In this document: positions 1 through 64,000 of the stretch, in pieces
How positions within the stretch are numbered: the stretch's first letter is position 1
How the letters are laid out: every line of letters begins with the position of its first letter
From: Cyanidioschyzon merolae
Lineage: Eukaryota
Length of the DNA stretch: 64,000 bases
Direction: 5' to 3' (one strand)
NCBI GenBank assembly: GCA_000091205.1
Contig: AP006499.2
The notes under the pieces: generated by a model
The model's database searches: none
What the model saw: only the letters and a program-made list of their open reading frames with translations
What the model was told of the DNA's origin: nothing
Made by a program: the position numbers and the translations under genes

Positions 1-294
1 GTATCGTCATCTCGACTGTACTTGCATCCATTGGGGGAACCCTATGCGATATACGGCAGCATTGCAGCCCAGTATCGTCATCCCTGGAATATTTGTACAT
101 TTCTCCCTTCCGTAGCAGGCGCATTCGCATACGCCCAACACCAGCTCGAGTACGCAAAACCGGACTGCAATCGTGCAGTGGTGCACACCCTTTGAAAGCT
201 TCGCACGCTCTTGAAACAGTCTTGTGTAGCGCTCTGATGCAGAAGGTTCCCAACGTCGAATTCTAGCATCCCGCGTTCCACTAGTCCTTGTAGA

Positions 295-2337
295 CTATGC
301 TCCGCTTCGCCAGATACGTCGCTTCCGCTTTCGATAGCGCGTCTCGATAAACATGAAAGCACCCAAGGCAGTGATGATGACGCCTCCGATAAACGTCCCG
401 ATCACGATACCGACAATTGCACCTGTTGGCAGACCGTTCCCGAGACTACCAGAAGCGCCGACGTAGTTCTGTATTGGTGAGGTGACTGCCAGAAGCGTTG
501 CGTTCGCATACAATACGCCCAGGCTTCGCAGCGTCTGCTGAAGCATCAGAGCGACGTCAGCTCGCTCCATGGTACTGGCGAGGTCGCGAGACTCCGGGGT
601 GTAAACCTGCAGAACAAGAAATACTGAACCATTCGCATTGCGGACGAGCGATTGGTTCACTTGCACCCCAGCCGCGTCCACAGCGTTCGAGAGCCAGCGC
701 GAAGCATTTGTTGGATACCAGAGAGAGATGTGCTTCCCGTGAATCCCGAGAAGCTCGACAAGCATGTCGCGCAACCGCTGTTGTTGTGACTCCACCAGCA
801 CCCGTGGAATACCGCGCACCATGTAAGCCGCCTGCACATGGACGCCAGCGCGGCTACTCGGAACAGGAGTCACAATCGGACAAGTTCGCAATCCACTCGG
901 TTCCATGTGCCGATAGAAGTTGAAAACATATTCTGGTTCGAGTTCGGGGTGGAAGATACGGATCTGGTCCCGGAGGATCAGATCCGGCCGCAGAACACCC
1001 TGCTCGAAGATGGGGTTCGGGTCCGTATATTTTGTGGCATCAAACAGATTATCACAGAGAACTGCCGTCCAGTTCCGGGCGTAGGTGTAGTTCTGAAGCA
1101 CTTGAGCCACCGTCTTCTCGGTCGGCGTTGTGATCGAAAACCCGGTCCAGAACTGCGAGCTATTCGCGCCCAACAAGGTGAGGTTGAGGCCGGTGTCCGG
1201 CTTTCCGAGCGCGATTCCGTTGTCAAAACAGTAGGCAAGTTCCTGAGGCAGTTCCTCGTCGTTTTCTCCAAACACATAATAAGCGTTGGCGTCTCGAATG
1301 AAGGTTGCTTGGTACTTGGAGCCGAAATAGAAAGTCGAGTCGTAAGCGTAGCCGTACAAAACCGAAGGACGACGCTCTGCGGTCTGCGCTAGACCTTTGG
1401 CTTCCTCGTAGCTCCGGACAATATCACGAAACTGTTCAGACGTCTGGGTTGGAATACCAAACAGCAAGCCGAAGAGCTTGACGTATTCCGCTCGACCGAG
1501 TGGTGTCGATTCGTAGTCCTCACCAAGGAAGAGAACGGATACATTTTGTTCTGCAGGACGCAGGGTTCCGTTCCGGAGAACTTGTCTCCAGTCAGCGTCC
1601 ACCTGCGACACAATGAAAACGTCAATGTTCAGGCTGGTGTTCTCCAATAGGCGCTGTAGATGCGTGAGGTTTCCAAAGTCACCGGCACAGGCGTATGTGC
1701 CCGGCTCGATGAACTCCTGTGTCGTGGGTGTACAGCCAACAGCGTACGGGGCGCCGCACAGCGACCCTGGAGTGCTGGCATTACAAGCCCAACCATGGAT
1801 GTATCCTACCTCTGCAAGCGCCTTAAATAAGGTGCCAGTTAAATAGTCTGGTTCCTGGAAAGCGCGAATCGCGTACGGTCGAACAATCCCGTAACCAACA
1901 TATCCCGCCTGGAGGGTATCGGTGAGCGCCAGTCCGCGGGGAGGAACCGCATGGACTTGCGTGACCATCCCGGTGCTGTTAAAGTCGGGGTGCTCGGTGG
2001 TATTGAAGCCACAGCGAACGAAGGCGTGCACTTCCCAGAGTCCGTCTGCGTCGACTTGCATGGCGAGCTGGGCCCACGAGCCATCGCTTGCAGCAGAGTA
2101 GTTACGTAGCGTCTGTGCATGGTCAAACGAGAACGATGTGGGAAATACAGCATAACTTGAGGTGTCACAACGATCGAAAACATGTGCACGCGCAGGTGGA
2201 ACTGTCAGCGTTGCGACGAGGAGGAGCACGAGTACGAACAGCACGCTCCTGTGGGTTTGCAGCGCGGGGCGCAGCTTCGGCTGTCGTTTGCCTCTGCAGT
2301 GCGCTTGTGGTCTCTTTTGCTGGGGATTGAGGATCAT
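295..2337 (-). CDS. Hypothetical secreted or type I membrane glycoprotein. It has a basic N-terminus followed by a hydrophobic signal/anchor, more than 20 N-x-S/T sequons, many Cys, and a single C-terminal TM helix with a short basic tail.
   Basis: 680-aa uninterrupted ORF starting at ATG. Hydrophobic segment SVLFVLVLLLVATLTV near the N-terminus. C-terminal TM GAIVGIVIGTFIGGVIITALGAFMFI followed by RYRKRKRR. No recognisable family. Confidence 0.5.
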   Translation of the reverse strand: MILNPQQKRPQAHCRGKRQPKLRPALQTHRSVLFVLVLLLVATLTVPPARAHVFDRCDTSSYAVFPTSFSFDHAQTLRNYSAASDGSWAQLAMQVDADGLWEVHAFVRCGFNTTEHPDFNSTGMVTQVHAVPPRGLALTDTLQAGYVGYGIVRPYAIRAFQEPDYLTGTLFKALAEVGYIHGWACNASTPGSLCGAPYAVGCTPTTQEFIEPGTYACAGDFGNLTHLQRLLENTSLNIDVFIVSQVDADWRQVLRNGTLRPAEQNVSVLFLGEDYESTPLGRAEYVKLFGLLFGIPTQTSEQFRDIVRSYEEAKGLAQTAERRPSVLYGYAYDSTFYFGSKYQATFIRDANAYYVFGENDEELPQELAYCFDNGIALGKPDTGLNLTLLGANSSQFWTGFSITTPTEKTVAQVLQNYTYARNWTAVLCDNLFDATKYTDPNPIFEQGVLRPDLILRDQIRIFHPELEPEYVFNFYRHMEPSGLRTCPIVTPVPSSRAGVHVQAAYMVRGIPRVLVESQQQRLRDMLVELLGIHGKHISLWYPTNASRWLSNAVDAAGVQVNQSLVRNANGSVFLVLQVYTPESRDLASTMERADVALMLQQTLRSLGVLYANATLLAVTSPIQNYVGASGSLGNGLPTGAIVGIVIGTFIGGVIITALGAFMFIETRYRKRKRRIWRSGA

Positions 2338-2885
2338 AAAGTTCGTGTGATCACGCGATCCTGACGTTCGCAGTGTCTCAAGTCCAGATCCTTGTTATAA
2401 AGAGCCTCTGGGATCCGAGTGATTCGCAAAGTTCGTCGCAGTGTCCTTCGCGGCGCTGCCGAGTAAAAGGCTGTCAGTGGTGCAACTCCAGTTTCACGTA
2501 CGCTTTCAGTAATTGCTTTCGGTCTGCTGTGGTTCCTAACGAGCACAGCAAATACCCTTCGCGCGGTTGCACGACAAAACTTAGTCGTTGAGCCAACACC
2601 AGCCTCACTCCAGTTTTTACGCGCTTCCTTTACAGTAGCCCTGCTTCCTGAAAATGAATACCCTCAGTACTGCTGTAATACATACGGTAGGCGAAAGGCA
2701 GTATCAGTTTCACGGTACTTTTCTTCTCTTGTCTAAGTTGCTCGGCAGCTTCTTCAGGTTCGCAACGTGGCTGCGGCTAACGCAGCGCCACCGCGACGCT
2801 CACGGCGCTTACCGACTGCAGCGCTCCTTGTCGCTGGAAGTCTCAACGAAAACGCTTCCTCTTCATTGCGTACAAACTGGTAACG

Positions 2886-3479
2886 ATGCGTGCTTGGAAA
2901 CTCGAAATACCACCTGGAGCAGATATAAGACAACCACATGCAAAACCTGGTGGAGACGAGGTTTCTCTGGTTGAATTAAACGCATTAGGTGTGTTGTACC
3001 AGTACTTCGCACCGAGTGACTACGATAAGAGCGGGACTGAGACTCACGCTCGGTGGCTTCAGTTCCGAAGCGATCACGGTTTCAAGTACGCTGATGTGTT
3101 GGAGGTGTCTCCTGAACAGTTACCTGACTTTGAGTCGAAACTTCAGATGTTTTTCGAGGAACACATCCACGCTGATCCAGAGGTTCGCTACGTTACTGCA
3201 GGTAGCGGTTATTTCGACGTACGCGATGAGAGCGACTCCTGGATACGAATCGCGGTAGAGCCAGGGGATATGCTGGTATTACCGGCAGGAATTTATCACC
3301 GCTTCACAGTGGACAGTAGCAACTACATTCGGGCTGTGCGTCTATTCGCTGACGAGCCGCAATGGGTACCGATCAACCGAACGTCTGCTGAGCGTCATCC
3401 AGCACGCTTGGCATATGAGCAGCTATATCCGGAGCGCAGTTTCAGTACGGAACCAGAGCAACAAGCGCTGCGTGTTTGA
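2886..3479 (+). CDS. ADI1: Acireductone dioxygenase (ARD/MTCBP-1) of the methionine salvage pathway; cupin fold.
   Basis: 197 aa starting at ATG. Colinear with ARD along its length: RQPH near the N-terminus, then YFDVRD..WIRI...GDMLVLPAGIYHRFT.D..NYI.A.RLF. Confidence 0.85.
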   Translation: MRAWKLEIPPGADIRQPHAKPGGDEVSLVELNALGVLYQYFAPSDYDKSGTETHARWLQFRSDHGFKYADVLEVSPEQLPDFESKLQMFFEEHIHADPEVRYVTAGSGYFDVRDESDSWIRIAVEPGDMLVLPAGIYHRFTVDSSNYIRAVRLFADEPQWVPINRTSAERHPARLAYEQLYPERSFSTEPEQQALRV

Positions 3480-5259
3480 TTGCGGTCAGCTGTGTCGAGT
3501 TCCGGGTGTGGCTCGTTCGAGGTGCGCTCCCGTGTCGCTGGCTCAGAGCTATCAGCGGCGTTTGTCGGGCACAGCGCACGATCCCAAGAATGTAGCGCGC
3601 TCGGACAGGGGTGCGTCTTTCCGACTGTAACTGGCGAGCCCGCTTTGCCATTTTGTCTTGCGTTGCTGCGGTACGGCTAGCAGGTGACCGCTGCGCGCTC
3701 GAGTCTACGAACGCTGCCTGCTCTCTGATGTTGTACGTACGCGACCTTCGGGACGATCAGTGAGGATTCGGCTCCCGCTGGCGCAGAGGAAAGAAGGGAG
3801 CACGCCTGGAGTAACCCTGCACATTTCGTGAGCGGTCGTGGTTCCTCTCATCCACGATAATGATGAGGCAATCGCCAAATTTCAAATCGACTTCTCTTTC
3901 TTCTGAGAGGGTCTTTCAAGACCTGCACTGATGAGAAGCATGCGATAATTCTGAACGAGATAGAGAGGGATGCATCGGGTGACTTGTTGCAAGTCTGCGA
4001 ATAGCAAGCTTGCCTGCGTCATCAGTTGAACAGCGACGCGTTTCGCGAAGTTCAAGGTCCTACGATTCCTTGGACGTGCTTGCGCTTACCGGCTACGAGC
4101 TGGGGCCCTTGGGGGCGTCTTGGAGCATCGCCAGGTTTCTGTTTGTCTGTGGACAAACCGCTCGCTGTTTTCGGTGCACGTTGTTCCAGGAAGAATCTGT
4201 CCAGTCGTCAAGTAATCACCAGAAACACAATTCAGTAGAATTCAGACGCATTGCCACCGGGAAGTGGTAGACTTGGTACACGGGAGCATCCCGTCGCGTA
4301 CCTTAATGGACTGCTATCCAGTGGGCGCTGCAGGTACAGCGACTGATGCGCCAAAATTAGATGATAGAAGGGCAGTGTTGTCCGAGGAAACGGGCAGATA
4401 GAGCGCAGCATCCACAAGACATGCTCTGAGCAAAACCTTCGCCTTTGTGGATAAACTTTGAACGTTTTTGGATGCCTCCGATATCCACCCGTTTCCTCCG
4501 ATCTAGAGCGTCTTCAGAAGCTTGATTATTGCCTTTAGGGCGTTTCGAAACCTGCGGAGCACGTTTCTACTCGTTTAGACGGCTTGCGTAGCTGAAGCGC
4601 AGCCCGCTGCCGAACGTAGGCGTCGGTCAGGACCACTCACCAGGACGTGAACGTAAACCAGGCACTCCGGTCAGAACGGAGGATACGTGCCCCAGTACTG
4701 GACGAGCCAAAACATCTTTTGTATCGATCGTACACATGTCACGAGACGGTAACACCGGTTTCGCCCGCCTGTTGACCTAGAAAACTGCAACAATTCGATC
4801 GCTTCTCCAATAGAGCATGTCGTACTGCGTATGGTGAGCATGACGCAACAGCGTTCTTGATCGTTATCGAAACGACTAAAATCTGTCAGAGCTGACGTAT
4901 CAGCCACTGCGGCTACACGGTGTTCTGGAGGATGAGACGCGTTTCTAGTCTACTCAAGGAATCACGAGTAATTTCCCCTGTTCGTATGGACACTGTTAAC
5001 TGTCTATTCACGTCTGCTCTAATACATACCTTTCGTTGCTCATTACCTATCACCAGACTAAAGAAAATCCTTTCCCTTCTACCGGTCACCAGCGATGCCT
5101 TGGCGATGCCTCGAAACGATGAGGACCCGCCCCCGATGAAGAGGCGATTTTCTCCCGTCTCAACGTTCGATCCGGATCTCGGGTTCGCACTTGCCAACCT
5201 CAATTTTTGCGCCTGCTTGGTATGCACTATATTAGGGGTCCTGGGCGTTCTCTAGATTG

Positions 5260-5297
5260 AGGAGGAGGAGGAGCAGCAGCAGCAGCAGCAGCAGCAA
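5260..5297. repeat. (GAG)n(CAG)n trinucleotide microsatellite immediately upstream of the SLC35F6-like start codon.
   Basis: ggaggaggaggagcagcagcagcagcagcagcagca, about 30 nt before the ATG at 5327. Confidence 0.9.
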
Positions 5298-5326
5298 CGA
5301 AGATAGCACTGTTCGAGCTTAGATAC

Positions 5327-6940
5327 ATGGAACCAGCACGCCCCGTTCCCCGTTTACGTTCAGTGCACTCGATCGCGGGGCTCCTTCTCGTAGGCACCGT
5401 TGCGTCGCTGCTAGCCAAGATCATTTACGGCGTCGAGAGTACAGGTAGAGACGGGCGAATTCGCCCTTTTCGAAAACCGTTGTTTGAGGTCTTTTCCATG
5501 TTTCTCGGAATGAGTCTGTGCCGGCTTCTGGAGTGGATCCAGCCGCCGGAGCAGCTACCACCGGCTCTTCTGGCGCAGACGACTAGCAGCGCCTCAGCGG
5601 ATCCACTGGCGGACGTCCTTGTGCGCTTGCCATCACCATGGTGTGAGCTGCTGCTCAAAGCACACCACTGGCTTGGTGCCCTCACACCAGCAGCTACCCA
5701 CGTGATTCTGGTACCCGCTGTGCTAGATGCAGCAGCAACCATGCTCATGTGCACAGGTCTCTTATTTGCGCCAGTCTCTGTGTATCAAATGCTCCGCGGT
5801 AGCATGCTGGTGTTCTGCGCTATTTTTTCAGTAACCCTATTGCGGCGGCGACTGCACCTGTACAATATCCTTGGTGTTGCGTTGGCTCTCGGGGGAATTA
5901 CAACCGTCGGACTCGCCTCTGTGGCCGGGGAGGAGGACCTAGAAGCTCGCGGAGCGCTTCTGGTTGGCATCCTGCTCATGATTGCTGGCCAGGCGATGCA
6001 GGCACTGCAGGTGGTCGCCGAAGAGCACCTCCTGCAAAACTTGCTGCTGCCGCCCATGCAAGTGGTTTTCTACGAGGGCATCTACGGAGTCGCACTGTGC
6101 CTCTGTATCATTTTCCCACTTGCATACATTCTTCCGGGCAACGATTATGGACACCGCTGGGAGGATACGCTGGACTCATTGGTGATGATCGCCCATTCGG
6201 GAGTCCTGGTGTTGATCTTGCTCTCTGACGCCACCTCGATGCTGCTATTCAACATGTTCAGTATGAACGTCACCCAGCTGAGCTCTGCACTCTTCCGGAC
6301 CATGCTTGAAACGCTCCGCACCTTTCTGGTTTGGATGATTGACCTGTGGATCTATTATCGTTGGAGCGATGGCCGCTTCGGTGAGGCCTGGACCCGCTAC
6401 TCCTGGCTCCAAGTTGTCGGCTTCCTGGTCGTCGTCGCCGGCACCTGGCTCTATAGCCAGCATCCAGTATCCATTGGACCGGAGCCCGCTCCAGAAATGG
6501 AGCACTCCCGAGCTTCGACGGAAACAACGCACGCGCTCGCAAAACAGATGTTGCCTGACGAGGAACTTGAACGCCTCCTGGTCGATAGAGACCATGTTCG
6601 TTACAGCACAGGCGAGACGACGGCGGCCCCGACGAGTATGTCGCTCTCGCCCGAGGCCGGCGAAAGCGTCGGTGAAGTTGCTGAACGTGAAAGCATGCAG
6701 GCAAGGGAGCCTCGACTGCTTCGCGAACGTTTGCGCGCTAGCCCCGCGACGTCACTCTACGGCACGTCACCTGCGTTTTTCATGCACCACGGTGGTACGA
6801 TTCCAGCTGTCTACGTCGGATCACCTCTACCCTTCGCTACGATAGGATCGCAACGAGAGGCCCGACTCCGGCGAAACAACCTATCCAGAACCGCATCATC
6901 GGCTTCAGTCTCCGATGAGGATTCAAATGCGGGCCCATAA
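5327..6940 (+). CDS. SLC35F6-like transporter of the drug/metabolite (DMT/EamA) superfamily, with a roughly 150-aa disordered C-terminal tail.
   Basis: 537 aa. Multiple TM helices. Colinear with the SLC35F6 family, including the conserved QMLRGS..VF...FSV.LL.RRL core and the IAGQ..QALQVV.EE segment. Confidence 0.7.
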   Translation: MEPARPVPRLRSVHSIAGLLLVGTVASLLAKIIYGVESTGRDGRIRPFRKPLFEVFSMFLGMSLCRLLEWIQPPEQLPPALLAQTTSSASADPLADVLVRLPSPWCELLLKAHHWLGALTPAATHVILVPAVLDAAATMLMCTGLLFAPVSVYQMLRGSMLVFCAIFSVTLLRRRLHLYNILGVALALGGITTVGLASVAGEEDLEARGALLVGILLMIAGQAMQALQVVAEEHLLQNLLLPPMQVVFYEGIYGVALCLCIIFPLAYILPGNDYGHRWEDTLDSLVMIAHSGVLVLILLSDATSMLLFNMFSMNVTQLSSALFRTMLETLRTFLVWMIDLWIYYRWSDGRFGEAWTRYSWLQVVGFLVVVAGTWLYSQHPVSIGPEPAPEMEHSRASTETTHALAKQMLPDEELERLLVDRDHVRYSTGETTAAPTSMSLSPEAGESVGEVAERESMQAREPRLLRERLRASPATSLYGTSPAFFMHHGGTIPAVYVGSPLPFATIGSQREARLRRNNLSRTASSASVSDEDSNAGP

Positions 6941-7360
6941 ATTAGTTTCCGTGGCATGCTTTTCGTTTCAGATATCATCGAGTATGCTTTTCTGGTGTAG
7001 GTCTGGATGCGTTTAGCGCAGGAGACGCGCATGGGTCTCCAGTGGTCTCGTTGCCACACTCGACGTTTTCGACGCAAAAACGGGAACGTAACGGGCGTGC
7101 TCACAAGGTGCACGGTCTCGGCAGCGGTTGCCGCATGTTTTGGGTTGAGCGTCCCGCCAAATCTGAAGGTGCAGGTGGAGTTCGTTACAACTGGAGATAG
7201 AGCCTCACGTAGACCAGAAGTGCGCGCTATATCAGTAGACACAAATACAGTACGTGATCTAGAGCAAAAGATACAGCTGTCGCATGACTTTGGCCAATTC
7301 GCAGAGCGGCAGCAGCAGGTCCAGTACCTGGTACAACCACAGTAGTTACAAACGACTCGG

Positions 7361-8386
7361 ATGAGCGTTGCGGTAACAAACCAGATGCACCACTCGCAAT
7401 GTGTTCAAGCGCTACGCTTCTTGGCAATACTGATGCTTGCCGCGTTCGCTGTACAGCTACAGTCTCGAAAAGTGCTGCAGCGTATCCACAGTGCATCGTT
7501 TCGAGCACGGGTTGCGGAGACTTTTTCTAGTCGGCGCTTACTGGCGACGTACCGTCTGTTCGTACCGAGTTCAGCACTCAAAGACGTCGTTGGTGCCAGC
7601 TCCATAAAGCTACCACTGGACGAACAACAGCACGTTCGTAGTCTTCGGCTCAAAGATGGTGCTGCGGTAGAGTTGTTCGACGGGAGTGGGCGTCTTGTGC
7701 TTGGACGCCTCAGCGACCGTGGACGTAGCGTTAATGCTTTGCAGTTGTTAGCGTCGGAGGCGGATCCAGGGGCTGAAGCTTCCGGGCGAGCAGCGGTCTC
7801 AGTGGTGTGCCTGGTCGGGACACCAAAGTCAGCACAGCGTGCGGACTGGATGATCGAGAAGTTAACCGAACTAGGCGTAGTGGCTTATCGACATGTGTCA
7901 TCGACTCGTGGGGAGATCGATGCAGCGCACGTTCAAAAACGGGCTCTGAACCGGTGGCACCAGGTATCTATCGCTGCCGCCAAACAGAGTCTGCGACGGA
8001 CGCTCCTGGACGTTGGTGGTCACCACTCGAACCCAGGCTCGGGCTGGCTGACAGGGGTGTGCTCGGAAGCCACGATAGCGTTCGACCACCTGGTCCAGTG
8101 GATAGAGAGCACTGCATCCGCGAACCAGGTATTCCTCCTGGCAGCGCCCGCAGCTATGCAGACCCTGATGACGTGGCGAGCAGATGCTTTTCCGCTGCGC
8201 ACTGCATCCGCTTCATCCATGATGCCGCGACGTGTTGTGTGCATCATTGGACCCGAGGGTGGCCTCACCAGCGACGAGGAAGCAGCGCTTATAGGAGCTG
8301 GCTCGATCGGGGTATCGTTGGGACCGCAGCGTCTTCGAACAGAGACGGCTGCCGTGGCGTTTGCTGCAGCGCTGTTAACCCCGTAG
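7361..8386 (+). CDS. rsmE: RsmE-family 16S rRNA (m3U1498) methyltransferase with a roughly 60-aa N-terminal extension, probably organelle-targeted.
   Basis: 341 aa. Conserved RsmE start block R.F.....L.LKDG..VELFDGSG, an ELGV core, and the C-terminal IGPEGG.T..E......G...VSLGP.RLRTETAAVA motif. Confidence 0.75.
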   Translation: MSVAVTNQMHHSQCVQALRFLAILMLAAFAVQLQSRKVLQRIHSASFRARVAETFSSRRLLATYRLFVPSSALKDVVGASSIKLPLDEQQHVRSLRLKDGAAVELFDGSGRLVLGRLSDRGRSVNALQLLASEADPGAEASGRAAVSVVCLVGTPKSAQRADWMIEKLTELGVVAYRHVSSTRGEIDAAHVQKRALNRWHQVSIAAAKQSLRRTLLDVGGHHSNPGSGWLTGVCSEATIAFDHLVQWIESTASANQVFLLAAPAAMQTLMTWRADAFPLRTASASSMMPRRVVCIIGPEGGLTSDEEAALIGAGSIGVSLGPQRLRTETAAVAFAAALLTP

Positions 8387-9477
8387 CGGATACTGACTGT
8401 TCGATCGCACGCAGCGTTTTGAACTGCAAGCCTGTGAGCGAGCTATTCCGTTGATGAACAGTGTTTATGACTGGTCTTTGGTGCTATGCGTCTTATAAAG
8501 CGAGTGTTTGCGTACTTTTCAGAAAGCAGTCGCTGCACCGGCCAGAGGCAGTCTCCAAGGAAATAATTCGAGCAGCTGGCATCGTTTATCGCATAAGGAG
8601 CCGAACGTATTTTGCTGGCGTATTCATGTGTGCAGACGGAGCGTTGGAGAAGCTGGCGATGGTGCAGATACTCTTTGAACCCCAGTTTCAGAGACAGAGC
8701 CGCACAAATGGAGCTTTGGCGAGCTTCGCGGCGGTGTAGTCGTCCTCTGCGGGCCACAGAGAGGTTCAGAGAAAGACACATGCATTCTGCCCGGTGGATT
8801 CCTGGACACGTTGGTTTACAGATTTGGAAGGCATAGACCTGCATACGCCGGGAAAACTATCCACACGCTGTAGCAGCACGCTTTCCGGTCGACGTCGACT
8901 GGGGTCACGCCGTACGCGGTTTCCGACATGTCGATGCAAATGAACATCGGATTCGTTCTCGACAAGCTCAGACGATCGTGTCCTCGTTGCAGCGGGGCGT
9001 TTTCGTGACAAAGATGCAGAGGTGCGTTCGGCAAGACACTCGCAAGTCTCTGAAAAGATCCCTGCCGCACCATTCACGCTTCATGCTTGGATGGCGATCG
9101 CGTGTCGTTTGCAGAAGCGCTTGCAGAGTACGGCCTTTTTATGAAAACTCACTGCAGGCGTCTTCCAACAAATCTGATTTGAATCATCCCACGATGGTTT
9201 TCCAACGCAAGCACTTGCATCGTTGCGCTCGAAGGCCGGCTACAAAAGCTTGGAGAGCGTTTCTTGGATGCCGGCAAAGCAACGACGGTGAAGCAGAGCG
9301 TACAAATTATGCGTTGAGCATTGCTGCGGTATCCCTGGATGATACCTATAAATCTGACCTACCCGCTGGTCTGGCGAGGTCCATCTCTGATCAACATCCA
9401 GCACCGACGCGGACGCAAGGTTGCCAGTCGTTGGTCGCTCCAGAGCCGACAGCATCCGCCGCGTCCCGTGACAAGGC

Positions 9478-10056
9478 CTAGACCTGGTTGTTCACCGTTT
9501 CGCCTTCATCAGCATTGTCGGAGTTCTGAGGTCTTCGTGACATGCTCAAGAGACCGCATGGGAAGCACACGATCGCGAGAATAAACATAAGAATAAGCAA
9601 TACCAACAACAGCGGAACTAGAAGCACCACAAGCAGGATAGCGACGACCAGACCAACTACTGGGAGGCGCAAAATGAAGAGAAGCCAACCAGGTATCCGA
9701 ACAGCCGGCCCTTGGGCCATACGTGCCTCCCACTCAGTGTAACTCTCCGTCGCCCCCGTGCCCTGTAGGCGATCGCCCAGGTACAAGTCGTACATCTTCC
9801 GCTTCACAGGATTAGTAAGCGTTGTATGCGCAATATTGACCTCCTGGAACGCCTCCTTGGCGCGCGGTAAGTTACAGCGGTCCGGGTGCAAAAGTAGCGA
9901 GAGCCTCTTATAATTTCTTTTTATTTCATTGACATCTGCACTGGGTCTTACGTGCAGGACCAGATAGTAATTGTTGTTCTCGGATAGGATACGCTGGATT
10001 TCTGCTTCCGCGCTCGTGGGGCGCCATTCGCTCCCCTCAACAGAGGCCTTGGCCAT
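9478..10056 (-). CDS. J-domain (DnaJ/Hsp40-type) membrane protein with a C-terminal TM segment.
   Basis: 192 aa. J-domain with the HPD motif (YYLVLHV...LLLHPDR...AKEAFQEV). Long hydrophobic stretch LPVVGLVVAILLVVLLVPLLLVLLILMFILAIV. Confidence 0.7.
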   Translation of the reverse strand: MAKASVEGSEWRPTSAEAEIQRILSENNNYYLVLHVRPSADVNEIKRNYKRLSLLLHPDRCNLPRAKEAFQEVNIAHTTLTNPVKRKMYDLYLGDRLQGTGATESYTEWEARMAQGPAVRIPGWLLFILRLPVVGLVVAILLVVLLVPLLLVLLILMFILAIVCFPCGLLSMSRRPQNSDNADEGETVNNQV

Positions 10057-10200
10057 AGCCAGACTTTAGCGCTTGAGGTCGCAGCAGCGCCCACACACAG
10101 GCGGTTTGCTCCTAGCGTACCGACCGCACGACCCGAGTGACGCTGTGCAAAGCGGCTCTTCGCCCCAGGGGCGCCCCGGGGTGCAGTCGTGGACACGGCG

Positions 10201-10239
10201 GCACTGCACTGCACTGCACTGCACTGCACTGCACTGCAC
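10201..10239. repeat. (GCACT)7 pentanucleotide microsatellite in the DnaJ / syntaxin bidirectional intergenic region.
   Basis: gcactgcactgcactgcactgcactgcactgcactgcac, about 145 bp upstream of the DnaJ ATG. Confidence 0.9.
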
Positions 10240-11837
10240 GAGTAGGACAGGCGTGTCGCGCGCGCCTGCGCCGCCGTCGCTGCTGCGCGCCACGACGTCG
10301 TGCGGCGATGCGACTGCGCGCGTTGTCCCGCCGATGCGCGGCGTGTGCCGTACCAGGCCCCGTTCCTGGGCCGGGATTAGTGAACCAGTTCAGAGTGCCT
10401 TGGATGTGCCTGTGCTGCCAGTGAACAGCGACTAGAGTCCAGTTCCATTACAAAATCCACAGGATTTCACGAGATCCTGACAAGGATTCCCTCAGGGATG
10501 CACGTGGGAATCGCGGTGCCCGGTATCCGTTGCTTGTGCATCGCACGGATTTCTGCGGTCTCCGGCGGGCACGTCGGACTGGAGTCGTCCAAGAGCTCGA
10601 TGGCCGTCCGCAACAGGGGAAGCGCAATCTGGTACCCTCGAGAAACATCGAGGAACGTGAATCACAATCTAGACGTGCGTTTTGGTACTATGGTTGAATC
10701 CTTCTCCAGGCATCTCTCACATGATGTCCATTGCGTGATGCGTGCGCGGATGCGCGCGATCGCAGGGCACGCGATAAAGTTGTATTCGCGCAGCCCTGGG
10801 GCTGAGCGCCATCTGTCGAGCTCTGGCAGGTCTAGGCATACACCGCCTGTGCAGTGAACCCAATACCTGCTGGCTGCTGTGAGAACGCTTCGGAATCGTG
10901 AGCGAACCCAGCCAGGTGCTCCTACGCCCATGCTCTCTGTATCGTACTCGACAGGTGCACGCGGTATCCAGCGCACGGATGCAGGTTGCAGTACACGCCC
11001 ACCGCTTTCCATTCTTGGTGCTGTTCATCACGAGGACACATAGAAGTGGAATGCCTTGACGCAGCCCTGTCGGACAGCATGTGCGTCCATATTCTACCCA
11101 AGGCGGTCGCATGCGCTCTCCATGGATCATTGCACTTTCGTGACCGGACGCAATGCTCGTCGGCAACGGAGTCTGCGCATGCACGCTCGTCCAGAAACAT
11201 CGCACAAATAGGGATCGCTGGATCTTGTAAACGACGCTGAAGCTCTCAAAAGGAAAATGCACGCTCATCTCCACGAATTGGCATGAACTGGGCAAGATGA
11301 ACGCCGCTGCGTGTACGCATGCGTCCGAGTGGCGGTAACAGGGCGCTCGCACCGCAGACACCTTCCATATCGCGATACAAAGGCGTGTGGAGCGCTCCGC
11401 CGAACCTGGTGAGCTGCGCGAGCGATTTGCGCAGCGCTTGTCTCCGCTGCAAAGACAAAGAACTCGATTTGGTCTATGACCTCCATGTGTATCTGAACGC
11501 ACTAGCCTTATGCGAATCGAACGAGGTCCCAGATCATGGCACGCGAATGGCTGGCTGCTCACAAGTCCAGCGCCAAGCACGAATCCCTGTAGCACCATTT
11601 CCCGCGCCAGCAGCACCTGAGCAGCAGTTTCACGACTCGGACACCTGCAGATGCCACATCGGTGCTGACGCTACCGTCTAAACTCGAAGTATCCATATGA
11701 CTGTTCCATTGACTGGAAGCTTGCAATGCTGAAGCTCACAACTCTACCATGCGTCTAAGTCTTCGTTTACGAACTCGTCGGCATGGAGCATAACACACCA
11801 ACGTGCGCGCACGCGATCCTGAGACGGGATACACGAC

Positions 11838-12120
11838 ATGAATGCCGCTCACAGCACGTTGAGAGCAAGTGCGTATTTGGGCATCCCTAGCCTGTATATC
11901 AAAGCTCTGTCATACAAAAAAAGGAATGAACGCCGCTCATACCATGTTGAGAGCAAGTGCGCATCCGGGTATCCTTAGTCTGTGTCTCAACGCTCTGTCA
12001 TACAAAAAAAGGAATGAACGCCGCTCATACCATGTTGAGAGCAAGTGCGCATCCGGGTATCCTTAGTCTGTGTCTCAACGCTCTGTCATACAAAAAAGAA
12101 TAGACACCGCTCACAACGTT
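11838..12120. repeat. Minisatellite of about 3.3 tandem copies of a roughly 88-bp unit, starting tcatacaaaaaaaggaatgaacgccgctcataccatgttgagagcaagtgcgcatccgggtatcc.
   Basis: Near-identical unit copies start at 11910 and 11998. A degenerate copy precedes them at about 11838 and a partial copy follows at about 12085. The track ORF 11869..12066 is just the repeat read in frame. Confidence 0.85.
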
Positions 12121-12398
12121 CCAGTGAGTGCCGCCGTTGTCGGGCGCCGAATGCGAACAACCAGCAACCTGATTGGGATCTCCGCACGCCTGCACCTATG
12201 ACGCTACAATGAGCTGGTGCGTACGAGTGCTCGGGTCAAGCGTCGCTGCTGCTGCTGCTGCTGTTACTAACGCCGCGAAAAAGCAGTTTGCGTAAGCTTT
12301 TGGTACGCTGTGGACCAGCGCTCTGCTGTAGAGGCAGTGCGGTAGGCGTTGCTTCGAGCGGCCAGGGGTGCTGTTCGCCCAGACGATCACTGGTAAAT

Positions 12399-13400
12399 AT
12401 GAGCGGAGACTCGGGTCTCCCAGCGCCAGGTCGTCGAGCAGAGGGGGCACCCATTGGCGATGTAACCGCTCCTCTCCCAAGCGAAGTGAAGCATAGTGAA
12501 GGTCAATTCGATGAGAGTCGACTGGCATCCATCATCGCGCGACTGCAGGACTGGGATCAAAGTCTGAGTCGCCTCCGCCGGTTGTGTGCACTGCTAGAGT
12601 CCGAGGGCGAACAGGCACGTGGCGAGCTGTGGGCGCTCGCTGCCAGCACCGACTCGTTGGCAAACTCAGTTCGAGCGGATCTTGCGCTGCTGTCAACTGA
12701 ACAGGAAAAGAGCTTCATGAGGCCGGGCCAAGCTGGAGCCGTGCTCCGTCTCCACAAAGTTCGGCGAGACGTTGAGCGTCTCTCACGAGCACACGCGAAC
12801 GTCATGGAACTTATTCAAGATTTAGAGAGTGAGGTTTCAGAGTGGGGCATGGATACGCAGCCAGAACTGGAGGTCGTCGACCCACAAATACCAGCTGTAG
12901 CGCGGAGCGAGTACCAGCATCAGACAGTTGTCCCGAGTGGGCGCGCAGCGACGCAAACGACGCCAAAGCGGACCTCCCCAGCGACGTCACCGGACCGGGC
13001 AGAGCCGTACGGAACCTTTGAAACTGACCAGCGGCGCTCTGCTGCACAGACTGTACAAGTCGCAGCGGAATCGGAAGAGGCCCAGCTGCAAGCCCGCTAT
13101 GATGCCCAGTATGCAGTGCACGACATGCAAGAGCGGCAAACGCTCCTTCAACGCATCCAGAACAGCGTGCAGCAGGCGCACGCTATTTTTCTGGAGCTCG
13201 CATCTATGACGGAAGCGCAACAACAGCCTTTAGACGATATCGAAGCGCGGACGCAACGCGTGCGATGCGAACAGGAGAGTACCGCTGAAGAATGGGCACG
13301 ATTTGCCCGTCGACGCCGCACCCGACGTCGGTTTTGCTTCTGGTTCTCCATATGGATGACGCTGGTACTTCTGTTTACCATTTATGTGTTGTTCCACTGA
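12399..13400 (+). CDS. Syntaxin-like Qa-SNARE (t-SNARE) with a C-terminal tail anchor.
   Basis: SNARE heptad motif with a zero-layer Q (IFLELASMTEAQQQPLDDIEARTQRV) followed by RRRRTRRR and the TM helix FCFWFSIWMTLVLLFTIYVLF. The track ORF starts at TTG 12288; the first ATG is at 12399. Confidence 0.65.
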   Translation: MSGDSGLPAPGRRAEGAPIGDVTAPLPSEVKHSEGQFDESRLASIIARLQDWDQSLSRLRRLCALLESEGEQARGELWALAASTDSLANSVRADLALLSTEQEKSFMRPGQAGAVLRLHKVRRDVERLSRAHANVMELIQDLESEVSEWGMDTQPELEVVDPQIPAVARSEYQHQTVVPSGRAATQTTPKRTSPATSPDRAEPYGTFETDQRRSAAQTVQVAAESEEAQLQARYDAQYAVHDMQERQTLLQRIQNSVQQAHAIFLELASMTEAQQQPLDDIEARTQRVRCEQESTAEEWARFARRRRTRRRFCFWFSIWMTLVLLFTIYVLFH

Positions 13401-13758
13401 CGCATATGCGCATGCAGCCACTGAAGCAGGCCCTGTTGGGCTCAGATGATCTGAGTCATTCGGAACTGCAATGGCCTCCGAGCGAACGCACCTCCCTGTC
13501 GGACGGCTTTGAGCGGCGCGCATGCGGCAACAGCTGCAAGTGTTCTCGGATGGCATGCTGCTGCTTGTGACGTCTAGCGGCGGGCAGTAGTGCCAGTCTA
13601 GTACTTTTGTGTAGGTCGACGGCTGCCGCAGACTCATGAAGCTGTGTGACCCAAGTCACGATTTGTAACGGATACTGGACAGCGCACTCCAGGCGGCCAC
13701 CGAATCTCCGCAAAGTAGTCAGGACGACGGGACGTACAGTGCTGTGTGGCTGGAAGCG

Positions 13759-14415
13759 TTACGGCAACTGCAGTGCCCGAAGTCGTGCACTCAGATCGGC
13801 TTGCTCCTGTTGCAATCGTTTCCTCTCCTGGGCCTGAGCGAGGTCACGTTGTAAAAGTGGTAAAGTAGGGGCCGTTCCCAGCGCATGACTTAGCTCGAGG
13901 TTGTTCTCCTCTGCCGTTTGTCGAATAAGAAGAGCGACCTCATCCTCCTCGGGTGTCTGACTCGCAACCCCGGCGCTTACACGATCAAGTCCACTATTTA
14001 TGAGAACGTCGCGAACCTGGACGTCGTCCAAGCGATTCTCCAGGAGCTGAAGCGAACTCTCCAAGCGCTCCACGTCAAGCACGCGAATAGCGCTATCCAT
14101 GTCGGAGGCGAGAAGGCCCATTTCAGAGCCAATCTGGCCCAAGTCGCGCGCTGCTTTGAGACGTCCCACGACTGCGTCTAGACGAGCCGCCAGTCGCAGA
14201 TAGGTCGTGCGCTCTCTCGCTTTGCGAACAGCGCTCTCTGCAGAGACCACGCTCATCTCCGCGTTTCCCGACTTGAGCGCTGCCTTGAGCTGCTCCACGT
14301 ACCGCTCTCTCTCGCGTTGGCAACGGTTTGCTTGACGTCGCAAGTGTTTTTCCAAGAGAAGCAGCTTGAAAATATGCTCTTGGTATCTTTTTGAGGACGA
14401 CTGGGCGAGTCCCAT
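13759..14415 (-). CDS. CHMP1: ESCRT-III subunit CHMP1/Did2 (Snf7 family).
   Basis: 218 aa. Colinear with CHMP1: EKHL..Q...C.RE, MSVVSAESAVRKARE..YLRLAARLDAV, and a C-terminal MIM-like LSARLRALQ. Confidence 0.8.
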   Translation of the reverse strand: MGLAQSSSKRYQEHIFKLLLLEKHLRRQANRCQRERERYVEQLKAALKSGNAEMSVVSAESAVRKARERTTYLRLAARLDAVVGRLKAARDLGQIGSEMGLLASDMDSAIRVLDVERLESSLQLLENRLDDVQVRDVLINSGLDRVSAGVASQTPEEDEVALLIRQTAEENNLELSHALGTAPTLPLLQRDLAQAQERKRLQQEQADLSARLRALQLP

Positions 14416-15232
14416 GTTTTAGGAAACAACCAAGAAAAGTTGCAGGAGAAACAAATGAGCGCACACGTGTGCTGTCTCCGAACACCGCTCCGGTACCAGC
14501 CCCATCGTTTGCGAACGGCCGCCTCTGGACAGCAGCGGCAACGGACAGCAGCGGCTAGATGGAGCGCTAAGAATCGGCCTTAACTGAGCGCGTTGATTTT
14601 TTCGATGACAAAACGTTTCACATGGGCCATGGATCTCATATCGCGGGACGGATCATGGTAATCAAAAAACGTGTATCATACTGCCACACGCTACCTCCGA
14701 GTCCCATTACTTATACTTCCCTCGGATATACTGATGGTTTCGTATGTTCTATCGATCGCCGATTACCTGCCGTGAGCACCCGCCGTAGCGCGTATACCAC
14801 CGATACGGATGCTGCACGGAGACAGAACGGCGTTGCGATACCACTGAGGGCGTCGGATCGATGTGTTTTTATAGGACATGGAATCGGAATCCCTTGCCAT
14901 TCTGGGAGCTTGCCGCAGCGGGGAGCGATATACCAGAAGACCACCGCGACCAGGGCGACGCTAAGACGCAGCATACCCACTCCTTGTTCCAGAAGAAACT
15001 GCGTTGTGGACGAGTTGCTCGGGTTTCGCTAAAGCAACAGCCAATGGGGCGATCATGCAACACAGGCCCGATAGACTCGTCCGGCTCGCGGGACCTTCCG
15101 CCCCGGGGGTAAACTATCGGCAATAAAGAAAGCCTTCCCCATTTTAACTGTTATCGCACAGGGGGAAGCAATCGTAATTTCGTTGCCAGTTAACGATTCG
15201 TTTCTGTTCCTTGTTCTATGCGGTGCGGTTGA

Positions 15233-17116
15233 GCAGCGCACCTGGAGATCTGGCGGTCACGAGATCGCGAAAAATATCGCACCTACCGCTTCAACCTTAG
15301 TCGATACGAGGGTGACCAGGATATTTACACCTACGGGGCCGTGAAGTACCTCACGAATCTGAAGAACCATTTGACGATGAACCTTGAATGTTTCATGATA
15401 CGCGCCGTGTTTGCGCTTTACGCGGGTATCTCTTGCAAGGGGATATGGGCGATTATCAATGGCATCACGAACGGTCGCAGGTATGAAGATGAGGTCGCAT
15501 TCGTGGACATGAGGGTATCAAACGGCAGCACGAATGAAGCTTCTGTGATCCGTGCGGTTATACAAGAGCACCGTGCGGTACTGGGGTTGGCGAATCCAAC
15601 AGACAAGATATCAGCGTTGAAAAAAAGATAAGGAAAGATACTATCGCCTCGTCCTGCGCTATTTTGTGTTTCTGGACCGAGAACTCGAACGCAAGGCACA
15701 GGTGGAGCTAAGTGAGGAAAAAAATGAAGAGTGGGAGAGACGGAAGGCTGCGCTTCTGGGGAAGCGCTTCAACGTGGTTCCAATGTGCAACATCAAGTCA
15801 CATTTTATGACTATCGGCTCCGGTGTCCTCTACGGCATCATGAGGGAGATCAGTCCCGAGTTTGATGTTAGCAGGGAGGAGTTCTCCGGTGAAGTCCGGG
15901 AGACGTACTGGAAAAATATCTTCAATTTCAAACGTCTCAAAATGAGTAAACAAAAGGTATTCACTGGAATGATCGAAACCGATGGGTAGCCATATGTGTA
16001 CACTATCGGCGATTGAAGGCAGATCGTCCAGTTCCGCCCTCAGCTGCGCCCGTGACGAAGGATGCAGAAAACAAAGAGGCGGATTCTGCGACGCAGGAGG
16101 TCGAGGATTACGACCTTGTCGTTGACGCGGGGAAGGATGATGATGAGAAGAATGCGGATCCTGTGATGCAGAAAGTGCAGGATAACGACTTTGTCGTTGG
16201 CGCGGACCCTGGGAATACGAATATCATGAACATTGCAGTACCCAGGCGTGGGGAAGATGGTACTGACGGTAATTTACGTCAGAAAGACATGCGTTTTTTC
16301 AGGTTCTCGAGAGCGAGATACTATCGGGAATCGGGAATCATGAATGCGAGGAAACAATTCGAGATATGGAATGCAGGAGTGAAGGATCACCTGGAAGCGA
16401 TGAGCGAGGTGACTAGCCGAGGAGAGGACTTTAAAGCTTTTCGGAAATTCATAGAAGTTCGCATGGCGCACTGGGATGCGCTATGAGAGGAGTATACCAA
16501 GCCCCGGTGGGCTCGTCTGCGTATGAATCTGTACTCTGGGAGGCAGCGGGCATTTGCCAACTTTTCCAATGAGTTGAGTGCCCTGAAGGACGACGAGGGT
16601 CAGAGGCTCGTTGTAGCATACGGAGCAGGGCACTGGAAGACCCAAAAAGGGACTACGGCAGCTCCAACAACAAGAACGTACAAAGAGTGTGCGCAGCGTT
16701 TGGTTACAGTATCGATCGTTGAGTTCCGAACGTCCTATACACACCATGAGCTAGGGTGTATACTTCAGAAGGTGGAGATGGAAAAGTGCCAGAGGAGCCC
16801 TGAGGATATGAAAAAGTACGGACCGCTGACGGAGGAGCAAATGGAAAGGAGAGCGAAATTTCGTGGACTACTTGCATTAGTGAGTACAACCACCAACGGC
16901 ACGAAACGTACGGATTTTGTGAACCGAGACTTTAACGCCGCTGTCAATAAAAGGAGATGTGCGGTGCTGGAAAGTAGACCTTCAGAGCTGACAAGAGAGA
17001 ACTTTGTTGGACAATCTCGAAAATATGAACTATACGAGAAAAAATTGGAAGCAGTAGTGGGTGGCCGGTCCAAAAAGACCGGGAGGCGACTGCACCTCGG
17101 GAAGCGTCTTGTCTAG
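15233..17116 (+). pseudogene. TnpB/Fanzor-like RNA-guided RuvC nuclease gene, copy A. It is disrupted by two frame changes and one in-frame TGA, so is treated as a decayed gene.
   Basis: Conceptual reading across the frame 2 -> frame 0 -> frame 2 segments gives about 628 aa. Motifs are Ruv[20 protein letters not shown], RuvC-II region QRLVVAYGAGHWK, a degenerate zinc-finger region VEFRTSYTHHELGC and RuvC-III FVNRDFNAAVNKRR. The first frame change lies in an A7 run (15618-15624). There is an in-frame TGA at 16484-16486. Confidence 0.6.
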
Positions 17117-17190
17117 GGCGGGCTTCTCGCCACTACTGTACACCGGGCGCGACTCGTGCGGAACGCTCACTCACTCTCTCTGGAACCTGT
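15255..17190 (+). mobile_element. Fanzor/TnpB-like element, copy A (about 1.9 kb). It ends 75 bp upstream of the TFB5 start codon.
   Basis: An imperfect inverted 11-12-mer bounds it: cacgagatcgcg at 15258, and cgcgactcgtg at 17153-17163 on the other strand. The ends are homologous to the ends of copy D. Confidence 0.5.
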
Positions 17191-17454
17191 ATGGTTCATG
17201 CGACCAAAGGGTACCTGGTGCGCTGTGATGTACCGATGAAACAACTGCTGCTTCACTTGGATCGAGAAGAACACTTCATCATCTGTGATCTCGATGAAAA
17301 ACACCTTTTCGTGAAGGAGGACGCGTTGTCGCTGATCCAGCAGAGCGTGGAAGCGCTCTACGATGAAGTATACTATGGGCCCCAAGAGCCCGGACCCCGA
17401 CGGCAGCGGGCAGGCGCTTCTACTGGAACCGGAACGCAAGAGTCGCTAGACTAG
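17191..17454 (+). CDS. GTF2H5: General transcription factor IIH subunit 5 (p8/TTDA/Tfb5).
   Basis: MVHATKGYLVRCDVPMKQLLLHLDREEHFIICDLDEKHLFVK aligns with human p8 [25 protein letters not shown]...FIIQDIDDTHVFV. Confidence 0.75.
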   Translation: MVHATKGYLVRCDVPMKQLLLHLDREEHFIICDLDEKHLFVKEDALSLIQQSVEALYDEVYYGPQEPGPRRQRAGASTGTGTQESLD

Positions 17455-17788
17455 AAGCGCGGCCCCTGTTGGACGAACGAGGCTCCTCGGCAGCGAAGCA
17501 CGCGTTGTCGCAACGAGCCGTAAGACTTTTCGTGGGACACCAGTCAGGTGAAGTATGCGCAGCGCCAGTGCCCCCAAACCAGCGCCTAGTTATGAGCCCG
17601 CAGCACTGCATAGCCTGCGAGCATTCAATCAATGGACGCAGGGTCTTAGTTTTGAGCTCGTCTTCCCTGAGCCTTGGAACGGACTAGGGCGCCGACCTGC
17701 GGTCGCCTCGAAGAGACAGCCACCTGGCCAATCGGTAGAGATGGTGGATTCCCCATATACTCGCATACGTTGAACGCAGTTGTAGTCG

Positions 17789-20700
17789 CTAGGACTGCTT
17801 CGAATGGAGCGCAACTGGGTTCATTTTCAGCTGAGCGCCCAACAACTCAGATGTTAGCGCGGTACGCTCTGCCTCATACGGAGACGGGACGGAGACGCGG
17901 AGCAGGCGTAACATGCCGACGACAGCCCAGAGACGACTCCGTAGATTGCGCTTCGAAGACTCGCTCCAGAGAGAAGATTGCCCATAGATTGCCTGTTGAA
18001 TTCGAGCGCTTTCTCGAGTGCATGCGCACAGGTCCATTCGCTGTAAAGCCACTGCTGCATGGCAGAAAACGCGGAATCGCCTCCGAGACTGGGCACAGCG
18101 ATCCTTCAGCTGGACGGAGGTCGCCGCGCTGGTTCCCATCCTACTACTTCCACTGCTGCCACCGTGGGCATCATCTTGCGCATTGGATATCGTGGGTAGT
18201 GCTGCGGTTATCTGTGCAAAACCCGAATCCGCTGGTGCCGCAGCGGACTGCGGTTCGTTGCCCATTGGAGCATCGCCCAGCCGATAGTTGGTGCCGGCTT
18301 GGTAGCGTCTCAAGTTCCGTTGCATGAGCTGGTGGCAAAGTGCTTGCCACAGGCGACCCGGTTGATGAACCCATGAGACTGGGCACAAGCGAGTCAGGAA
18401 ACCTATAGGCAGCTCGAGGCCGGCAATCAGGAGACCTGCACCCCACTGAGCGCCCGACAGATTCACGATGCCGACTGACTGGCCAACCGCAGTGCGACCG
18501 AGCACCTCCACAAGGACAACCTGTATGACAGCGGAACCGAAAACAATGCATAGGAAGAGACGTGCGCGACCGATACCTTCGAAAACATGCCGTTCGGCAA
18601 TGCGTCGACTGTTCAGCTCTGATACAAGTTGCAGGAATACAAATGTGTTAAAGATAAATCCATTTCGCTGTAGCGTCTGACCACCGCAAGGATCCGAAGA
18701 CGTAGAAACCGCGTAACAAGGAATATGGAACAATGGAACCGTCACGAATAACAACGTTATCATCACCGCAAGTTGATACAGCGCGATGCCGAGCATGTTC
18801 CGCACCATGGCGGGCGTTATGAGCGGCGCGTTCCGGCCTTGTGGTGGCTGCTGCATGAGTGCGCTACGTGGTGCCTCTGTGGCCAGGGCGAGCGCTCCAA
18901 ATGAATCCATCACTACATTGACCCATAGAAGGGGCACTGTGGACAGCGGTAGCGTCATGCCGGCACACGCGCTGAACAGGTCGAGCGTCACCGCAACAAT
19001 ATTCACAGTCAGCTGAAACTGTAAAAATTTGCGAATGTTCTCCAACACATTCCGACCCCAGAGTACCGCAGCAACAATAGACCCGAGTCGATCGTCCAAC
19101 AGCACCACATCAGCAGCCTCTTTCGCGAGCTCTGTACCAGACACACCCATTCCGAAGCCTATATCGGCTTCACGCAGGGCAGGCGCGTCGTTGCTTCCGT
19201 CCCCGGTTACCGCCACGACTTGTTCGAGCGCTCGAAAAAGTTGCACCAATTCGAGCTTATCTGCCGGGGTTGCACGTGCGAGCACGCGCATTCGCATCGA
19301 AACATTTTGCTGAACGGCACGAGGTAGTTGGCGAAATGCGGCCGCATCCCATACCAGCTGCACTGGGGAGGATCCCGGCTCTAGCAGCTCTGCCGCCTGT
19401 GCAATCTGCGTCGCCGTTTGCACACTATCTCCAGTGACCATACGAACGAAGACACCGGCCTGTTGCAGTGCCCGCACCGACGCGGCGGTATCGGGTCGTA
19501 GCGGATCGCTCATTCCGAAAATGCCCAGCAGAATCAATTCCGTTTCAGGCGGTTCGTTCACACCCGGGAGGTTCCCTGTCTCTGCCGGTTGCTGTTGGTC
19601 CCAGAACGCAACCAGGAGCATTCTGAGTCCCTGCTCCGCAAAAGCTTCCATCGCACTGCGGTACGCGTTGCGCTTGGACCAACTCATTCGCGTCAATGCT
19701 CCGGTACGGCAATTCATTTCGAGGACACAACGCTCGAGCAGCTGATCGGGGGCTCCTTTCACGTGCAAGCGTTCCAAACGACCGTCTGGTGCGAGCTGCT
19801 CAATGCTGCACATTTGCTTGCGAGTGCTGTTGAAGAGGTAGACACGACGGAGCGAGGAAGCGGCGCGCAGCTCCCGATACGAAATTCCCATGCGATGCAG
19901 CAGCTCCAAGAGCGCACATTCCGTGCGGTTGCCAATGTACTCCACAGTGCCATTCTGTTGATCACGCAAGTCAGCTTGGCTATTGATGGCGATACAACTA
20001 GCTAACAAGCGAAGATAGATGGGTGAAATGGTGCGCCGCTGCAGCAGATCGCTCAGCGAGCCCGCCGGTAGCGCAGCCTCCGTTACTCGGAGCTGATTCC
20101 AAGTCATTGTACCAGTTTTGTCAATGTTGAGCTGCGTTGCAGAGCCCATCGTTTCGCAGGCTTCCAGACGACGCACCAGTATGTTCTCTTTCATCATTTG
20201 ACGCATGGCAAAGGCCAGACTCAGCACGACGGCAAGCGGGAGTCCCTCGGGGATGGCGACAACCGCGATCGCTATCGCGGCAGTGATACTCTCCGTGAGT
20301 TTCATAATAGGCCATGAGCCGCTCCGAATGGAATCTACCAACCAGCGAATAAAGAGCACGCCAAACACGAGGAACGCTAGACCCAGTCCAATGTAACCGA
20401 TGGAGCGGGCGAGACGGTTCAGTCGAACCTGGAGTGGCGTCTGTGGTGGCGTTGGGCGCAGGCTTGTCAACAGCTGGCCCCAGACTGAGTTCATGCCCAC
20501 TGCAACAGTGAGCATGGTACCGAATCCACTCGTAACGATGGTTCCCGATAGCACGAAAATGTCCGCTTCTTCATGTACCGATGGTGGAGCAGGCGATACG
20601 TCGTCGCCATCTGCATGCAGCTGTATAGTAGCAGTCGTCTTAGCAGCATTACTTGCCGCGGCGGCGGCGGCAGCAGCAGCAGGCCTATCGAATGCACCTG

Positions 20701-21376
20701 TCTTGGACACTGGGACACTTTCCCCGGTCAAGGTGGATTCATCACAGGCGAAATCAGTTCCCTGTAAAAGGATCCCATCCGCGGGTACCTTGTCGCCAGC
20801 GGAAAGCTTGATGAGGTCGCCAACGAGAACCCCAGGGGCATCCACAAGACGCACTTCGCCTCCGCGGAGGATTCTTACGGGGAACGCGTCCTTCACCGCA
20901 TTAAGGGACCGGAAGCGGCGCTCTCGCTGCAATGCAATCGTCGCATCAAGGCAGACAACCAGTACAACAACCACGAGGATAGCACACCCATCCAGATATC
21001 CGTAGCGGGTACGTTCTGACGGCAGCGCCAGGCCCAGCACCAAACTGATCAGCGCGGCACCAGTCAGCAACACGAGGGTGACGTCGTTCCAGGCCGCGAA
21101 AACGAGTCGCAGAAAACTCGGTGGAGGTGCGTACTTTAGAAGATTCGCCCCAAAGTACTGCTGGCGAGCCACAACGCTCTCTGGATCGATACCTCGCTGC
21201 AGGTCGACTCGGAGCCGACGGGCGAGCTGCGTAACACCACCAAGCGCCTCCAAGTCGCGCAACGTACGGTGCTTGGTGAGCGGCACAAGCTCGCTCACCG
21301 TAATACGGAAGAATGCTTCGTCTTCTCTCTCGTTGCCGCGTTCAAGGTCAGCGTTGGTGACGTCAAACTGCTCCAT
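17789..21376 (-). CDS. P-type Ca2+-transporting ATPase, type IIB (PMCA/ACA-like).
   Basis: DKTGTMT phosphorylation motif, PEGLPLAV in TM4, GDGSNDAPAL hinge and KGAPD. The track ORF starts at TTG 21400; the first ATG is at 21376 (MEQFDVTNADL...). A poly-Ala insert and an approximately 200-aa C-terminal tail follow TM10. Confidence 0.85.
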   Translation of the reverse strand: MEQFDVTNADLERGNEREDEAFFRITVSELVPLTKHRTLRDLEALGGVTQLARRLRVDLQRGIDPESVVARQQYFGANLLKYAPPPSFLRLVFAAWNDVTLVLLTGAALISLVLGLALPSERTRYGYLDGCAILVVVVLVVCLDATIALQRERRFRSLNAVKDAFPVRILRGGEVRLVDAPGVLVGDLIKLSAGDKVPADGILLQGTDFACDESTLTGESVPVSKTGAFDRPAAAAAAAAASNAAKTTATIQLHADGDDVSPAPPSVHEEADIFVLSGTIVTSGFGTMLTVAVGMNSVWGQLLTSLRPTPPQTPLQVRLNRLARSIGYIGLGLAFLVFGVLFIRWLVDSIRSGSWPIMKLTESITAAIAIAVVAIPEGLPLAVVLSLAFAMRQMMKENILVRRLEACETMGSATQLNIDKTGTMTWNQLRVTEAALPAGSLSDLLQRRTISPIYLRLLASCIAINSQADLRDQQNGTVEYIGNRTECALLELLHRMGISYRELRAASSLRRVYLFNSTRKQMCSIEQLAPDGRLERLHVKGAPDQLLERCVLEMNCRTGALTRMSWSKRNAYRSAMEAFAEQGLRMLLVAFWDQQQPAETGNLPGVNEPPETELILLGIFGMSDPLRPDTAASVRALQQAGVFVRMVTGDSVQTATQIAQAAELLEPGSSPVQLVWDAAAFRQLPRAVQQNVSMRMRVLARATPADKLELVQLFRALEQVVAVTGDGSNDAPALREADIGFGMGVSGTELAKEAADVVLLDDRLGSIVAAVLWGRNVLENIRKFLQFQLTVNIVAVTLDLFSACAGMTLPLSTVPLLWVNVVMDSFGALALATEAPRSALMQQPPQGRNAPLITPAMVRNMLGIALYQLAVMITLLFVTVPLFHIPCYAVSTSSDPCGGQTLQRNGFIFNTFVFLQLVSELNSRRIAERHVFEGIGRARLFLCIVFGSAVIQVVLVEVLGRTAVGQSVGIVNLSGAQWGAGLLIAGLELPIGFLTRLCPVSWVHQPGRLWQALCHQLMQRNLRRYQAGTNYRLGDAPMGNEPQSAAAPADSGFAQITAALPTISNAQDDAHGGSSGSSRMGTSAATSVQLKDRCAQSRRRFRVFCHAAVALQRMDLCACTRESARIQQAIYGQSSLWSESSKRNLRSRLWAVVGMLRLLRVSVPSPYEAERTALTSELLGAQLKMNPVALHSKQS

Positions 21377-21749
21377 TCTCTTCTCGAGGTCTTTGCACAA
21401 GCGGCTTCGTTGCTGTCCACGGAACGGTGCGTTGTTCGCTCCAAAAACGTCAGCTGGGTGCGCCGTGCAGCCGCAGACCCTTATGGACAGCGCCGTTGGA
21501 CTGAACGTCTCAGTTTTTCAGCTGAAACTGACGTGGAAGGCGGCCTTTCTTATCCGTTATGTGATCGGGTCTTTGAAAAGCACGGCACTCTATGACGCCT
21601 TCCATGTCTGCCACCAGAGCGACTACATCATGACATTATTATGGTGCTGGCTTCGAAACTGTGCTTCCGGGGTTGAACTTTCGATTATGGCACGTGCATG
21701 GAAATCGTTGGATGCATCAGTCGCAAACGCGAGAGATGTATAGACTTCC

Positions 21750-22433
21750 TGGTAATTTACGGCGACGCGTTACACGTGTATCGTATAAAAACGGAACGCT
21801 GAACTGTTTGCTCTGTTCACGGGTTTCATGGGTTTCCGAGCTTCTTCGTAGATATGCGTCCACGACATGCCAAATGCGGGTATAAGGACGTTGGGATTTA
21901 TACGCAGTTTCACGATTCTCGGTCGACGAGTTCGGAGTGGATCCTTTGACGCTTTGCCTCTGGCATTCGTTACGTCAGCAGAGTCAAGGTGATTGGCGGC
22001 GGCATTGAAAAACGGTTCATAAAATAACCGATATCTTTACCCAGTGCATGCGCACAAGCTTCTACTCTCATTCTATCCATGTGTGTTGGATGCACAAATC
22101 ACAGATTCTTCAAGTCTTCGATCGTTCTGTTTCAAGGCAACTCGTGGGCGCAGCAACTCGAGCCGCTGGATTGTCGACGTAAAGTACCCGACGGAGTCAC
22201 TTGACGACTTGTTCACAGGTTCATGCTGAAAGTTCACTGCGCGTCTTACGTCAAATAGCAATCGATTCCGTTCGAAATACAAGTCCTCATCTTTTTCAAC
22301 AATCGACGAAATGACATTCGACACGAACAACGCATTCCCTCTCATGGGGTAAGCTCCAACTGGATCCTGCTTCTTTCGTTTGTAAGAAAAAGGGACTTGA
22401 ACTCGGACTTGAGTCATTGCAGCGATCGCTTTC
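21750..22433 (+). mobile_element. Fanzor/TnpB-like element, copy C. This is an internal-deletion derivative (about 0.7 kb) lying about 400 bp upstream of the Ca-ATPase start.
   Basis: Nucleotide homology to copy B over the 5-prime part (C 21790-22200 vs B 62100-62480). It shares the peptide AQIT.SS..RSFCF.ATRGRS...W with B. It shares the 3-prime tail ...gaactcggacttgagtcattgcagcgatcgctttcc with B and lacks the RuvC region. Confidence 0.5.
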
Positions 22434-23414
22434 CAGAGGAGAGCCCGCGGCACCGCTTGGTACGAAGAGAGCGTCGACGGATCGAGGCGTTCGGCTTGTT
22501 CTCAACCAGGATAGATTTCCTTCCAGGTCTCGTCTCATCATAGAGACCGTTCAGCTCCGCAAATCTTCTATCGATTCGTGTAGCGTGCGCTTGCCTGTGC
22601 CGCATCTCGAGAACGTACCATGGAAATCGCCCAAATGAATCTCTTTTTCGTAGGATACGGCACCGGGTACGGAAACCGTGCAGGGCATCGAGGCGAGCAT
22701 GCTTTACCCGTCAACGGCATGTACCGAGCGACGAATCACGCGTCCACTTGCCACTGGGCGGTGCCCTGACTAGATGTAGTGGCATGGAACGGGCCACACC
22801 CGACCACAATGAAGCGTCACCGCCGCGAAGGGTGCACCTAATATATCTCCAAATGAGATGGAAGTGGCACGCGATGTGAAGATCACAACGTTCGCTCGTG
22901 TCGATGAAATGCGACACCAACAACCGGAAGCGGCGAAACCGCGTCTTGGACGCCCGCATCAACATCCATCGACTGCTGGCGATGGAGCTAGAGCAAGAGA
23001 CTGGCGTATGCAAAGCCGGAGATGAGACAGAGAGAGGAATTCGAAGCAATGGCCGAAAATGCCCGCAAACGTCCGTGTTAATGACATTGCCACGAGGCCG
23101 AAGCTTTAGCATGTACGCCCGTCGCTGACGACCAGTGCCATTTTCGTCGGGAATAGGTGTAGGAGCCAAAACAGAGAACTGAGTTCCCCGCGCACACGCC
23201 CCAACATCCAAATCGTTCCAGAACGGCATTCTGTTCAGAAATCGAGTCTTGATCAGTCTGGCGACCACGGCGATTGCAAGCCTATCACGAACAGCGTTTA
23301 GAGCGAGGTCGGCCTCATCGTGCTGTGGCGGGTTTGGCTCGCAGCCTGCTCAAAAACCAGTGACGAGAAACGATGCAAAGCACGAGCGAAACTGCTTCAA
23401 ACACTCCGCGTTTT

Positions 23415-26400
23415 CTAGTAGGTGTGCGCCCACTCCCATTCTCCCAGCATTCGATGCTGTTTCTCGGCTTCGTTTGAGGCGAGTTTCCGTTGAACGAGCT
23501 TGTGCAACGTCACCAAGTACTCGATATAGCTTGGTGCGTAGCTCATGCGGTCCTCAATAAGCAGTTGCATAAAAGTCTGCTCAGCTGGCGAACGCTGACT
23601 GACCATATCCGGTGACAACAGACCGGGAAACAGAGCATAGAGTCGTTCCATAACTGGCACCGGCAGACCGGCAAGGCCCGCGTACACACCCGGCACGGAC
23701 TGTTGCTGGTCGGGGTTCACGAATTCACCAATCCAGAGCAAGCAATGCCAACCATCGAGCAGCAGCCACGCGCTGTCTGGCCCGAGACGTTCACTCGTGA
23801 GCGCTTGCAGAGGCGGGAGCTTTGCTGCTCCGTCGGGAGCCGCTGCGAGCTGAGCGTCGGTCTCGCTGGTTGCAGCACTTGGCGGAGCGGCTATCGCTCT
23901 GGGGCCTGCGGGCGAGTTCCACGACACCAGCGAAGGACTCGGCACGCCAGTCGCTTCCCGCGACACCACCCCGGTACCAGGTATCGGAGTGCCGACCATT
24001 GGATCCAGGACGGTGCTGTTCAGGGCATCGAACATCAGCGGGTGCATGGCAGCCTGCATCGACAAAAGCGAACTCGCCATGAACTGATGCAAGCGATATG
24101 CACGCTCATCAGGAGCAACCTGCTCCGCGCGAAATGCTGCACTCTTCAGCAGGCCCAGTGTGTAAATAGGTCCCAGTTTCAGAGCTTCTGGTAATATCAG
24201 CTGCCCAGGACTCGATCGTGATGCACAATACCGGCGATACACAAAAAGCATATCCACAAGTTGTTCCGTGAGGTGATCACGCAGCTTCGGTAGCAATCCA
24301 CCAGCCTGAACGCGAGCGGCAGCACTGCGTGCGAGCCACCCCATCAGACACGTCACATCCAGCGTTCGAAAAAGCTGCCCCAGCAGCGTGGTGCACGGAG
24401 CGGCGAGCGTATGCACACGCACGCGACGTGTCCGATCACCGGGATGCGTGAACAGCACCGCCACCTGCACGCACACGCATGGCGATACGGCGCTGTCTGC
24501 CGCAGTCGATGCATGCGCTTCCGCAGCGCTCGCCTCAGCGTCATCGCCAGTGCCAGAACGCTGATGCAGAAGCGGATGCGTAACGATACCCTCGGAGAGA
24601 TCGTGACGGATGGCAACATACAGGTTGGTGCTCGTGCTCATGACCGGTATGTAGATATCGGGTCTGTCGGTACCTGGTGGCCGGAAACTTCCCAGATGCT
24701 CGCCCGTGGTGATGCCCGGCGAGCAGCGTACCCGCAGGACTGCCTCCAGGGCACGCACGGCGCGAATGGCATGGATCAGATCACGCTGGAGGCCTGCTAC
24801 ATCGCGGCCCTGTTGGTAATAGAAGAGCTTGCCTCCGCAGTGCTCGGTGAGCGTTCGTAGTGTAGCGAGATCGAAATACGGGAGCGGACGAGGAGTCGCT
24901 GTACCCGGGAACATGCCCGGGTGGAGGAAGAGATCCAGTGTGATTTGGGCATCTGCGAGACGCTTGCCTAATGCCGCAAAAGCGTCGTTCGCAGGTTGTA
25001 ACAGCCAGCGCTCTCGGTCCATGCTGGATTTCCATTTTTGGTGGCTGCTGCGAGTGTCGAGCTCCAGCCACCGATTCCGAAGGGCCAAGCCTGCACGATG
25101 CGGGCCTAGGGATAACCCACTGGAGATGGCGAGGATTTTACCGCCGCCGATCGACGGGTCCTCGAGCAGCTCCGCTGCAGCAAGCACACCGGCAAAGATA
25201 TGTGAACCGGGGCTCTCCGACTCAGCAGTTGTGTACCAGTCCGTGCGCTGGATATATTCAGCGATGGCTGGCCAGTACTCAAGGTCCGGTGACTGCAAAA
25301 GTTGCGTCGGAGGCACCGGCAAGAATGGTTCCTGTATGTCCGGAAGGATGATTTCCTGGACAGATCCAGAAGGCTGGATCGGAAACAGGTGCAAGCAGCC
25401 AGCGCTCGTGACAATAAGTGCTAGTCGTGCTCGGTGGAGCGCCAGACTCTCCGCGAGCAGCTCGCGGAAGGCTGCGTAGGGCAGCAGGGAACCGAGGCTT
25501 GGTGCGTCCGCGACCAAGACGAAAACTGGTTCACTGGTCCGTCCCTGATGACCATAGACCTCCTCCGGGACGATGTACTCGACGGAGCCGTGACTCAGTT
25601 CTAATCGATTGGCAAAGTCGACAGGCAACTGAGTGACAGGATCAAGTGGTACGAAACGATCGACGTCGACAGCGTTCAGATGATGACATAGGTTACAGAT
25701 AAAAGAACGGCCGCTGTCTACATACCGAATCCCGACGTTGAGATACGCCTGGCAGCGAGAGCATCGCACCGGTCCATGCGGTCTTGTATCGATGACTGGT
25801 GGGGGTTTTTCGTCTGTAGCGTCGGCAAAAGGCGCGACGTAGACTGCGAGCGGAATACCGCTGGAGCGGGCCAAGTCCGGAGTGCGCGGCACGCTCCCTA
25901 CAGTCCAACGCACATAGCGTGGTCGTGCGTTGCCTCGATCAATCTGGAAGGTGTCGACGGCTTCACGAAATGATGGCGATAACGAAGGCGTCTCCGCTTG
26001 CGTTCCTCGACCGTATTCGTGTCTGCATACGAGCACGGGGCGAGAGCGATCGATGTAGTCTCGGTCGATACCGGCGGGTCGTGGAACATCGCTCGGGCTG
26101 AGCTTGGAGGCACCCGACGGTGGACTTGTAGATTGACCTGGTGACGTAAGCGGTTGTTGTCCGCCGTTTGCGGTCCATGGGTCTCTTTGACTTGGGACAG
26201 ATGAAAAAGCACTCGCGTCTGCGCCAGTTGTCATCCAGCCGTGGACGGTTCCAGCTACACCGCTTCGTGATCGCACTTGATACGAGTTGGATCCCATGGC
26301 TTGCGCATTTGCTGCTTGCGGAAACGCCCCAGGGTGTCCAGGATTCCCTGCGACTGGCCACCTCATCGATTGCGCCTGCGGCAGCGAGCTTTGGATGACG

Positions 26401-26789
26401 GCCGCACCGGGATGCTGGCCGCCAGGGACACCTGCTCCGCGGGGGACGGCGGGCTGCGGACCCCAGTCTCCGCCGGCAGGATGTCGCGAGGTCCCCAGAG
26501 CGCTCTGCGCGCCTTGCACTGCAGCTTGCAGTACTTGACTACGCTCTCCCAACACCGGACGAAGGCGGCCAGTTAGCTGCGCATTGGGAGCTGGCGCCGC
26601 AGCACGCCCTGCCGAGAAAGACTCCGCTGGCGCGTAGTGGGCTCCCTGTACCATACCAGGTGTCGGACTCTGAACACCCCGCTGCACACCCATAGTTCCT
26701 GCCGGTTCATTGGACTGAACAGTGTCCGATGCGGGTCCAGCGCCGGGTTCTCGAGGCCTTGGCCAAGGCGGCCCGGGCGGAGCGTGCAT
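23415..26789 (-). CDS. SEC24: COPII coat subunit Sec24.
   Basis: 1124 aa from the first ATG (the track ORF starts at TTG 26822). N-terminal Pro/Gly/Gln-rich tail. Sec23/24 zinc finger CSRCQAYLNVGIRYVDSGRSFICNLC. Trunk, beta-sandwich, helical and gelsolin regions colinear with Sec24. Confidence 0.85.
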   Translation of the reverse strand: MHAPPGPPWPRPREPGAGPASDTVQSNEPAGTMGVQRGVQSPTPGMVQGAHYAPAESFSAGRAAAPAPNAQLTGRLRPVLGERSQVLQAAVQGAQSALGTSRHPAGGDWGPQPAVPRGAGVPGGQHPGAAVIQSSLPQAQSMRWPVAGNPGHPGAFPQAANAQAMGSNSYQVRSRSGVAGTVHGWMTTGADASAFSSVPSQRDPWTANGGQQPLTSPGQSTSPPSGASKLSPSDVPRPAGIDRDYIDRSRPVLVCRHEYGRGTQAETPSLSPSFREAVDTFQIDRGNARPRYVRWTVGSVPRTPDLARSSGIPLAVYVAPFADATDEKPPPVIDTRPHGPVRCSRCQAYLNVGIRYVDSGRSFICNLCHHLNAVDVDRFVPLDPVTQLPVDFANRLELSHGSVEYIVPEEVYGHQGRTSEPVFVLVADAPSLGSLLPYAAFRELLAESLALHRARLALIVTSAGCLHLFPIQPSGSVQEIILPDIQEPFLPVPPTQLLQSPDLEYWPAIAEYIQRTDWYTTAESESPGSHIFAGVLAAAELLEDPSIGGGKILAISSGLSLGPHRAGLALRNRWLELDTRSSHQKWKSSMDRERWLLQPANDAFAALGKRLADAQITLDLFLHPGMFPGTATPRPLPYFDLATLRTLTEHCGGKLFYYQQGRDVAGLQRDLIHAIRAVRALEAVLRVRCSPGITTGEHLGSFRPPGTDRPDIYIPVMSTSTNLYVAIRHDLSEGIVTHPLLHQRSGTGDDAEASAAEAHASTAADSAVSPCVCVQVAVLFTHPGDRTRRVRVHTLAAPCTTLLGQLFRTLDVTCLMGWLARSAAARVQAGGLLPKLRDHLTEQLVDMLFVYRRYCASRSSPGQLILPEALKLGPIYTLGLLKSAAFRAEQVAPDERAYRLHQFMASSLLSMQAAMHPLMFDALNSTVLDPMVGTPIPGTGVVSREATGVPSPSLVSWNSPAGPRAIAAPPSAATSETDAQLAAAPDGAAKLPPLQALTSERLGPDSAWLLLDGWHCLLWIGEFVNPDQQQSVPGVYAGLAGLPVPVMERLYALFPGLLSPDMVSQRSPAEQTFMQLLIEDRMSYAPSYIEYLVTLHKLVQRKLASNEAEKQHRMLGEWEWAHTY

Positions 26790-27414
26790 CGTTTCCAGCA
26801 GGTTTACACGCAGCGCACCCAAGTGCCGTTACCAAGCAAGTCGCTCCACCACTTTGCGAATGGGCACTTTGACTAGGAGGCGTGCCTCTCGCACAAAGGA
26901 TGTGCTTCGGAACCAGTTTTTGGCTCGTTTGCAAGCGGGTAGCACCCGAAACTAGAGCGCGTGCACAACAATGCGTTGTCGACCAGGCGAGGGTTCATCG
27001 TTCGGCAAGCGGCCTCTGCTGCAGCGCAGGGTGCCCCAATGGTGGTCAAAATGCGAAACTCTGCTTGCATGCAGAATTGGCGCGAATGGATACGCCTTTG
27101 ATCGAACGGGCGTCGTTTCGCGAAGCACCTCCGGGGGGATATTCGGTGCGGGTCTGGTGCGGGTGCGTCTGTATGAGCGTACATCGTCTCTTGCACTGAA
27201 CACGCGGCGACTTGCTCTGGGATAGCCTCTGAGGTCAGCGGAGCGGGTGACTGGCAGCACCTTTCCTTCCAGGGGCTGTGCTGGAACGCGCTTAGACTGG
27301 CTGTGGGGCACCGTTTCAGGTCCCTGGGTTGCGTGGCTGGCGGCACCGTGCACGGCGGACTCGCGCGGGGTATAGCGGCTTCGCGAGTAGTTCTCGATAG
27401 GGAGCGGCTCTCTT

Positions 27415-28041
27415 ATGGCCGAGCTTTTGGGAGAGCGGGCCGGTACTCGCGGGCCCACGCTTGCGGAACTGGAGTTTTTCGCAGAGGACTCCTTGGTGAC
27501 CGTGATCCCACGGGTAAACTTGTCTCGGATCGAGCTCATCGCTGGCGACTTTGGACCTTTCACCGTCAACGAGGCGTGTGCAGTACCATTGTGGCTCGCT
27601 GTGTGCTTGAAACGAGCGGGCTATTGTTCTATCGTGCCTCCGTCGTGGTTACGGCTGAAAGCGCTCACGGCCGCGCGCGAGGAAGAAGAGCAATCCCCGG
27701 AGCTGAGCGCGAGCCTACCTTTTCATTATCAACAGATAGCGTCCTTGTTACTGACCCATGCCGCTGCTGATATTCCTCAGGCTTGTCACATTCATGAGGT
27801 GTTGGAGGATATCGTGACGGTGCGTCAGGGAAAGATCCGAGCGCTTCTCCAACGAATAGTCAGCGAGCACGAGGCCACCCGGCCAGCGCGTCTCGGGTAC
27901 CTCGGATCCATTGAGTTATTTCGCTTCAGACCAGCTCTTGTGCATAGCCTGCGTACACAGAGCTCCTTACACTCTGAGAGCGCAGCGGATCACCACTGGC
28001 CGGAGGATCGCGATTTCAGCTCCATGACCGGATCGCTTTAG
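27415..28041 (+). CDS. PSF2: GINS complex subunit Psf2 (GINS2).
   Basis: 208 aa. LAELEFFAEDSLVTVIPRVNLSRIELIAGDFGPF...VPLWLA..LK.......PP.W aligns with human GINS2 along its full length. Confidence 0.8.
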   Translation: MAELLGERAGTRGPTLAELEFFAEDSLVTVIPRVNLSRIELIAGDFGPFTVNEACAVPLWLAVCLKRAGYCSIVPPSWLRLKALTAAREEEEQSPELSASLPFHYQQIASLLLTHAAADIPQACHIHEVLEDIVTVRQGKIRALLQRIVSEHEATRPARLGYLGSIELFRFRPALVHSLRTQSSLHSESAADHHWPEDRDFSSMTGSL

Positions 28042-28397
28042 GGGTACCGTGGTGTTTGTTTCCCAGCAACCTGCGTGAGTCGAGCCCAGTAGGTGCGATT
28101 CCACTCTCCGGCGAGACCGGCAGCGTCGATACTGTCATGGCTTGCCGCCTTGTCTCTCACGCATGCCTGTAAAGTGCTCGGCAGAAACACCGTTGATTTC
28201 GTCGTCTCTGAATCGAACAATGCTGAGCTTTCCAGCGTTTCTCTAGGGTGCGCTCCAGCGATGCAGCGAGGGGAACCTTTCGCCCTAAAGCCGCCCAGAG
28301 GCCGGTGAGTGTGTGCATTTAGACCCTGCTGATGGAACCGTTATCTTCTCTATACAGCTATTCGAGAACTAGGACGCTCCAGTGCATTGCCTGGAGT

Positions 28398-28415
28398 GAC
28401 ACACACACACACACA
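28398..28415. repeat. (AC)9 dinucleotide microsatellite.
   Basis: acacacacacacacacac. Confidence 0.9.
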
Positions 28416-29339
28416 CGGAGTATTCAGAGCGTTCCGAGGGACCTCAGCGACAAAGGGCGCTCTCTGGACAGCGGGCACCACAGTCTCTTCGCTGTGCTAC
28501 TGCGGACGATGCTGAAGAGCTCATTGCGCAAACTGCTCACGTGACGATCACCTTGAGTTTTCGCTCCAGCTGATGAAATACGCACACGCGGGTTCGAACG
28601 TATTTCGCGGTGTACCTGGTCAGCATCGGTAGCGTGTCCTGAAAGCTGTTAGAATGGTGAGTCACTGCTTCTGCTGCATGCTTATTTTTCAAAGATATTC
28701 CAACTATATGATGGTTAGAGGTCTGGCTGCTATGCCCAGCGTCACTGTTTACGTCCATTTCTCGAAAAAATGGGGTGTCGCCGACTCCGAGACGCGGACC
28801 CAGGTAGAGACGCTTCCAAAGCGAGATCATGGGCGCTCTCCCACAGACCTTCTCTGTGAAAGTGCACCCACTGCCGGGATCGAATTCGCCGGCAGAGACC
28901 AAGTGCGAGCTCCCGGTACCTAGATTGCAAGCGTCGGACCATAGAATATTTATGGTCTAAATAGTCCTGAACCGTATGATGGGACAGCAGCAGCTCGATT
29001 TCCTCTCTCCAGATTGCTGATGAGTGGTCCCAGCGCCAGCCGCTGGAAACCTGACGGTGACCAAACTTGACCTGGAATCTTGCGCAGTGCACTGCATCCC
29101 CTGTTCATGCTGCAGCGTGGACGCTGCGTCAAACCCTTGCATAGAGCTTGACTTGCGGTCCGGAACGCATTCGCCACGATCCTGCGTATCGGTTCAGTGC
29201 AGATGGTACGTGCTCAAACGCTCCATTTATATAAAGTACTATCGAATCATGGAGCTCTACTATCGATCTTTACTTGCATAGGGGGCCGTTCTCAGCACGG
29301 TCACATTCGGCGCTCCAGACTGCCTGCATTGCGGACCGT

Positions 29340-31300
29340 CCCTCAGCAGTGCCTTGCGCTTGCCGAGCATCCAGGTCTTTCGCTCGTCGCCAGTGATTTT
29401 TTCGTGGCAAGGCTTCAACGTTTCAAGTCAACGCCTGAGCAGAGTACTTTGTGATTCCGTTGGATGTTCGCTGGACACAGAGCCCATAGATGCTCCTGAA
29501 GCACGGAGCGTTTGCGGATGTTGATGGCGGTGTTCAAGTCTCCGTGCAGAATATGCGTTCTCGCGTGGTGACTGCTAGACGCATACCATAACATGCTTCT
29601 AATTTTCGATTGTAACGCCATCTGCCGCTAGCTGAGCCTCCCAACAGCAAACTTGTGCATCCCGTGATGTTTCACACTTTGGTTTCCTTTCTACAACAGG
29701 AAGCACCTGTGCTCCCAACGCATGAATGCCGCCCAGAATGCATCCATGGGGATCGTACGGAATCGATTCCTGCACTCGTTGGGTGCTCTCGTCGATGAAG
29801 CGGCAGTGCAGCGCTCGTGCCCTACAACACGTCCAGCGCTACAGCCTATCGCCAAACAGCACGACTTGTGCGTCATTTCCTGTTCCGATTCTTCGGTAAC
29901 GTTTCCGCATGCCCGCTTGTTGCTGCTGCCGCCATGGTACCGATCCCTTTCGCGATCCTAGAGCGCTCACGTATACTCCTGACAGAGAACGTACGCGTGA
30001 GCTGTTTGGATGTAGATGCACGTCCTGATTGGAGTGTACAGGGTATCTCGACCGTGTCGATAAAGCGTTCAGGGAGTCTAGAGCGATCCTGGCGCTTCAT
30101 GACACGCGCTGGAATGGCTCCTGGTGGACATCATACCGAACCGCCAATGATACCGAGCCTGGAAAAATTGAACAGATCAGTCTGCTTTCTTTCTGAAGTG
30201 TTCGCCCTCGTCCTCTATGTTCAGAGGCAAGGCGACGGCCATGATGCCCTTCAAAACGGGATCCACGCGCACCATGAAGAGTCTCTCTTCATCTACCTTG
30301 ATCAATTCCAAATGAGTATCTTTGCTAGACTCAGATCTTGGTTTCACAACATACATGCAGTGTGAAATGCTGTCAATCTCCATAGACCAGTGAGCGTCGT
30401 TCCATCTATTTCCTGTAAACGAGAAGCCTTGAACGAGCTCCGCCAATACAGTTTGCAGCGTAGCTCGATCATTTCATACTGTCTCGCAGAGAGCAGCCTT
30501 TTCTTCGCTTTCTATCCTACTCGGCCAGGTGGCGTGAGCGCAATAACCTAACACAATATCCATTTCTTTCTCGGGATTCAGACACAATAAGTGGACGATG
30601 CGGCCTGACCTCGCCTTTTCAATGTCTGCATGTATCTATTCTTGCTTAAGAACATTTTCGCCACCGTCGTGAGCACACAATCGGACCGAAACGCGCATTT
30701 CCTCTCCCGTCCGCGCACGCCTTCAAACCCTGCAAAGCAGATCAGAGCTGGTGAAGATCGAGAGCAAATTTTCAAAGAATGGAATTACGAATGCGAATGA
30801 CTCGTCTATGAATCCGTGAGCGCCTAAAAGGTGCTCCGCAACTGGGAAGCCGCCTTCGATTGGATTGAACTAGGGAGAAGAGGTTGAAATGAAGGGCGAC
30901 GCATCGCCAACCTCAGCCGCATACTCCTTGATCGCATTTGATTGATCGGAAGCGATGTTGTCTACGAGCAGAACAGCAGAATGTGCGAAGCAGAAGGTGT
31001 CATGAAAAATGCGTCGACAAAGGATGCGCTATCGAACAATGCTGCCCGTTGATATGCGAAGCAGAAGGTGTCATGAAAGATGCGTCGACAAAGGATGCGC
31101 CATCGAACAATGCTGCCCGTTGATATACGAAGCAGAAGGTGTCATGAAAAATGCGTCGACAAAGGATGCGCTATCGAACTATCCTGCCCGTTGATATACG
31201 AAGCAGAAGGTGTCATGAAAGATGCGTCGACAAAGGATGCGCTATCGAACTATCCTGCCCGTTGATCTACGAGGGAGAAGCATGTTGTGCGCTGCTGCAA
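29340..31300 (-). mobile_element. Fanzor/TnpB-like element, copy D (about 2 kb, minus strand). It is decayed, and its N-terminal region contains the 71-bp tandem array.
   Basis: Minus-strand ORF fragments in different frames each align to copy A. These are RuvC-I VRVDPVLKGIMAVALP (30177..30446), FIDTVEI...LQSGR (29873..30100), the RuvC-II/ZF region LAIGCSAGRVVGHERCTAASSTRAPNEC (29691..29876), and SSSHHARTHILHGDLNTAINIRKRSVLQEH for ZF remnant plus RuvC-III (29415..29621). The 3-prime tail is homologous to copy A. Confidence 0.55.
30985..31268. repeat. Tandem array of 4 copies of a 71-bp unit (gcgaagcagaaggtgtcatgaaaaatgcgtcgacaaaggatgcgctatcgaacaatgctgcccgttgatat), with degenerate flanks.
   Basis: Unit starts at 30985, 31056, 31127 and 31198. 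The track ORFs 30938.., 31009.., 31080.. and 31151.. are the same repeat read in frame. Confidence 0.9.
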
Positions 31301-31674
31301 TCGCCTTGCCGTACGGAACAGCGTAACGTAGTGCGGTGCTTCTGCCGTCGGAACAGCGCACTCGGTTGCAGGACACTGGGCACCCCGCGGCACCATCATT
31401 GATTACTCGAAAACAACGAAATTTATGAATTCGTATGCCCACAACAACGGCAGCTTCATTGATTCGTTGTAAGCATATGACATTTACTGACATTTATACC
31501 TACAAGTGCGACATCGACATTGAATGTTTGTCAGTATGCGACATTTATAGAAATTAACTCCCTGACAATTCCAACTGGACATCGATCGCTCCGAGCCAAA
31601 CCGCTTCGCACACGAACGGGTACCAGGCTACGCGCCGTCGTCGAAGGTTAGAGTTCAAGGGTTCTTTCGTTTCA

Positions 31675-32042
31675 ATGGAAGCGTTTCAACCTCTTCGTTC
31701 CATAGAACATATTCCACCTGTGGAACGGAAAGGACCGGAGGAACGCTTCTGGGAAACCTTTGACGAAAAAGCCCGGATCCGCTTAACCGGCGCGGTGCAA
31801 GGAGTGCACTTCTCCCCGCTGGGTTCCAACCAGGTTGCCGTCACGGCCGAGTCGCGAGTAACCATTCTCAAATCGTCTACCGGGGATTTGATCAAGAGCT
31901 TCCCGCGTACGGACACCGTTGCCTATGCTGGCCGCTACCGTACCGACGGTAAGCTTCTCGTTGCCGGGACAGAGAGCGGGCTTGTTCACCTGTACAACGC
32001 ACATAGTCGATCAATACTGCGTACGTTTTCCGGCCATAAGAG
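31675..32042 (+). CDS. UTP15: UTP15 (U3 snoRNP / SSU processome WD40 protein), exon 1.
   Basis: WD40 N-terminus colinear with UTP15 (...YAGRYRTDGKLLVAGTESGLVHLYN...LRTFSGHK). The exon ends ...aag ag|GTAAGT. Confidence 0.8.
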
Positions 32043-32350
32043 GTAAGTTTCTCTCTGGATCTGATTGATCACCTAATGCCGCAGGCCTTGAGGCGACCAC
32101 AGTGATGTGCAACAGGATGAGTGCATCGTTCGCGGTAGACTGCCGAGCTCGGTGCGAATGCGCTCGCACACCATCCATGAGCGAAAGCAAGAGCCCCGTC
32201 TTTTGTCCCTATCTGATCTGCCATCACTCGTTGGTGCACTCTACCTGCGGCGACACGGAGGCGGTCTATAATGAGGAGCAGGCCGTCGTTTGCGTGTCAC
32301 ATGAACATCAACTAACCATCCTGTTGAATGACTTCACGATATCATTGTAG
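32043..32350 (+). other. Spliceosomal intron of UTP15 (308 nt, GT-AG).
   Basis: Donor GTAAGT at 32043, CTAAC branch point at 32311-32315, acceptor ...cattgtAG at 32349-32350. Splicing joins the split codon ag|t (Ser) and keeps the frame, giving ...FSGHKSSVRSVYF.... Confidence 0.75.
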
Positions 32351-33614
32351 TTCTGTTCGGAGCGTATACTTTACCATAGACAAGTTGCGAGTGGTGTCTG
32401 CGTCTGACGATATGACCGTACGCATCACGGATATTCCTAGTGAACAGTGCCTGCTCAGCTTACACCACGCAGACCGAGTTCGGGCCCAGACGCCGTGCCC
32501 AGCATCGCCGCATCTGTGGCTCACCGGTTGCTACGACGGCGCGGTGCGACTCTTTGACCTCAGGTTGCCCAGTCAGAAGCCCGTTCGCATGGTCTGGCAT
32601 GCACAGCATGGGCAAGTTGACGACGTCTGTTTCCTCGATAGCGAGAGCAGCACCTTCGTCGCTTCGGGCGGCGGCTCGTCAGTGCGCTGCTGGGAGCTGC
32701 TCCATTCTAGCAGCGATGTGGAGGCTGGTTCACAACGCGCGCTGCTCGCTGAGCTTGAACCGCATCGGAAGGCAGTGATGTCGTTAGCACTGGATGCAAC
32801 CCGACGCCGATTGCTGTCCGTGTCACTTGATGGGGCTTTGAAAGTCCACGATCTGAGCGTCCTTTCAACCTTGCATACGAGATCCATTGGAGCCGGTTGC
32901 CTCTGCATGGATCTCTCTGCCGATGGGCGGAGTCTCGCGACCGGCCATGTGGACGGTCAGCTTCGCATCGAGCGACGTGGCGTGAGCAAACCTAGTGGCA
33001 TTGAAAACGAGACCAATGTGGACGAACGATCCGGTGAACCGGACTGGGCGAGTCTCGCGCGAGGTCACCTTGACCGCGGTGATGCCCTGCGGCCGTACCG
33101 TCCGGGAACACGTCGCTACTTTCTGCGTGGCATGTACGCGAAGCCCGACAGCGACATCGACGACGTGATTCTTGGTGATGGCGACTCCACGAGCGGCACA
33201 AGTCGACGACGACGACGACAGCATGATCAGAAACCCTACGATCACCATCTGAGACGCTTTGCGTACGACAAAGCGCTGAGCGCTGTCTTAGAAACGAATC
33301 AGAGTGGTTTGATCGTGAGCATGCTGGTAGAGCTCGACCGTCGCAAAGGCCTCCAAAATGCGCTCTCTAGCCTGAATGAGCAGCAAATGATAACCTTAAT
33401 CGAGTTTATTGCGAAGCATATCGCGGACAGCCGCTATATCCAGGTGCTTGTACCGGTCTCGCATCTAATTGTTGACATGCATCATACGAAAGATTCTCTC
33501 TCAGGCTCCTTACTTGCCGCGCTGCAACGACTCGCAGCTCGCGTTCAACAACAGGTTCATCATCTCGGCGATATGGAGAAGATGGCTGCAGCGATCGAGC
33601 TCTTCCTCTCGTGA
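32351..33614 (+). CDS. UTP15: UTP15, exon 2 (remaining WD repeats plus UTP15_C domain).
   Basis: C-terminal region (RRRRRQHD...FAYDKALSAVLE...ELDRRKGLQNALSSLNEQQMITLIEFIAKHI...) matches the UTP15 C-terminal domain. Confidence 0.8.
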
Positions 33615-34301
33615 TCCCGGGTGCGACTACCTGGAAATTATGCCGTTCGCATGAATTCGAGTCTTCCTGTGCGTTGCTTGAACATGCAACGTCCGTTTTC
33701 CCAGTCTCAAAATAGAGAGCGAGTTAGGCCCTGTGTGCACAGCGGTCATACTTCGCAAAGAGCGACCTGCAGCTCTGAGCAGGCGTACGCGACTCTCCGA
33801 TGATGGTGCATCGAATACTGGGGGCTTCGCCAGGTCGCTCCGGTCGAGCGTAGTGTAAAGCCACACGCCATGTCGAGGCAATCCCATGCTCTTCCGAAAC
33901 CTGCTTCGCACGTTATCATTGTGCTGCGCATGATGCTCAGGGATCACGTCCATAGACTTGGCGCTGCGCTTCGCGTATACTTCCTAGTGAATATCGCACG
34001 TGTGGGCGTCTTCGAGCGTTTTCGGTCGCTGACGACAACCGCTAGCGATCGTTGTTGATCGGAAACGCCGCTGTTATTCATAGATAGCGGAAGCATCGGC
34101 CACCGCAGCGCTTGTGCTGTGTTGTGATCGCGACATGTCCCGACAACGGCTCGTGGTACTTGTTGCACGAAATCTTAGCCATCATTCACGACATGTATGC
34201 ACGGTATCCGTCTGGCCACTTTGCAGACCCGGCAACCATACGCCTTTTCTAACCTATGCTTGCAAGCGAGTCGCGGTCACGCTCGTCCATACAACGCTAG
34301 G

Positions 34302-34925
34302 CTACGCTGCTGGAGAGCCCGGGGCTGCTTGCCGACCGTAGAGGGTCTGGGGTTCCACGAGCACCGGCAGCGCCTCCTCGGTCTGACCGTCTGCCGCAAC
34401 GCGTTGCCAGAAACAAGAGTAACGACCTGTGTGACACGCTACACCGACCTGCTTGACTCGCAGCAAAAGCGCATCCATATCGCAGTCAAAGTAAAGCTCT
34501 CGGACCCACTGGACTTGCCCTGAGGTATCTCCTTTTCGCCACAATGCTTTTCGGGAACGAGAGTAGTACACAGCTCTACCGCTCTGTAACGTCTCCGAGA
34601 GGGCGTCTCGATTCATATACGCCAACATGAGCACTTGATTCGTTTCTGCGTCCTGAACTATCGCTGGTACGAGACCAGCGGCATCGAAGCGTACCCGACG
34701 CCAGGTCTCCGCTGTGAGCTCCTGCACCGAGTTGCTGACGGAAAACACCCCAAACTGTCGCCGGACCGAACGAGGCAACGTTTCCTCAACAGTACACCAC
34801 TTGCAGAAACGCGCACATTGTGCACGCTCGCTTGTCCCCGAGAAAGCGCCCTTCGTTGGCGCCCAGAGCGCTGCAGCCGCACCCGAACGTCCACCAGAGC
34901 GGAAACTTGCAGCCGGGACCCACAT
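34302..34925 (-). CDS. hisI: Phosphoribosyl-AMP cyclohydrolase (HisI domain only; no HisE domain follows).
   Basis: [54 protein letters not shown].....[21 protein letters not shown] roughly 75-aa N-terminal extension precedes it. Confidence 0.8.
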
Positions 34926-34957
34926 GTTTGCTCCGCCAGTGCAGCGTACGCAGACCC

Positions 34958-37453
34958 TTAGTTCACTTTATCCCAACGTGAGCGTTTTCGTACGGATCGC
35001 GCCTCCACCGCTGACCTGGTTGGTACAGCTTCGAGAGCCGCTCCGCTCCAGCGAGCTCGCCGCTCCGACGACGAACGCTGTGGCGCTTGCGGCGACAGCG
35101 GAGCATGTGCAGTCGCTGCTCGACTTTGTGGCTGCTGTGATACCGAAGCACTCTGCTGGGGCATACAGTCTGACGCCGTCAGGGCACAAACGCAACGCAT
35201 GAACGGTTGTTTTGCGATGAGGAGTTCATAGAACAAGAGACGTGGTGGTGCCCACTCCCGCCCATGTACACAGCTTGACGGGTGCAGCCGCAGCGGTGTC
35301 CGCTGGAGTCGGCAGCGTTGCTCTGAAGCGACAGCTGCTGTCTGCACGACAACGGGGTTGTCATCGTCGTCAGGACGCTCGTGAACGTAGGTACCACGGC
35401 TGGTGAGTCTGGCAGTTTGGTCCGCAAAAGCGGTATATAGTGCTGCAGCTAGCGCCTCCGGGCGGGATGCCAACGGCTGCCGCAGGTAGACGGAGAGCTG
35501 TTTGCAAATGCTCTCCGCAAGACGCAGCACACGTTCGGAGATGCCGAGGCGATAGCACCAAAGCGTTGCGTCCGAGGCTGCTTTCCAGGCATCAAAAACT
35601 CGTGCAAACAAGAGAAAGTCGTTATATGCCAGAGGGTCTCGTAGTTGATTCGGTTTCGTTCGACAAAAACGGGGAACTGCTTCAGCAAGACCCCGTCTGG
35701 TGAGCAGCGGGTAGCCTGTCGACAGAATCGCAACGGCACTCAGGAGCTCTCTGGTGCAGCCGAGCTCCTCTGCAGCTAGGAGCGCCCTAGCGAGCCGCGC
35801 TTCTAGGGGCATGTCCGCCATGCGTTGTCCGAGTGGTACTGAGAGCACCTCGCGGGCGCTTGAGCAGCTCTGGAGCTTACGCTCCGACAGCGCTGCGGGC
35901 GGGGCTACGGCGCTGTTTTCCGTGTCTTGTGAGCCCGTACGCTCCGCTGCTGCTTCTGTTTCTGCTTCAGCAACTGTGGTCAGGGCACCGAGGCGTCGCA
36001 GGAGCCGCAAGCTGCGCCGGACGTTCGCGGTATCCGGTGGATCCAACCAGACAATCTCGTCGAGACGATCGATGCCCATCCGCTTCAATAAAAGAAATGC
36101 GTCTGATAGATCCACCCGTTTGATTTCCGGAATCAACTCCGGCGCCATTTGCTCACTGTAAAACTCCCTGGTGTATAACCGATAGCATACCCCAGGCGAG
36201 CTTCGCCCGGCTCGCCCGGCGCGTTGCTCTGCTGCCGCCTGCGACGCTGGAACGACCTCCAGGTGATCATAGATACGCTGCTTAACGTAACCAGAGTCGA
36301 TGACGACTCTAACGTTGGGTAACGTTAGCGAAGTTTCCGCGACGTTCGTAGCCAGGATAACTCGCAGCGTCCCCGGTGGAGGTCTTTCACAGCATATTCT
36401 GACCTGCTCACTGGAGGGCAGCGCCCCGTACAAGGCGACGGTAAGCACTCGCGGCTGCGTCGCTGCGCGGTTCAGAGAGTCGACACCGAGCCCTGGTTGC
36501 TTCATTGATGTCCCTTCATCGCTGCAGGAGCTTTTGTTCGTTGCGGAGGCGTCTGAAGCTCCACCAGATCGATGAATTTTCGACGTCGTCGTCATCGTTG
36601 TCGCCGGGGAGCAAGCCAACGTCTGCTGCGCCTGGTGCTTCATCAATTGTGCGGCTCGTTCGATCTCCTCCTGGCCGGTGAGGAACACCAACACATCCAT
36701 TCCGTCGACGATACGATCCCGCTGGTTGTGCTTGCTCTCGCACCATTCCCCAAAGACCTGCATGACCTGGGATACGGCAGCGAGTACGTAATCCTCAGGC
36801 ATACTGATCGCATACGCGATGCGGACTGGATACCTACGACCCACGATACGCAGCACCGGTGCCCCGCCGAAGAACGCAGAAAACTGATCCGCATTGAGCG
36901 TTGCCGACGACACCACGAGTCGCGGTAACTTTCTCGGGTTGTTCGAAGTGGGGTTTGCTGTGGCATCCTGCTGCCATAGGAGGCGGCGAAATAGGGCCAG
37001 CAGTAGATCTGTGGCGAGACTCCGCTCATGGGCATCATCCACCATGACGAGATCGTATGCGGAGGCCAGTGGATCTCGCACGAACGCTCGGAGCATCCAA
37101 CCGTCAGTGACGTACTTGATGTGCGTTAGGCCCGGTGTCGTCTGATCAGCGAAGCGCACGCTATAACCGACCTCACATCCTAGTTTGACGCCCAATTCTG
37201 TAGCGACGCGAGAGGCTAGCGCCATCGCCGCAAGCCGCCTCGGTTGTGTGCAAGCGATCCAGTTGAAACCGCCCTGCTTCCATAAGAACGCGGGAACCTT
37301 GGTAGACTTGCCAGTGCCGGTTTCTGCGACAAGAATGACCACCGGGTGACGCTCCAGCAGCGCGCACAACGCAGGTCCAGCAGCGTCCGGCGAAACCCCG
37401 CTATCGTTCTCGAGCTCGACTGCAGAGTCCTGTGCGCAAGCCCCAGCCCACAT
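34958..37453 (-). CDS. DEAH-box ATP-dependent RNA helicase (DHX family).
   Basis: [11 protein letters not shown] (motif I), DDAHER (DEAH), SAT, the helicase C domain with a low-complexity insert, and HA2/OB regions. The first ATG is at 37453 (the track ORF starts at TTG 37459). Confidence 0.85.
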
Positions 37454-37876
37454 GCCCAACAGGTGTCATGAACTAGACCATATACGAAGACAAGTACTAC
37501 CTAGTTCACCGGAAATACGCGTGCTGCCTGCTGCAGAGGCGTAACACGAAACACATCACGAGTGCAGTTGCAGGGTCACCACGGAAGCGTCGAACGGCGG
37601 TGGCGGACGCTGTCGAGGAGGCGCCTCCGAAGCCCCACAAGTGCGCCTACGGCTTTTGTTGTAAACGACGCTAGTGCAGGAAGCCTCAGGTTTTATTCTT
37701 TTGGTTCTGGTGCTTCGCTATCGTTTCTCAGGTGCTTGGGGCGGGTGTGTTGGTGTTTAGGTACCTGCTGCCTCTTTGGAGGCGGTTTCGCTACCGTTGG
37801 CGAGCACGCTCAGGAGTTGCGCTGTAGAGCTGGCACACCCCGGGCGCTTCAGTGCGGCTTTTTGGCGGCATCCGAA

Positions 37877-39319
37877 ATGGATATCGGTCTGGCGGTGCGG
37901 TCTCCGCTTGATGCTCTAGATCTACCCTCCAGAGATGTTTCGACACTGCTGAGGTACTTGTCGTTGACCCGCGTCCAGCGGGCTGCACTGGTTCAAGCTG
38001 AGCTAGTGGAGGTCGTGGCCACGGCGCATAGGGCCACTGCTCGGCTTGTTGAGCGTTTGAAGCTCGCGAGCACCCAAGGAATCAAAGCAGAGTCCTTTAA
38101 TAGGGCTGTGGGTGCCATGCAGGAGATTCTAGAGTCCCTGATGGAACCAGCTGCGGGTAGGGCACTTGACGAAACGGGTCGGCGGCGTCTCGAGTGGTTC
38201 CGCCAGCACGACGACTGGGGTCGGTACGTCGACCTCGCACTGTACGCTGGCGTGCACCGGCCCGCGGGCATCCTCCTGGGAAACCCATTGACCGACGCTG
38301 AGCAGGAGCGGCCGCTTCTGGAGCAGTTCGCACCGGTGCTCGTGTCGAGTTTGTGGCAACGCTTGGGGCCTTTTCGCACCGCGCACTACGCTGACCCCTT
38401 GCTGATGGATGCGCTGCTATCTACAACGGCCTTTTTGCGTAACAGCACAGCCAGGATCATATTTAGCACGAGTAACGTCTTCCATGAGGGGGACGGAGAG
38501 CCCAACAAAGCCGCTGAAGCGGCGGAGATGCCATCAGCTCCCTCGTCTTTTTTTGGTAAGCAGCACGTCCACGGGATTTCGGCGCTCAGTGCTTATCTTG
38601 AGCAGCCAGCCGCAGCGCCTCTGGAAGTCATCTACCAGGTGTTGTTCAGTCTGTGGCTGTTGTCTTTTTCTGTGCGGGAAATCGGACCGGAGCCTTTCGA
38701 AAGCGGCCGATTACCTCTACGATTGAATGGCGTTCTGCGTGAGCTCAAGGCTCAAAAGGCGGTGCGCTTGACGCTTGCCGTTTTACGCAACCTATCCGAG
38801 GACGCGACACTCTGTCGAGAGATGATCGGTGCGGGCATTGCAACGTATCTGGGCACAAATAATGCTGCACTTCGTCGATGGAATGATGAAGAACTCCAGC
38901 TCGACGTGATGCACCTGCGAAGCCGACTAGCAGAGGAGCTTTCCTCCATGACTTCGTTAGAGATGTATCTGGAGGAGCTCCTCGTCGGTTCGCTAGACTG
39001 GACACCAGCGCACCGGGATGCAGCATTTTGGGAGGAAAACGCAAACAAATTTGAAGCGGAAAATTGGAAAGTCTTGCGTCGATTGTGTACGTTGATCCGG
39101 GACTCGCAAGATGCCCACACGCTCAATATTGCTATGAACGATGTTTGTGAAATTTTGCGGGTACAACCGCGAGCGCGGCTCATCCTCGAAACCGAGCAGA
39201 TCAAACCACGTCTGTTGGAGCTGCTCACCCATTCTAGCAGCGACGTGAAGCGACGAGCGCTCTCTTGTCTACAGAGACTCGTACTTAGTGGGTCGCGAGC
39301 GATCCCCAGCATGAACTAG
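37877..39319 (+). CDS. ATP6V1H: V-type H+-ATPase subunit H (VMA13/ATP6V1H).
   Basis: About 480 aa from the first ATG (the track ORF starts at GTG 37562). YQVLFSLWLLSF, and the C-terminal domain LDWTPAHRDAAFWEENANKFE..NWKVLRRL..LI..S.D...L.IA..DV.E.LR..P..R.IL match subunit H. Confidence 0.8.
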   Translation: MDIGLAVRSPLDALDLPSRDVSTLLRYLSLTRVQRAALVQAELVEVVATAHRATARLVERLKLASTQGIKAESFNRAVGAMQEILESLMEPAAGRALDETGRRRLEWFRQHDDWGRYVDLALYAGVHRPAGILLGNPLTDAEQERPLLEQFAPVLVSSLWQRLGPFRTAHYADPLLMDALLSTTAFLRNSTARIIFSTSNVFHEGDGEPNKAAEAAEMPSAPSSFFGKQHVHGISALSAYLEQPAAAPLEVIYQVLFSLWLLSFSVREIGPEPFESGRLPLRLNGVLRELKAQKAVRLTLAVLRNLSEDATLCREMIGAGIATYLGTNNAALRRWNDEELQLDVMHLRSRLAEELSSMTSLEMYLEELLVGSLDWTPAHRDAAFWEENANKFEAENWKVLRRLCTLIRDSQDAHTLNIAMNDVCEILRVQPRARLILETEQIKPRLLELLTHSSSDVKRRALSCLQRLVLSGSRAIPSMN

Positions 39320-40579
39320 CCAACAGATATCGTGCAGCGGCACAGGCAGGTGCAGTCATCTGCAGGATTCACCTGAATAGTGCCGTGGCGATCTAGTTGG
39401 CCTCAGCGCCCAGTGATTTACGTGTTTCTCACTCGTGCCTGCAAGGACGCTGACGCCTGAGGTGCCTCGTTTTCGCACTAGATGACCTTAGCGCTTTTGC
39501 TGCATCGAAGCAGGGTACTGTGGTTGTTGCCGGCTCAGCGGTTTCGGCAAATGAGGTGGTGCAACATCGCTTCCCGACTCTGCTGATGTCGATTGCTTGC
39601 GTAGTGTGCCTGGCTGTTGGATGCCAAAGTCGCAGCCATTGCTGCGTAAACGGATGACGTCTGGATCAGACTCCGGGGACACGAGTTGGCCGCTTATCCT
39701 TGTTCTGTGAGATATTGCGTGACCGCGGAGCATTTTGTGTCATGGAGCGGGGTCGTATTCGGCTGCAGCGCTGAATACGACCTGCACTTGATCGGACAAG
39801 TCGTCCGTGTCCACGAGTGTCTCCATCCCGGAATCAAGGTTTTTGTTTTTATCAAACCAAGGCGCTTTCACTCTTTGGCGAACTGCTAGACGCGTGACTG
39901 GTTCATCCATGAGGCTCTCTAAACTGTGCGTCGGTGCTCGGCGCTGATATCATTCCAAAAGCACCGCGAGGCACGTGCTTTCTCCGCAAGTTGACTTGAC
40001 GTTTTTTCGACAGAGACAAAGCTTTGGGATAGTTTTCGTGTCTCTCTCTCTCCAGTACCTGCACAGCATCTGTTCATAAACTGATTCAAAGTTTGTTAGA
40101 CAACTGGTTACACAAACCGTGGCGGTTTGGATAGGTGCTTCGAATTCGCACCAGCTCCCTGTACCAGTCGGGCACTCTTCCTCAGCGCACGAGCCCTACG
40201 ACAACGGCTTTGTTCCTTTGCAACGAAACCTTTCTGTGCAGAGACGTGCGGGAGCCGTACGCAGAAACGACTTTGCGTAACGCAACCGTTCTTGTTGTGC
40301 AACGTGTCCCGGGTCAATGGCGACTTTCCAAGGACCCCGACACAACTGCGGGCGTGGTTATGTGTTGCGCGTTACTTGTCAGTGCTGATGCGGTTGCGTT
40401 CTTGCCGCGTTTCCACCGCCTCTCGCTAGATGGCAAGGCCTCTCTCGCACTTGATAGCGCAGAACGCTACCAGAAGCAGCTCCTGTGAGGGAGCATTGAC
40501 GCAGGTTTCGGCCGCGGCTGGCGGCGCGCCAGTGCTAGGGAAGCGTTGCGAAAGTGGTGTCCAGCGGGCAAGTTCTTGA

Positions 40580-41311
40580 ATGACTTCCGACATCACCTCA
40601 GGTTTTGCAGCAGTTGCAACTGCTCTGGAGCACGAGGGCCAGCTCCGGGAGCGACTCCGTCTGCAACGAGACGAACTTGATGTTGCGGTGCGCTCTCTGG
40701 AGACGCAACTCAGTCGACTCCACTACGAGGTGGACTGGTCGGACGCGGTTGCAGGCGCTCGTCAGCAACTGCGAACGATAGGGTCAGGTTTTCTTGAGTT
40801 ACAGAGCCTCGTGCCCGAGGGCATGTTCTACAAGTACAACGATCTATGGCGCCAGTGCAGCATCCACATCGTGCAGAGCTGCTTGCTCATTCGGTTCTTT
40901 GAAACGGTCCACGCACCGGGGCCCCAGTTCAGTGACAATCTCGACCAGAGTCAAGCAAACGACAGCGTCGAAACTTGCACTGCAGCTCTGGTGACAAAAG
41001 ACGAGGTGCTTGAGATGCTCGACGGTGAAAAGGCGCCGACACAACCTGCACTGCGTCTCGACCTTGAGGAATACCTGCTGGGCCTGTGCGGCGGTATTCA
41101 GGAGCTCGCGCGGCTCGCGGCGAACCGGGTTGTACTGGGCGACTATGCAACCCCGCGCAAGCTCGCTTTTTTCTGCAACCAGGTCTATGCAGGCTTTCGA
41201 CTGTTAAACTTTCGGAATGACTCTCTTCGCCGCAGCTACGATGCACTGAAATACGCGATTCAGCGACTTGATAGCATTCTGTATGACTTGCGCATTCGCA
41301 AGTTGTCGTGA
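40580..41311 (+). CDS. TSN: Translin (TSN) family nucleic-acid-binding protein.
   Basis: 243 aa. EYLLGLCGGIQELARLAANRVVLGDYATPRKLAFFCNQVYAGFRLLNFRNDSLRRSYDALKYAIQRLDSILYDLRIRK aligns closely with the human translin C-terminal half. Confidence 0.85.
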   Translation: MTSDITSGFAAVATALEHEGQLRERLRLQRDELDVAVRSLETQLSRLHYEVDWSDAVAGARQQLRTIGSGFLELQSLVPEGMFYKYNDLWRQCSIHIVQSCLLIRFFETVHAPGPQFSDNLDQSQANDSVETCTAALVTKDEVLEMLDGEKAPTQPALRLDLEEYLLGLCGGIQELARLAANRVVLGDYATPRKLAFFCNQVYAGFRLLNFRNDSLRRSYDALKYAIQRLDSILYDLRIRKLS

Positions 41312-41602
41312 GCAACGGGACATGTCGGCCGTGTAGATTGGGGCATCGGCGACGGGTTCTTCACCTATGACCTGGTGTTCGAGGTGGTGCGACGCTTGGG
41401 GATAGAGCGGATCCGACGCTAGAGCAGCTCAAAAAGATATGATGCCAAACCTTTGACTCCAGACTGCTGTCGACAAGGACGCCTTCACCCAGACCAGCGC
41501 TGACGGATTCCAGTAAATGCATTGGATGTATCGCAGTGACCGGGCTGGATCTTGTGCTCTACAAACGCGTCGGTACGCATCCTCCTGCTAGTAGTGACAG
41601 AT

Positions 41603-41627
41603 GCGTGCGTGCGTGCGTGCGTGCGTG
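41603..41627. repeat. (GCGT)6 tetranucleotide microsatellite.
   Basis: gcgtgcgtgcgtgcgtgcgtgcgtg. Confidence 0.9.
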
Positions 41628-42018
41628 GAAGGCGTCGCCGCCGCTGCTGCGCTGCCTTCCCTTTTACGACGATCGTGGACAAAATTTGGGAATAGCTGCG
41701 CTGAGGCGCGCGGACTGTCAGAGCGTCTCTGAAGGAACGGAAACCGTTGCATTGTTCGTTGGTAGCACGCGCGTATCCTAGAGTTCTAGTGAGTATCATC
41801 GTCCGTAGAGGGAAGTATCGACATTGGCGTATTCCAGCATGGCGCGCTGGCCGGTGCCGGTCAGCGCCTCTAGAAGCATCTGTCCATTATTGTACTAGAA
41901 GGTAAAGTGATTTCGTTTTTTCCGTGAAGCGCCTCGGATCCGCTTCACTGCCATTCCCAGCGAACATCATATTTCCCCGTGTTTTCAACACATCTTTCGG
42001 CACGTTGCGTTTCGCTTC

Positions 42019-42867
42019 ATGTTCACCGTACCAATCTGTAAACAACAGCAATTTCGGACGCTATGGTCCAGCGGCGTGCTCTGCAGAGAATCGAACATTG
42101 TTCAAGGCAAGATGTTGTCGGTGCCTTTACGACGAACCGTGTTGCGTACACCGCTGCACTGTAGCACGGAAACAACGGAGCCGACGAAACGAGCCACCGG
42201 GGTCGCAGACCCGGTCGAAGCGCGAGTACGAAAGGAACTCGAGTCAGCAGGCATTGAACTCGAGCAACTACTGAACCCATCAAAGGTCGTTAACTTAGAA
42301 CGCAAACTCGCCGAGTACCAAACCAGACTCGCTGAGCTCACGAGCTCCGGGAATGCGGCTGAAAGAGACCGCCTTCTCAGCAAGTTTTCCAAGATGCAGC
42401 GTGAACTTGAACAGGAGAAACGCGCGGTAATGCGTCAATGGCTGAAGAATCTTTTCGTCGCTCAGGGCATACTTACAGCTGCGCTGGGTGGATGGATGGC
42501 GTTCGATTCTAGACTACCCTTGTATGTGCAAGCGCTCGGTTTTTGGATGGTCTGGCTATTCACGATTCCGTCTTTACGCGCTCGTAAGCCGTCTAGTGCA
42601 GAGAAGAATGCGTTGAATGTATCCTTTCTAATAGCGCCGGTGATGAACTTGGTGCTGCCTGTTTTCCTCAAGGATACCGGCGAGTTATGGCTAGCTCAAA
42701 TATTACAGCTGATCGGCTGTTATCTGTACTACGGGGTCTGGACACCGTCCAGTGTCAAGGACGCACGCAAGACTGCTGTACAGCAGGAAGATCAGGGCGG
42801 TACAAAACGTCTCAACGTTCGATTACCCGCTATTCTGCGCTGGCTTGATTGGGGCAGTTGGCGATGA
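42019..42867 (+). CDS. Hypothetical membrane protein. It has an N-terminal Ser/Thr/Arg-rich region that may be an organellar presequence, a coiled-coil segment, then 3-4 TM helices.
   Basis: 282-aa ORF from ATG, with an alternative ATG at 42112 (MLSVPLRRTVLRTPLHCS...). Hydrophobic helices include ILTAALGGWMAF, YVQALGFWMVWLFTI, VSFLIAPVMNLVLPVFL and ILQLIGCYLYYGVW. No family assigned. Confidence 0.45.
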   Translation: MFTVPICKQQQFRTLWSSGVLCRESNIVQGKMLSVPLRRTVLRTPLHCSTETTEPTKRATGVADPVEARVRKELESAGIELEQLLNPSKVVNLERKLAEYQTRLAELTSSGNAAERDRLLSKFSKMQRELEQEKRAVMRQWLKNLFVAQGILTAALGGWMAFDSRLPLYVQALGFWMVWLFTIPSLRARKPSSAEKNALNVSFLIAPVMNLVLPVFLKDTGELWLAQILQLIGCYLYYGVWTPSSVKDARKTAVQQEDQGGTKRLNVRLPAILRWLDWGSWR

Positions 42868-45800
42868 CCGACGCTCTTTGGTGCGCGGTTCTAGAATCCT
42901 ATGCGCTCAGTTCACTGTAAAGACCGCTTGAACACTTTGCGTGGGTGTTTCGCAGTCCATATAAATCTTTCCGAGCCCGTTACAGTCAGTGATGCGCTCT
43001 CGTCGAGCGCGTGCAACTCCAGACACCCGAGTTCGCTTCGCGGTCGCGTTCGTTGCGAGTTCGCGGGCGTAGTACCCGAACACTGGGAACTCGACCGCTC
43101 TCGTTTGCGGTCCCGAAACGCCCTTGGACTCTGCTGGGGTGACCAGAGGTGCTCGCAGTTTCCACTGGTCAGCGGTCTAGGGTCGGACTGCAAGAGTGCT
43201 TGTTCGTCAAGTTCCTGTTGGAGTAGCCGTTGTTGGAGGTAGTCCCAGAACTCGCTCTGTGACAAGCGACAGCCAGTTCGGCTGCTTCTCGAACCTTCAA
43301 CCCTATTCGTTAGTGCAAGTGTGCATGTGCTACGATTGTTAGCAGTGCGCTCTGTGCGCAGGGTCCCTTGCATTTCCGCTAGGGTGTTGCAGTGAGCTTC
43401 CACTACCATAGAAATCCAAGCAGAAGGCGCGCCAGAGCTCGATTGCACGCGCACGGGCGCCGCCGGCACGCAACGGTGTCGAAGCGCGCGCGATGCTGTC
43501 GCACGCACGCTCTTGGTACGAACCTGCAACTGGTACAGCATCGTGAACATTGATCCGCACAAATGAGAGGATACAAAGCTGCATCCCACGTGCACATTCA
43601 CAGCAATACCCGGAGTAATCGAATCTGTATACCATAAATGCAGCGGACCATATACATGAACTGGACGGAAAGGCGGTTCCCAGTGGATGGCGCATCCCGG
43701 GGTAGCACGGGTGAAGCAGCGCCCGCCCTGTCGCGGGTGACGTACGGGCGCCGCGTGTTCGCTGTTTTCGGCACGCAAGTCCAGCAGGTGTCACTTCGTG
43801 GCGCAGAGAGGTGCGTGTACCCACCATGCCTATCCAAGAAAGCTCAATGAATTTTTGGAACAGGCTCAATGCGGCGATCGCTTCGTGAGTGTCTCGCGTG
43901 TCCGCACTCGCTGCAGAAGGTTCACTTGGAAGTATCTGTGCCGATCGGGCGGGGTGGGGGTCAACAGAGGGACCGGGGTCGCATAACATGCGAACCTCGG
44001 AGCGTCAGATGCGAACAGCGTTCTGGATCTGCATAAGTTGCTCGCATTTATCGAGAAGGCTCTTATGGAGTGCATAGCGGACTCCGCGGTAATTGTGTTC
44101 GCTTACAATATGCCAGATTCCACGATGTTGCTACAAAAGGCAGGCTTCCGCTACCGTGCACGTATAAAAGTGGAATCGTTTCGAGCAGCGCGCGCATACC
44201 GGGGCTCGCACCTGCTCATCAGCACACGGAGAGTCTCAGCGTGAAATCTTCGAATCTGGCGATTGGTGCCCAGATGCGTACGTAGAGCCTTCGGGCTCTG
44301 GTTTGCTGTGTGCGTTCCCACGAAGAACAGGTCGCCAGACTCGCGTCGATCTCGCAAGCGAGGCTCAATGCGACGCATCCATCCGGGTACACACACGAGC
44401 ACGCACCGCAAATCTTCTAGAATGACGGTGGATGTCGAGTCGCATCCCCGTTTCGGGATTCCATGCATACGGGGCTCGAACGCATGCTTCCTGACCGCTG
44501 AATTCCGTACGGCTCCGAGGAAGTGTGACGCTCGCTGAAGCTTGTTGCCGCAGGCCGGACACGTTCGAGTCAGCGCTTCCACAACACGATCCTGCGCTGT
44601 GCAACGTATCCCACGCGCGCGTCCGCAATGTCTCTCTGTAGCGCAGCTGTCGCCTGCCATCTAACATGCTACCCACAAATGAACCGAAACCTGCATGCAA
44701 TGCAGGGTCCCAGGTCACTGGCATTGCCCCGTATGTGAAACCGGTGAAGCGGCACGTCATCGCCAAAGCGCCGCGTACGCAGGCCTCGCGCTGTTCACGA
44801 CGTTCCCGCGAGGGCATTCGATTTTCGAACGCGATCGGACGTTCGTGGTATCATCAGCGAAACGCGCTGTGCCTGCACGCGCCGGACGTTAATAACTATT
44901 GTTGTCCCAGTTGTAAAAAGCAGGTAACAGATGGACGAATATTGCTATGAACAGCATAGTGGCTCACCAGGCCTCGGACGACGAAAGGGCGTACGGCAAC
45001 CGCTCGGCGACGTTGGCAACCTTGCGTTGAAGCGCGAACAACCTTCAACGGCACAGAAGCGAGCGCCGATCGAGCAAGATAAGGTCGGCTGCCGCGATCG
45101 TCTTCCAGTGGTTGAAGACTCGAGTGAGTTGCGTGAAGAGGCGCGCAATTTTTTGAGGGTCCTCAAGAGCGCTCACCCCGCCCAGGAACTGCCTCGCACG
45201 ACGCACTGCTCTTCGTGGCCCGTGTGCCGCGTACCCGATCCCGACGTTGATGACGAGGACGCTTCCCAAACCGATTCGCCACTGCATCCGGGATACCTGC
45301 TGCTGTGGTGAACGCACCGCCGCGCCCGGATGCGGCTTGGATGTTGCAGAGATGGTCATATTGTATAGAGAGCGTTGATACACGATGCGGCTGAGGTTGC
45401 TGGATCCCGTGCTTCCGGTTGCGGAGGCTCTGTTTTCTGACCTCTGCATCGTCTTGGACGTAATGCTCACACCATAAACGAATAGAGCACGTCAATCAGT
45501 TTTGAACTGAGACTAGGGGATATCTGGAAGCAGTGGGCGCGCATCTTAGGTTGCGTCGAAAGTTGTCGATTTTTCTTCGCTAGCCTGGATCCGTGGATCT
45601 CACTAGCACTCGCGGGATGCGCGACAGCTTCTACCTGTCGACAGAGCGATCACCATTCACCATGCAGGCGCCGCTGTGCACCATACATGCCGCACCGTGA
45701 GCTCCAGGTCCGGATCAGGGGCCTCATCCATCCAGCCGCCCTGCTGATGCCGAGCACGCCACTGGTGCTCACTGCTATGCTGCATGCGTCATCGTCGTAC

Positions 45801-46080
45801 CGACCGCATACCTTCCGCATCCTCACCGCGCGGCGCACCTGCGTTGAGGCGACACTGCTGCACACCCGCGATCCGCTGCGTTTCGGAGCGCGCGCCTTGC
45901 CGGGACCCGGCACGAATGCAGTGCGCGCTCCGCGGCCTCGAGCACAGCTGCCGCAGGCGCTCCTGCGGAGATTTGCTCCTTGTTGAGGTAGTACGGCGGG
46001 GTAGCTATACGCAGCGCTCGCGAAAATCCGGTGTCTGGGCGTCAAATTCATTGAGTTTGGCCATAACGTTGTCTCCCTAT

Positions 46081-46875
46081 ATGCAGACGTACGGTCACAG
46101 CAATATTTTGCGAGCGTCGCGGGGGCTCTCGACCACACTGGGTCGAATCGGCTGTGCCCTGGGCCGAGTCGGCGCGAGTAGCACCAGCGCTTTACCCGAG
46201 ATGACGCGTGCAGGACTGCGTGCGCCGTTTGGGAAAGTGTGCTGGCTATCAGGGAGCAGCGTGTCGGCGCCCGCGTCCAAACTGTGCGTCGTGACGCTGA
46301 ATGGGGCGGATCGCCGCGGCATCGTACATAGGTTCACTGCTGAGGTCTCGAAGCACGGCGGCAACTTTGAGGAGTCGCGTATGGTACGTTTGGGCGGCGA
46401 GTTTGCGATCATGTCTCTACTGACGGTATCCACGGAACGACTCGAAGAACTGCGCAAAGCTCTTGAGGGGGCGTTCCCGGATTACAGCGTGACTTGCCGT
46501 GAGACTCGGGAAGAGCCGGTGGTCGAGACAGACGTGCGCATGCTCGAGATCAGTGTCGAAGGCCCCGACCAGCCAGGTATCGTTCGCAGTCTCACAGAGG
46601 CGTTGGTCCCATTCCAGGCTCACATAGAGGCTATGGAGACGGAAACTGTACCAGCGCCATTTGCCGGATGGCCCCTGTTTCGTCTGAAGGCCCAGGTATC
46701 CGTTCCTCGCTCGACTTCCGTTGGAACTCTAGAGGAGGCACTGTCCCGTGAAGTCGAGGAAAAATTTGATCTACTGGTGGATGTGAGCTCAATCCCGGTC
46801 CGGAAGCAGCGTAACTGGCCTAAGAAACCAACTGGTCTCGTGGATGTAGCGGCAGATGCCCAGCATGCAACCTAG
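46081..46875 (+). CDS. ACT-domain repeat protein (GcvR-like, two ACT domains) with a probable N-terminal transit peptide.
   Basis: Two ACT-like blocks: KLCVVTLNGADRRGIVHRFTAEVSKHGGNFEESRMVRLGGEFAIMSLL and MLEISVEGPDQPGIVRSLTEALVPFQAHIEAMETE. The track ORF extends upstream to 45784 through an Arg-rich, implausible segment. ATG 46081 (MQTYGHSNILRASRGLSTTLGR...) was chosen as the start. Confidence 0.6.
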   Translation: MQTYGHSNILRASRGLSTTLGRIGCALGRVGASSTSALPEMTRAGLRAPFGKVCWLSGSSVSAPASKLCVVTLNGADRRGIVHRFTAEVSKHGGNFEESRMVRLGGEFAIMSLLTVSTERLEELRKALEGAFPDYSVTCRETREEPVVETDVRMLEISVEGPDQPGIVRSLTEALVPFQAHIEAMETETVPAPFAGWPLFRLKAQVSVPRSTSVGTLEEALSREVEEKFDLLVDVSSIPVRKQRNWPKKPTGLVDVAADAQHAT

Positions 46876-48224
46876 ACGCATCTACATGGCTACATCTAGT
46901 TTTGTACGCTGGGTGCAGAATTCTCAAGAAACTGCTTCCGGTGCCGGCAAGTGCCTCGCTCTACCAGACGCGCACTTTTCGGGAACGCGGTTGTTCAGGG
47001 CCCCAGCAGGGATCCGATGATACGCGCCGCCTCGGGCGGGCTGCTAACCTTCGGGAAGGTTCTGGCTTGTGCTCGGGTGCCGCCGTGCCGCGGGTACCGC
47101 ATTATGACTGGCGTGATCCATCATGTGACCACAAGAATGGAAGAGCAAGCGCGTGCTTGGAAAGTTGCTCGCGCTCCAGGAGAGCTCAGCTTGGGTAATA
47201 GGAAACTGCGTCAATGGGAGGGCAGGCTAGTGCGCCCCGAACATGATCATATAGGTGCTGGCGTGTCGATCGCTCTGATCCGCACTCGATGTGGGGCAAA
47301 TAGACTGACACTGCCAGCGGAGGCCGTAAACACTAGTCGATGCAGATTTTATGTCTGTCCGCAGTTCATCGTACTCGATAGCGACTGGGATGCATTGGCG
47401 CCGCGCGAGAGCTCGCTCCCAAGATGTCCTACTGCCGGGCGGATTCGCCTCCAACGCTGTCTGCGATATGCTTAGCCGGGATTTCTCCCGCTGACGCGTC
47501 TCTTCGCGACCCTAGGAGCGTATCACAAGCTCGTTGAATACTTGGTTCGCGCTGAGCAGCGCTCGTAGGCGGTAAGCAATGCAACCGTCAGAGCGAAACA
47601 GGTCCCCAAAGCATCCTCACGACAGCATTGCGATGATAATTGCGGGCACGATTTTCGTGCATGTGTCGCAAAGCCGTCGGGACGCACGCCCCATGTCGCT
47701 GTTCACCGCCCTGTTCGTTTCCAAGCGTTGCATAGAAATATTACAGTGCGAAAACCGGTCCGCTTGTAACGTGGTTCAGACACGGACTCCATTTCGCTTC
47801 GAAATCGACGTCGATCGTCCCTAGGTGTGATACCCTCGACAAGCGCTCGGCAAATTCATGAACTTTGGTACCACTGCCCATCGCACGCGATTTGAACGCA
47901 TCGGACTCGTGCTTGCGTACGGTGGTGAATCACGCCATGACCAGCGAGCCAGCGATAGCGTTCGATCCGGCTTTCGTACCTGCATGGGCTATCCGGCAGT
48001 GGGAGCGATAGACGCCACCGCTACAAGGAGCTGATGAACCTTCGGGGAACGCCCAGGCGCTTGTCATTCGTGAGCAATGGACGTGCAGCGAGCACCAGAC
48101 GGTTTTTCACGCGCAAGACGGCGGCGCAAGTCCTTTCCAGTTGGAAACATCCACCGCGCCGTACCTGCTGACGCTGGACCTCGCTCGTGCTTTTTTTTCC
48201 ACAACGAACCCTTCATCAAGTTAT

Positions 48225-48683
48225 TTACTTGATCATGGGGGTTTCAAGTAAGCGTTGTATCTCTTCGAGCGTGTACGAGTCCGCGATAGGAATATTCTCC
48301 CGAAGCCAGGCTTCCGTCACTTCCATCCCGCTGCGTTTCGCAACGGCCAGCAACTCCACTATTATGGCGTCCTTATCCGCCGAGCTCAGCTCCAGCTTCG
48401 CCTTCGGGTCGCTCAGTGTCTCTCGAAGTCTACGAAGACTCTTCCTTAAACTGTAATGAAACGATAGTGAAGAAGGTGCAACGATGCGGGCTTTCGAAGT
48501 GTCAACCGGTTGCGCCGTTGTCGCACGGATCGCGTAACTTCGCGTCCAGCCAACCCGCGCGGAGGCGGCTCCCCAGCACCTGCTCTGTTGCACGATACGA
48601 CGCAACATGGACGATGGCATCGGGTGCATATGCAGATCCTTTGTGGATGAAAAAGCAGCGCACGTAGGCGGTAAACGATACAC
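48225..48683 (-). CDS. Possible small protein with a presequence-like N-terminus. Weak call.
   Basis: The C-terminal 70 aa are protein-like (LRRLRETLSDPKAKLELSSADKDAIIVELLAVAKRSGMEVTEAWLRENIPIADSYTLEEIQRLLETPMIK). The N-terminus is R/S-rich (MLRRIVQQSRCWGAASARVGWTRSYAIRA). No homologue recognised. Confidence 0.25.
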   Translation of the reverse strand: MYRLPPTCAAFSSTKDLHMHPMPSSMLRRIVQQSRCWGAASARVGWTRSYAIRATTAQPVDTSKARIVAPSSLSFHYSLRKSLRRLRETLSDPKAKLELSSADKDAIIVELLAVAKRSGMEVTEAWLRENIPIADSYTLEEIQRLLETPMIK

Positions 48684-49849
48684 AAGCGTACGGCCTTGGC
48701 GGAGGCAAAGCTATCGCGCCCGAATCGGTAGGTAGCGCACGGCGGGCGCGACGAGAATCGCCAGTGTGCAGCAACGTCGCGTCAACGTGGCTGCATTGTG
48801 GCAAGAATGCGGAAAGTATGCGGCTGGTAAGACGATGACACAAACAGCATAGCAGTGAGCACCAGTGGCGTGCTCGGCATCTGCAGAGCGTCTGGATGGA
48901 TGAGGTCTCCGGTCCAGGCCGGCAGGTCATGGTGCGGCTTGTGTGTGGTGCTAGTCCGATTCAGGGATCCAGGCAACGAAAAGAAAATCGGCAACATTGG
49001 ACGCCACCTTAGATGCGGCTCGGGTCCCGATCATGCACGATGAAGGCGACTACCCTGGGGCAAGCTGGACGTCAGCGTTTGGTGAACCGCTCTATTGCCG
49101 AATTGTCTGTTTCCTGCATGGGAAACGCAAGCCGTGCTGCAGCGAGCGAATCTGGGACAGGGTTCGCAACTCATAAGGAGAACGGTGCACCTCAGGTGAG
49201 GCATTTTCGGCTATAGTCTGCAGCTTTTAGACGTACACTGTTGCGGCATCGTCGTTACAACAACGATTACGCGAGGGCAAGCGGCAGCATGACCAGCAGG
49301 TACTCTGGTCACGCGCGTCTTCAAAAAATCTCCGGAATTCGTTAGCAAATCTGTTCTGTTCTCATCGACAACACCTTTACACTGAGCTGAGAACCCCACT
49401 TGCGCCATGAATATCGGCATACTGGAGCGTACCAATCATTTCTCAACCCAACTCCGAGCTCCATCAATGAACATGCATGCCTCCCCCGAAGATACTCGTC
49501 ATTCCGTACATTCCATCGTGCACCGCGCCTGTCGTGAGCGCTCCCAACTGCCTCCGAAAATCCGATACAAACACAGCACGGAGATAGAACAGCTGCGCGA
49601 TATCACCGATAACGTTGGATCGTGGCGTTTTTCATCCAACATGGTGTCCGGTCTTTCCTTCACTTTCTATACAAACCTTCTATGAAGCGACCAGTGACGA
49701 TGAACGCCCCGGCGCATCGCTCAGCGTGGCCCCTGCGGCTCGCGCATCGATGGTCTTGCCACCGGCTCGTAGCTCGCGCTGTTTGCAGTGAACGTGTTCG
49801 CTGGTACCGCCTGTGAAACCCGATCCTTGTGGTGCGTCTGTGGTTCAAT

Positions 49850-51022
49850 ATGCTGCTTCCCTGCGGAAGCTGCTTTTCTGGAAGCCTGACACTCATTAGG
49901 TCGCCTAATCGTCAAGCCAGGCGGAGCGTCGCGCTCATGACGGTTCCGCCGGCGACACCACCTGGAGCAGCGACTCCGCTTGTTCGCCACGCGCTTCTCG
50001 GCGCTTTGGCCACGACTGGAGCACTCTTGGCGGCAAGCTATGTATTCCGGGTGAAACTTATCGAATTTTTTATTTGGAAGACGCACAGGCTTAGGGTTAG
50101 GATTGGCTCGATTGCCCGGCGGAAGCGAGGCTCCTACGAGTTGCACCGGGTGCGTTTGCTTGCACCGCCACCGCCGGCAGGCGTCGGTGAGCGCGAAGCG
50201 TGTAGCGTGCGCCTCATTGAGACAAAGTTCGATGAAGGTGCCGCGCTGCGGTCCTTCATGCCCGCGTGGATGAAGCCGGGTAGTGAAACCGCCGCAGTGG
50301 GCGTAGATGTGGAACTTCATGAGCCACAGGCGTTCCTTGAGTTCGACAACCTAGAGCTGACGGACTCGAACTGGCGACGCCTGGCCCGCGAAGTAGCCTC
50401 GACGCGGAAGGCAAAGGCACCAAAACGCAGTCGCGATACGGCTACCGACGCGACTACTGGCCAGAAACTAGCACAGACTCGGCGCTTCGCCTTGGAGCGT
50501 CTTTCTGTTGCCGGAAGTGCACATCTTCGAGTAGCATCTCGAGCACTGAATGAGATGTTGCTACCGGACCTTGTTCTTAGTGGCGGAGAGATTCGGCTAC
50601 TGGAGCTTTCGCGCTCGCCCAGTGCAGCTTGCGCGGAGTTGGAACGAATCGCGGCCCAGCGAATGCTAACCGGCAACCTGGCTTCTGGGATCAACGCTGA
50701 CACGCGTCGTCGACTCGAACATTACGCAAGGATCGTACTCAGCAAGACAACGGAAGAGCTGCGGATGCGCAGCCGCGAGCATCTGGATCGAATCGAGCAG
50801 TTACTGCGAGAGACCCGAAAGACCCTGGATGGCTTTAGTCTGCCGTCCAGCCAACGAGATAAACTGCAAAAACAGAGCGAACGACTGCAAAAGAACCTGA
50901 GGCGCGCGAATGAGTGGATAGGCGGCTTGGATCGCCCCGAGAAGCTCGCATCCCCCGAAAAGAAGCCCGTTACGGAGAAAGAGGAGCCATCCAGCGTACC
51001 AGGAGGCGATGCGCAACGATGA
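49850..51022 (+). CDS. Hypothetical protein with one N-terminal TM segment and a long charged coiled-coil region.
   Basis: Open frame of about 390 aa. TM LLGALATTGALLAASYVF. C-terminal heptad-like ELRMRSREHLDRIEQLLRETRKTLD...QKQSERLQKNLRRANEW. The track ORF starts at GTG 49829; ATGs are at 49850 and 49937. Confidence 0.35.
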   Translation: MLLPCGSCFSGSLTLIRSPNRQARRSVALMTVPPATPPGAATPLVRHALLGALATTGALLAASYVFRVKLIEFFIWKTHRLRVRIGSIARRKRGSYELHRVRLLAPPPPAGVGEREACSVRLIETKFDEGAALRSFMPAWMKPGSETAAVGVDVELHEPQAFLEFDNLELTDSNWRRLAREVASTRKAKAPKRSRDTATDATTGQKLAQTRRFALERLSVAGSAHLRVASRALNEMLLPDLVLSGGEIRLLELSRSPSAACAELERIAAQRMLTGNLASGINADTRRRLEHYARIVLSKTTEELRMRSREHLDRIEQLLRETRKTLDGFSLPSSQRDKLQKQSERLQKNLRRANEWIGGLDRPEKLASPEKKPVTEKEEPSSVPGGDAQR

Positions 51023-53674
51023 TTCGCGGAATAAATTACGAAATAGGCGTAAACAGATGCGAACACCGGGTTTTGAATGGTGCAAGCGATGCGGAGTATG
51101 GACTTTTGCCGCCATGCACTCGCGAGCGGGATATTGCATCTCGGGACTCAGCGCTGGGTATGTAGTCTCGCGGCGGAACTGAATCCTCTGCACCCTTACC
51201 TATGAGGTCCGTACGCCGATACACGGAGGCCAATACGAGACATTCTTCGGAGGTCTTCGTATTTGTCGCAGTCTTGAGCGGGAGCATCGAGGCAGTGGCG
51301 GATGTAGCACGTGTTGACGGCGAACGATCGGCACAAGATTTAGAACACGTACTCGCTCGCCAGCAATCGTTGCCAATATGATGTGTGGAACATTCCCGTT
51401 TCTATGACCAGGCATGCGAGAAACATTCCAGCAAAGCGATTACAGCCCTAGACGCCGAAACCAGCAACTGGGCGAAGGCATCCAAGCTGCGAGCAACGTC
51501 GATTTCAGCGTGGCAGCTGATCGATGTTGCATTTGGAGGGCGAGAGCGCTCATGCACCAGCAGCGCGGCTACCTGGAGCCCTGCTGAGCAAGAATATCTG
51601 CTGCTTCAGCCTTGGATAAACGTTCTTCTGCGAGTTTTCCACTCCTTTTGTATGCATTGACGGTTACAGGGTTGCTTGATCAATGCTGCAGCCCGGGATG
51701 TTCCTCCGAGGCCGATTCGCTCTGTCCACAGAGAATCCAGACTGGTAAAGTGCGTGCATTCCGGACGAGTGCATGCATCTCGCACCTTCACGATACATTG
51801 CAGATGGAAATTCTTTTCCATCTTCGTTTCTCGTCGTCTTTGCAGAGTGCACTGCAGGCTGAATGCTTCGAACATGCACCTGGGAAACCAGGGCGCCCTC
51901 TTTAATGCTGTTCGTATCATGCATTCACCGGACACATTTGCAAGGGATCTCGTTGCGTTTCGGTTTCCGTGGACCCACGGATTACATCTGCGCGAAAATA
52001 GTGTGCTATTTGCGATTCGGTAGCGCTTTCGAAGAGCTTGCAGAGCAGTCTGGATCGAAATCTTGAATGCTAGGTTTTAAGGGTGTCAGGTCTGTGAATC
52101 TGAACTGTATGCGGTGTACTCCGGGAGACGCAGCTCGGTCGTCATCGCCACGCAGAATGCAACGATGAGTGTGATATGTTTTGTAAGAGTCTGCTCTCGA
52201 GGAAAAAGGAGGACATGGGAACTATGCTGCTGCTCCTGATGTCTCTGGTCGTTAACCACTGTGAATATTAGGTTCCAGATAAAGCCAGTTTGCTTGCGGA
52301 AAATGTTCCTGTTTGCGCAGCAAGCGCAGCTCACTTGGAGCGATCGTGCTGAAGCTTGCTCTCAAGGTATGCTGCGGAGCGGATACGAGTGTCGATCGCT
52401 CCCTCTCCGATCAAGGCTGCTACCGTTCAAGCAATATCTCGGTATACTCTGGAATATTGAATAATGGAGCACCAGCATTTTCCACCGAATGTATCCGAAT
52501 ATCATTACCGATATCTACTTTTATGGGACGTTCGAGCATTCTTTGATTGCTGACCGTACCGCACAAGCGTCTGGCTCAAGGCGGGATTCCAACGCCTTCT
52601 CGCCTGATAACTAAATTTTCCATTGAGAAGCTCTAGCGTTTCTGCTCCATGTCCATTAAGAGTACTACACGAGTACCTCGCGAGCCCGCTCGACACAAGG
52701 CTGTTGGACGCTCCCGATGCACGAGACATTTCCGGATGTTGGTTGAGGCATACAGGTCTCCGTGCAGAATGCCTCTGCCTATGTTTGCCTGCGGAATCGC
52801 ATCATTGCAAGACGCTCTTTTTCGATTGCCTCGCCAGTTGGCGTTCGATCAGCTTACCGTTCACCATCTCGTGCATGCGACTATTCACTACGCTCTTCTT
52901 CTGTGCACGGTTCAGCGTACAGCCATGCTTGTGAAGCTTGCGTATCGTCCTGAATATATCGATGGAAATTGTCCGGCATGGATTGGTGCACTCTTTGGAC
53001 GCTCTCGTTGAATGAGCAGGTGCGCATCCAGTTTGACAAGTGCTGTATTGGATGCAAGGAACGTTCAGGATAAGCATGCGAAGAAGCGTGCTTCACTCAT
53101 CGAAGGACTTGCGAATACCTGATTTGAACAAGTAAGGCCGTTTCATCCAATTACCATGAAACATATCAGTTCCTTTCACCTCTTTTTCCAACCCACAAGA
53201 TGCATTCCTTTTGTAAAATACCCGCTAGAAAAGCAAACAAAACAAAAGTGACTCGCATACCCAGGTGTTCCACACGTATCTGTGCTGCGTCTATCGAGCG
53301 ACTACCAGAGCGCTGCATCTCCAAACGTACCCAGCATCCGATCTCCGCTGCGAACAAGTCGGGGCTGCTGTTGGTGACGTTCGTACTGCTTGTGGCGGTG
53401 GCGGTGGCAGTGGCTTCCGCTCTTAGAAAGTGCTCGCTTCTCTGGTTTCTGACAGTACATGTGTCTTCGGTGGACTCTGGTTTGTTTCGTCATCGATCTT
53501 ACAAAGTAAAAACTCAGGTGTCGGGTCCGGAAGCGACAGGAACGTTGTCGGCGGCTCTACCAACAGCCGAAGCAGGGGTAGTGAACCGAACTCCGCTAGG
53601 ACTCAAGTTTTGCTCCCTCTGACAATTTAGAACTGACGTTGCAGAAAGGACCAGGGCTTCATTCGTTGCCCACC

Positions 53675-56600
53675 ATGTTCCATGTGACGTACCCGTTCAC
53701 GCAGAGACAATGCTTTCTCCGTTCACGAGAAGCGTGCCTTGCAACGTTGCCAGCTGGTGCTTTTCGAAAGCACCTGTGGCGCCCTTCGTGCTGGTCGTTC
53801 CGCACACGTCTTCGTAAAGAGGCGTCGCTACGGAAATCCACAGTTCTCGCTCCGCTTACTCGCCGTCTGCAGCTGAGTCTCTTCGGCCTCCCAGAGCGGT
53901 TCGTTCGCAAGTCCAAGTCGCCGGTCTCGGCAGAGTCCAGTGTCGCCACTGAGCTCACACGTGATCGGGTCAAAGATCCGACGCTCGCGAAGTACTGGGA
54001 TACACTTCTGGAAATCAATGCACTGGAGGCGGAACTGGAACAACTCAAAAGCGATGAACTCAGAGCTCGCTTGGATGCCCTGCGGAGAAACGACTCGGTG
54101 CGGAGCGGGGACCCGCCACTGGCCGAGGTATTCGCCATCGTTCGAGAGGCCGCACGTCGGACGCTCAGCATGCGACCCTTCGATGTGCAGGTTCTTGGTG
54201 GCCTTGCACTCTTTCACGGTTGCGTAGCGGAGATCGCCACCGGTGAGGGGAAAACGCTCATCGCAACGATGCCGGCATGTGCCAGCGCGCTAGCGGCTCG
54301 CGGTACCGTCCTGGTCGTGACGGTGAACGATTACCTCTGCCGTCGCGACTTTGAAAACATGGGTCCACTGTATCGCTCCCTGGGTTTCTCTGTCGGGTGT
54401 GTGACCAGCGCCACAGAGCGGGCGGCACGTCAACGAGCATACGCTTGCGATATCACCTATGTGACGAATGCGGAGCTTGGATTCGACTATCTACGCGACC
54501 ATCTGGTGCTGAGCGCTGCTGATCAAGTGCTTGTGAGGCCCAAGCCCTTCTACTTTTGTCTACTGGATGAGGCCGACTCAATCATGATAGATGAAGCGCG
54601 TACACCGCTGATCATTTCCCAGGCTGCAGAGGCGCCCACAGAGAAATACGCTACTGCCGCTAAACTGGCTGCAAACCTGCAGCGGGATCGGCACTACACG
54701 GTCTATGAAAAGGAGCGCAATGTCACTTTGACAGGCGCCGGTTACGAAGCATGTGAGGAGGCACTGCAAGTGCCAACGCTCTTCGCCGCAGCGGATCCGT
54801 GGGCGCCCTTTGTGCTGAATGCACTCAAGGCGAAGGAGCTCTATCAACGTGATATAGATTATGTCGTTCGGGGTGATCAAGTGCTAATCGTGGATGAGTT
54901 TACCGGTCGAGTACTGCAAGGTAGGCGCTGGTCAGAGGGTCTGCACCAGGCCATCGAGGCCAAGGAGGGGCTCGCTGTCCGCACTGAACCGCGGACTGTA
55001 GCTTCCATCTCGTATCAGTCCTTCTTTCGCCTGTTTCCTCGTCTGGCAGGCATGACGGGCACCGCTGCTACCGATGCAGCAGAGATACGCGAAACGTACG
55101 GACTCGAGGTGGTCGTTGTGCCCACCGCGCTACCTGTCGTTCGCCGAGACTACCCCGATGTGGTGTTTCGAACGAGTCGCGGCAAACTTCTTGCTGTGGT
55201 CGCAGAAATTCGACGCCTGCACCTTCGAAAAGTGCCCGTCCTGGTTGGAACCACCAGTATTGAAGCTAGTGAGCGAATCAGCGCCCTTTTGAGCGAAGGC
55301 GAACGCGTTCCGCACGAGGTTCTGAATGCACGTCCGGAGAACGCTGAACGTGAGAGCGAAATCATCGCCCAAGCAGGTCGTCTAGGAGCGGTTACGATCG
55401 CAACAAACATGGCTGGACGAGGAACCGATATCGTGCTGGGTGGAAACGTGTCCAGTCTAGCACGCGCTCTTCTCCAGAGGGAGCTGCTTGCCACGTTCGC
55501 TCTGGGGCCTGAATGCTCCTCTGGGGCCGGCGACCGCGCATCCACCGAGCATTTCCTCTCGTGTCTCGAAGAGGCGGAGCATCACCAGCTGCACTGCTTT
55601 GGAGAAAAAATCGCTGAGGCACTGCGTTCCCAGCGTTCGACGGATCCCGGTCCGCGGCTTATCATCGAATCCATGGAGCAGCTGCATCAGCTGATGCTGC
55701 AAGCTGCCGAGTTTCAAGAGCCAACGTTGCCCTTCTCTGCCGAGGCCCAGGAGCTGGTAAGAGAGGCACTTCAGTGGCTGGAAAAGCAGCTGCGTCCGCG
55801 GCTCGATGCAGAGCGCGCAGCTGTGCTGGACCTCGGTGGCCTGCACATCCTCGGAACTGAACGACACGAGTCACGCCGCATCGATAACCAGTTGCGGGGT
55901 CGTGCAGGTCGCCAAGGTGACCCCGGATGTTCGCGTTTCTTCCTGTCGCTGGAGGACCCCATCTTCAGGGTGTTTGGGGGTGATCGGATGGCTCGCCTCG
56001 CCGAAGCGTTTCGTCTGGACGAAACAACCCCCATCGAGAGCGTCCAGGTTGCGCGTACGCTGGACAATGTCCAGCGCAGCATCGAGCAATATTATGCGGG
56101 GATTCGGAAGCAGTTATTCGCTTATGATGAGGTGCTTTCCCAACAACGGAAGGTACTGTATCGACAGCGAAACCGCTTTTTGGAAGCCGATGAAGCGCTC
56201 CTATTCGGTTCGGATGCGGCAGCAGCCCGGGCCTCTGGGGTGCTTGCTGGCCTCGCGGGCGACTGGATACGAACGACGATTCAGGATATTCTCCAAGCAA
56301 ATCGTCGAGATCCGGCAAAATGCGTTCAGAAATTGAAAGCGTTCTTCCCAGGGGCGCTTCTGAACGAGAGCATGTGCCAGTCCGCAGCAGCTATCGACCA
56401 AGTTGCCGCCGCTGTTGGCGTACGGCTCTCGCAACACCGGCGGATGTTGCAACAGAGCGCACCGCAGCAGGATGTTGCTGTCTTTCGCTATTTGGCACTG
56501 GTTCAGCATGATCAGCTCTGGAGTGAACATTTACGAAAATTAGCGCTTTTGCGGGACATGTCGTCTTTGCAGACGTTGCGGCAGGTAGATCCGTTGCAAC

Positions 56601-56710
56601 AGTATCAGCAAGATAGTTTTCAGCTCTTTGAACAGATGATGGCACAAATAAGGCGCAACACTGTATACTCGTTTTTCAAGTATTCGCCGGGGCCAACGGT
56701 ATCCGCGTGA
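53675..56710 (+). CDS. secA: Preprotein translocase ATPase SecA, nuclear-encoded with an N-terminal transit-peptide-like extension.
   Basis: About 1011 aa from ATG 53675. Unmistakable SecA: [83 protein letters not shown], the DEAD-like [20 protein letters not shown], and C-terminal [25 protein letters not shown]. The N-terminal 80 aa are R/S/T-rich with no signal-peptide hydrophobic core. Confidence 0.9.
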   Translation: [1011 protein letters not shown]

Positions 56711-59152
56711 TGGCCCTGCGCTCCTCGAACCGATGATTGCGAAACATGGTGCAACTCTGGGTACGTTTTCTCCACATAGTCGCCATTATCGGTGGTGCGT
56801 TCATGGTAACTGTCATGCCGTGTCGGTAGAGCGAGACACGTGACGCTTGGGAGTTGTCCAGCTGGAAGCCTTCGACGAACCGCTCTCCATGGGATGGTAC
56901 CGACCGACCCGATCGCACGAGTGATGCACTTGCGATCTATTGCTCGAACAGGACTTTTTCCGGGATCGTGCCGAGTCTGCTCTGCAACGTGGACTCCGGA
57001 GAGAAGATCGCTACCTCTGGTACTTGCCTGATAACTAGGGGTGCGCTGGCGAGCACCGCAAGGTTTCAGATAAAGAGCGTGCATCGAGAGGCAACCCTCG
57101 TTTGGCAGTCATGCGCAACCGTTTTGTTTTCAGAGGAAACGAGCTTTGAAGCGACAACCAAGTGAGAACACGGGCCTAGAATGGCAAGTTTCTCGGTGGA
57201 ACCTAATCAGGGCGCGTGGTCTGCCACGTTCATCGCAGAGTAAGACGGAATGAGAGGACTAACTCGGACAGACACTCTAAAGTGTAGGGCTCGTCCCATT
57301 ATGATTAAGATCCGTTTTTGCAGGATTTGGATGCGACTTGTTCCTTTTCCTCTCTCGCATCTCCTGCTTGAAACATGTAGTTCTCTCCTGTGCCTGCAGC
57401 TCTATTATCACCTGCAGCAGCATGTTCATAGCAACGTTTAAGAACCGATTTCGCTGTTTATGACTGTTGTTGTTGTTGTTCACACATTGTACGCAAAGGC
57501 AAACTTGCGATTTACGCTTCGCCCGGCATTTTCATCTTCCTTGTGTATAGCCTTGAGGCACACGCTCCCGCAACGACACGCGGCTTCGGTCAGGTGTAGC
57601 GCTATGCCCTATGCACCTCCTCATCCGCGCCCCGCTCTGTGGCTCCTCGACACTTGCTTTACCGCGCGGAATATGCCTTTGAGGACTGCAAAAGAGTCCT
57701 CTCGATACGCTCTGTTTCTGCGCCTGGTGACTTGCTTTGCAATTGCGGGCCTCTTCCAGTCGAATATCTCAGCGAATACTGTTTCTTCTGCGCAGCGAAG
57801 CACATGCACAGGCTTTTCCATTAGATAACGAGCTTTTGGAACGGTAAGTTTTCCTTTAGGGATCAAGTATCTGGAGAAAAATCCTGACTGGAAAACAAGT
57901 TAAGCAATCTCGATCTGTTCACGCTACCTTCGTAGGCTGCAGCGATGCTCACTTCATCGGAAGCGATCGCAGCGATAACGCAGGTCCGAGTCCATGAACG
58001 CCCTGCTCCACGCAAACAGTCGAGACGGGAGCCTCTGTTAGCGTATCCCGTGTGTGATATCAAGCAGCTGTGGAATCACATTTCGTCGATGGGCACAAAG
58101 TGAGCATGATTAGTCTTTCAAATGGAATCGATTATTTTGAAGCGGCGGAGTCATTGAACTTTCGGAACGAGCTCGAGCAGACGCCGCCAACTAACGATGT
58201 TGAGCTGTTTTTTTCGTCAATCCAGCGGCACGAATTGCTGCTTTCTCGAGTTCCCTTGAAACAGAAAAGTCGAAAACATGAAGAATGCGTGATTTGGTCA
58301 TTTTACATACAAGAAAATTAGAAGAATAGAAGCATCACTCATGCACTGGAAAATGATATCGTTTATTTTACGAGCGAATGTTCGTGAGTGTCGCGAATCC
58401 TCGAGTTTTCGATAGCGCCTCGAATCCCCGACGCAAAACGTTGAAGGAACCGCAGTGGAATACGACAGAAAATTCCCTAAACCAGGTATGAATCCGTACG
58501 CACGCACAGCTGAACTTCGATTGCCGAGGCTGAACATCTAAAACCGTTCGAAATCTAATCGAAATGAATGAACTGAACGAGCAATGCAGTGTTCTACAGT
58601 ATTCTGAACTACGCTGGGCGGTGAGCGAGCAGTTTAAACACTCTATGTCGCCGGCGAACTCGCCGTACTACTAGTTCGATCGACTCGCAATCCGATCCAG
58701 ATATTCCTTGACGCACTGCTTTTTTTCCGACGGCTATACGGTAGAGGATAACGAGCGGTAGCGTCAAGTTCCCGGAGCGTCTGCTTCAGATACGTAACCA
58801 AGAATACCCCACACCAACGATGACATCGCTGCTGTATAGGAACCTTGCCCGTCAATCGACCAAAACAACTAAGAAAATAGAAGGCTACCTAGAGCGCGTC
58901 CTCGGGTGCAGCAGTCGCCGACATATACCGGCAACAGGTTCGCCCGGTCCAGCTCAATGAAGTCATTGAGTACACTGTATTTGGACCTGTGTGCTCGCGT
59001 GCATCTCTTCCGGTGAATACGGTGCCTTGCCCTCAAGTGCCGCCAAGCTCCAAACTCGTTCAAACCCCATAAACTCACCAGTTGAAACGAAAATAGGAAA
59101 GTGGAATGAGCGTCACCGGAAAGCGCTGCTCACGTGAATCGCGAGAGACATT

Positions 59153-60322
59153 CTAGGGCTCTAGGGGAACAACGAGGTCAGCCTCACGTTCCAACGTTGC
59201 AACCCAACGCGCTTCATCTCCGTCTAAGAAAGCAATTATCAAATCCAGCTGTGTCTGGAATAGCCGACTTGGGTCTTGGCGCGAGGCTAAACGAGCAAAT
59301 CGAGTCACAATCCGGGGCAAACGATGCTCAAAATCTGACTGCACCTGGTGTGCAGCTCCACGCAACATCAAACGATGTGTGGCTGGCCATAGCTGCAGTG
59401 CCCGACGCTCCGTCGGGGACAGACTGCGGGAGAAGAGCTCATTGACGAGCAACAAGCTGGGAGCGATCGCGCCCGTCGGTAGAGGAAGACTTGATGCTTC
59501 TTGCGTGGGCTCACGCCGCCCTTCGTTTCCATTCTCGATCTCGGTTTCGTTTAGCAGAGGCCAGAACCACGGATCCAGTAACAAGCAACGGTGCAGTGAA
59601 AACTGGTCAGCTCGAGGCGATAACAACCACTGGGCTATCGTGGCACCTCCAAAAGAGTGTCCACAAAGCGTTATTCGCTTAGCATCACACACCTTCAGCA
59701 GCTCCAGCTGTAGCCGGTCTTCCTCGGCAGTGGCGGGTTCCGTGCCCTGGAGCCATTCCAGTAAGGTTTGGATCTCTCGACAACGCTTCTCCAATTGTTC
59801 CTTTCGTGCTCGTTTTCTCTTCCCAACAGGATCTCGAAGATTTGGTTTTCTGTAAAAAAGAGCGGTGCCTGATCGAGTAAGCGTAGCAGATGCGGTTCCA
59901 TCCTGGTGTTCAACGGCTAGCACTACCATCCCGTGAGCGCTCAGCGCGCAGCACAGCTTTGCATAAGCAGTAGCGGTTCCGCCCAGTCCGTGCGATAGAA
60001 TGACCACCGGCCAGCGGCGCTCTGTCGCTGGTGAAAGATCCGGATACGCCTCCATGCGAATCGACCCGAAGAGACAGCGCAGTGTCCACCAAACGGGTCG
60101 GAAGTCGATACCAAGGAAGCGAGAATAGCCGCGCACGTAGAGCGCCTGCGGACTCGCTATCCAGTGTGCACGCTCCTTCGTAGGCAGCCCGCCATCACCC
60201 ACAATAGCTGCCGGATAATAAAAACGCACAAGCACCTGCGAGCATATCCATCGCACAATGGTGCCCACTGGGAACTGGATCCGCTGTTCGCCTGGAGCAG
60301 TTGCCTCACACTGGAGCGCCAT
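59153..60322 (-). CDS. Platelet-activating-factor acetylhydrolase family (PLA2G7/PAFAH2-like) serine lipase.
   Basis: 389 aa. FYYPA near the N-terminus, VVILSHGLGG, and the catalytic nucleophile elbow GHSFGGATIAQWLL...LLDPW matching GHSFGGAT of PAF-AH. Confidence 0.8.
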   Translation of the reverse strand: MALQCEATAPGEQRIQFPVGTIVRWICSQVLVRFYYPAAIVGDGGLPTKERAHWIASPQALYVRGYSRFLGIDFRPVWWTLRCLFGSIRMEAYPDLSPATERRWPVVILSHGLGGTATAYAKLCCALSAHGMVVLAVEHQDGTASATLTRSGTALFYRKPNLRDPVGKRKRARKEQLEKRCREIQTLLEWLQGTEPATAEEDRLQLELLKVCDAKRITLCGHSFGGATIAQWLLSPRADQFSLHRCLLLDPWFWPLLNETEIENGNEGRREPTQEASSLPLPTGAIAPSLLLVNELFSRSLSPTERRALQLWPATHRLMLRGAAHQVQSDFEHRLPRIVTRFARLASRQDPSRLFQTQLDLIIAFLDGDEARWVATLEREADLVVPLEP

Positions 60323-60642
60323 GCTTCGCTCCTCGAACTGTTTGCTGATAACTGTTGTTCACCGCTAGAACGCTCTTTTTCACCAGCTTTTTGATAGTTT
60401 ACAAACACTGCCAAGCCATAACACTTGTTCGAGGCTAGGAACCTCTCCTTTCCTAGCGCTTCAAATATCGCAGAAAAACTTGCATACGAACGGAACAGCG
60501 TCTCAGAAGTTGCTTCCAGCGCAAGCGCCAGACACTCTGTGAACGGCAACGAAGCCGTCACGCGTTTGCGCGTGCGTTCGCCCAGCGAAGAACAGCGCTA
60601 CCCGATACATGCTGTCGAGCATCCGCTGTTCTACTCGAAGCT

Positions 60643-61830
60643 ATGAACACTGCTGGAGGCGCGAAAGAATATATAGACCAGAAAGCTGTTGAAGATCCTG
60701 CAAGATATGGAGAGCTTGCTGACCTCTACGACAAGCGCTTGTGGCACCAGCTCACGCAGTGTGTTGTTGCGCTCGTTGAGCACTGGCAGGAAACCGGCGT
60801 TCAGAGTGAAGAGGCGCTGGCATTTTACTATCGCTTTCTACGAGATTTTGAAACTAGATTAAATCCTCTTTCGCTCACTCAAGTTGTTATAGGACTTTCT
60901 CGTTTGGTGCACCGGCAGAATGCGCGGAACGCTGCTGCGTTTCTGCGCGAGTGTCTTGGCGAGAAGGCTCCCGTGGAACACAGCGTTGCAGCGCGCACGC
61001 TCTATCTTTCCGAGCTGATCCGTCTGCTACTCCGAACTGGCGACGATTCGGCGGTAGATGAGGCGAAGCGGTTGCTGGCGGAGGCTTCTAGTCTAGTTGC
61101 TGCGACAACGGGGACGCTGGATCCTGCGGTGAGTTCCGCTTACTACCGCGCAGCCAGTGACTATTACAAGGCGATCGGCTCGGCTGGCGAGTTTTACCAT
61201 CACGCGCTGGCTTTCCTATCGTGCACACCGATTGAGGTTCTCTCCGAGGCAGAACGCGTGGAATGGGCTCTGGATATCGGGATGGCAGCCCTGTTGGGCA
61301 AGGACATCTACAACCTCGGCGAGGTGCTGCAATGCGACGTCGTACGCGCTCTCGCTGAGCAAGACGAGAGGAAGTGGTTTCACCGACTTTTGCAGGCAGT
61401 TGAAATTGGCGATATTGACGAGTTTGAGCGTATAATGGAGCGCGAGGTTACGGAGCCCCGACTGCAGGAGCTCTTACGTACCAACCGAGCAACCCTATCC
61501 CAGAAGATTCGTTTACTGTGCTTTACGCGTATGGCGTCGTTCGATGCGGTCTACGCGGGAAAGATACCTTTCTCTGCTGCAGCGAAAGAATGTCGCGTAA
61601 CGCTTGACGAGGTGGAGCATATGGTGATGAAAGCATTTTCCGAATGCCTGGTGCAGGGTTCCATCGATCAAGTCGATGGGACGATAACAGTTTCACGTGT
61701 ACGGCCACGCGTGCTCAATCGCCAAGATGTTTCCAAAATGATTGAGTACTTGAAAGCCTGGGAAATGCGTACGGACGAGATGTTGCAGTCGTTGCAGACT
61801 GAAGCACAGGAGCTCATTACACCGAGCTGA
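60643..61830 (+). CDS. PSMD13: 26S proteasome regulatory subunit Rpn9 / PSMD13 (PCI domain).
   Basis: 395 aa. LYDKRLWHQLTQCVVALV, NPLSLTQVVIGLSR, QKIRLLCF and C-terminal RVLNRQDVSKMIEYLKAWEMRTDEMLQSLQTEAQELI align with human PSMD13 along its whole length. Confidence 0.85.
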   Translation: MNTAGGAKEYIDQKAVEDPARYGELADLYDKRLWHQLTQCVVALVEHWQETGVQSEEALAFYYRFLRDFETRLNPLSLTQVVIGLSRLVHRQNARNAAAFLRECLGEKAPVEHSVAARTLYLSELIRLLLRTGDDSAVDEAKRLLAEASSLVAATTGTLDPAVSSAYYRAASDYYKAIGSAGEFYHHALAFLSCTPIEVLSEAERVEWALDIGMAALLGKDIYNLGEVLQCDVVRALAEQDERKWFHRLLQAVEIGDIDEFERIMEREVTEPRLQELLRTNRATLSQKIRLLCFTRMASFDAVYAGKIPFSAAAKECRVTLDEVEHMVMKAFSECLVQGSIDQVDGTITVSRVRPRVLNRQDVSKMIEYLKAWEMRTDEMLQSLQTEAQELITPS

Positions 61831-62089
61831 GGCTCAGTCGCTGCCGAGAACGTCCCATCAGTCGCTCGTTGGTTGTGGTGTTGCTGAGCGCTTCGACATC
61901 CGGCACAGAGCAGGCGAGCTTGCTCCTATGAGGTCTTGCGCGCACACGTCGAGTCTATGGGGAACAGGTGACCTCACCTGAAAGCTTGCGGCGTCGGACT
62001 TGGCGACGACCGTCTAAGACCACCATCTGGCAATGATCGAACCGAGTGATCCGTCCACGCGACCTGAGCGGCAATCTAGCACATGAGTT

Positions 62090-63177
62090 AGATTAAAATG
62101 GATTAGTGTGCGGGTCGCTGCATTCCTGCCATTCGTCCCTTTTCCGAACGATTCCTAGATGCACATTCGCGACTGTCGAACTGCTGCACTCAAGGGTTGC
62201 GGATTCGTACGTACTTTTACGGTTCTGGAGCGTCTCTCGGAAGTGACTCCTTCGACTTCGTGCCGCTGGAATTCGTGACATCACAGCGATCGTGATGATT
62301 CGCGACGATTTCAAAAAACGATTTGGAAAATAACGGACTTCATGATCCATTTCATACGTGCAAGCTTGCACGCGTCCCCGTCTCTTACGTATATCATGCT
62401 CAAATCACGCATTCTTCAAACACTCGATCCTTCTGTTTCATTGCAACTCGCGGACGTAGCGATTCACGCCTCTGGATTGACGATTCTAGTCCTTGCTCTG
62501 GATTGTGCTTCGACGCCAGATGCGTGTAATCAACCGCAATTCGCGATATCGCGCAGATATGCGCCGGGTGTTTTCATTCGAAGAAATGAAGAATCTAAGA
62601 GAAAGCTATGGACGTGAAAGTCGGGTATCCCGGAGAACTGCCATCGTCGAATGGAGGAAAAAACTAAAAAGATCCTTTTTTCGTCGAGGTTAGAGCGAAG
62701 AAGAGCAAGTGACGAAGAAGACGGTGACGGTGAGAGATAGACGAGAAAAGTTCATCGTCCCACGCGACGATGACAAGACTGCAGTGGCACTGAGGGCGTG
62801 AGTACTAGGGATCCCTGCATCGGTGCGTTCAACCAGAGGCAATGCACGCAAAGGGTTCGTGGACCGCGGGTCAAACGCTGCTATCAATATCGGACGATGT
62901 GCGGTGCTGGAGACGAGGCCCGAGAAGCTGAAGCGATCCAAATTCGTGGGGCAGCCTTTGAACCTTGACGTGTACAAAGACAAACTGAAACCGAAAGCGG
63001 GAGTCCGGTCAAGAAAGGCTGGGAGTCGTCTGCGCTCTGGTGTGTACTATCCTAAATGGTCGTGGAACATTTTTTGCTTCGCCGATGACATACATGAAAA
63101 AATGGTCTCGGAGGTTTCCGTCTGTTCTGTTTGCGTAGAACAGTGTCTTAGACTCGAACTTTAGTCATCGCAGCGAT
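62090..63177 (+). mobile_element. Fanzor/TnpB-like element, copy B. This is an internal-deletion derivative (about 1.1 kb) lying just downstream of PSMD13.
   Basis: It retains the N-terminal-region homologue (..AQITHSSNTRSFCFIATRGRSDSRLWIDD), a zinc-finger-region remnant (EEMKNLRESYGRESRV), and RuvC-III plus C-terminus (GFVDRGSNAAINIGRCAVLETRPEKLKRSKFVGQP; ORF 62823..63164). It lacks RuvC-I/II. Inverted GCGATCGC-containing ends: cagcgatcgtgatgatt at 62288, and agtcatcgcagcgatcgctt at 63158-63177. Confidence 0.55.
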
Positions 63178-64000
63178 CGCTTCGAGTGCGTAATGTGACA
63201 CCGTTTTGCATATCGGGAGCGAGGACGGATCGGAAATCGTCGACCTGCTCTCCTTCCTGAATTTTCCTTCCGGTGCTTGCTTCGTTATTGAAAACATGGT
63301 GTTGCACAAAATCTGCAATCCATTAGAGCAGCGTACGCTTAAACATATATCAGACAGAAAACTCGTCGATGGAACTGTCCGGAACAAGCCCCTGAGCGAG
63401 AAGCAAGAGATCGGGCGTAGAAGCGGAGGCGTGTATCGAGTTGAGCCTTCGTTACTCACCACGGAGATGCCCCAGGCGATGAAGCGAGCCTTTGCGCGCC
63501 ACAGAATGACCTCCGGAAGAGGATACATGGTTGACATCTGGTGACTCCTGACCACAGCCGGGTATCGCTGCCGTGCAGGGCTCTCCGATGCTGTCTACAG
63601 AATGGATGAAAATGGCAAGCAGGTTGTACATCACAACTTTTGCCTGCGTGTGATATGCGTCGACAACATCGGCAACTGGCGACACGGGGACTTGAATGCC
63701 GCCATCAGCATTCTTCGACCGCTATCAGCAGAGCTGGAGAAACTGGAAAGATGCGCTTACTTAGAGCCAGTGCTTAGAGAGCGAGAGGAACATGAAGCAG
63801 TCGCAAAAACGCCTACAAAGGATGGTATTGACGTCGATCGGAAGAGACCTAAATTTACGATGCACGACAACGTTGGCTGAGTGCACCCTTCAACTTCATT
63901 GTGACAAGAGTGCAATCATAATCCCCGGATGCGCGCTTGATATCGGGAATCAGGGAAGAAACCGTCGCTGCTCACCGGAATGTATACCAGGGGGCACTAC

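Follow-up and report, generated by a model that had tools for sequence, protein, structure and literature searches.

The Fanzor-like sequence that we refer to as copy A is almost certainly a fixed, inactivated insertion of CMe-1A, a family of non-autonomous transposable elements with a Fanzor1 gene already published from Cyanidioschyzon merolae. It resides on a nuclear chromosome of C. merolae 10D, within the 64,000-nucleotide stretch of DNA analysed here (hereafter, the window), six of whose open reading frames match C. merolae 10D proteins BAM82222-BAM82244 exactly, and belongs to a multicopy element: the CMe-1A consensus is 3169 bp long, encodes a Fanzor1 protein of 734 aa and stands for ~150 copies that are ~80% identical to it (Repbase; Bao & Jurka 2013, Mobile DNA 4:12; PMC3627910). 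Since CMe-1A was described in the C. merolae genome in 2013 (PMC3627910), the finding is not new. The Fanzor1 identification made in a first-pass annotation of the window holds, with corrected details, for a family that was already known. The features of the window are collected in Table 1.

Table 1. Fanzor1-related features of the window and the basis on which they were delimited.
Feature	Position	Strand	Basis or description
Copy A element	14603 to ~17175	+	blastn/tblastn against published CMe-1A consensus
5' module of copy A	14603..15264	+	matches CMe-1A consensus 1-688
Internal-deletion junction, copy A	15265..15268	+	blastn/tblastn: alignment breaks off at consensus 688 and resumes at 1334; protein match starts at residue 144
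Fanzor1 pseudogene of copy A	15269..17116	+	covers residues 144-734 of the CMe-1 consensus protein (734 aa)
75-bp (25-codon) in-frame tandem repeat x2, copy A	16057..16205	+	directly upstream of RuvC-I motif
RuvC-I motif GADPGNT (catalytic Asp), copy A	16199..16219	+	motif located in translation
Rearranged RuvC-II region, copy A	16610..16735	+	VVAYGAG 16610-16630; IVEFRTS 16715-16735
RuvC-III motif RDFNAAVN (catalytic Asp), copy A	16925..16948	+	motif located in translation
3' untranslated end of copy A	17117..17175	+	alignment to consensus and 66 metagenome 3' ends; folding
Copy D	29418..30386	-	relic of C-terminal (RuvC) half, second-lineage Fanzor1
DDE_3 (Tc1/mariner-type) transposase relic, C-terminal part	30735..31001	-	directly upstream of copy D
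TE-N2_CMe-like 5' module fragment, diverged	49367..49668	+	consensus 5-297; blastn 63.6%, E = 1.4e-21
Copy E	52660..53044	-	frameshifted Fanzor1 C-terminus fragment; tblastx, HMM
Copy B	62762..63042	+	280-bp fragment, CMe-1A consensus 2809-3094, residues ~646-726

Extent and decay of copy A

The 5' terminus of copy A coincides exactly with base 1 of the CMe-1A consensus (CGATGACAAAACG). From there, blastn aligns consensus positions 1-688 at 75% identity (E = 2e-136) and positions 1334-3139 at 83%, the whole match covering 14603-17145 (E = 0, also by tblastn) and the alignment reaching consensus position 3145 (window 17149), ~25 bp short of the consensus end. The first-pass annotation, which had copy A at 15233-17190, was right about a Fanzor1 element on the plus strand and missed its true start, ~630 bp upstream. 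Compared with the published element from the same genome and family, copy A is 75-83% identical between bases 1 and 3145 and displays the same protein motifs, among them THHELGC where the first CxxC would stand; what sets it apart is a 645-bp internal deletion, together with one stop and two frameshifts.

The deletion (consensus 689-1333) removed the ATG (consensus 906) and codons 1-143, and with them the basic, NLS-like N-terminus, as well as the 5' UTR/promoter region. What remains is a pseudogene with 76-87% identity to the CMe-1 protein (tblastn) over three frame pieces, which three-frame translation places at 15269-15631, 15621-15989 and 15986-17116. The frameshifts lie at ~15625 and ~15987, an in-frame TGA at 16484-16486 and the TAG stop at 17114-17116. 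The largest piece matches the family HMM at 5e-189. The two units of the tandem repeat preceding the RuvC-I motif (16057-16130 and 16132-16205) are 75.7% identical in a self-blastn comparison; across family members, the number of units ranges from 1 to 6, as read from repeated matches of metagenome copies to consensus 2117-2196.

Assignment to Fanzor1

Neither the four open reading frame pieces nor the reconstructed copy A protein matches any Pfam family, even at E <= 10, and a phmmer search of copy A against PDB sequences places SpuFz1 at only E = 0.16. A narrow profile of 6 sequences also found no Fanzor in PDB, and the assignment therefore rests on a 59-sequence profile, the predicted fold of an intact relative and the published family. 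Close homologues of copy A likewise have no match in the local Pfam library, and the precomputed Pfam label is DUF8286 only; 13 of the 59 relatives match Pfam Cas12f1-like_TNB. The 59 sequences were drawn from a search of cluster representatives, in which 2274 proteins are related at E <= 1e-3; at the level of the protein family, the term "lineage-specific" that had been attached to these elements is thus wrong.

The 59-relative profile matches the PDB sequences of PpFz (5.5e-23), SpuFz (2.5e-16) and GtFz (4.6e-11), with the TDG, DPG, DEFRT and RD-NAA blocks collinear in the alignment. An AlphaFold model of the intact relative P0112 (41% identical) has a pLDDT of 87.5 and a pTM of 0.85. In Foldseek searches with this model, the best match is SpuFz1 (E ~1e-18, TM 0.63/0.74), followed by PpFz and GtFz; the best seven matches are all Fanzor1 structures, with TM values of 0.54-0.64 (query) and 0.57-0.74 (target), and Cas12 proteins and Fanzor2 come far below them. 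By these matches, the modelled relative conforms to the Fanzor1 architecture of WED, REC, RuvC and NUC domains. ISDra2 TnpB is absent among the matches listed. Collectively, profile and model assign the CMe-1 protein family to Fanzor1, in agreement with the TnpB/Fanzor RuvC identity proposed at the outset.

Could the motif blocks be a chance resemblance in a repeat unrelated to TnpB/Fanzor? Such a reading would fit the lack of local Pfam matches for copy A and its close relatives and the bare DUF8286 label. Its probability is next to nil given that the profile matches PpFz, SpuFz and GtFz, all Fanzor1 proteins of solved structure (best E = 5.5e-23), that Foldseek pairs the model with SpuFz1 (E ~1e-18, TM 0.63-0.74), that the catalytic positions vary little or not at all among the 59 relatives, and that the family had independently been published as Fanzor1 (PMC3627910).

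SpuFz1 of Spizellomyces punctatus (PDB 8GKH), the best structural match of P0112, is a eukaryotic, transposon-borne DNA endonuclease shown experimentally to be guided by omega-RNA (Saito et al. 2023, PMC10432273). Its TDG, DPx, G-at-RuvC-II, DE[FY]xTS and RD motifs are collinear with those of the CMe-1 clade. By contrast, sequence identity between the two is ~15%, the NUC domain of SpuFz1 contains a CCCC zinc finger that the clade lacks, and the CMe-1 clade is known here from sequences and models. Basic N-termini are found in the CMe-1 consensus (GKKRKT...KKQKREARRQRLQERR) and in P0110 and P0112 (MPPKGKRKK...); residues 1-33 of the P0112 model are disordered (pLDDT < 50).

We also considered, and rejected, a prokaryotic TnpB identity (IS200/IS605 or IS607), on the grounds of the 734-aa length, the rearranged Glu, the missing zinc finger and the eukaryotic nuclear host. 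ISDra2 TnpB (IS200/IS605) belongs to the same superfamily as CMe-1 and has a split RuvC domain; its omega-RNA derives from the transposon right end, and it has a CCCC zinc finger, as does SpuFz1 (PMC10432273). Unlike CMe-1, ISDra2 TnpB combines the canonical RuvC-II Glu and this zinc finger with a length of ~400 aa and a TnpA Y1 transposase; it has no NLS.

Active site and zinc-finger segment

Every copy A motif quoted in the first-pass annotation was found, on the plus strand and in the correct order. The canonical RuvC-II position is occupied by Gly (VVAYGAG), the alternative catalytic Glu lies in IVEFRTS, and the D, E and D residues are each kept in copy A. Over the 59 diverse relatives, residues D421 and E592 of P0112 are invariant and D659 is nearly invariant, and in the alignment with SpuFz1 and PpFz the RuvC-I Asp falls on their DP motif. 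In the layout reported for Fanzors, the canonical RuvC-II position is substituted and an alternative Glu is conserved further downstream (PMC10530073); the CMe-1 protein family has this Fanzor-type rearranged RuvC site (Asp in GxDPG, Gly at the canonical RuvC-II position, Glu in VDEFRT, Asp in RDxNAA).

The zinc-finger segment of copy A had been described as degenerate, with Cys largely replaced. A reading of this as decay does not survive comparison with the relatives: CxxC is absent from the segment in 57 of the 59 that keep the D-E-D triad, and the segment of the CMe-1 consensus itself reads THHELGC...EKC...LLAL. The missing cysteines are a trait of the whole clade, not a product of decay. 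A C4 zinc finger between RuvC-II and RuvC-III is part of the 2013 motif definition of Fanzor1, in which CMe-1 was nonetheless placed (PMC3627910); the CMe-1 clade lacks this element (OrfB_Zn_ribbon / TNB).

Other copies in the window

Copy B had been placed at 62090-63177. It is a real fragment and contains the RGSNAAIN motif (62865-62888), in which the RuvC-III Asp is replaced, but similarity to the family is confined to the 280 bp of Table 1 (68% identity and E = 1e-30 by blastn; 54% and E = 2e-17 by tblastn; HMM E = 1e-14). Copies A and B share 49-54% protein identity over ~75 residues. The segment annotated as copy C (21750-22433) is no member of the family that HMMs or tblastn can detect: with two family HMMs, searched unfiltered, and four tblastn queries, the best E was 0.6 against a 1.4-kb target.

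For copy D, annotated at 29340-31300 on the minus strand, the collinear RuvC motifs are real (VRVDPVLKG, 30246-30272; GCSAGR, 29829-29846; GDLNTAIN, 29520-29543), but the region taken with them at 30735-31001 is a DDE_3 relic and not a Fanzor N-terminus. Copy D matches the family HMM at E = 4e-39 over 29454-30344 and in tblastn is 32% identical to P0110 (E = 1.6e-33) versus 26% to the CMe-1 consensus. Many in-frame stops interrupt it, the N-terminal half is deleted and, with PMDAFWAA at 29727-29750, it no longer has the alternative Glu. The DDE_3 relic (LLVDNIAS ... FNPIEGG) is 32% identical to residues 306-399 of the transposase of locus L002 (tblastn, E = 6e-9) and has a weak Pfam match to DDE_3 (E = 0.047, below the cut-off). 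Relic and copy D have the gene order and strand of the intact elements L001-L004. Three of these intact relatives of copy D (L001, L002 and L004) have imperfect inverted repeats of ~30 nt, ~3.6 kb apart and, in L002, bordered by TA; a search for terminal inverted repeats (TIRs) around copy D gave nothing convincing.

The same layout, with a DDE_3 transposase followed by Fanzor1 on the same strand, is found in PUl-1 of Pythium ultimum, a Mariner/Tc1 element of 3620 bp with Fanzor1, 24-bp TIRs and a TA duplication (PMC3627910). Copy D differs from PUl-1 in being a stump, consisting of the last ~90 transposase codons and the RuvC half of the Fanzor, with no detectable TIRs. In the 2013 tabulation, C. 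merolae has one Fanzor1 family and the Mariner-type lineage is unlisted (PMC3627910).

A further copy, E, had been overlooked. It matches the family HMM (E = 7e-17 and 3e-4), is 40-53% identical to P0110 (tblastn) and has lost the alternative Glu (IDIFRT). The TE-N2_CMe-like 5' module fragment has no Fanzor part attached.

Copies A and B are nearest to CMe-1A, whereas D and E are nearer to the P0110/P0112 lineage, which travels with a DDE_3 transposase. Copies D and E are dead fragments of this second Fanzor1 lineage, whose intact relatives reside inside TIR-bounded elements of the Tc1/mariner type. The earlier picture of four copies of one family must be revised, with C dropping out, E added, and D and E forming a second lineage. 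Its fuller version, four copies of a single Fanzor family that is specific to the lineage and has undergone recent turnover in this region, draws on the collinear RuvC motifs common to A, B and D and on the protein identity between A and B. We regard it as very unlikely, because C has no detectable similarity and there is a fifth, overlooked copy; D and E resemble P0110/P0112 more than CMe-1, and D is accompanied by a DDE_3 relic that CMe-1A does not have; and copy A, 17-25% off the consensus, occurs as a dead copy in all ten environmental contigs described below, while the family extends to 2274 cluster representatives. That all copies are decayed had been recognised correctly: A is a broken pseudogene, and B, D and E are dead fragments. 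The copies within the window are incapable of activity and are neutral relics.

Age of the insertion and possible function

The same dead copy A is present at the orthologous locus in ten environmental contigs, with the same broken open reading frame pieces, indicating that the insertion is old, not recent. All ten carry the insertion, and none has an empty, pre-insertion site. In nine of the ten, identity is 98.7-99.3% across copy A compared with 99.4-99.9% for the flanks. The divergence of copy A from the consensus (~17-25%) and the dead copy common to these contigs contradict the proposal that the elements turned over recently.

Retention of the individual D, E and D residues, and conservation of the 197- and 107-aa open reading frame pieces in the environmental contigs, could be taken to mean that copy A is still functional or domesticated, via frameshifting, splicing or the 197-aa C-terminal open reading frame. 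We consider this extremely improbable. Deletion has taken away the start codon along with the first 143 codons and the 5' UTR/promoter region; two frameshifts and a stop lie between RuvC-I and the recognition half; and the 197-aa piece, being without RuvC-I, is unable to form an active site. Furthermore, copy A diverges among strains ~2-3x faster than the flanking genes, as expected of neutral DNA.

The 3' end and a candidate omega-RNA

In the family, two hairpins and a conserved box occupy the interval from the stop codon to the right end. Copy A keeps stem 1 (GGGCGGG CTT CTCGCC) and the conserved ACTACTGTACAC box, and the terminal hairpin of better-preserved copies is degenerate in it. Comparison of 79 environmental copies shows that the conserved 3' end extends at least 2-3 nt beyond the published consensus end. 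The hand-drawn structure pairs in 88.5% of cells versus 31-61% in slid controls, and in 32 of 40 copies folding is more stable for the sense than for the antisense strand (p = 3e-6). Applied to 40 3' ends, RNAalifold recovers stem 1 only. Within the main variant of the 3' end, covariation does not exceed that of shuffled controls, so we claim no covariation support for the structure. Rfam gave no match, either at the gathering threshold on the whole window or at E <= 1 on 14400-17400.

These observations make the 3' end of copy A a candidate remnant of an omega-RNA scaffold and of the element's right end, with an RNA role that we infer. As to whether the right-end hairpin acts as RNA or as an IS200/IS605-like DNA structure, G-T pairs and strand asymmetry incline us towards RNA. 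By the mechanism published for Fanzors and TnpB (PMC10432273, PMC10530073), an intact family member would give rise to a nuclear-targeted protein of ~734 aa. This protein would associate with an omega/fRNA, the transcript of the element's 3' end, comprising the end of the open reading frame and a structured 3' UTR of ~60 nt abutting the right end. The 3' extension of the RNA into flanking DNA would serve as the guide, and matching DNA would be cut beside a short adjacent motif. For prokaryotic TnpB, such cutting has been proposed to help the element persist and spread (PMC10705468).

Mobilisation of CMe-1A

CMe-1A has no TIRs, no target-site duplications (TSDs) and no transposase. It was left unclassified in the very paper that defines Helitron2; the first 635 bp of its consensus constitute a separate repeat, TE-N2_CMe (PMC3627910). 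Among 79 environmental copies, at least 4 alternative 5' modules, TE-N2 being one, are joined to one core at consensus ~645. We rejected the idea that this module is a transposase remnant, as tblastn found no similarity to the DDE_3 transposase.

According to their definition, Helitron2 elements start with a 5' T after a T-rich target, have asymmetric terminal inverted repeats (ATIRs) and hairpins at both ends, and depend on RepHel for mobilisation (PMC3627910). A comparable case is provided by CRe-1/2/3 of Chlamydomonas reinhardtii, which are Helitron2-borne. Like CMe-1A, they are non-autonomous and of high copy number; their 3' ends are intact and have a terminal hairpin, their 5' parts vary or are truncated, and T-rich sequence lies upstream of the insertion. 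A non-coding RNA has been mapped to the 3' UTR of CRe Fanzor1 (PMC3627910; CrFNuc in PMC10530073). The proteins of the two groups are only distantly related, and CMe-1A is not known to have ATIRs, variable-length duplications or a RepHel partner.

Several features would be in keeping with CMe-1A being a rolling-circle, Helitron2-like non-autonomous element: the absence of TIRs and TSDs (PMC3627910), a 3'-terminal hairpin with two sequence variants that both pair, T/C-rich 5' flanks with a (T)C start readable in 17 distinct 5' junctions listed, constant 3' ends with at least 4 5' modules on the same core at ~645, and the parallels with CRe-1/2/3 (insertion after TTTT, intact 3' ends, variable 5' end). 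Still, we judge this rather unlikely. Bao & Jurka, who defined Helitron2, did not place CMe-1A in it. A 5' hairpin or ATIRs were not convincingly found, the 5' tip showing a partial match by eye ~8 nt inside and no clear asymmetric terminal inverted repeat, and no empty site was recovered that would define the target. Finally, the G-T pairs of the hairpin and its greater stability in sense than in antisense suit an RNA structure as well as, or better than, a DNA hairpin.

Discussion

The relics in the window matter little in themselves, as the work of 2013 had already named the transposon family in C. merolae, counted its copies and deposited it. What the present analysis provides is a corrected record, with new boundaries for copy A, removal of copy C, addition of copy E, two Fanzor1 lineages in place of one, an old insertion in place of recent turnover, and loss of the zinc finger as a clade trait. 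RNA guidance of Fanzors was shown in 2023 (PMC10432273). For Fanzor mining, the analysis points to a very large Fanzor1 clade that lacks the zinc finger and whose Pfam label is DUF8286 only; it also offers a candidate compact 3' RNA element and hints on how CMe-1A may be mobilised.

We tentatively put forward a wider proposal, which, taken as a whole, is more likely to be wrong than right by a considerable distance. The CMe-1 clade, with its 2274 cluster representatives, would be zinc-finger-less with the D-E-D triad under selection, and its intact members in thermoacidophilic Cyanidioschyzon would be active RNA-guided nucleases. Their scaffold would be the two-hairpin 3' UTR, and their carrier would be of the rolling-circle (Helitron2-like) kind rather than of the DDE kind. 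If this proved true, the clade would contain a heat- and acid-adapted Fanzor that works without a zinc finger and with an unusually compact RNA.

Identity and setting of the Fanzor1 family

A Fanzor1 family of C. merolae, CMe-1A, was already published in 2013 (Bao and Jurka, PMC3627910), comprising about 150 copies that each share approximately 80% identity with a ~3-kb consensus. The supplementary table gives an element of 3169 bp encoding a single-exon 734-aa protein (CMe-1), the only Fanzor family listed for this species. Terminal inverted repeats are absent from CMe-1A, target-site duplications could not be determined, and a separate repeat, TE-N2_CMe (~70 copies), is 95% identical to the first 635 bp of the consensus (PMC3627910).

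We tested the Fanzor identity independently of this claim, which was motif-based. The local Pfam library yielded nothing for copy A or its close relatives, the precomputed Pfam label of the copy A homologues was DUF8286 only, copy A alone reached only E = 0.16 against SpuFz1, and a 6-sequence family profile recovered no Fanzor from the PDB. Word-indexed searches returned 144 homologues, mostly ~70% identical fragments from JGI metagenomes, and the intact relatives P0110 and P0112 (676 and 699 aa, 41% identity). When cluster representatives were searched exhaustively with HMMER, the family alignment retrieved 2274 proteins at E <= 1e-3. A broad profile of 59 diverse full-length members matched the Fanzor1 proteins with solved structures from Parasitella (PpFz, 5.5e-23), Spizellomyces (SpuFz, 2.5e-16), and Guillardia (GtFz, 4.6e-11), with collinear conserved blocks; 13 of the 59 members also matched Pfam Cas12f1-like_TNB. 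The AlphaFold model of P0112, built on the 59-member alignment, was confident (pLDDT 87.5, pTM 0.85), and its best Foldseek matches in the PDB were all Fanzor1, namely SpuFz1 (E ~1e-18, TM 0.63/0.74), then PpFz and GtFz, with Cas12 proteins and Fanzor2 ranking far lower. The profile matches and the model fold show that the first-pass annotation was right to assign these elements to Fanzor, an identification that is well supported.

Its placement of the window in a eukaryotic nuclear region also holds: six ORFs starting with ATG are exact full-length C. merolae 10D proteins (BAM82222 to BAM82244), and the G+C content of ~55% is consistent with a compact red-algal nuclear genome, as are the long, intron-free ORFs found on both strands. 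Elsewhere in the window, two WD40-type ORFs in different frames (31675-32046 and ~32350-33614, +) are separated by ~300 nt, with GTAAGT at the very end of the first and an ACTAAC branch-point-like box, then TAG, just inside the second. The gap looks like one of the rare C. merolae spliceosomal introns, in a WD-repeat gene that appears, by eye, UTP15-like.

Catalytic site and the missing zinc finger

In the 59-member alignment (P0112 numbering), D421 and E592 are invariant and D659 nearly so. Three-frame translation of 15100-17300 and motif search recovered all the copy A blocks given in the first-pass annotation, on the + strand and in the order reported; the motifs quoted for copies B and D were likewise found. 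VVAYGAG, previously read as RuvC-II, does occupy the canonical RuvC-II position, but Gly replaces Glu there; the invariant catalytic Glu is found in VDEFRT, 33 residues further on. This arrangement is the same as the Fanzor "rearranged catalytic site" described by Jiang et al. in 2023 (PMC10530073). Copy A keeps all three catalytic residues, yet is untranslatable; the catalytic Glu is lost in copies D (MDAF) and E (IDIF), and the RuvC-III Asp in copy B (RGSNAA).

The segment previously taken for a zinc finger degenerated by decay reads THHELGC...EKC...LLAL in the published CMe-1 consensus itself, and in 57 of the 59 clade members the stretch from the Glu to the last Asp contains no CxxC but a shared VRGLLWC.ST motif. 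The absence of cysteines therefore characterizes a large clade that is otherwise well conserved, and is not decay of the window copies; among the features that define the Fanzor motif of 2013, the zinc finger is the only one that we looked for and found lacking. Unlike SpuFz1 and ISDra2 TnpB, which have a CCCC zinc finger in common (PMC10432273), the CMe-1 clade of putative nucleases is devoid of it.

Copy A, an old relic of CMe-1A

The consensus DNA and protein, taken from the supplements of Bao and Jurka, were aligned to the window. Consensus 1-688 aligned to 14603-15264 (75% identity) and consensus 1334-3139 to 15268-17145 (83%), the 5' terminus of copy A coinciding with consensus base 1 (CGATGACAAAACG). 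Copy A is thus a CMe-1A insertion starting ~630 bp upstream of the boundary first proposed. Consensus 689-1333 is missing, and with it the 5' UTR, the ATG (position 906), and the first 143 codons, including the basic N-terminus; the ~616 codons left are 76-87% identical to CMe-1 residues 144-734. Three pieces make up the broken reading frame (~15269-15631, 15621-15989, and 15986-17116), which a TGA also interrupts in frame at 16484-16486.

Copy A differs from the CMe-1A consensus by 17-25%. A look-up of the neighboring 218-aa protein found ten environmental contigs from different samples with copy A at the same place, between the genes for this protein and Tfb5. Broken ORF pieces were present in all ten, the 197- and 107-aa pieces of the window being matched in nine, and copy A was 98.7-99.3% identical to the window, versus 99.4-99.9% for the flanking genes (nine contigs). 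Copy A is an old, fixed, neutrally drifting relic, and the recent turnover proposed earlier finds no support in this divergence or in a broken copy common to ten contigs. The accompanying claim that all copies in the window are decayed is correct, and almost all of 79 CMe-1A-like metagenome loci are decayed as well (longest open frame 778 codons, in L012).

At one metagenome locus (L089, ena:ERZ27247228 k141_774381), copy A is only 94.4% identical to window 14603-17175, and synteny is lost exactly at its 3' end, with Omp85-type genes in place of Tfb5 and Ca-ATPase; either recombination among CMe-1A copies has rearranged the locus, or the strain is more distant, or the contig is a chimera assembled at the repeat. 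The Tfb5 start codon lies only ~15 bp past the end of the dead copy, so the 3' end of copy A may now be within the Tfb5 promoter region.

Coordinates of the Fanzor1 relics, their motifs, and neighboring features in the window
Feature	Position	Strand	Remarks
218-aa gene	13759-14415	-	One side of copy A
GADPGNT	16199-16219	+	Copy A
VVAYGAG	16610-16630	+	Copy A
IVEFRTS, then YTHHELGC	from 16715	+	Copy A
RDFNAAVN	16925-16948	+	Copy A
Tfb5 (TFIIH subunit 5) gene	17191-17454	+	Other side of copy A
Ca-ATPase gene	17789-21400	-	Beyond Tfb5; read as a single ORF, ~1200 aa
Copy D	29454-30344 (HMM); 29418-30386 (tblastn)	-	HMM E = 4e-39
VRVDPVLKG, GCSAGR, GDLNTAIN	within copy D	-	Motif search
Diverged TE-N2-like fragment	49367-49668		
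Copy E	52660-53044	-	HMM E = 7e-17 (main piece)
Copy B	62781-62978 (HMM); 62762-63042 (DNA)	+	Consensus 2809-3094
RGSNAAIN	62865-62888	+	Copy B

A second, Mariner-linked lineage

A tblastx self-comparison connected copy A with copy B (E = 2e-17; 71 residues, 49% identical), more weakly with copy D, and with minus-strand positions 52690-53035, which the first-pass annotation had not listed. The whole window, translated in six frames, was searched with family HMMs. Of the four copies first listed, A, B, and D stand, and a fifth, E, had been missed; at 21750-22433, the proposed copy C, neither the family HMMs nor tblastn (best E = 0.6 versus a 1.4-kb target) found a family match, leaving its membership unsupported. 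Copy D retains the RuvC half only, with many stops, and is closer to the P0110/P0112 lineage (32% identity, E = 1.6e-33) than to CMe-1 (26%, E = 1.4e-17), as is copy E.

In metagenome contigs, the gene immediately upstream of P0112 encodes a DDE_3 (Tc1/mariner-type) transposase, and at three loci (L001, L002, and L004) this two-gene unit sits between imperfect inverted repeats of ~30 nt, ~3.6 kb apart, bordered by TA in L002. Immediately upstream of D, minus-strand window positions 31001-30735 align with the last 94 residues of this transposase (32% identity, E = 6e-9) and translate with an LLVDN...NPIE signature; the relic alone matches Pfam DDE_3 below threshold. What had been annotated as the Fanzor N-terminus of D is therefore a transposase relic. 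D appears to be a stump left by a Mariner-type Fanzor1 composite; other species have elements of this layout, such as PUl-1 (PMC3627910).

The L001-L004 elements are intact, ~3.6 kb long, and of 46-48% G+C, come from several metagenomes, and run in the order inverted repeat, DDE_3 transposase, 18-bp tandem repeats, 699-aa Fanzor1 (DUF8286 only in Pfam), inverted repeat, the repeats being found in L001, L002, and L004. They look like live members of the lineage behind relics D and E. The transposase relic upstream of copy D also contains a ~210-nt tandem duplication (30990-31300, -), translated STGxIVR*RILCRRIFHDTFCF twice.

Family anatomy and a candidate 3' RNA element

Shortly before RuvC-I, family members carry 1-6 in-frame units of a 75-bp repeat (consensus 2117-2196), and copy A has two (16057-16205). 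In loci L005-L084 and the window, the repeat unit encodes 25 aa (KHEEKKEA..TQ.VQDNDLVVD-like) between the TDG strand and RuvC-I, acting as a coding minisatellite in a linker absent from P0110 and P0112. Many copies lack the TE-N2 module and carry at least three other conserved 5' modules on the same core, joined at ~consensus 645, which makes CMe-1A one chimera among several, all of them constant in their 3' part. These alternative-module copies (L008, L009, L012, L013, L020, L027, L029, L034, L041, L042, L058, L066, L077, L078, and L081) are chimeric subfamilies undescribed in 2013; many have a short palindrome (GCGCTCAGTGAGCGC) just downstream of the junction.

The stretch from the stop codon to the right end has a GC stem, a box of conserved sequence (ACTACTGTACAC), and a hairpin at the terminus that extends 2-3 nt beyond the published consensus end. 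The hairpin occurs in two sequence variants, both pairing (CGTCGTTCGA-CTT-TCGAACGGCG and AACGTTTTTC-TTTT-GAAAGRCGTT). Of 40 copies, 32 fold more stably in the sense than in the antisense orientation (p = 3e-6, Wilcoxon), which, together with G-U pairs, fits an RNA-level structure; RNAalifold recovered the first stem only, and covariation within the main hairpin variant was not above shuffled controls. We consider this structure a candidate omega-RNA scaffold or right end. Copy A retains the first stem and the box (17117 to ~17145), with a degenerate terminal hairpin.

Across 17 distinct insertions, the 5' flanks are T/C-rich and the element start is readable as (T)C. Such flanks, the 3' hairpin, and the variable 5' parts recall Chlamydomonas Helitron2-borne Fanzor1 elements; no convincing asymmetric terminal repeats were found in CMe-1A, and the Helitron2 likeness is thus only a lead.

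Implications

By analogy with experimentally characterized Fanzors (PMC10432273, PMC10530073), an intact element would produce a nuclease carrying an NLS, along with an RNA derived from the 3' end of the element. The RNA would bind the nuclease through its scaffold and, through its 3' extension, guide cutting of matching DNA beside a short adjacent motif. The window contains no functional Fanzor machinery, and the earlier copy list, boundaries, age, and zinc-finger reading need correction. Mildly new points are limited to three: a second lineage in C. merolae, linked to Mariner; how large the clade without zinc fingers is; and the candidate 3' RNA element.

Follow-up and report, generated by a model that had tools for sequence, protein, structure and literature searches.

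The DNA we analyzed is a stretch of 64,000 nucleotides (hereafter the window) of Cyanidioschyzon merolae 10D nuclear DNA. Two of the proteins it encodes are exact matches to the C. merolae 10D proteins BAM82229.1 (TFB5) and BAM82224.1, which lie on a chromosome of 1,232,258 bp. The neighbors in the window are unremarkable genes of a eukaryote, namely TFB5, a P-type ATPase, Sec24 and UTP15. Between a gene of 218 aa and TFB5, which are divergently transcribed, lies a Fanzor remnant that we call copy A. It is one of four remnants of the Fanzor1 family within the 64 kb. Self-comparison of 14501–17800 against the window found no second copy at the nucleotide level; the other remnants are visible only by protein or profile comparison. 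The parts of the element and the flanking gene are as follows.

14590–15266, + strand: 5′ non-coding module of a CMe-1A-like element, with 66–69% identity to what precedes the Fanzor ORF in over 20 other copies
15266–15267, no strand: junction of an internal deletion, about 656 bp missing; the full-length copies L032, L092, L081 and L055 hold 656 alignment columns here
15269–15619, + strand: Fanzor1 ORF remnant, segment 1, from about residue 144 onward of an 809-aa reference (tblastn and profile matches)
15620–15626, + strand: A7 run, frameshift 1, one A more than the family consensus A6
15621–15986, + strand: ORF remnant, segment 2 (frame translation and homology matches)
15984–15986, + strand: GGG in place of the family's GGAG, frameshift 2, a 1-bp deletion; TAG follows at 15987–15989
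15986–16483, + strand: ORF remnant, segment 3, with two degenerate 75-bp (25-aa) repeat units at about 16056–16205 and the RuvC-I Asp codon at 16205–16207
16484–16486, + strand: in-frame TGA from TGG (Trp); the Trp is invariant in homologues and the codon is TGG in other copies
16487–17116, + strand: ORF remnant, segment 4, with the RuvC-II Glu codon at 16721–16723, the RuvC-III Asp codon at 16928–16930 and the stop codon TAG at 17114–17116
17116–17170, + strand: 3′-terminal non-coding end, with a hairpin at 17116–17131, the box ACTACTGTACACC at 17132–17144 and the degenerate remnant of a terminal hairpin; the 3′ end lies at about 17145–17170 (alignment of 40–49 copies)
17191–17454, + strand: flanking host gene TFB5, outside the element (Pfam Tfb5, E = 4e-24; BAM82229.1)

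Three-frame translation of 15000–17300 bears out the pattern described in the earlier note, three open segments with a single TGA. One frame is open over 15233–15631 and ends in ...SALKKR*, the next is open over 15621–15989 (KKDKERYY...IETDG*), and the first is open again over 15950–17116, where the TGA at 16484–16486 is the sole interruption. The earlier note had put the first switch in an A7 homopolymer at 15618–15624. The run is there, but it occupies 15620–15626, with 15617 as the first base of ttgaaaaaaagataag. The second shift does fall within 15950–15990, as had been said, and its precise site is the GGG at 15984–15986, directly before the TAG at 15987–15989.

When one A is removed and one base is added at the second shift, a frame of 628 codons, stop included, can indeed be rebuilt. 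Its first 12 codons (15233–15268) are without Fanzor homology, however, and it has no start codon; Fanzor homology begins at 15267–15269. The TGA takes the place of a Trp conserved without exception across 14 aligned homologues (HWDALW/EEYTKPRW). Since homologues read through this position with Trp, the remark that no intron could remove the TGA is moot.

Fanzor1 identity and the element CMe-1A

The rebuilt protein has about 80 relatives at 60–78% identity, all of them from metagenomes and tagged at most as PF26935/DUF8286; a Pfam scan of the rebuilt protein found no family. Among 177,635 PDB sequences, the family profile, which includes the rebuilt copy A, matches only PpFz1 from Parasitella (E = 4.7e-14) and SpuFz1 from Spizellomyces (E = 2.7e-8), with the RuvC-II and RuvC-III motifs aligned to those of the two proteins. 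The AlphaFold model of the full-length relative P0062 (pLDDT 81.2) matches SpuFz1, GtFz1 and PpFz1 with E = 6e-17 to 1e-14 and TM scores of 0.52–0.71 over about 670–800 columns, and copy A corresponds to this protein only from residue ~142 onward. The catalytic D/E/D codons are kept in copy A and stand in invariant columns: D325 (GADPG), E497 and D566. Copy A belongs to Fanzor1 by sequence and fold, and the call of a Fanzor gene in the earlier note was correct.

Fanzor1 proteins are eukaryotic TnpB-type RuvC endonucleases. The characterized members are guided by an omega-RNA that is transcribed from the element's end (PMC10432273, PMC11423790), and by homology an intact CMe-1A Fanzor1 would likewise be an omega-RNA-guided RuvC endonuclease. 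With SpuFz1, GtFz1 and PpFz1 (Saito 2023, PMC10432273; Xu 2024, PMC11423790; PDB 8GKH, 9CEU, 9CER, 9CF0) the C. merolae family has three things in common: the full-length fold, as seen in the family member P0062; the RuvC D/E/D motifs DPG, EFRTS and RDxNAA; and a 3′ end rich in hairpins, where omega-RNAs lie in the characterized systems. It differs in that sequence identity is just 11–17%, with the C. merolae family known from sequence and a model, and copy A no longer codes for a protein; within the Fanzor1 family this copy is a pseudogene rather than a functional member.

Bacterial TnpB (IS200/IS605/IS607) and Cas12f have the RuvC fold in common with the family, and Cas12f chains are the next-best structural matches. 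They are far more distant (TM 0.2–0.34), and the host of the C. merolae protein is a eukaryote. The C. merolae protein is also longer, has an N-terminal extension and lacks a CxxC zinc-ribbon motif in the TNB region.

The family is already known and not new. Bao and Jurka described one Fanzor1 family in C. merolae, CMe-1, whose element CMe-1A is about 3 kb long, has no TIRs and exists in about 150 copies, with an identity to the consensus of about 80% (Bao & Jurka 2013, Mob DNA 4:12; PMC3627910). The copies studied here come from the same organism, are multi-copy, encode a TnpB-like RuvC protein and are 79–86% identical in pairs. The element that we rebuilt is about 3.2 kb long with a 5′ module of about 680 bp (14590–15266) common to more than 20 copies, and while aligning copy ends we noticed, in passing, no TIRs. 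The 5′ 635 bp of CMe-1A are identical to a separate repeat, TE-N2_CMe (PMC3627910); our 5′ module is probably this part, a match by description and not by alignment to the consensus. The stretch from 14590 to about 17165 is one CMe-1A copy, an identity that likewise comes from matching descriptions. In contrast to CMe-1A as described, copy A is internally deleted, frameshifted and nonsense-bearing. The two accounts also differ on intact copies, some of which were stated to exist in the genome (PMC3627910), whereas we found none among about 50 metagenomic copies. The 75-bp array is a further variable feature of the family: it has four units in one copy (L022), and the unit count differs from copy to copy.

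The missing 5′ coding part and the age of copy A

Full-length relatives reach about 120–160 residues further N-terminally than copy A. In the AlphaFold model of P0062, the beta-strand and the long helices with which the fold begins fall into the missing part. One relative (L001) begins with MKKKVH...RKKQK, which resembles a nuclear localization signal. A homology search with E up to 50 for the missing N-terminal region returned nothing but noise anywhere in the window. The reason becomes apparent in comparison with other copies. A metagenome scan yielded 532 confirmed stretches, from which 80 loci were kept, representing about 50 distinct copies. Homology to the 5′ module starts at 14590–14599, and over 20 copies have this module ahead of their ORF. 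Between the module and the point equal to 15267, these copies hold about 656 extra bp, which contain the ATG and about 143 codons. Copy A is therefore not “nearly intact”, as had been claimed: even after repair of the three small lesions the start codon and about 143 N-terminal residues are missing, and the 3′-terminal hairpin is gone as well.

When was this part lost? At the resolution of the alignment, an identical junction is found in a paralogous locus (L034/L046/L048) with different flanking genes. Probably, then, copy A comes from a non-autonomous derivative of the element in which the deletion had already occurred. Inheritance is unproven, since a neighbor-joining tree of the copies does not group the two deletion-bearing loci: copy A is not sister to L034. 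One could also argue that the element was still full-length and coding when it inserted, and that the 5′ coding part of copy A disappeared at the locus only afterwards, in which case the junction in L034 would have arisen by recurrent deletion or by gene conversion. The position of copy A in the tree is in line with this, full-length copies (L016/L045 and L019, about 84–85% identity) are the nearest to its ORF body, and an excess of synonymous private changes, described below, hints at a period of coding selection. Against a late deletion stands the identical junction at two loci with unrelated flanks, and no direct repeats are evident at the deletion boundaries that could drive recurrence. 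The tree itself is star-like with long terminal branches and offers little resolution. We consider a late deletion possible, but clearly the less likely of the two histories, and continue to favor inheritance from a deleted derivative.

The age of the copy can be judged from natural populations. Many JGI metagenome samples have yielded independent assemblies of the orthologous locus, in the order 218-aa gene, remnant, TFB5, ATPase. The TFB5 protein occurs in 51 blocks of the metagenome index; we inspected 23 contigs and compared 10 loci. The Fanzor insertion is present in every sampled allele. The 10 orthologous alleles differ from the window at 7–24 of 1876 remnant positions, a divergence of about 0.4–1.3%. 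Among the 11 alleles, variable sites make up 2.4% of the remnant, 2.1% of the adjacent non-coding DNA and 0.8–0.9% of the flanking genes. In the metagenome annotation, the prokaryotic gene caller divided the orthologous loci into matching fragments of 84, 107, 164 and 197 aa.

Compared with three full-length copies, copy A carries 102 private substitutions (5.5%), 36 of them synonymous and 66 non-synonymous. Under a neutral simulation one would expect 27.4 ± 4.3 synonymous changes (P about 0.03) and 3.5 stops, of which one is observed (P = 0.13). Among the alleles there are 18 synonymous and 28 non-synonymous differences, with an enrichment of third codon positions. Allele polymorphisms are also clustered, for example at 16453–16471. 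The synonymous excess means either that the lineage was partly under selection in the past or that gene conversion imports changes from other copies. Hence, the branch leading to copy A has evolved neutrally for the most part and bears a modest imprint either of coding constraint in the past or of gene conversion. The codon-position and dN/dS tests are mildly off neutral and decisive neither way.

Copy A is several times older than the split between the strains. That it is a young pseudogene, as one reading in the earlier note had it, finds no support, given lesions that predate a strain divergence of about 1% and private substitutions of about 5.5% that look mostly neutral. For the family as a whole, Bao and Jurka argued that divergence arose largely while lineages were still coding (PMC3627910). 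Our copies differ from each other by about 16% in the ORF bodies and by about 32% in the 5′ module, which suggests the same for much of the divergence of the family.

The 3′ end and the neighboring TFB5 gene

The 3′ terminus of the family is conserved. A hairpin stands right after the stop codon and is followed by the box CCACTACTGTACAC and then by a terminal 10-bp hairpin, which exists in two variants (CGTCGTTCGA-CTT-TCGAACGGCG or AACGTTTTTC-TTTT-GAAAGACGTT). Homology among copies ends after the terminal hairpin. In copy A this hairpin is destroyed, with a minimum free energy of −6.2 (z = +2.3) compared to a median of −16 kcal/mol in other copies.

By analogy with the characterized systems, the obvious candidate site for an omega-RNA is the 3′ end, which is rich in hairpins and overlaps the last part of the ORF, and the structured 3′ region of the family may be the omega-RNA scaffold. 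RNAalifold found no meaningful consensus structure in the 3′ end of 40 copies. In three hand-drawn helices (h1–h3) 81% of cells pair, and covariation is no better than in shuffles; we therefore claim no omega-RNA structure. The conserved 3′-terminal hairpin region of the family is described here for the first time and is the place to seek an omega-RNA. An intact copy or a reconstructed consensus copy could serve to test a red-algal, possibly heat-stable Fanzor.

The 3′ end of the element in the window is just about 20–45 bp away from the ATG of TFB5 at 17191, and of the 2.8 kb that separate the two divergent genes the element takes up about 2.6 kb. This raises the question of whether the remnant has been co-opted, either as a source of non-coding RNA or as promoter or 5′ UTR for TFB5, and perhaps also for the 218-aa gene. 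The presence of the insertion in all sampled alleles and the mild excess of synonymous and third-position changes would be compatible with such a role. Yet the nucleotide diversity of the remnant is at the intergenic level, 2.5 times that of the neighboring genes. The region 14000–17700 has no Rfam match at E up to 1, and the conserved hairpin of the family is precisely what copy A has lost. We regard exaptation as improbable. Similarly slim is the chance that this dead copy is still relevant at all, be it through co-option by TFB5 or because the 656-bp deletion at two loci marks a non-autonomous derivative mobilized in trans. If the latter were true, it would demonstrate directly that Fanzor elements without an ORF can spread with the help of proteins from other copies.

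The three small lesions

Most copies of the family have an in-frame A6 (TTGAAAAAAGAT) at the first site; at the second the consensus is GAT GGA GTA and at the third TGG. Where copy A has TGA, 70 of the 72 other copy sequences have TGG and the remaining two TAG. Among 74 copy sequences, GGG is confined to copy A and the orthologue L047, and the TGA is likewise limited to these two. A7 is found beyond copy A in two unrelated loci (L064 and L049/L050), and the A run is therefore a genuine slippage hotspot in vivo. The earlier note had suggested a comparison with other copies to see whether the lesions are shared or private; GGG and TGA turn out to be private to the locus, while A7 is not.

A-rich heptamers are classic slippage sites. 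It is conceivable, then, that the disruptions are programmed: slippage on A7, a second frameshift, and read-through or reassignment of TGA could together yield a functional Fanzor1. Such a scheme would fit the A-rich heptamer at the first shift, the recurrence of A7 in two other loci, and the Trp position of the TGA, which is what one would expect if TGA coded for Trp. But the family consensus is an in-frame A6, so the frameshift is no feature of the family, and GGG and TGA are private to the locus of copy A. The other Trp codons of the same ORF are TGG and the long host ORFs in the window are without in-frame TGA, hence the genetic code is standard. Because the lesions depart from an in-frame family consensus and the code is standard, and with the start codon and the N-terminal domain absent, we reject programmed recoding, to which we give practically no credence. 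TGA as part of a variant genetic code is out for the same reasons, as the long host ORFs are free of in-frame TGA and this TGA is private to the locus.

The other reading in the earlier note was an intact gene masked by homopolymer and base-call errors. Indeed, two of the three lesions change the length by a single base, and one of these lies inside the A7 run. The earlier note had proposed inspecting raw reads; as a surrogate we used the 10 assemblies of the locus from 10 samples. A7, GGG and TGA are identical to the window in 10 of 10 orthologous alleles. Because these alleles were assembled independently and have other differences, sequencing or assembly error is excluded. The C. merolae 10D genome is, moreover, a finished, gap-free sequence (PMC1955436), the second lesion is an A lost between Gs (GGAG), a 1-bp deletion without any change in homopolymer run length, and repair would still leave the ATG and about 143 N-terminal codons absent; the probability of a hidden intact gene is negligible. 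The three lesions are real and older than the divergence of the strains.

The alternative of a pseudogene, which the earlier note had also offered, is correct. We consider it very likely that copy A is a fixed, non-autonomous, decayed Fanzor1 (CMe-1A) pseudogene without nuclease function, and we infer that it is silent, i.e., unexpressed. Copy A, which is unable to give rise to the nuclease, belonged to, or turned into, a deletion derivative without the ~656 bp that hold the start codon and the coding sequence for about 143 N-terminal residues. Slippage then added an A (A6 to A7), one base was lost (GGAG to GGG) and a nonsense change arose (TGG to TGA). The 3′-terminal hairpin of the family was lost as well. 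Fixed in natural populations and evolving at about the intergenic rate, copy A is a molecular fossil.

The locus hides no active RNA-guided nuclease, and the fitting annotation is a Fanzor1 (CMe-1A) pseudogene. As a finding copy A is ordinary, and it matters little in itself. The hot-spring metagenomes give population-level evidence of an old Fanzor1 family in decay: all of the ~50 sampled copies are disrupted, with 1–13 disruptions per copy and not a single intact copy among them. Relative to the family, copy A with its three small lesions is about average or better.

Decay of the open reading frame across family copies

None of the about 50 distinct CMe-1A-like copies from hot-spring metagenomes (L018-L097) retains an uninterrupted Fanzor1 open reading frame; each carries between 1 and 13 stops or frameshifts. 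Some CMe-1A copies are reported to be intact in strain 10D (Bao and Jurka 2013, PMC3627910).

The expansion from A6 to A7 that makes the first frameshift of copy A, the decayed Fanzor1 pseudogene of the window, also occurs at the site equal to 15620-15626 in L064 and in L049/L050. Because A7 was gained in at least two other, unrelated copies, this A run is a recurrent slippage hotspot.

Repeat, terminus and probable insertion

Immediately 5' of the RuvC-I motif, the Fanzor1 reading frame contains a 75-bp tandem repeat, which encodes an acidic 25-aa unit ('ATQEVEDNDLVVDA.KHE..KEA') and differs in unit number between family copies. The family protein P0001 has four units, as does L022.

Window 16056-16205: repeat in copy A, two units, degenerate
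L022 3286-3586: repeat in L022, four units
Window 17116-17170: family 3' terminus in copy A, also compared at the 3' ends of L001, L015 and L018-L097
L001 400-3422: stretch of about 3 kb that codes for a protein with a reverse-transcriptase domain (Pfam RVT_1)

Two elements mark the 3' terminus of the family: first the conserved box CCACTACTGTACAC, and after it a terminal 10-bp hairpin that exists in two differing sequence versions and past which homology between copies stops. The ends of IS200/IS605 elements and Helitrons carry subterminal hairpins and in this respect resemble the box and terminal hairpin of the CMe-1A family. The layout may also be relevant to how CMe-1A transposes, a mechanism that is unclassified. 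Incidentally to aligning the copies, rather than in a dedicated search, we noticed no inverted repeats at their ends.

In L001, the RVT_1 segment splits the Fanzor part from sequence that in L015 precedes the copy. This segment resembles a retroelement that has inserted into a copy of CMe-1A.

Further relics and the genes flanking copy A

Together with copy A, three additional remnants matching the family profile bring the 64-kb window to four Fanzor1-family relics.

29418-30386 (-): Fanzor1-like remnant
52636-53092 (-): Fanzor1-like remnant
62802-63161 (+): Fanzor1-like remnant
63602-63880 (+): 92-aa reading frame containing HGDLNAAISILR, which resembles the RuvC-III motif RDxNAAxNI

The three remnants (E-values from 1e-12 to 3e-5, protein-level identity 25-50%) cover C-terminal RuvC parts only and are far more decayed than copy A. 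Since the family profile does not detect the 92-aa reading frame (E > 1), its RuvC-III-like string may be due to chance or a very old relic.

14415 (-): ATG of the 218-aa gene
14416-17190: intergenic region from which the 218-aa gene and TFB5 are transcribed divergently
17191: ATG of TFB5

The copy A element (about 14590-17165) fills this intergenic region almost entirely. Only about 20-45 bp separate its 3' end from the start codon of TFB5, and hence the relic may contain the promoter or 5' UTR of that gene.
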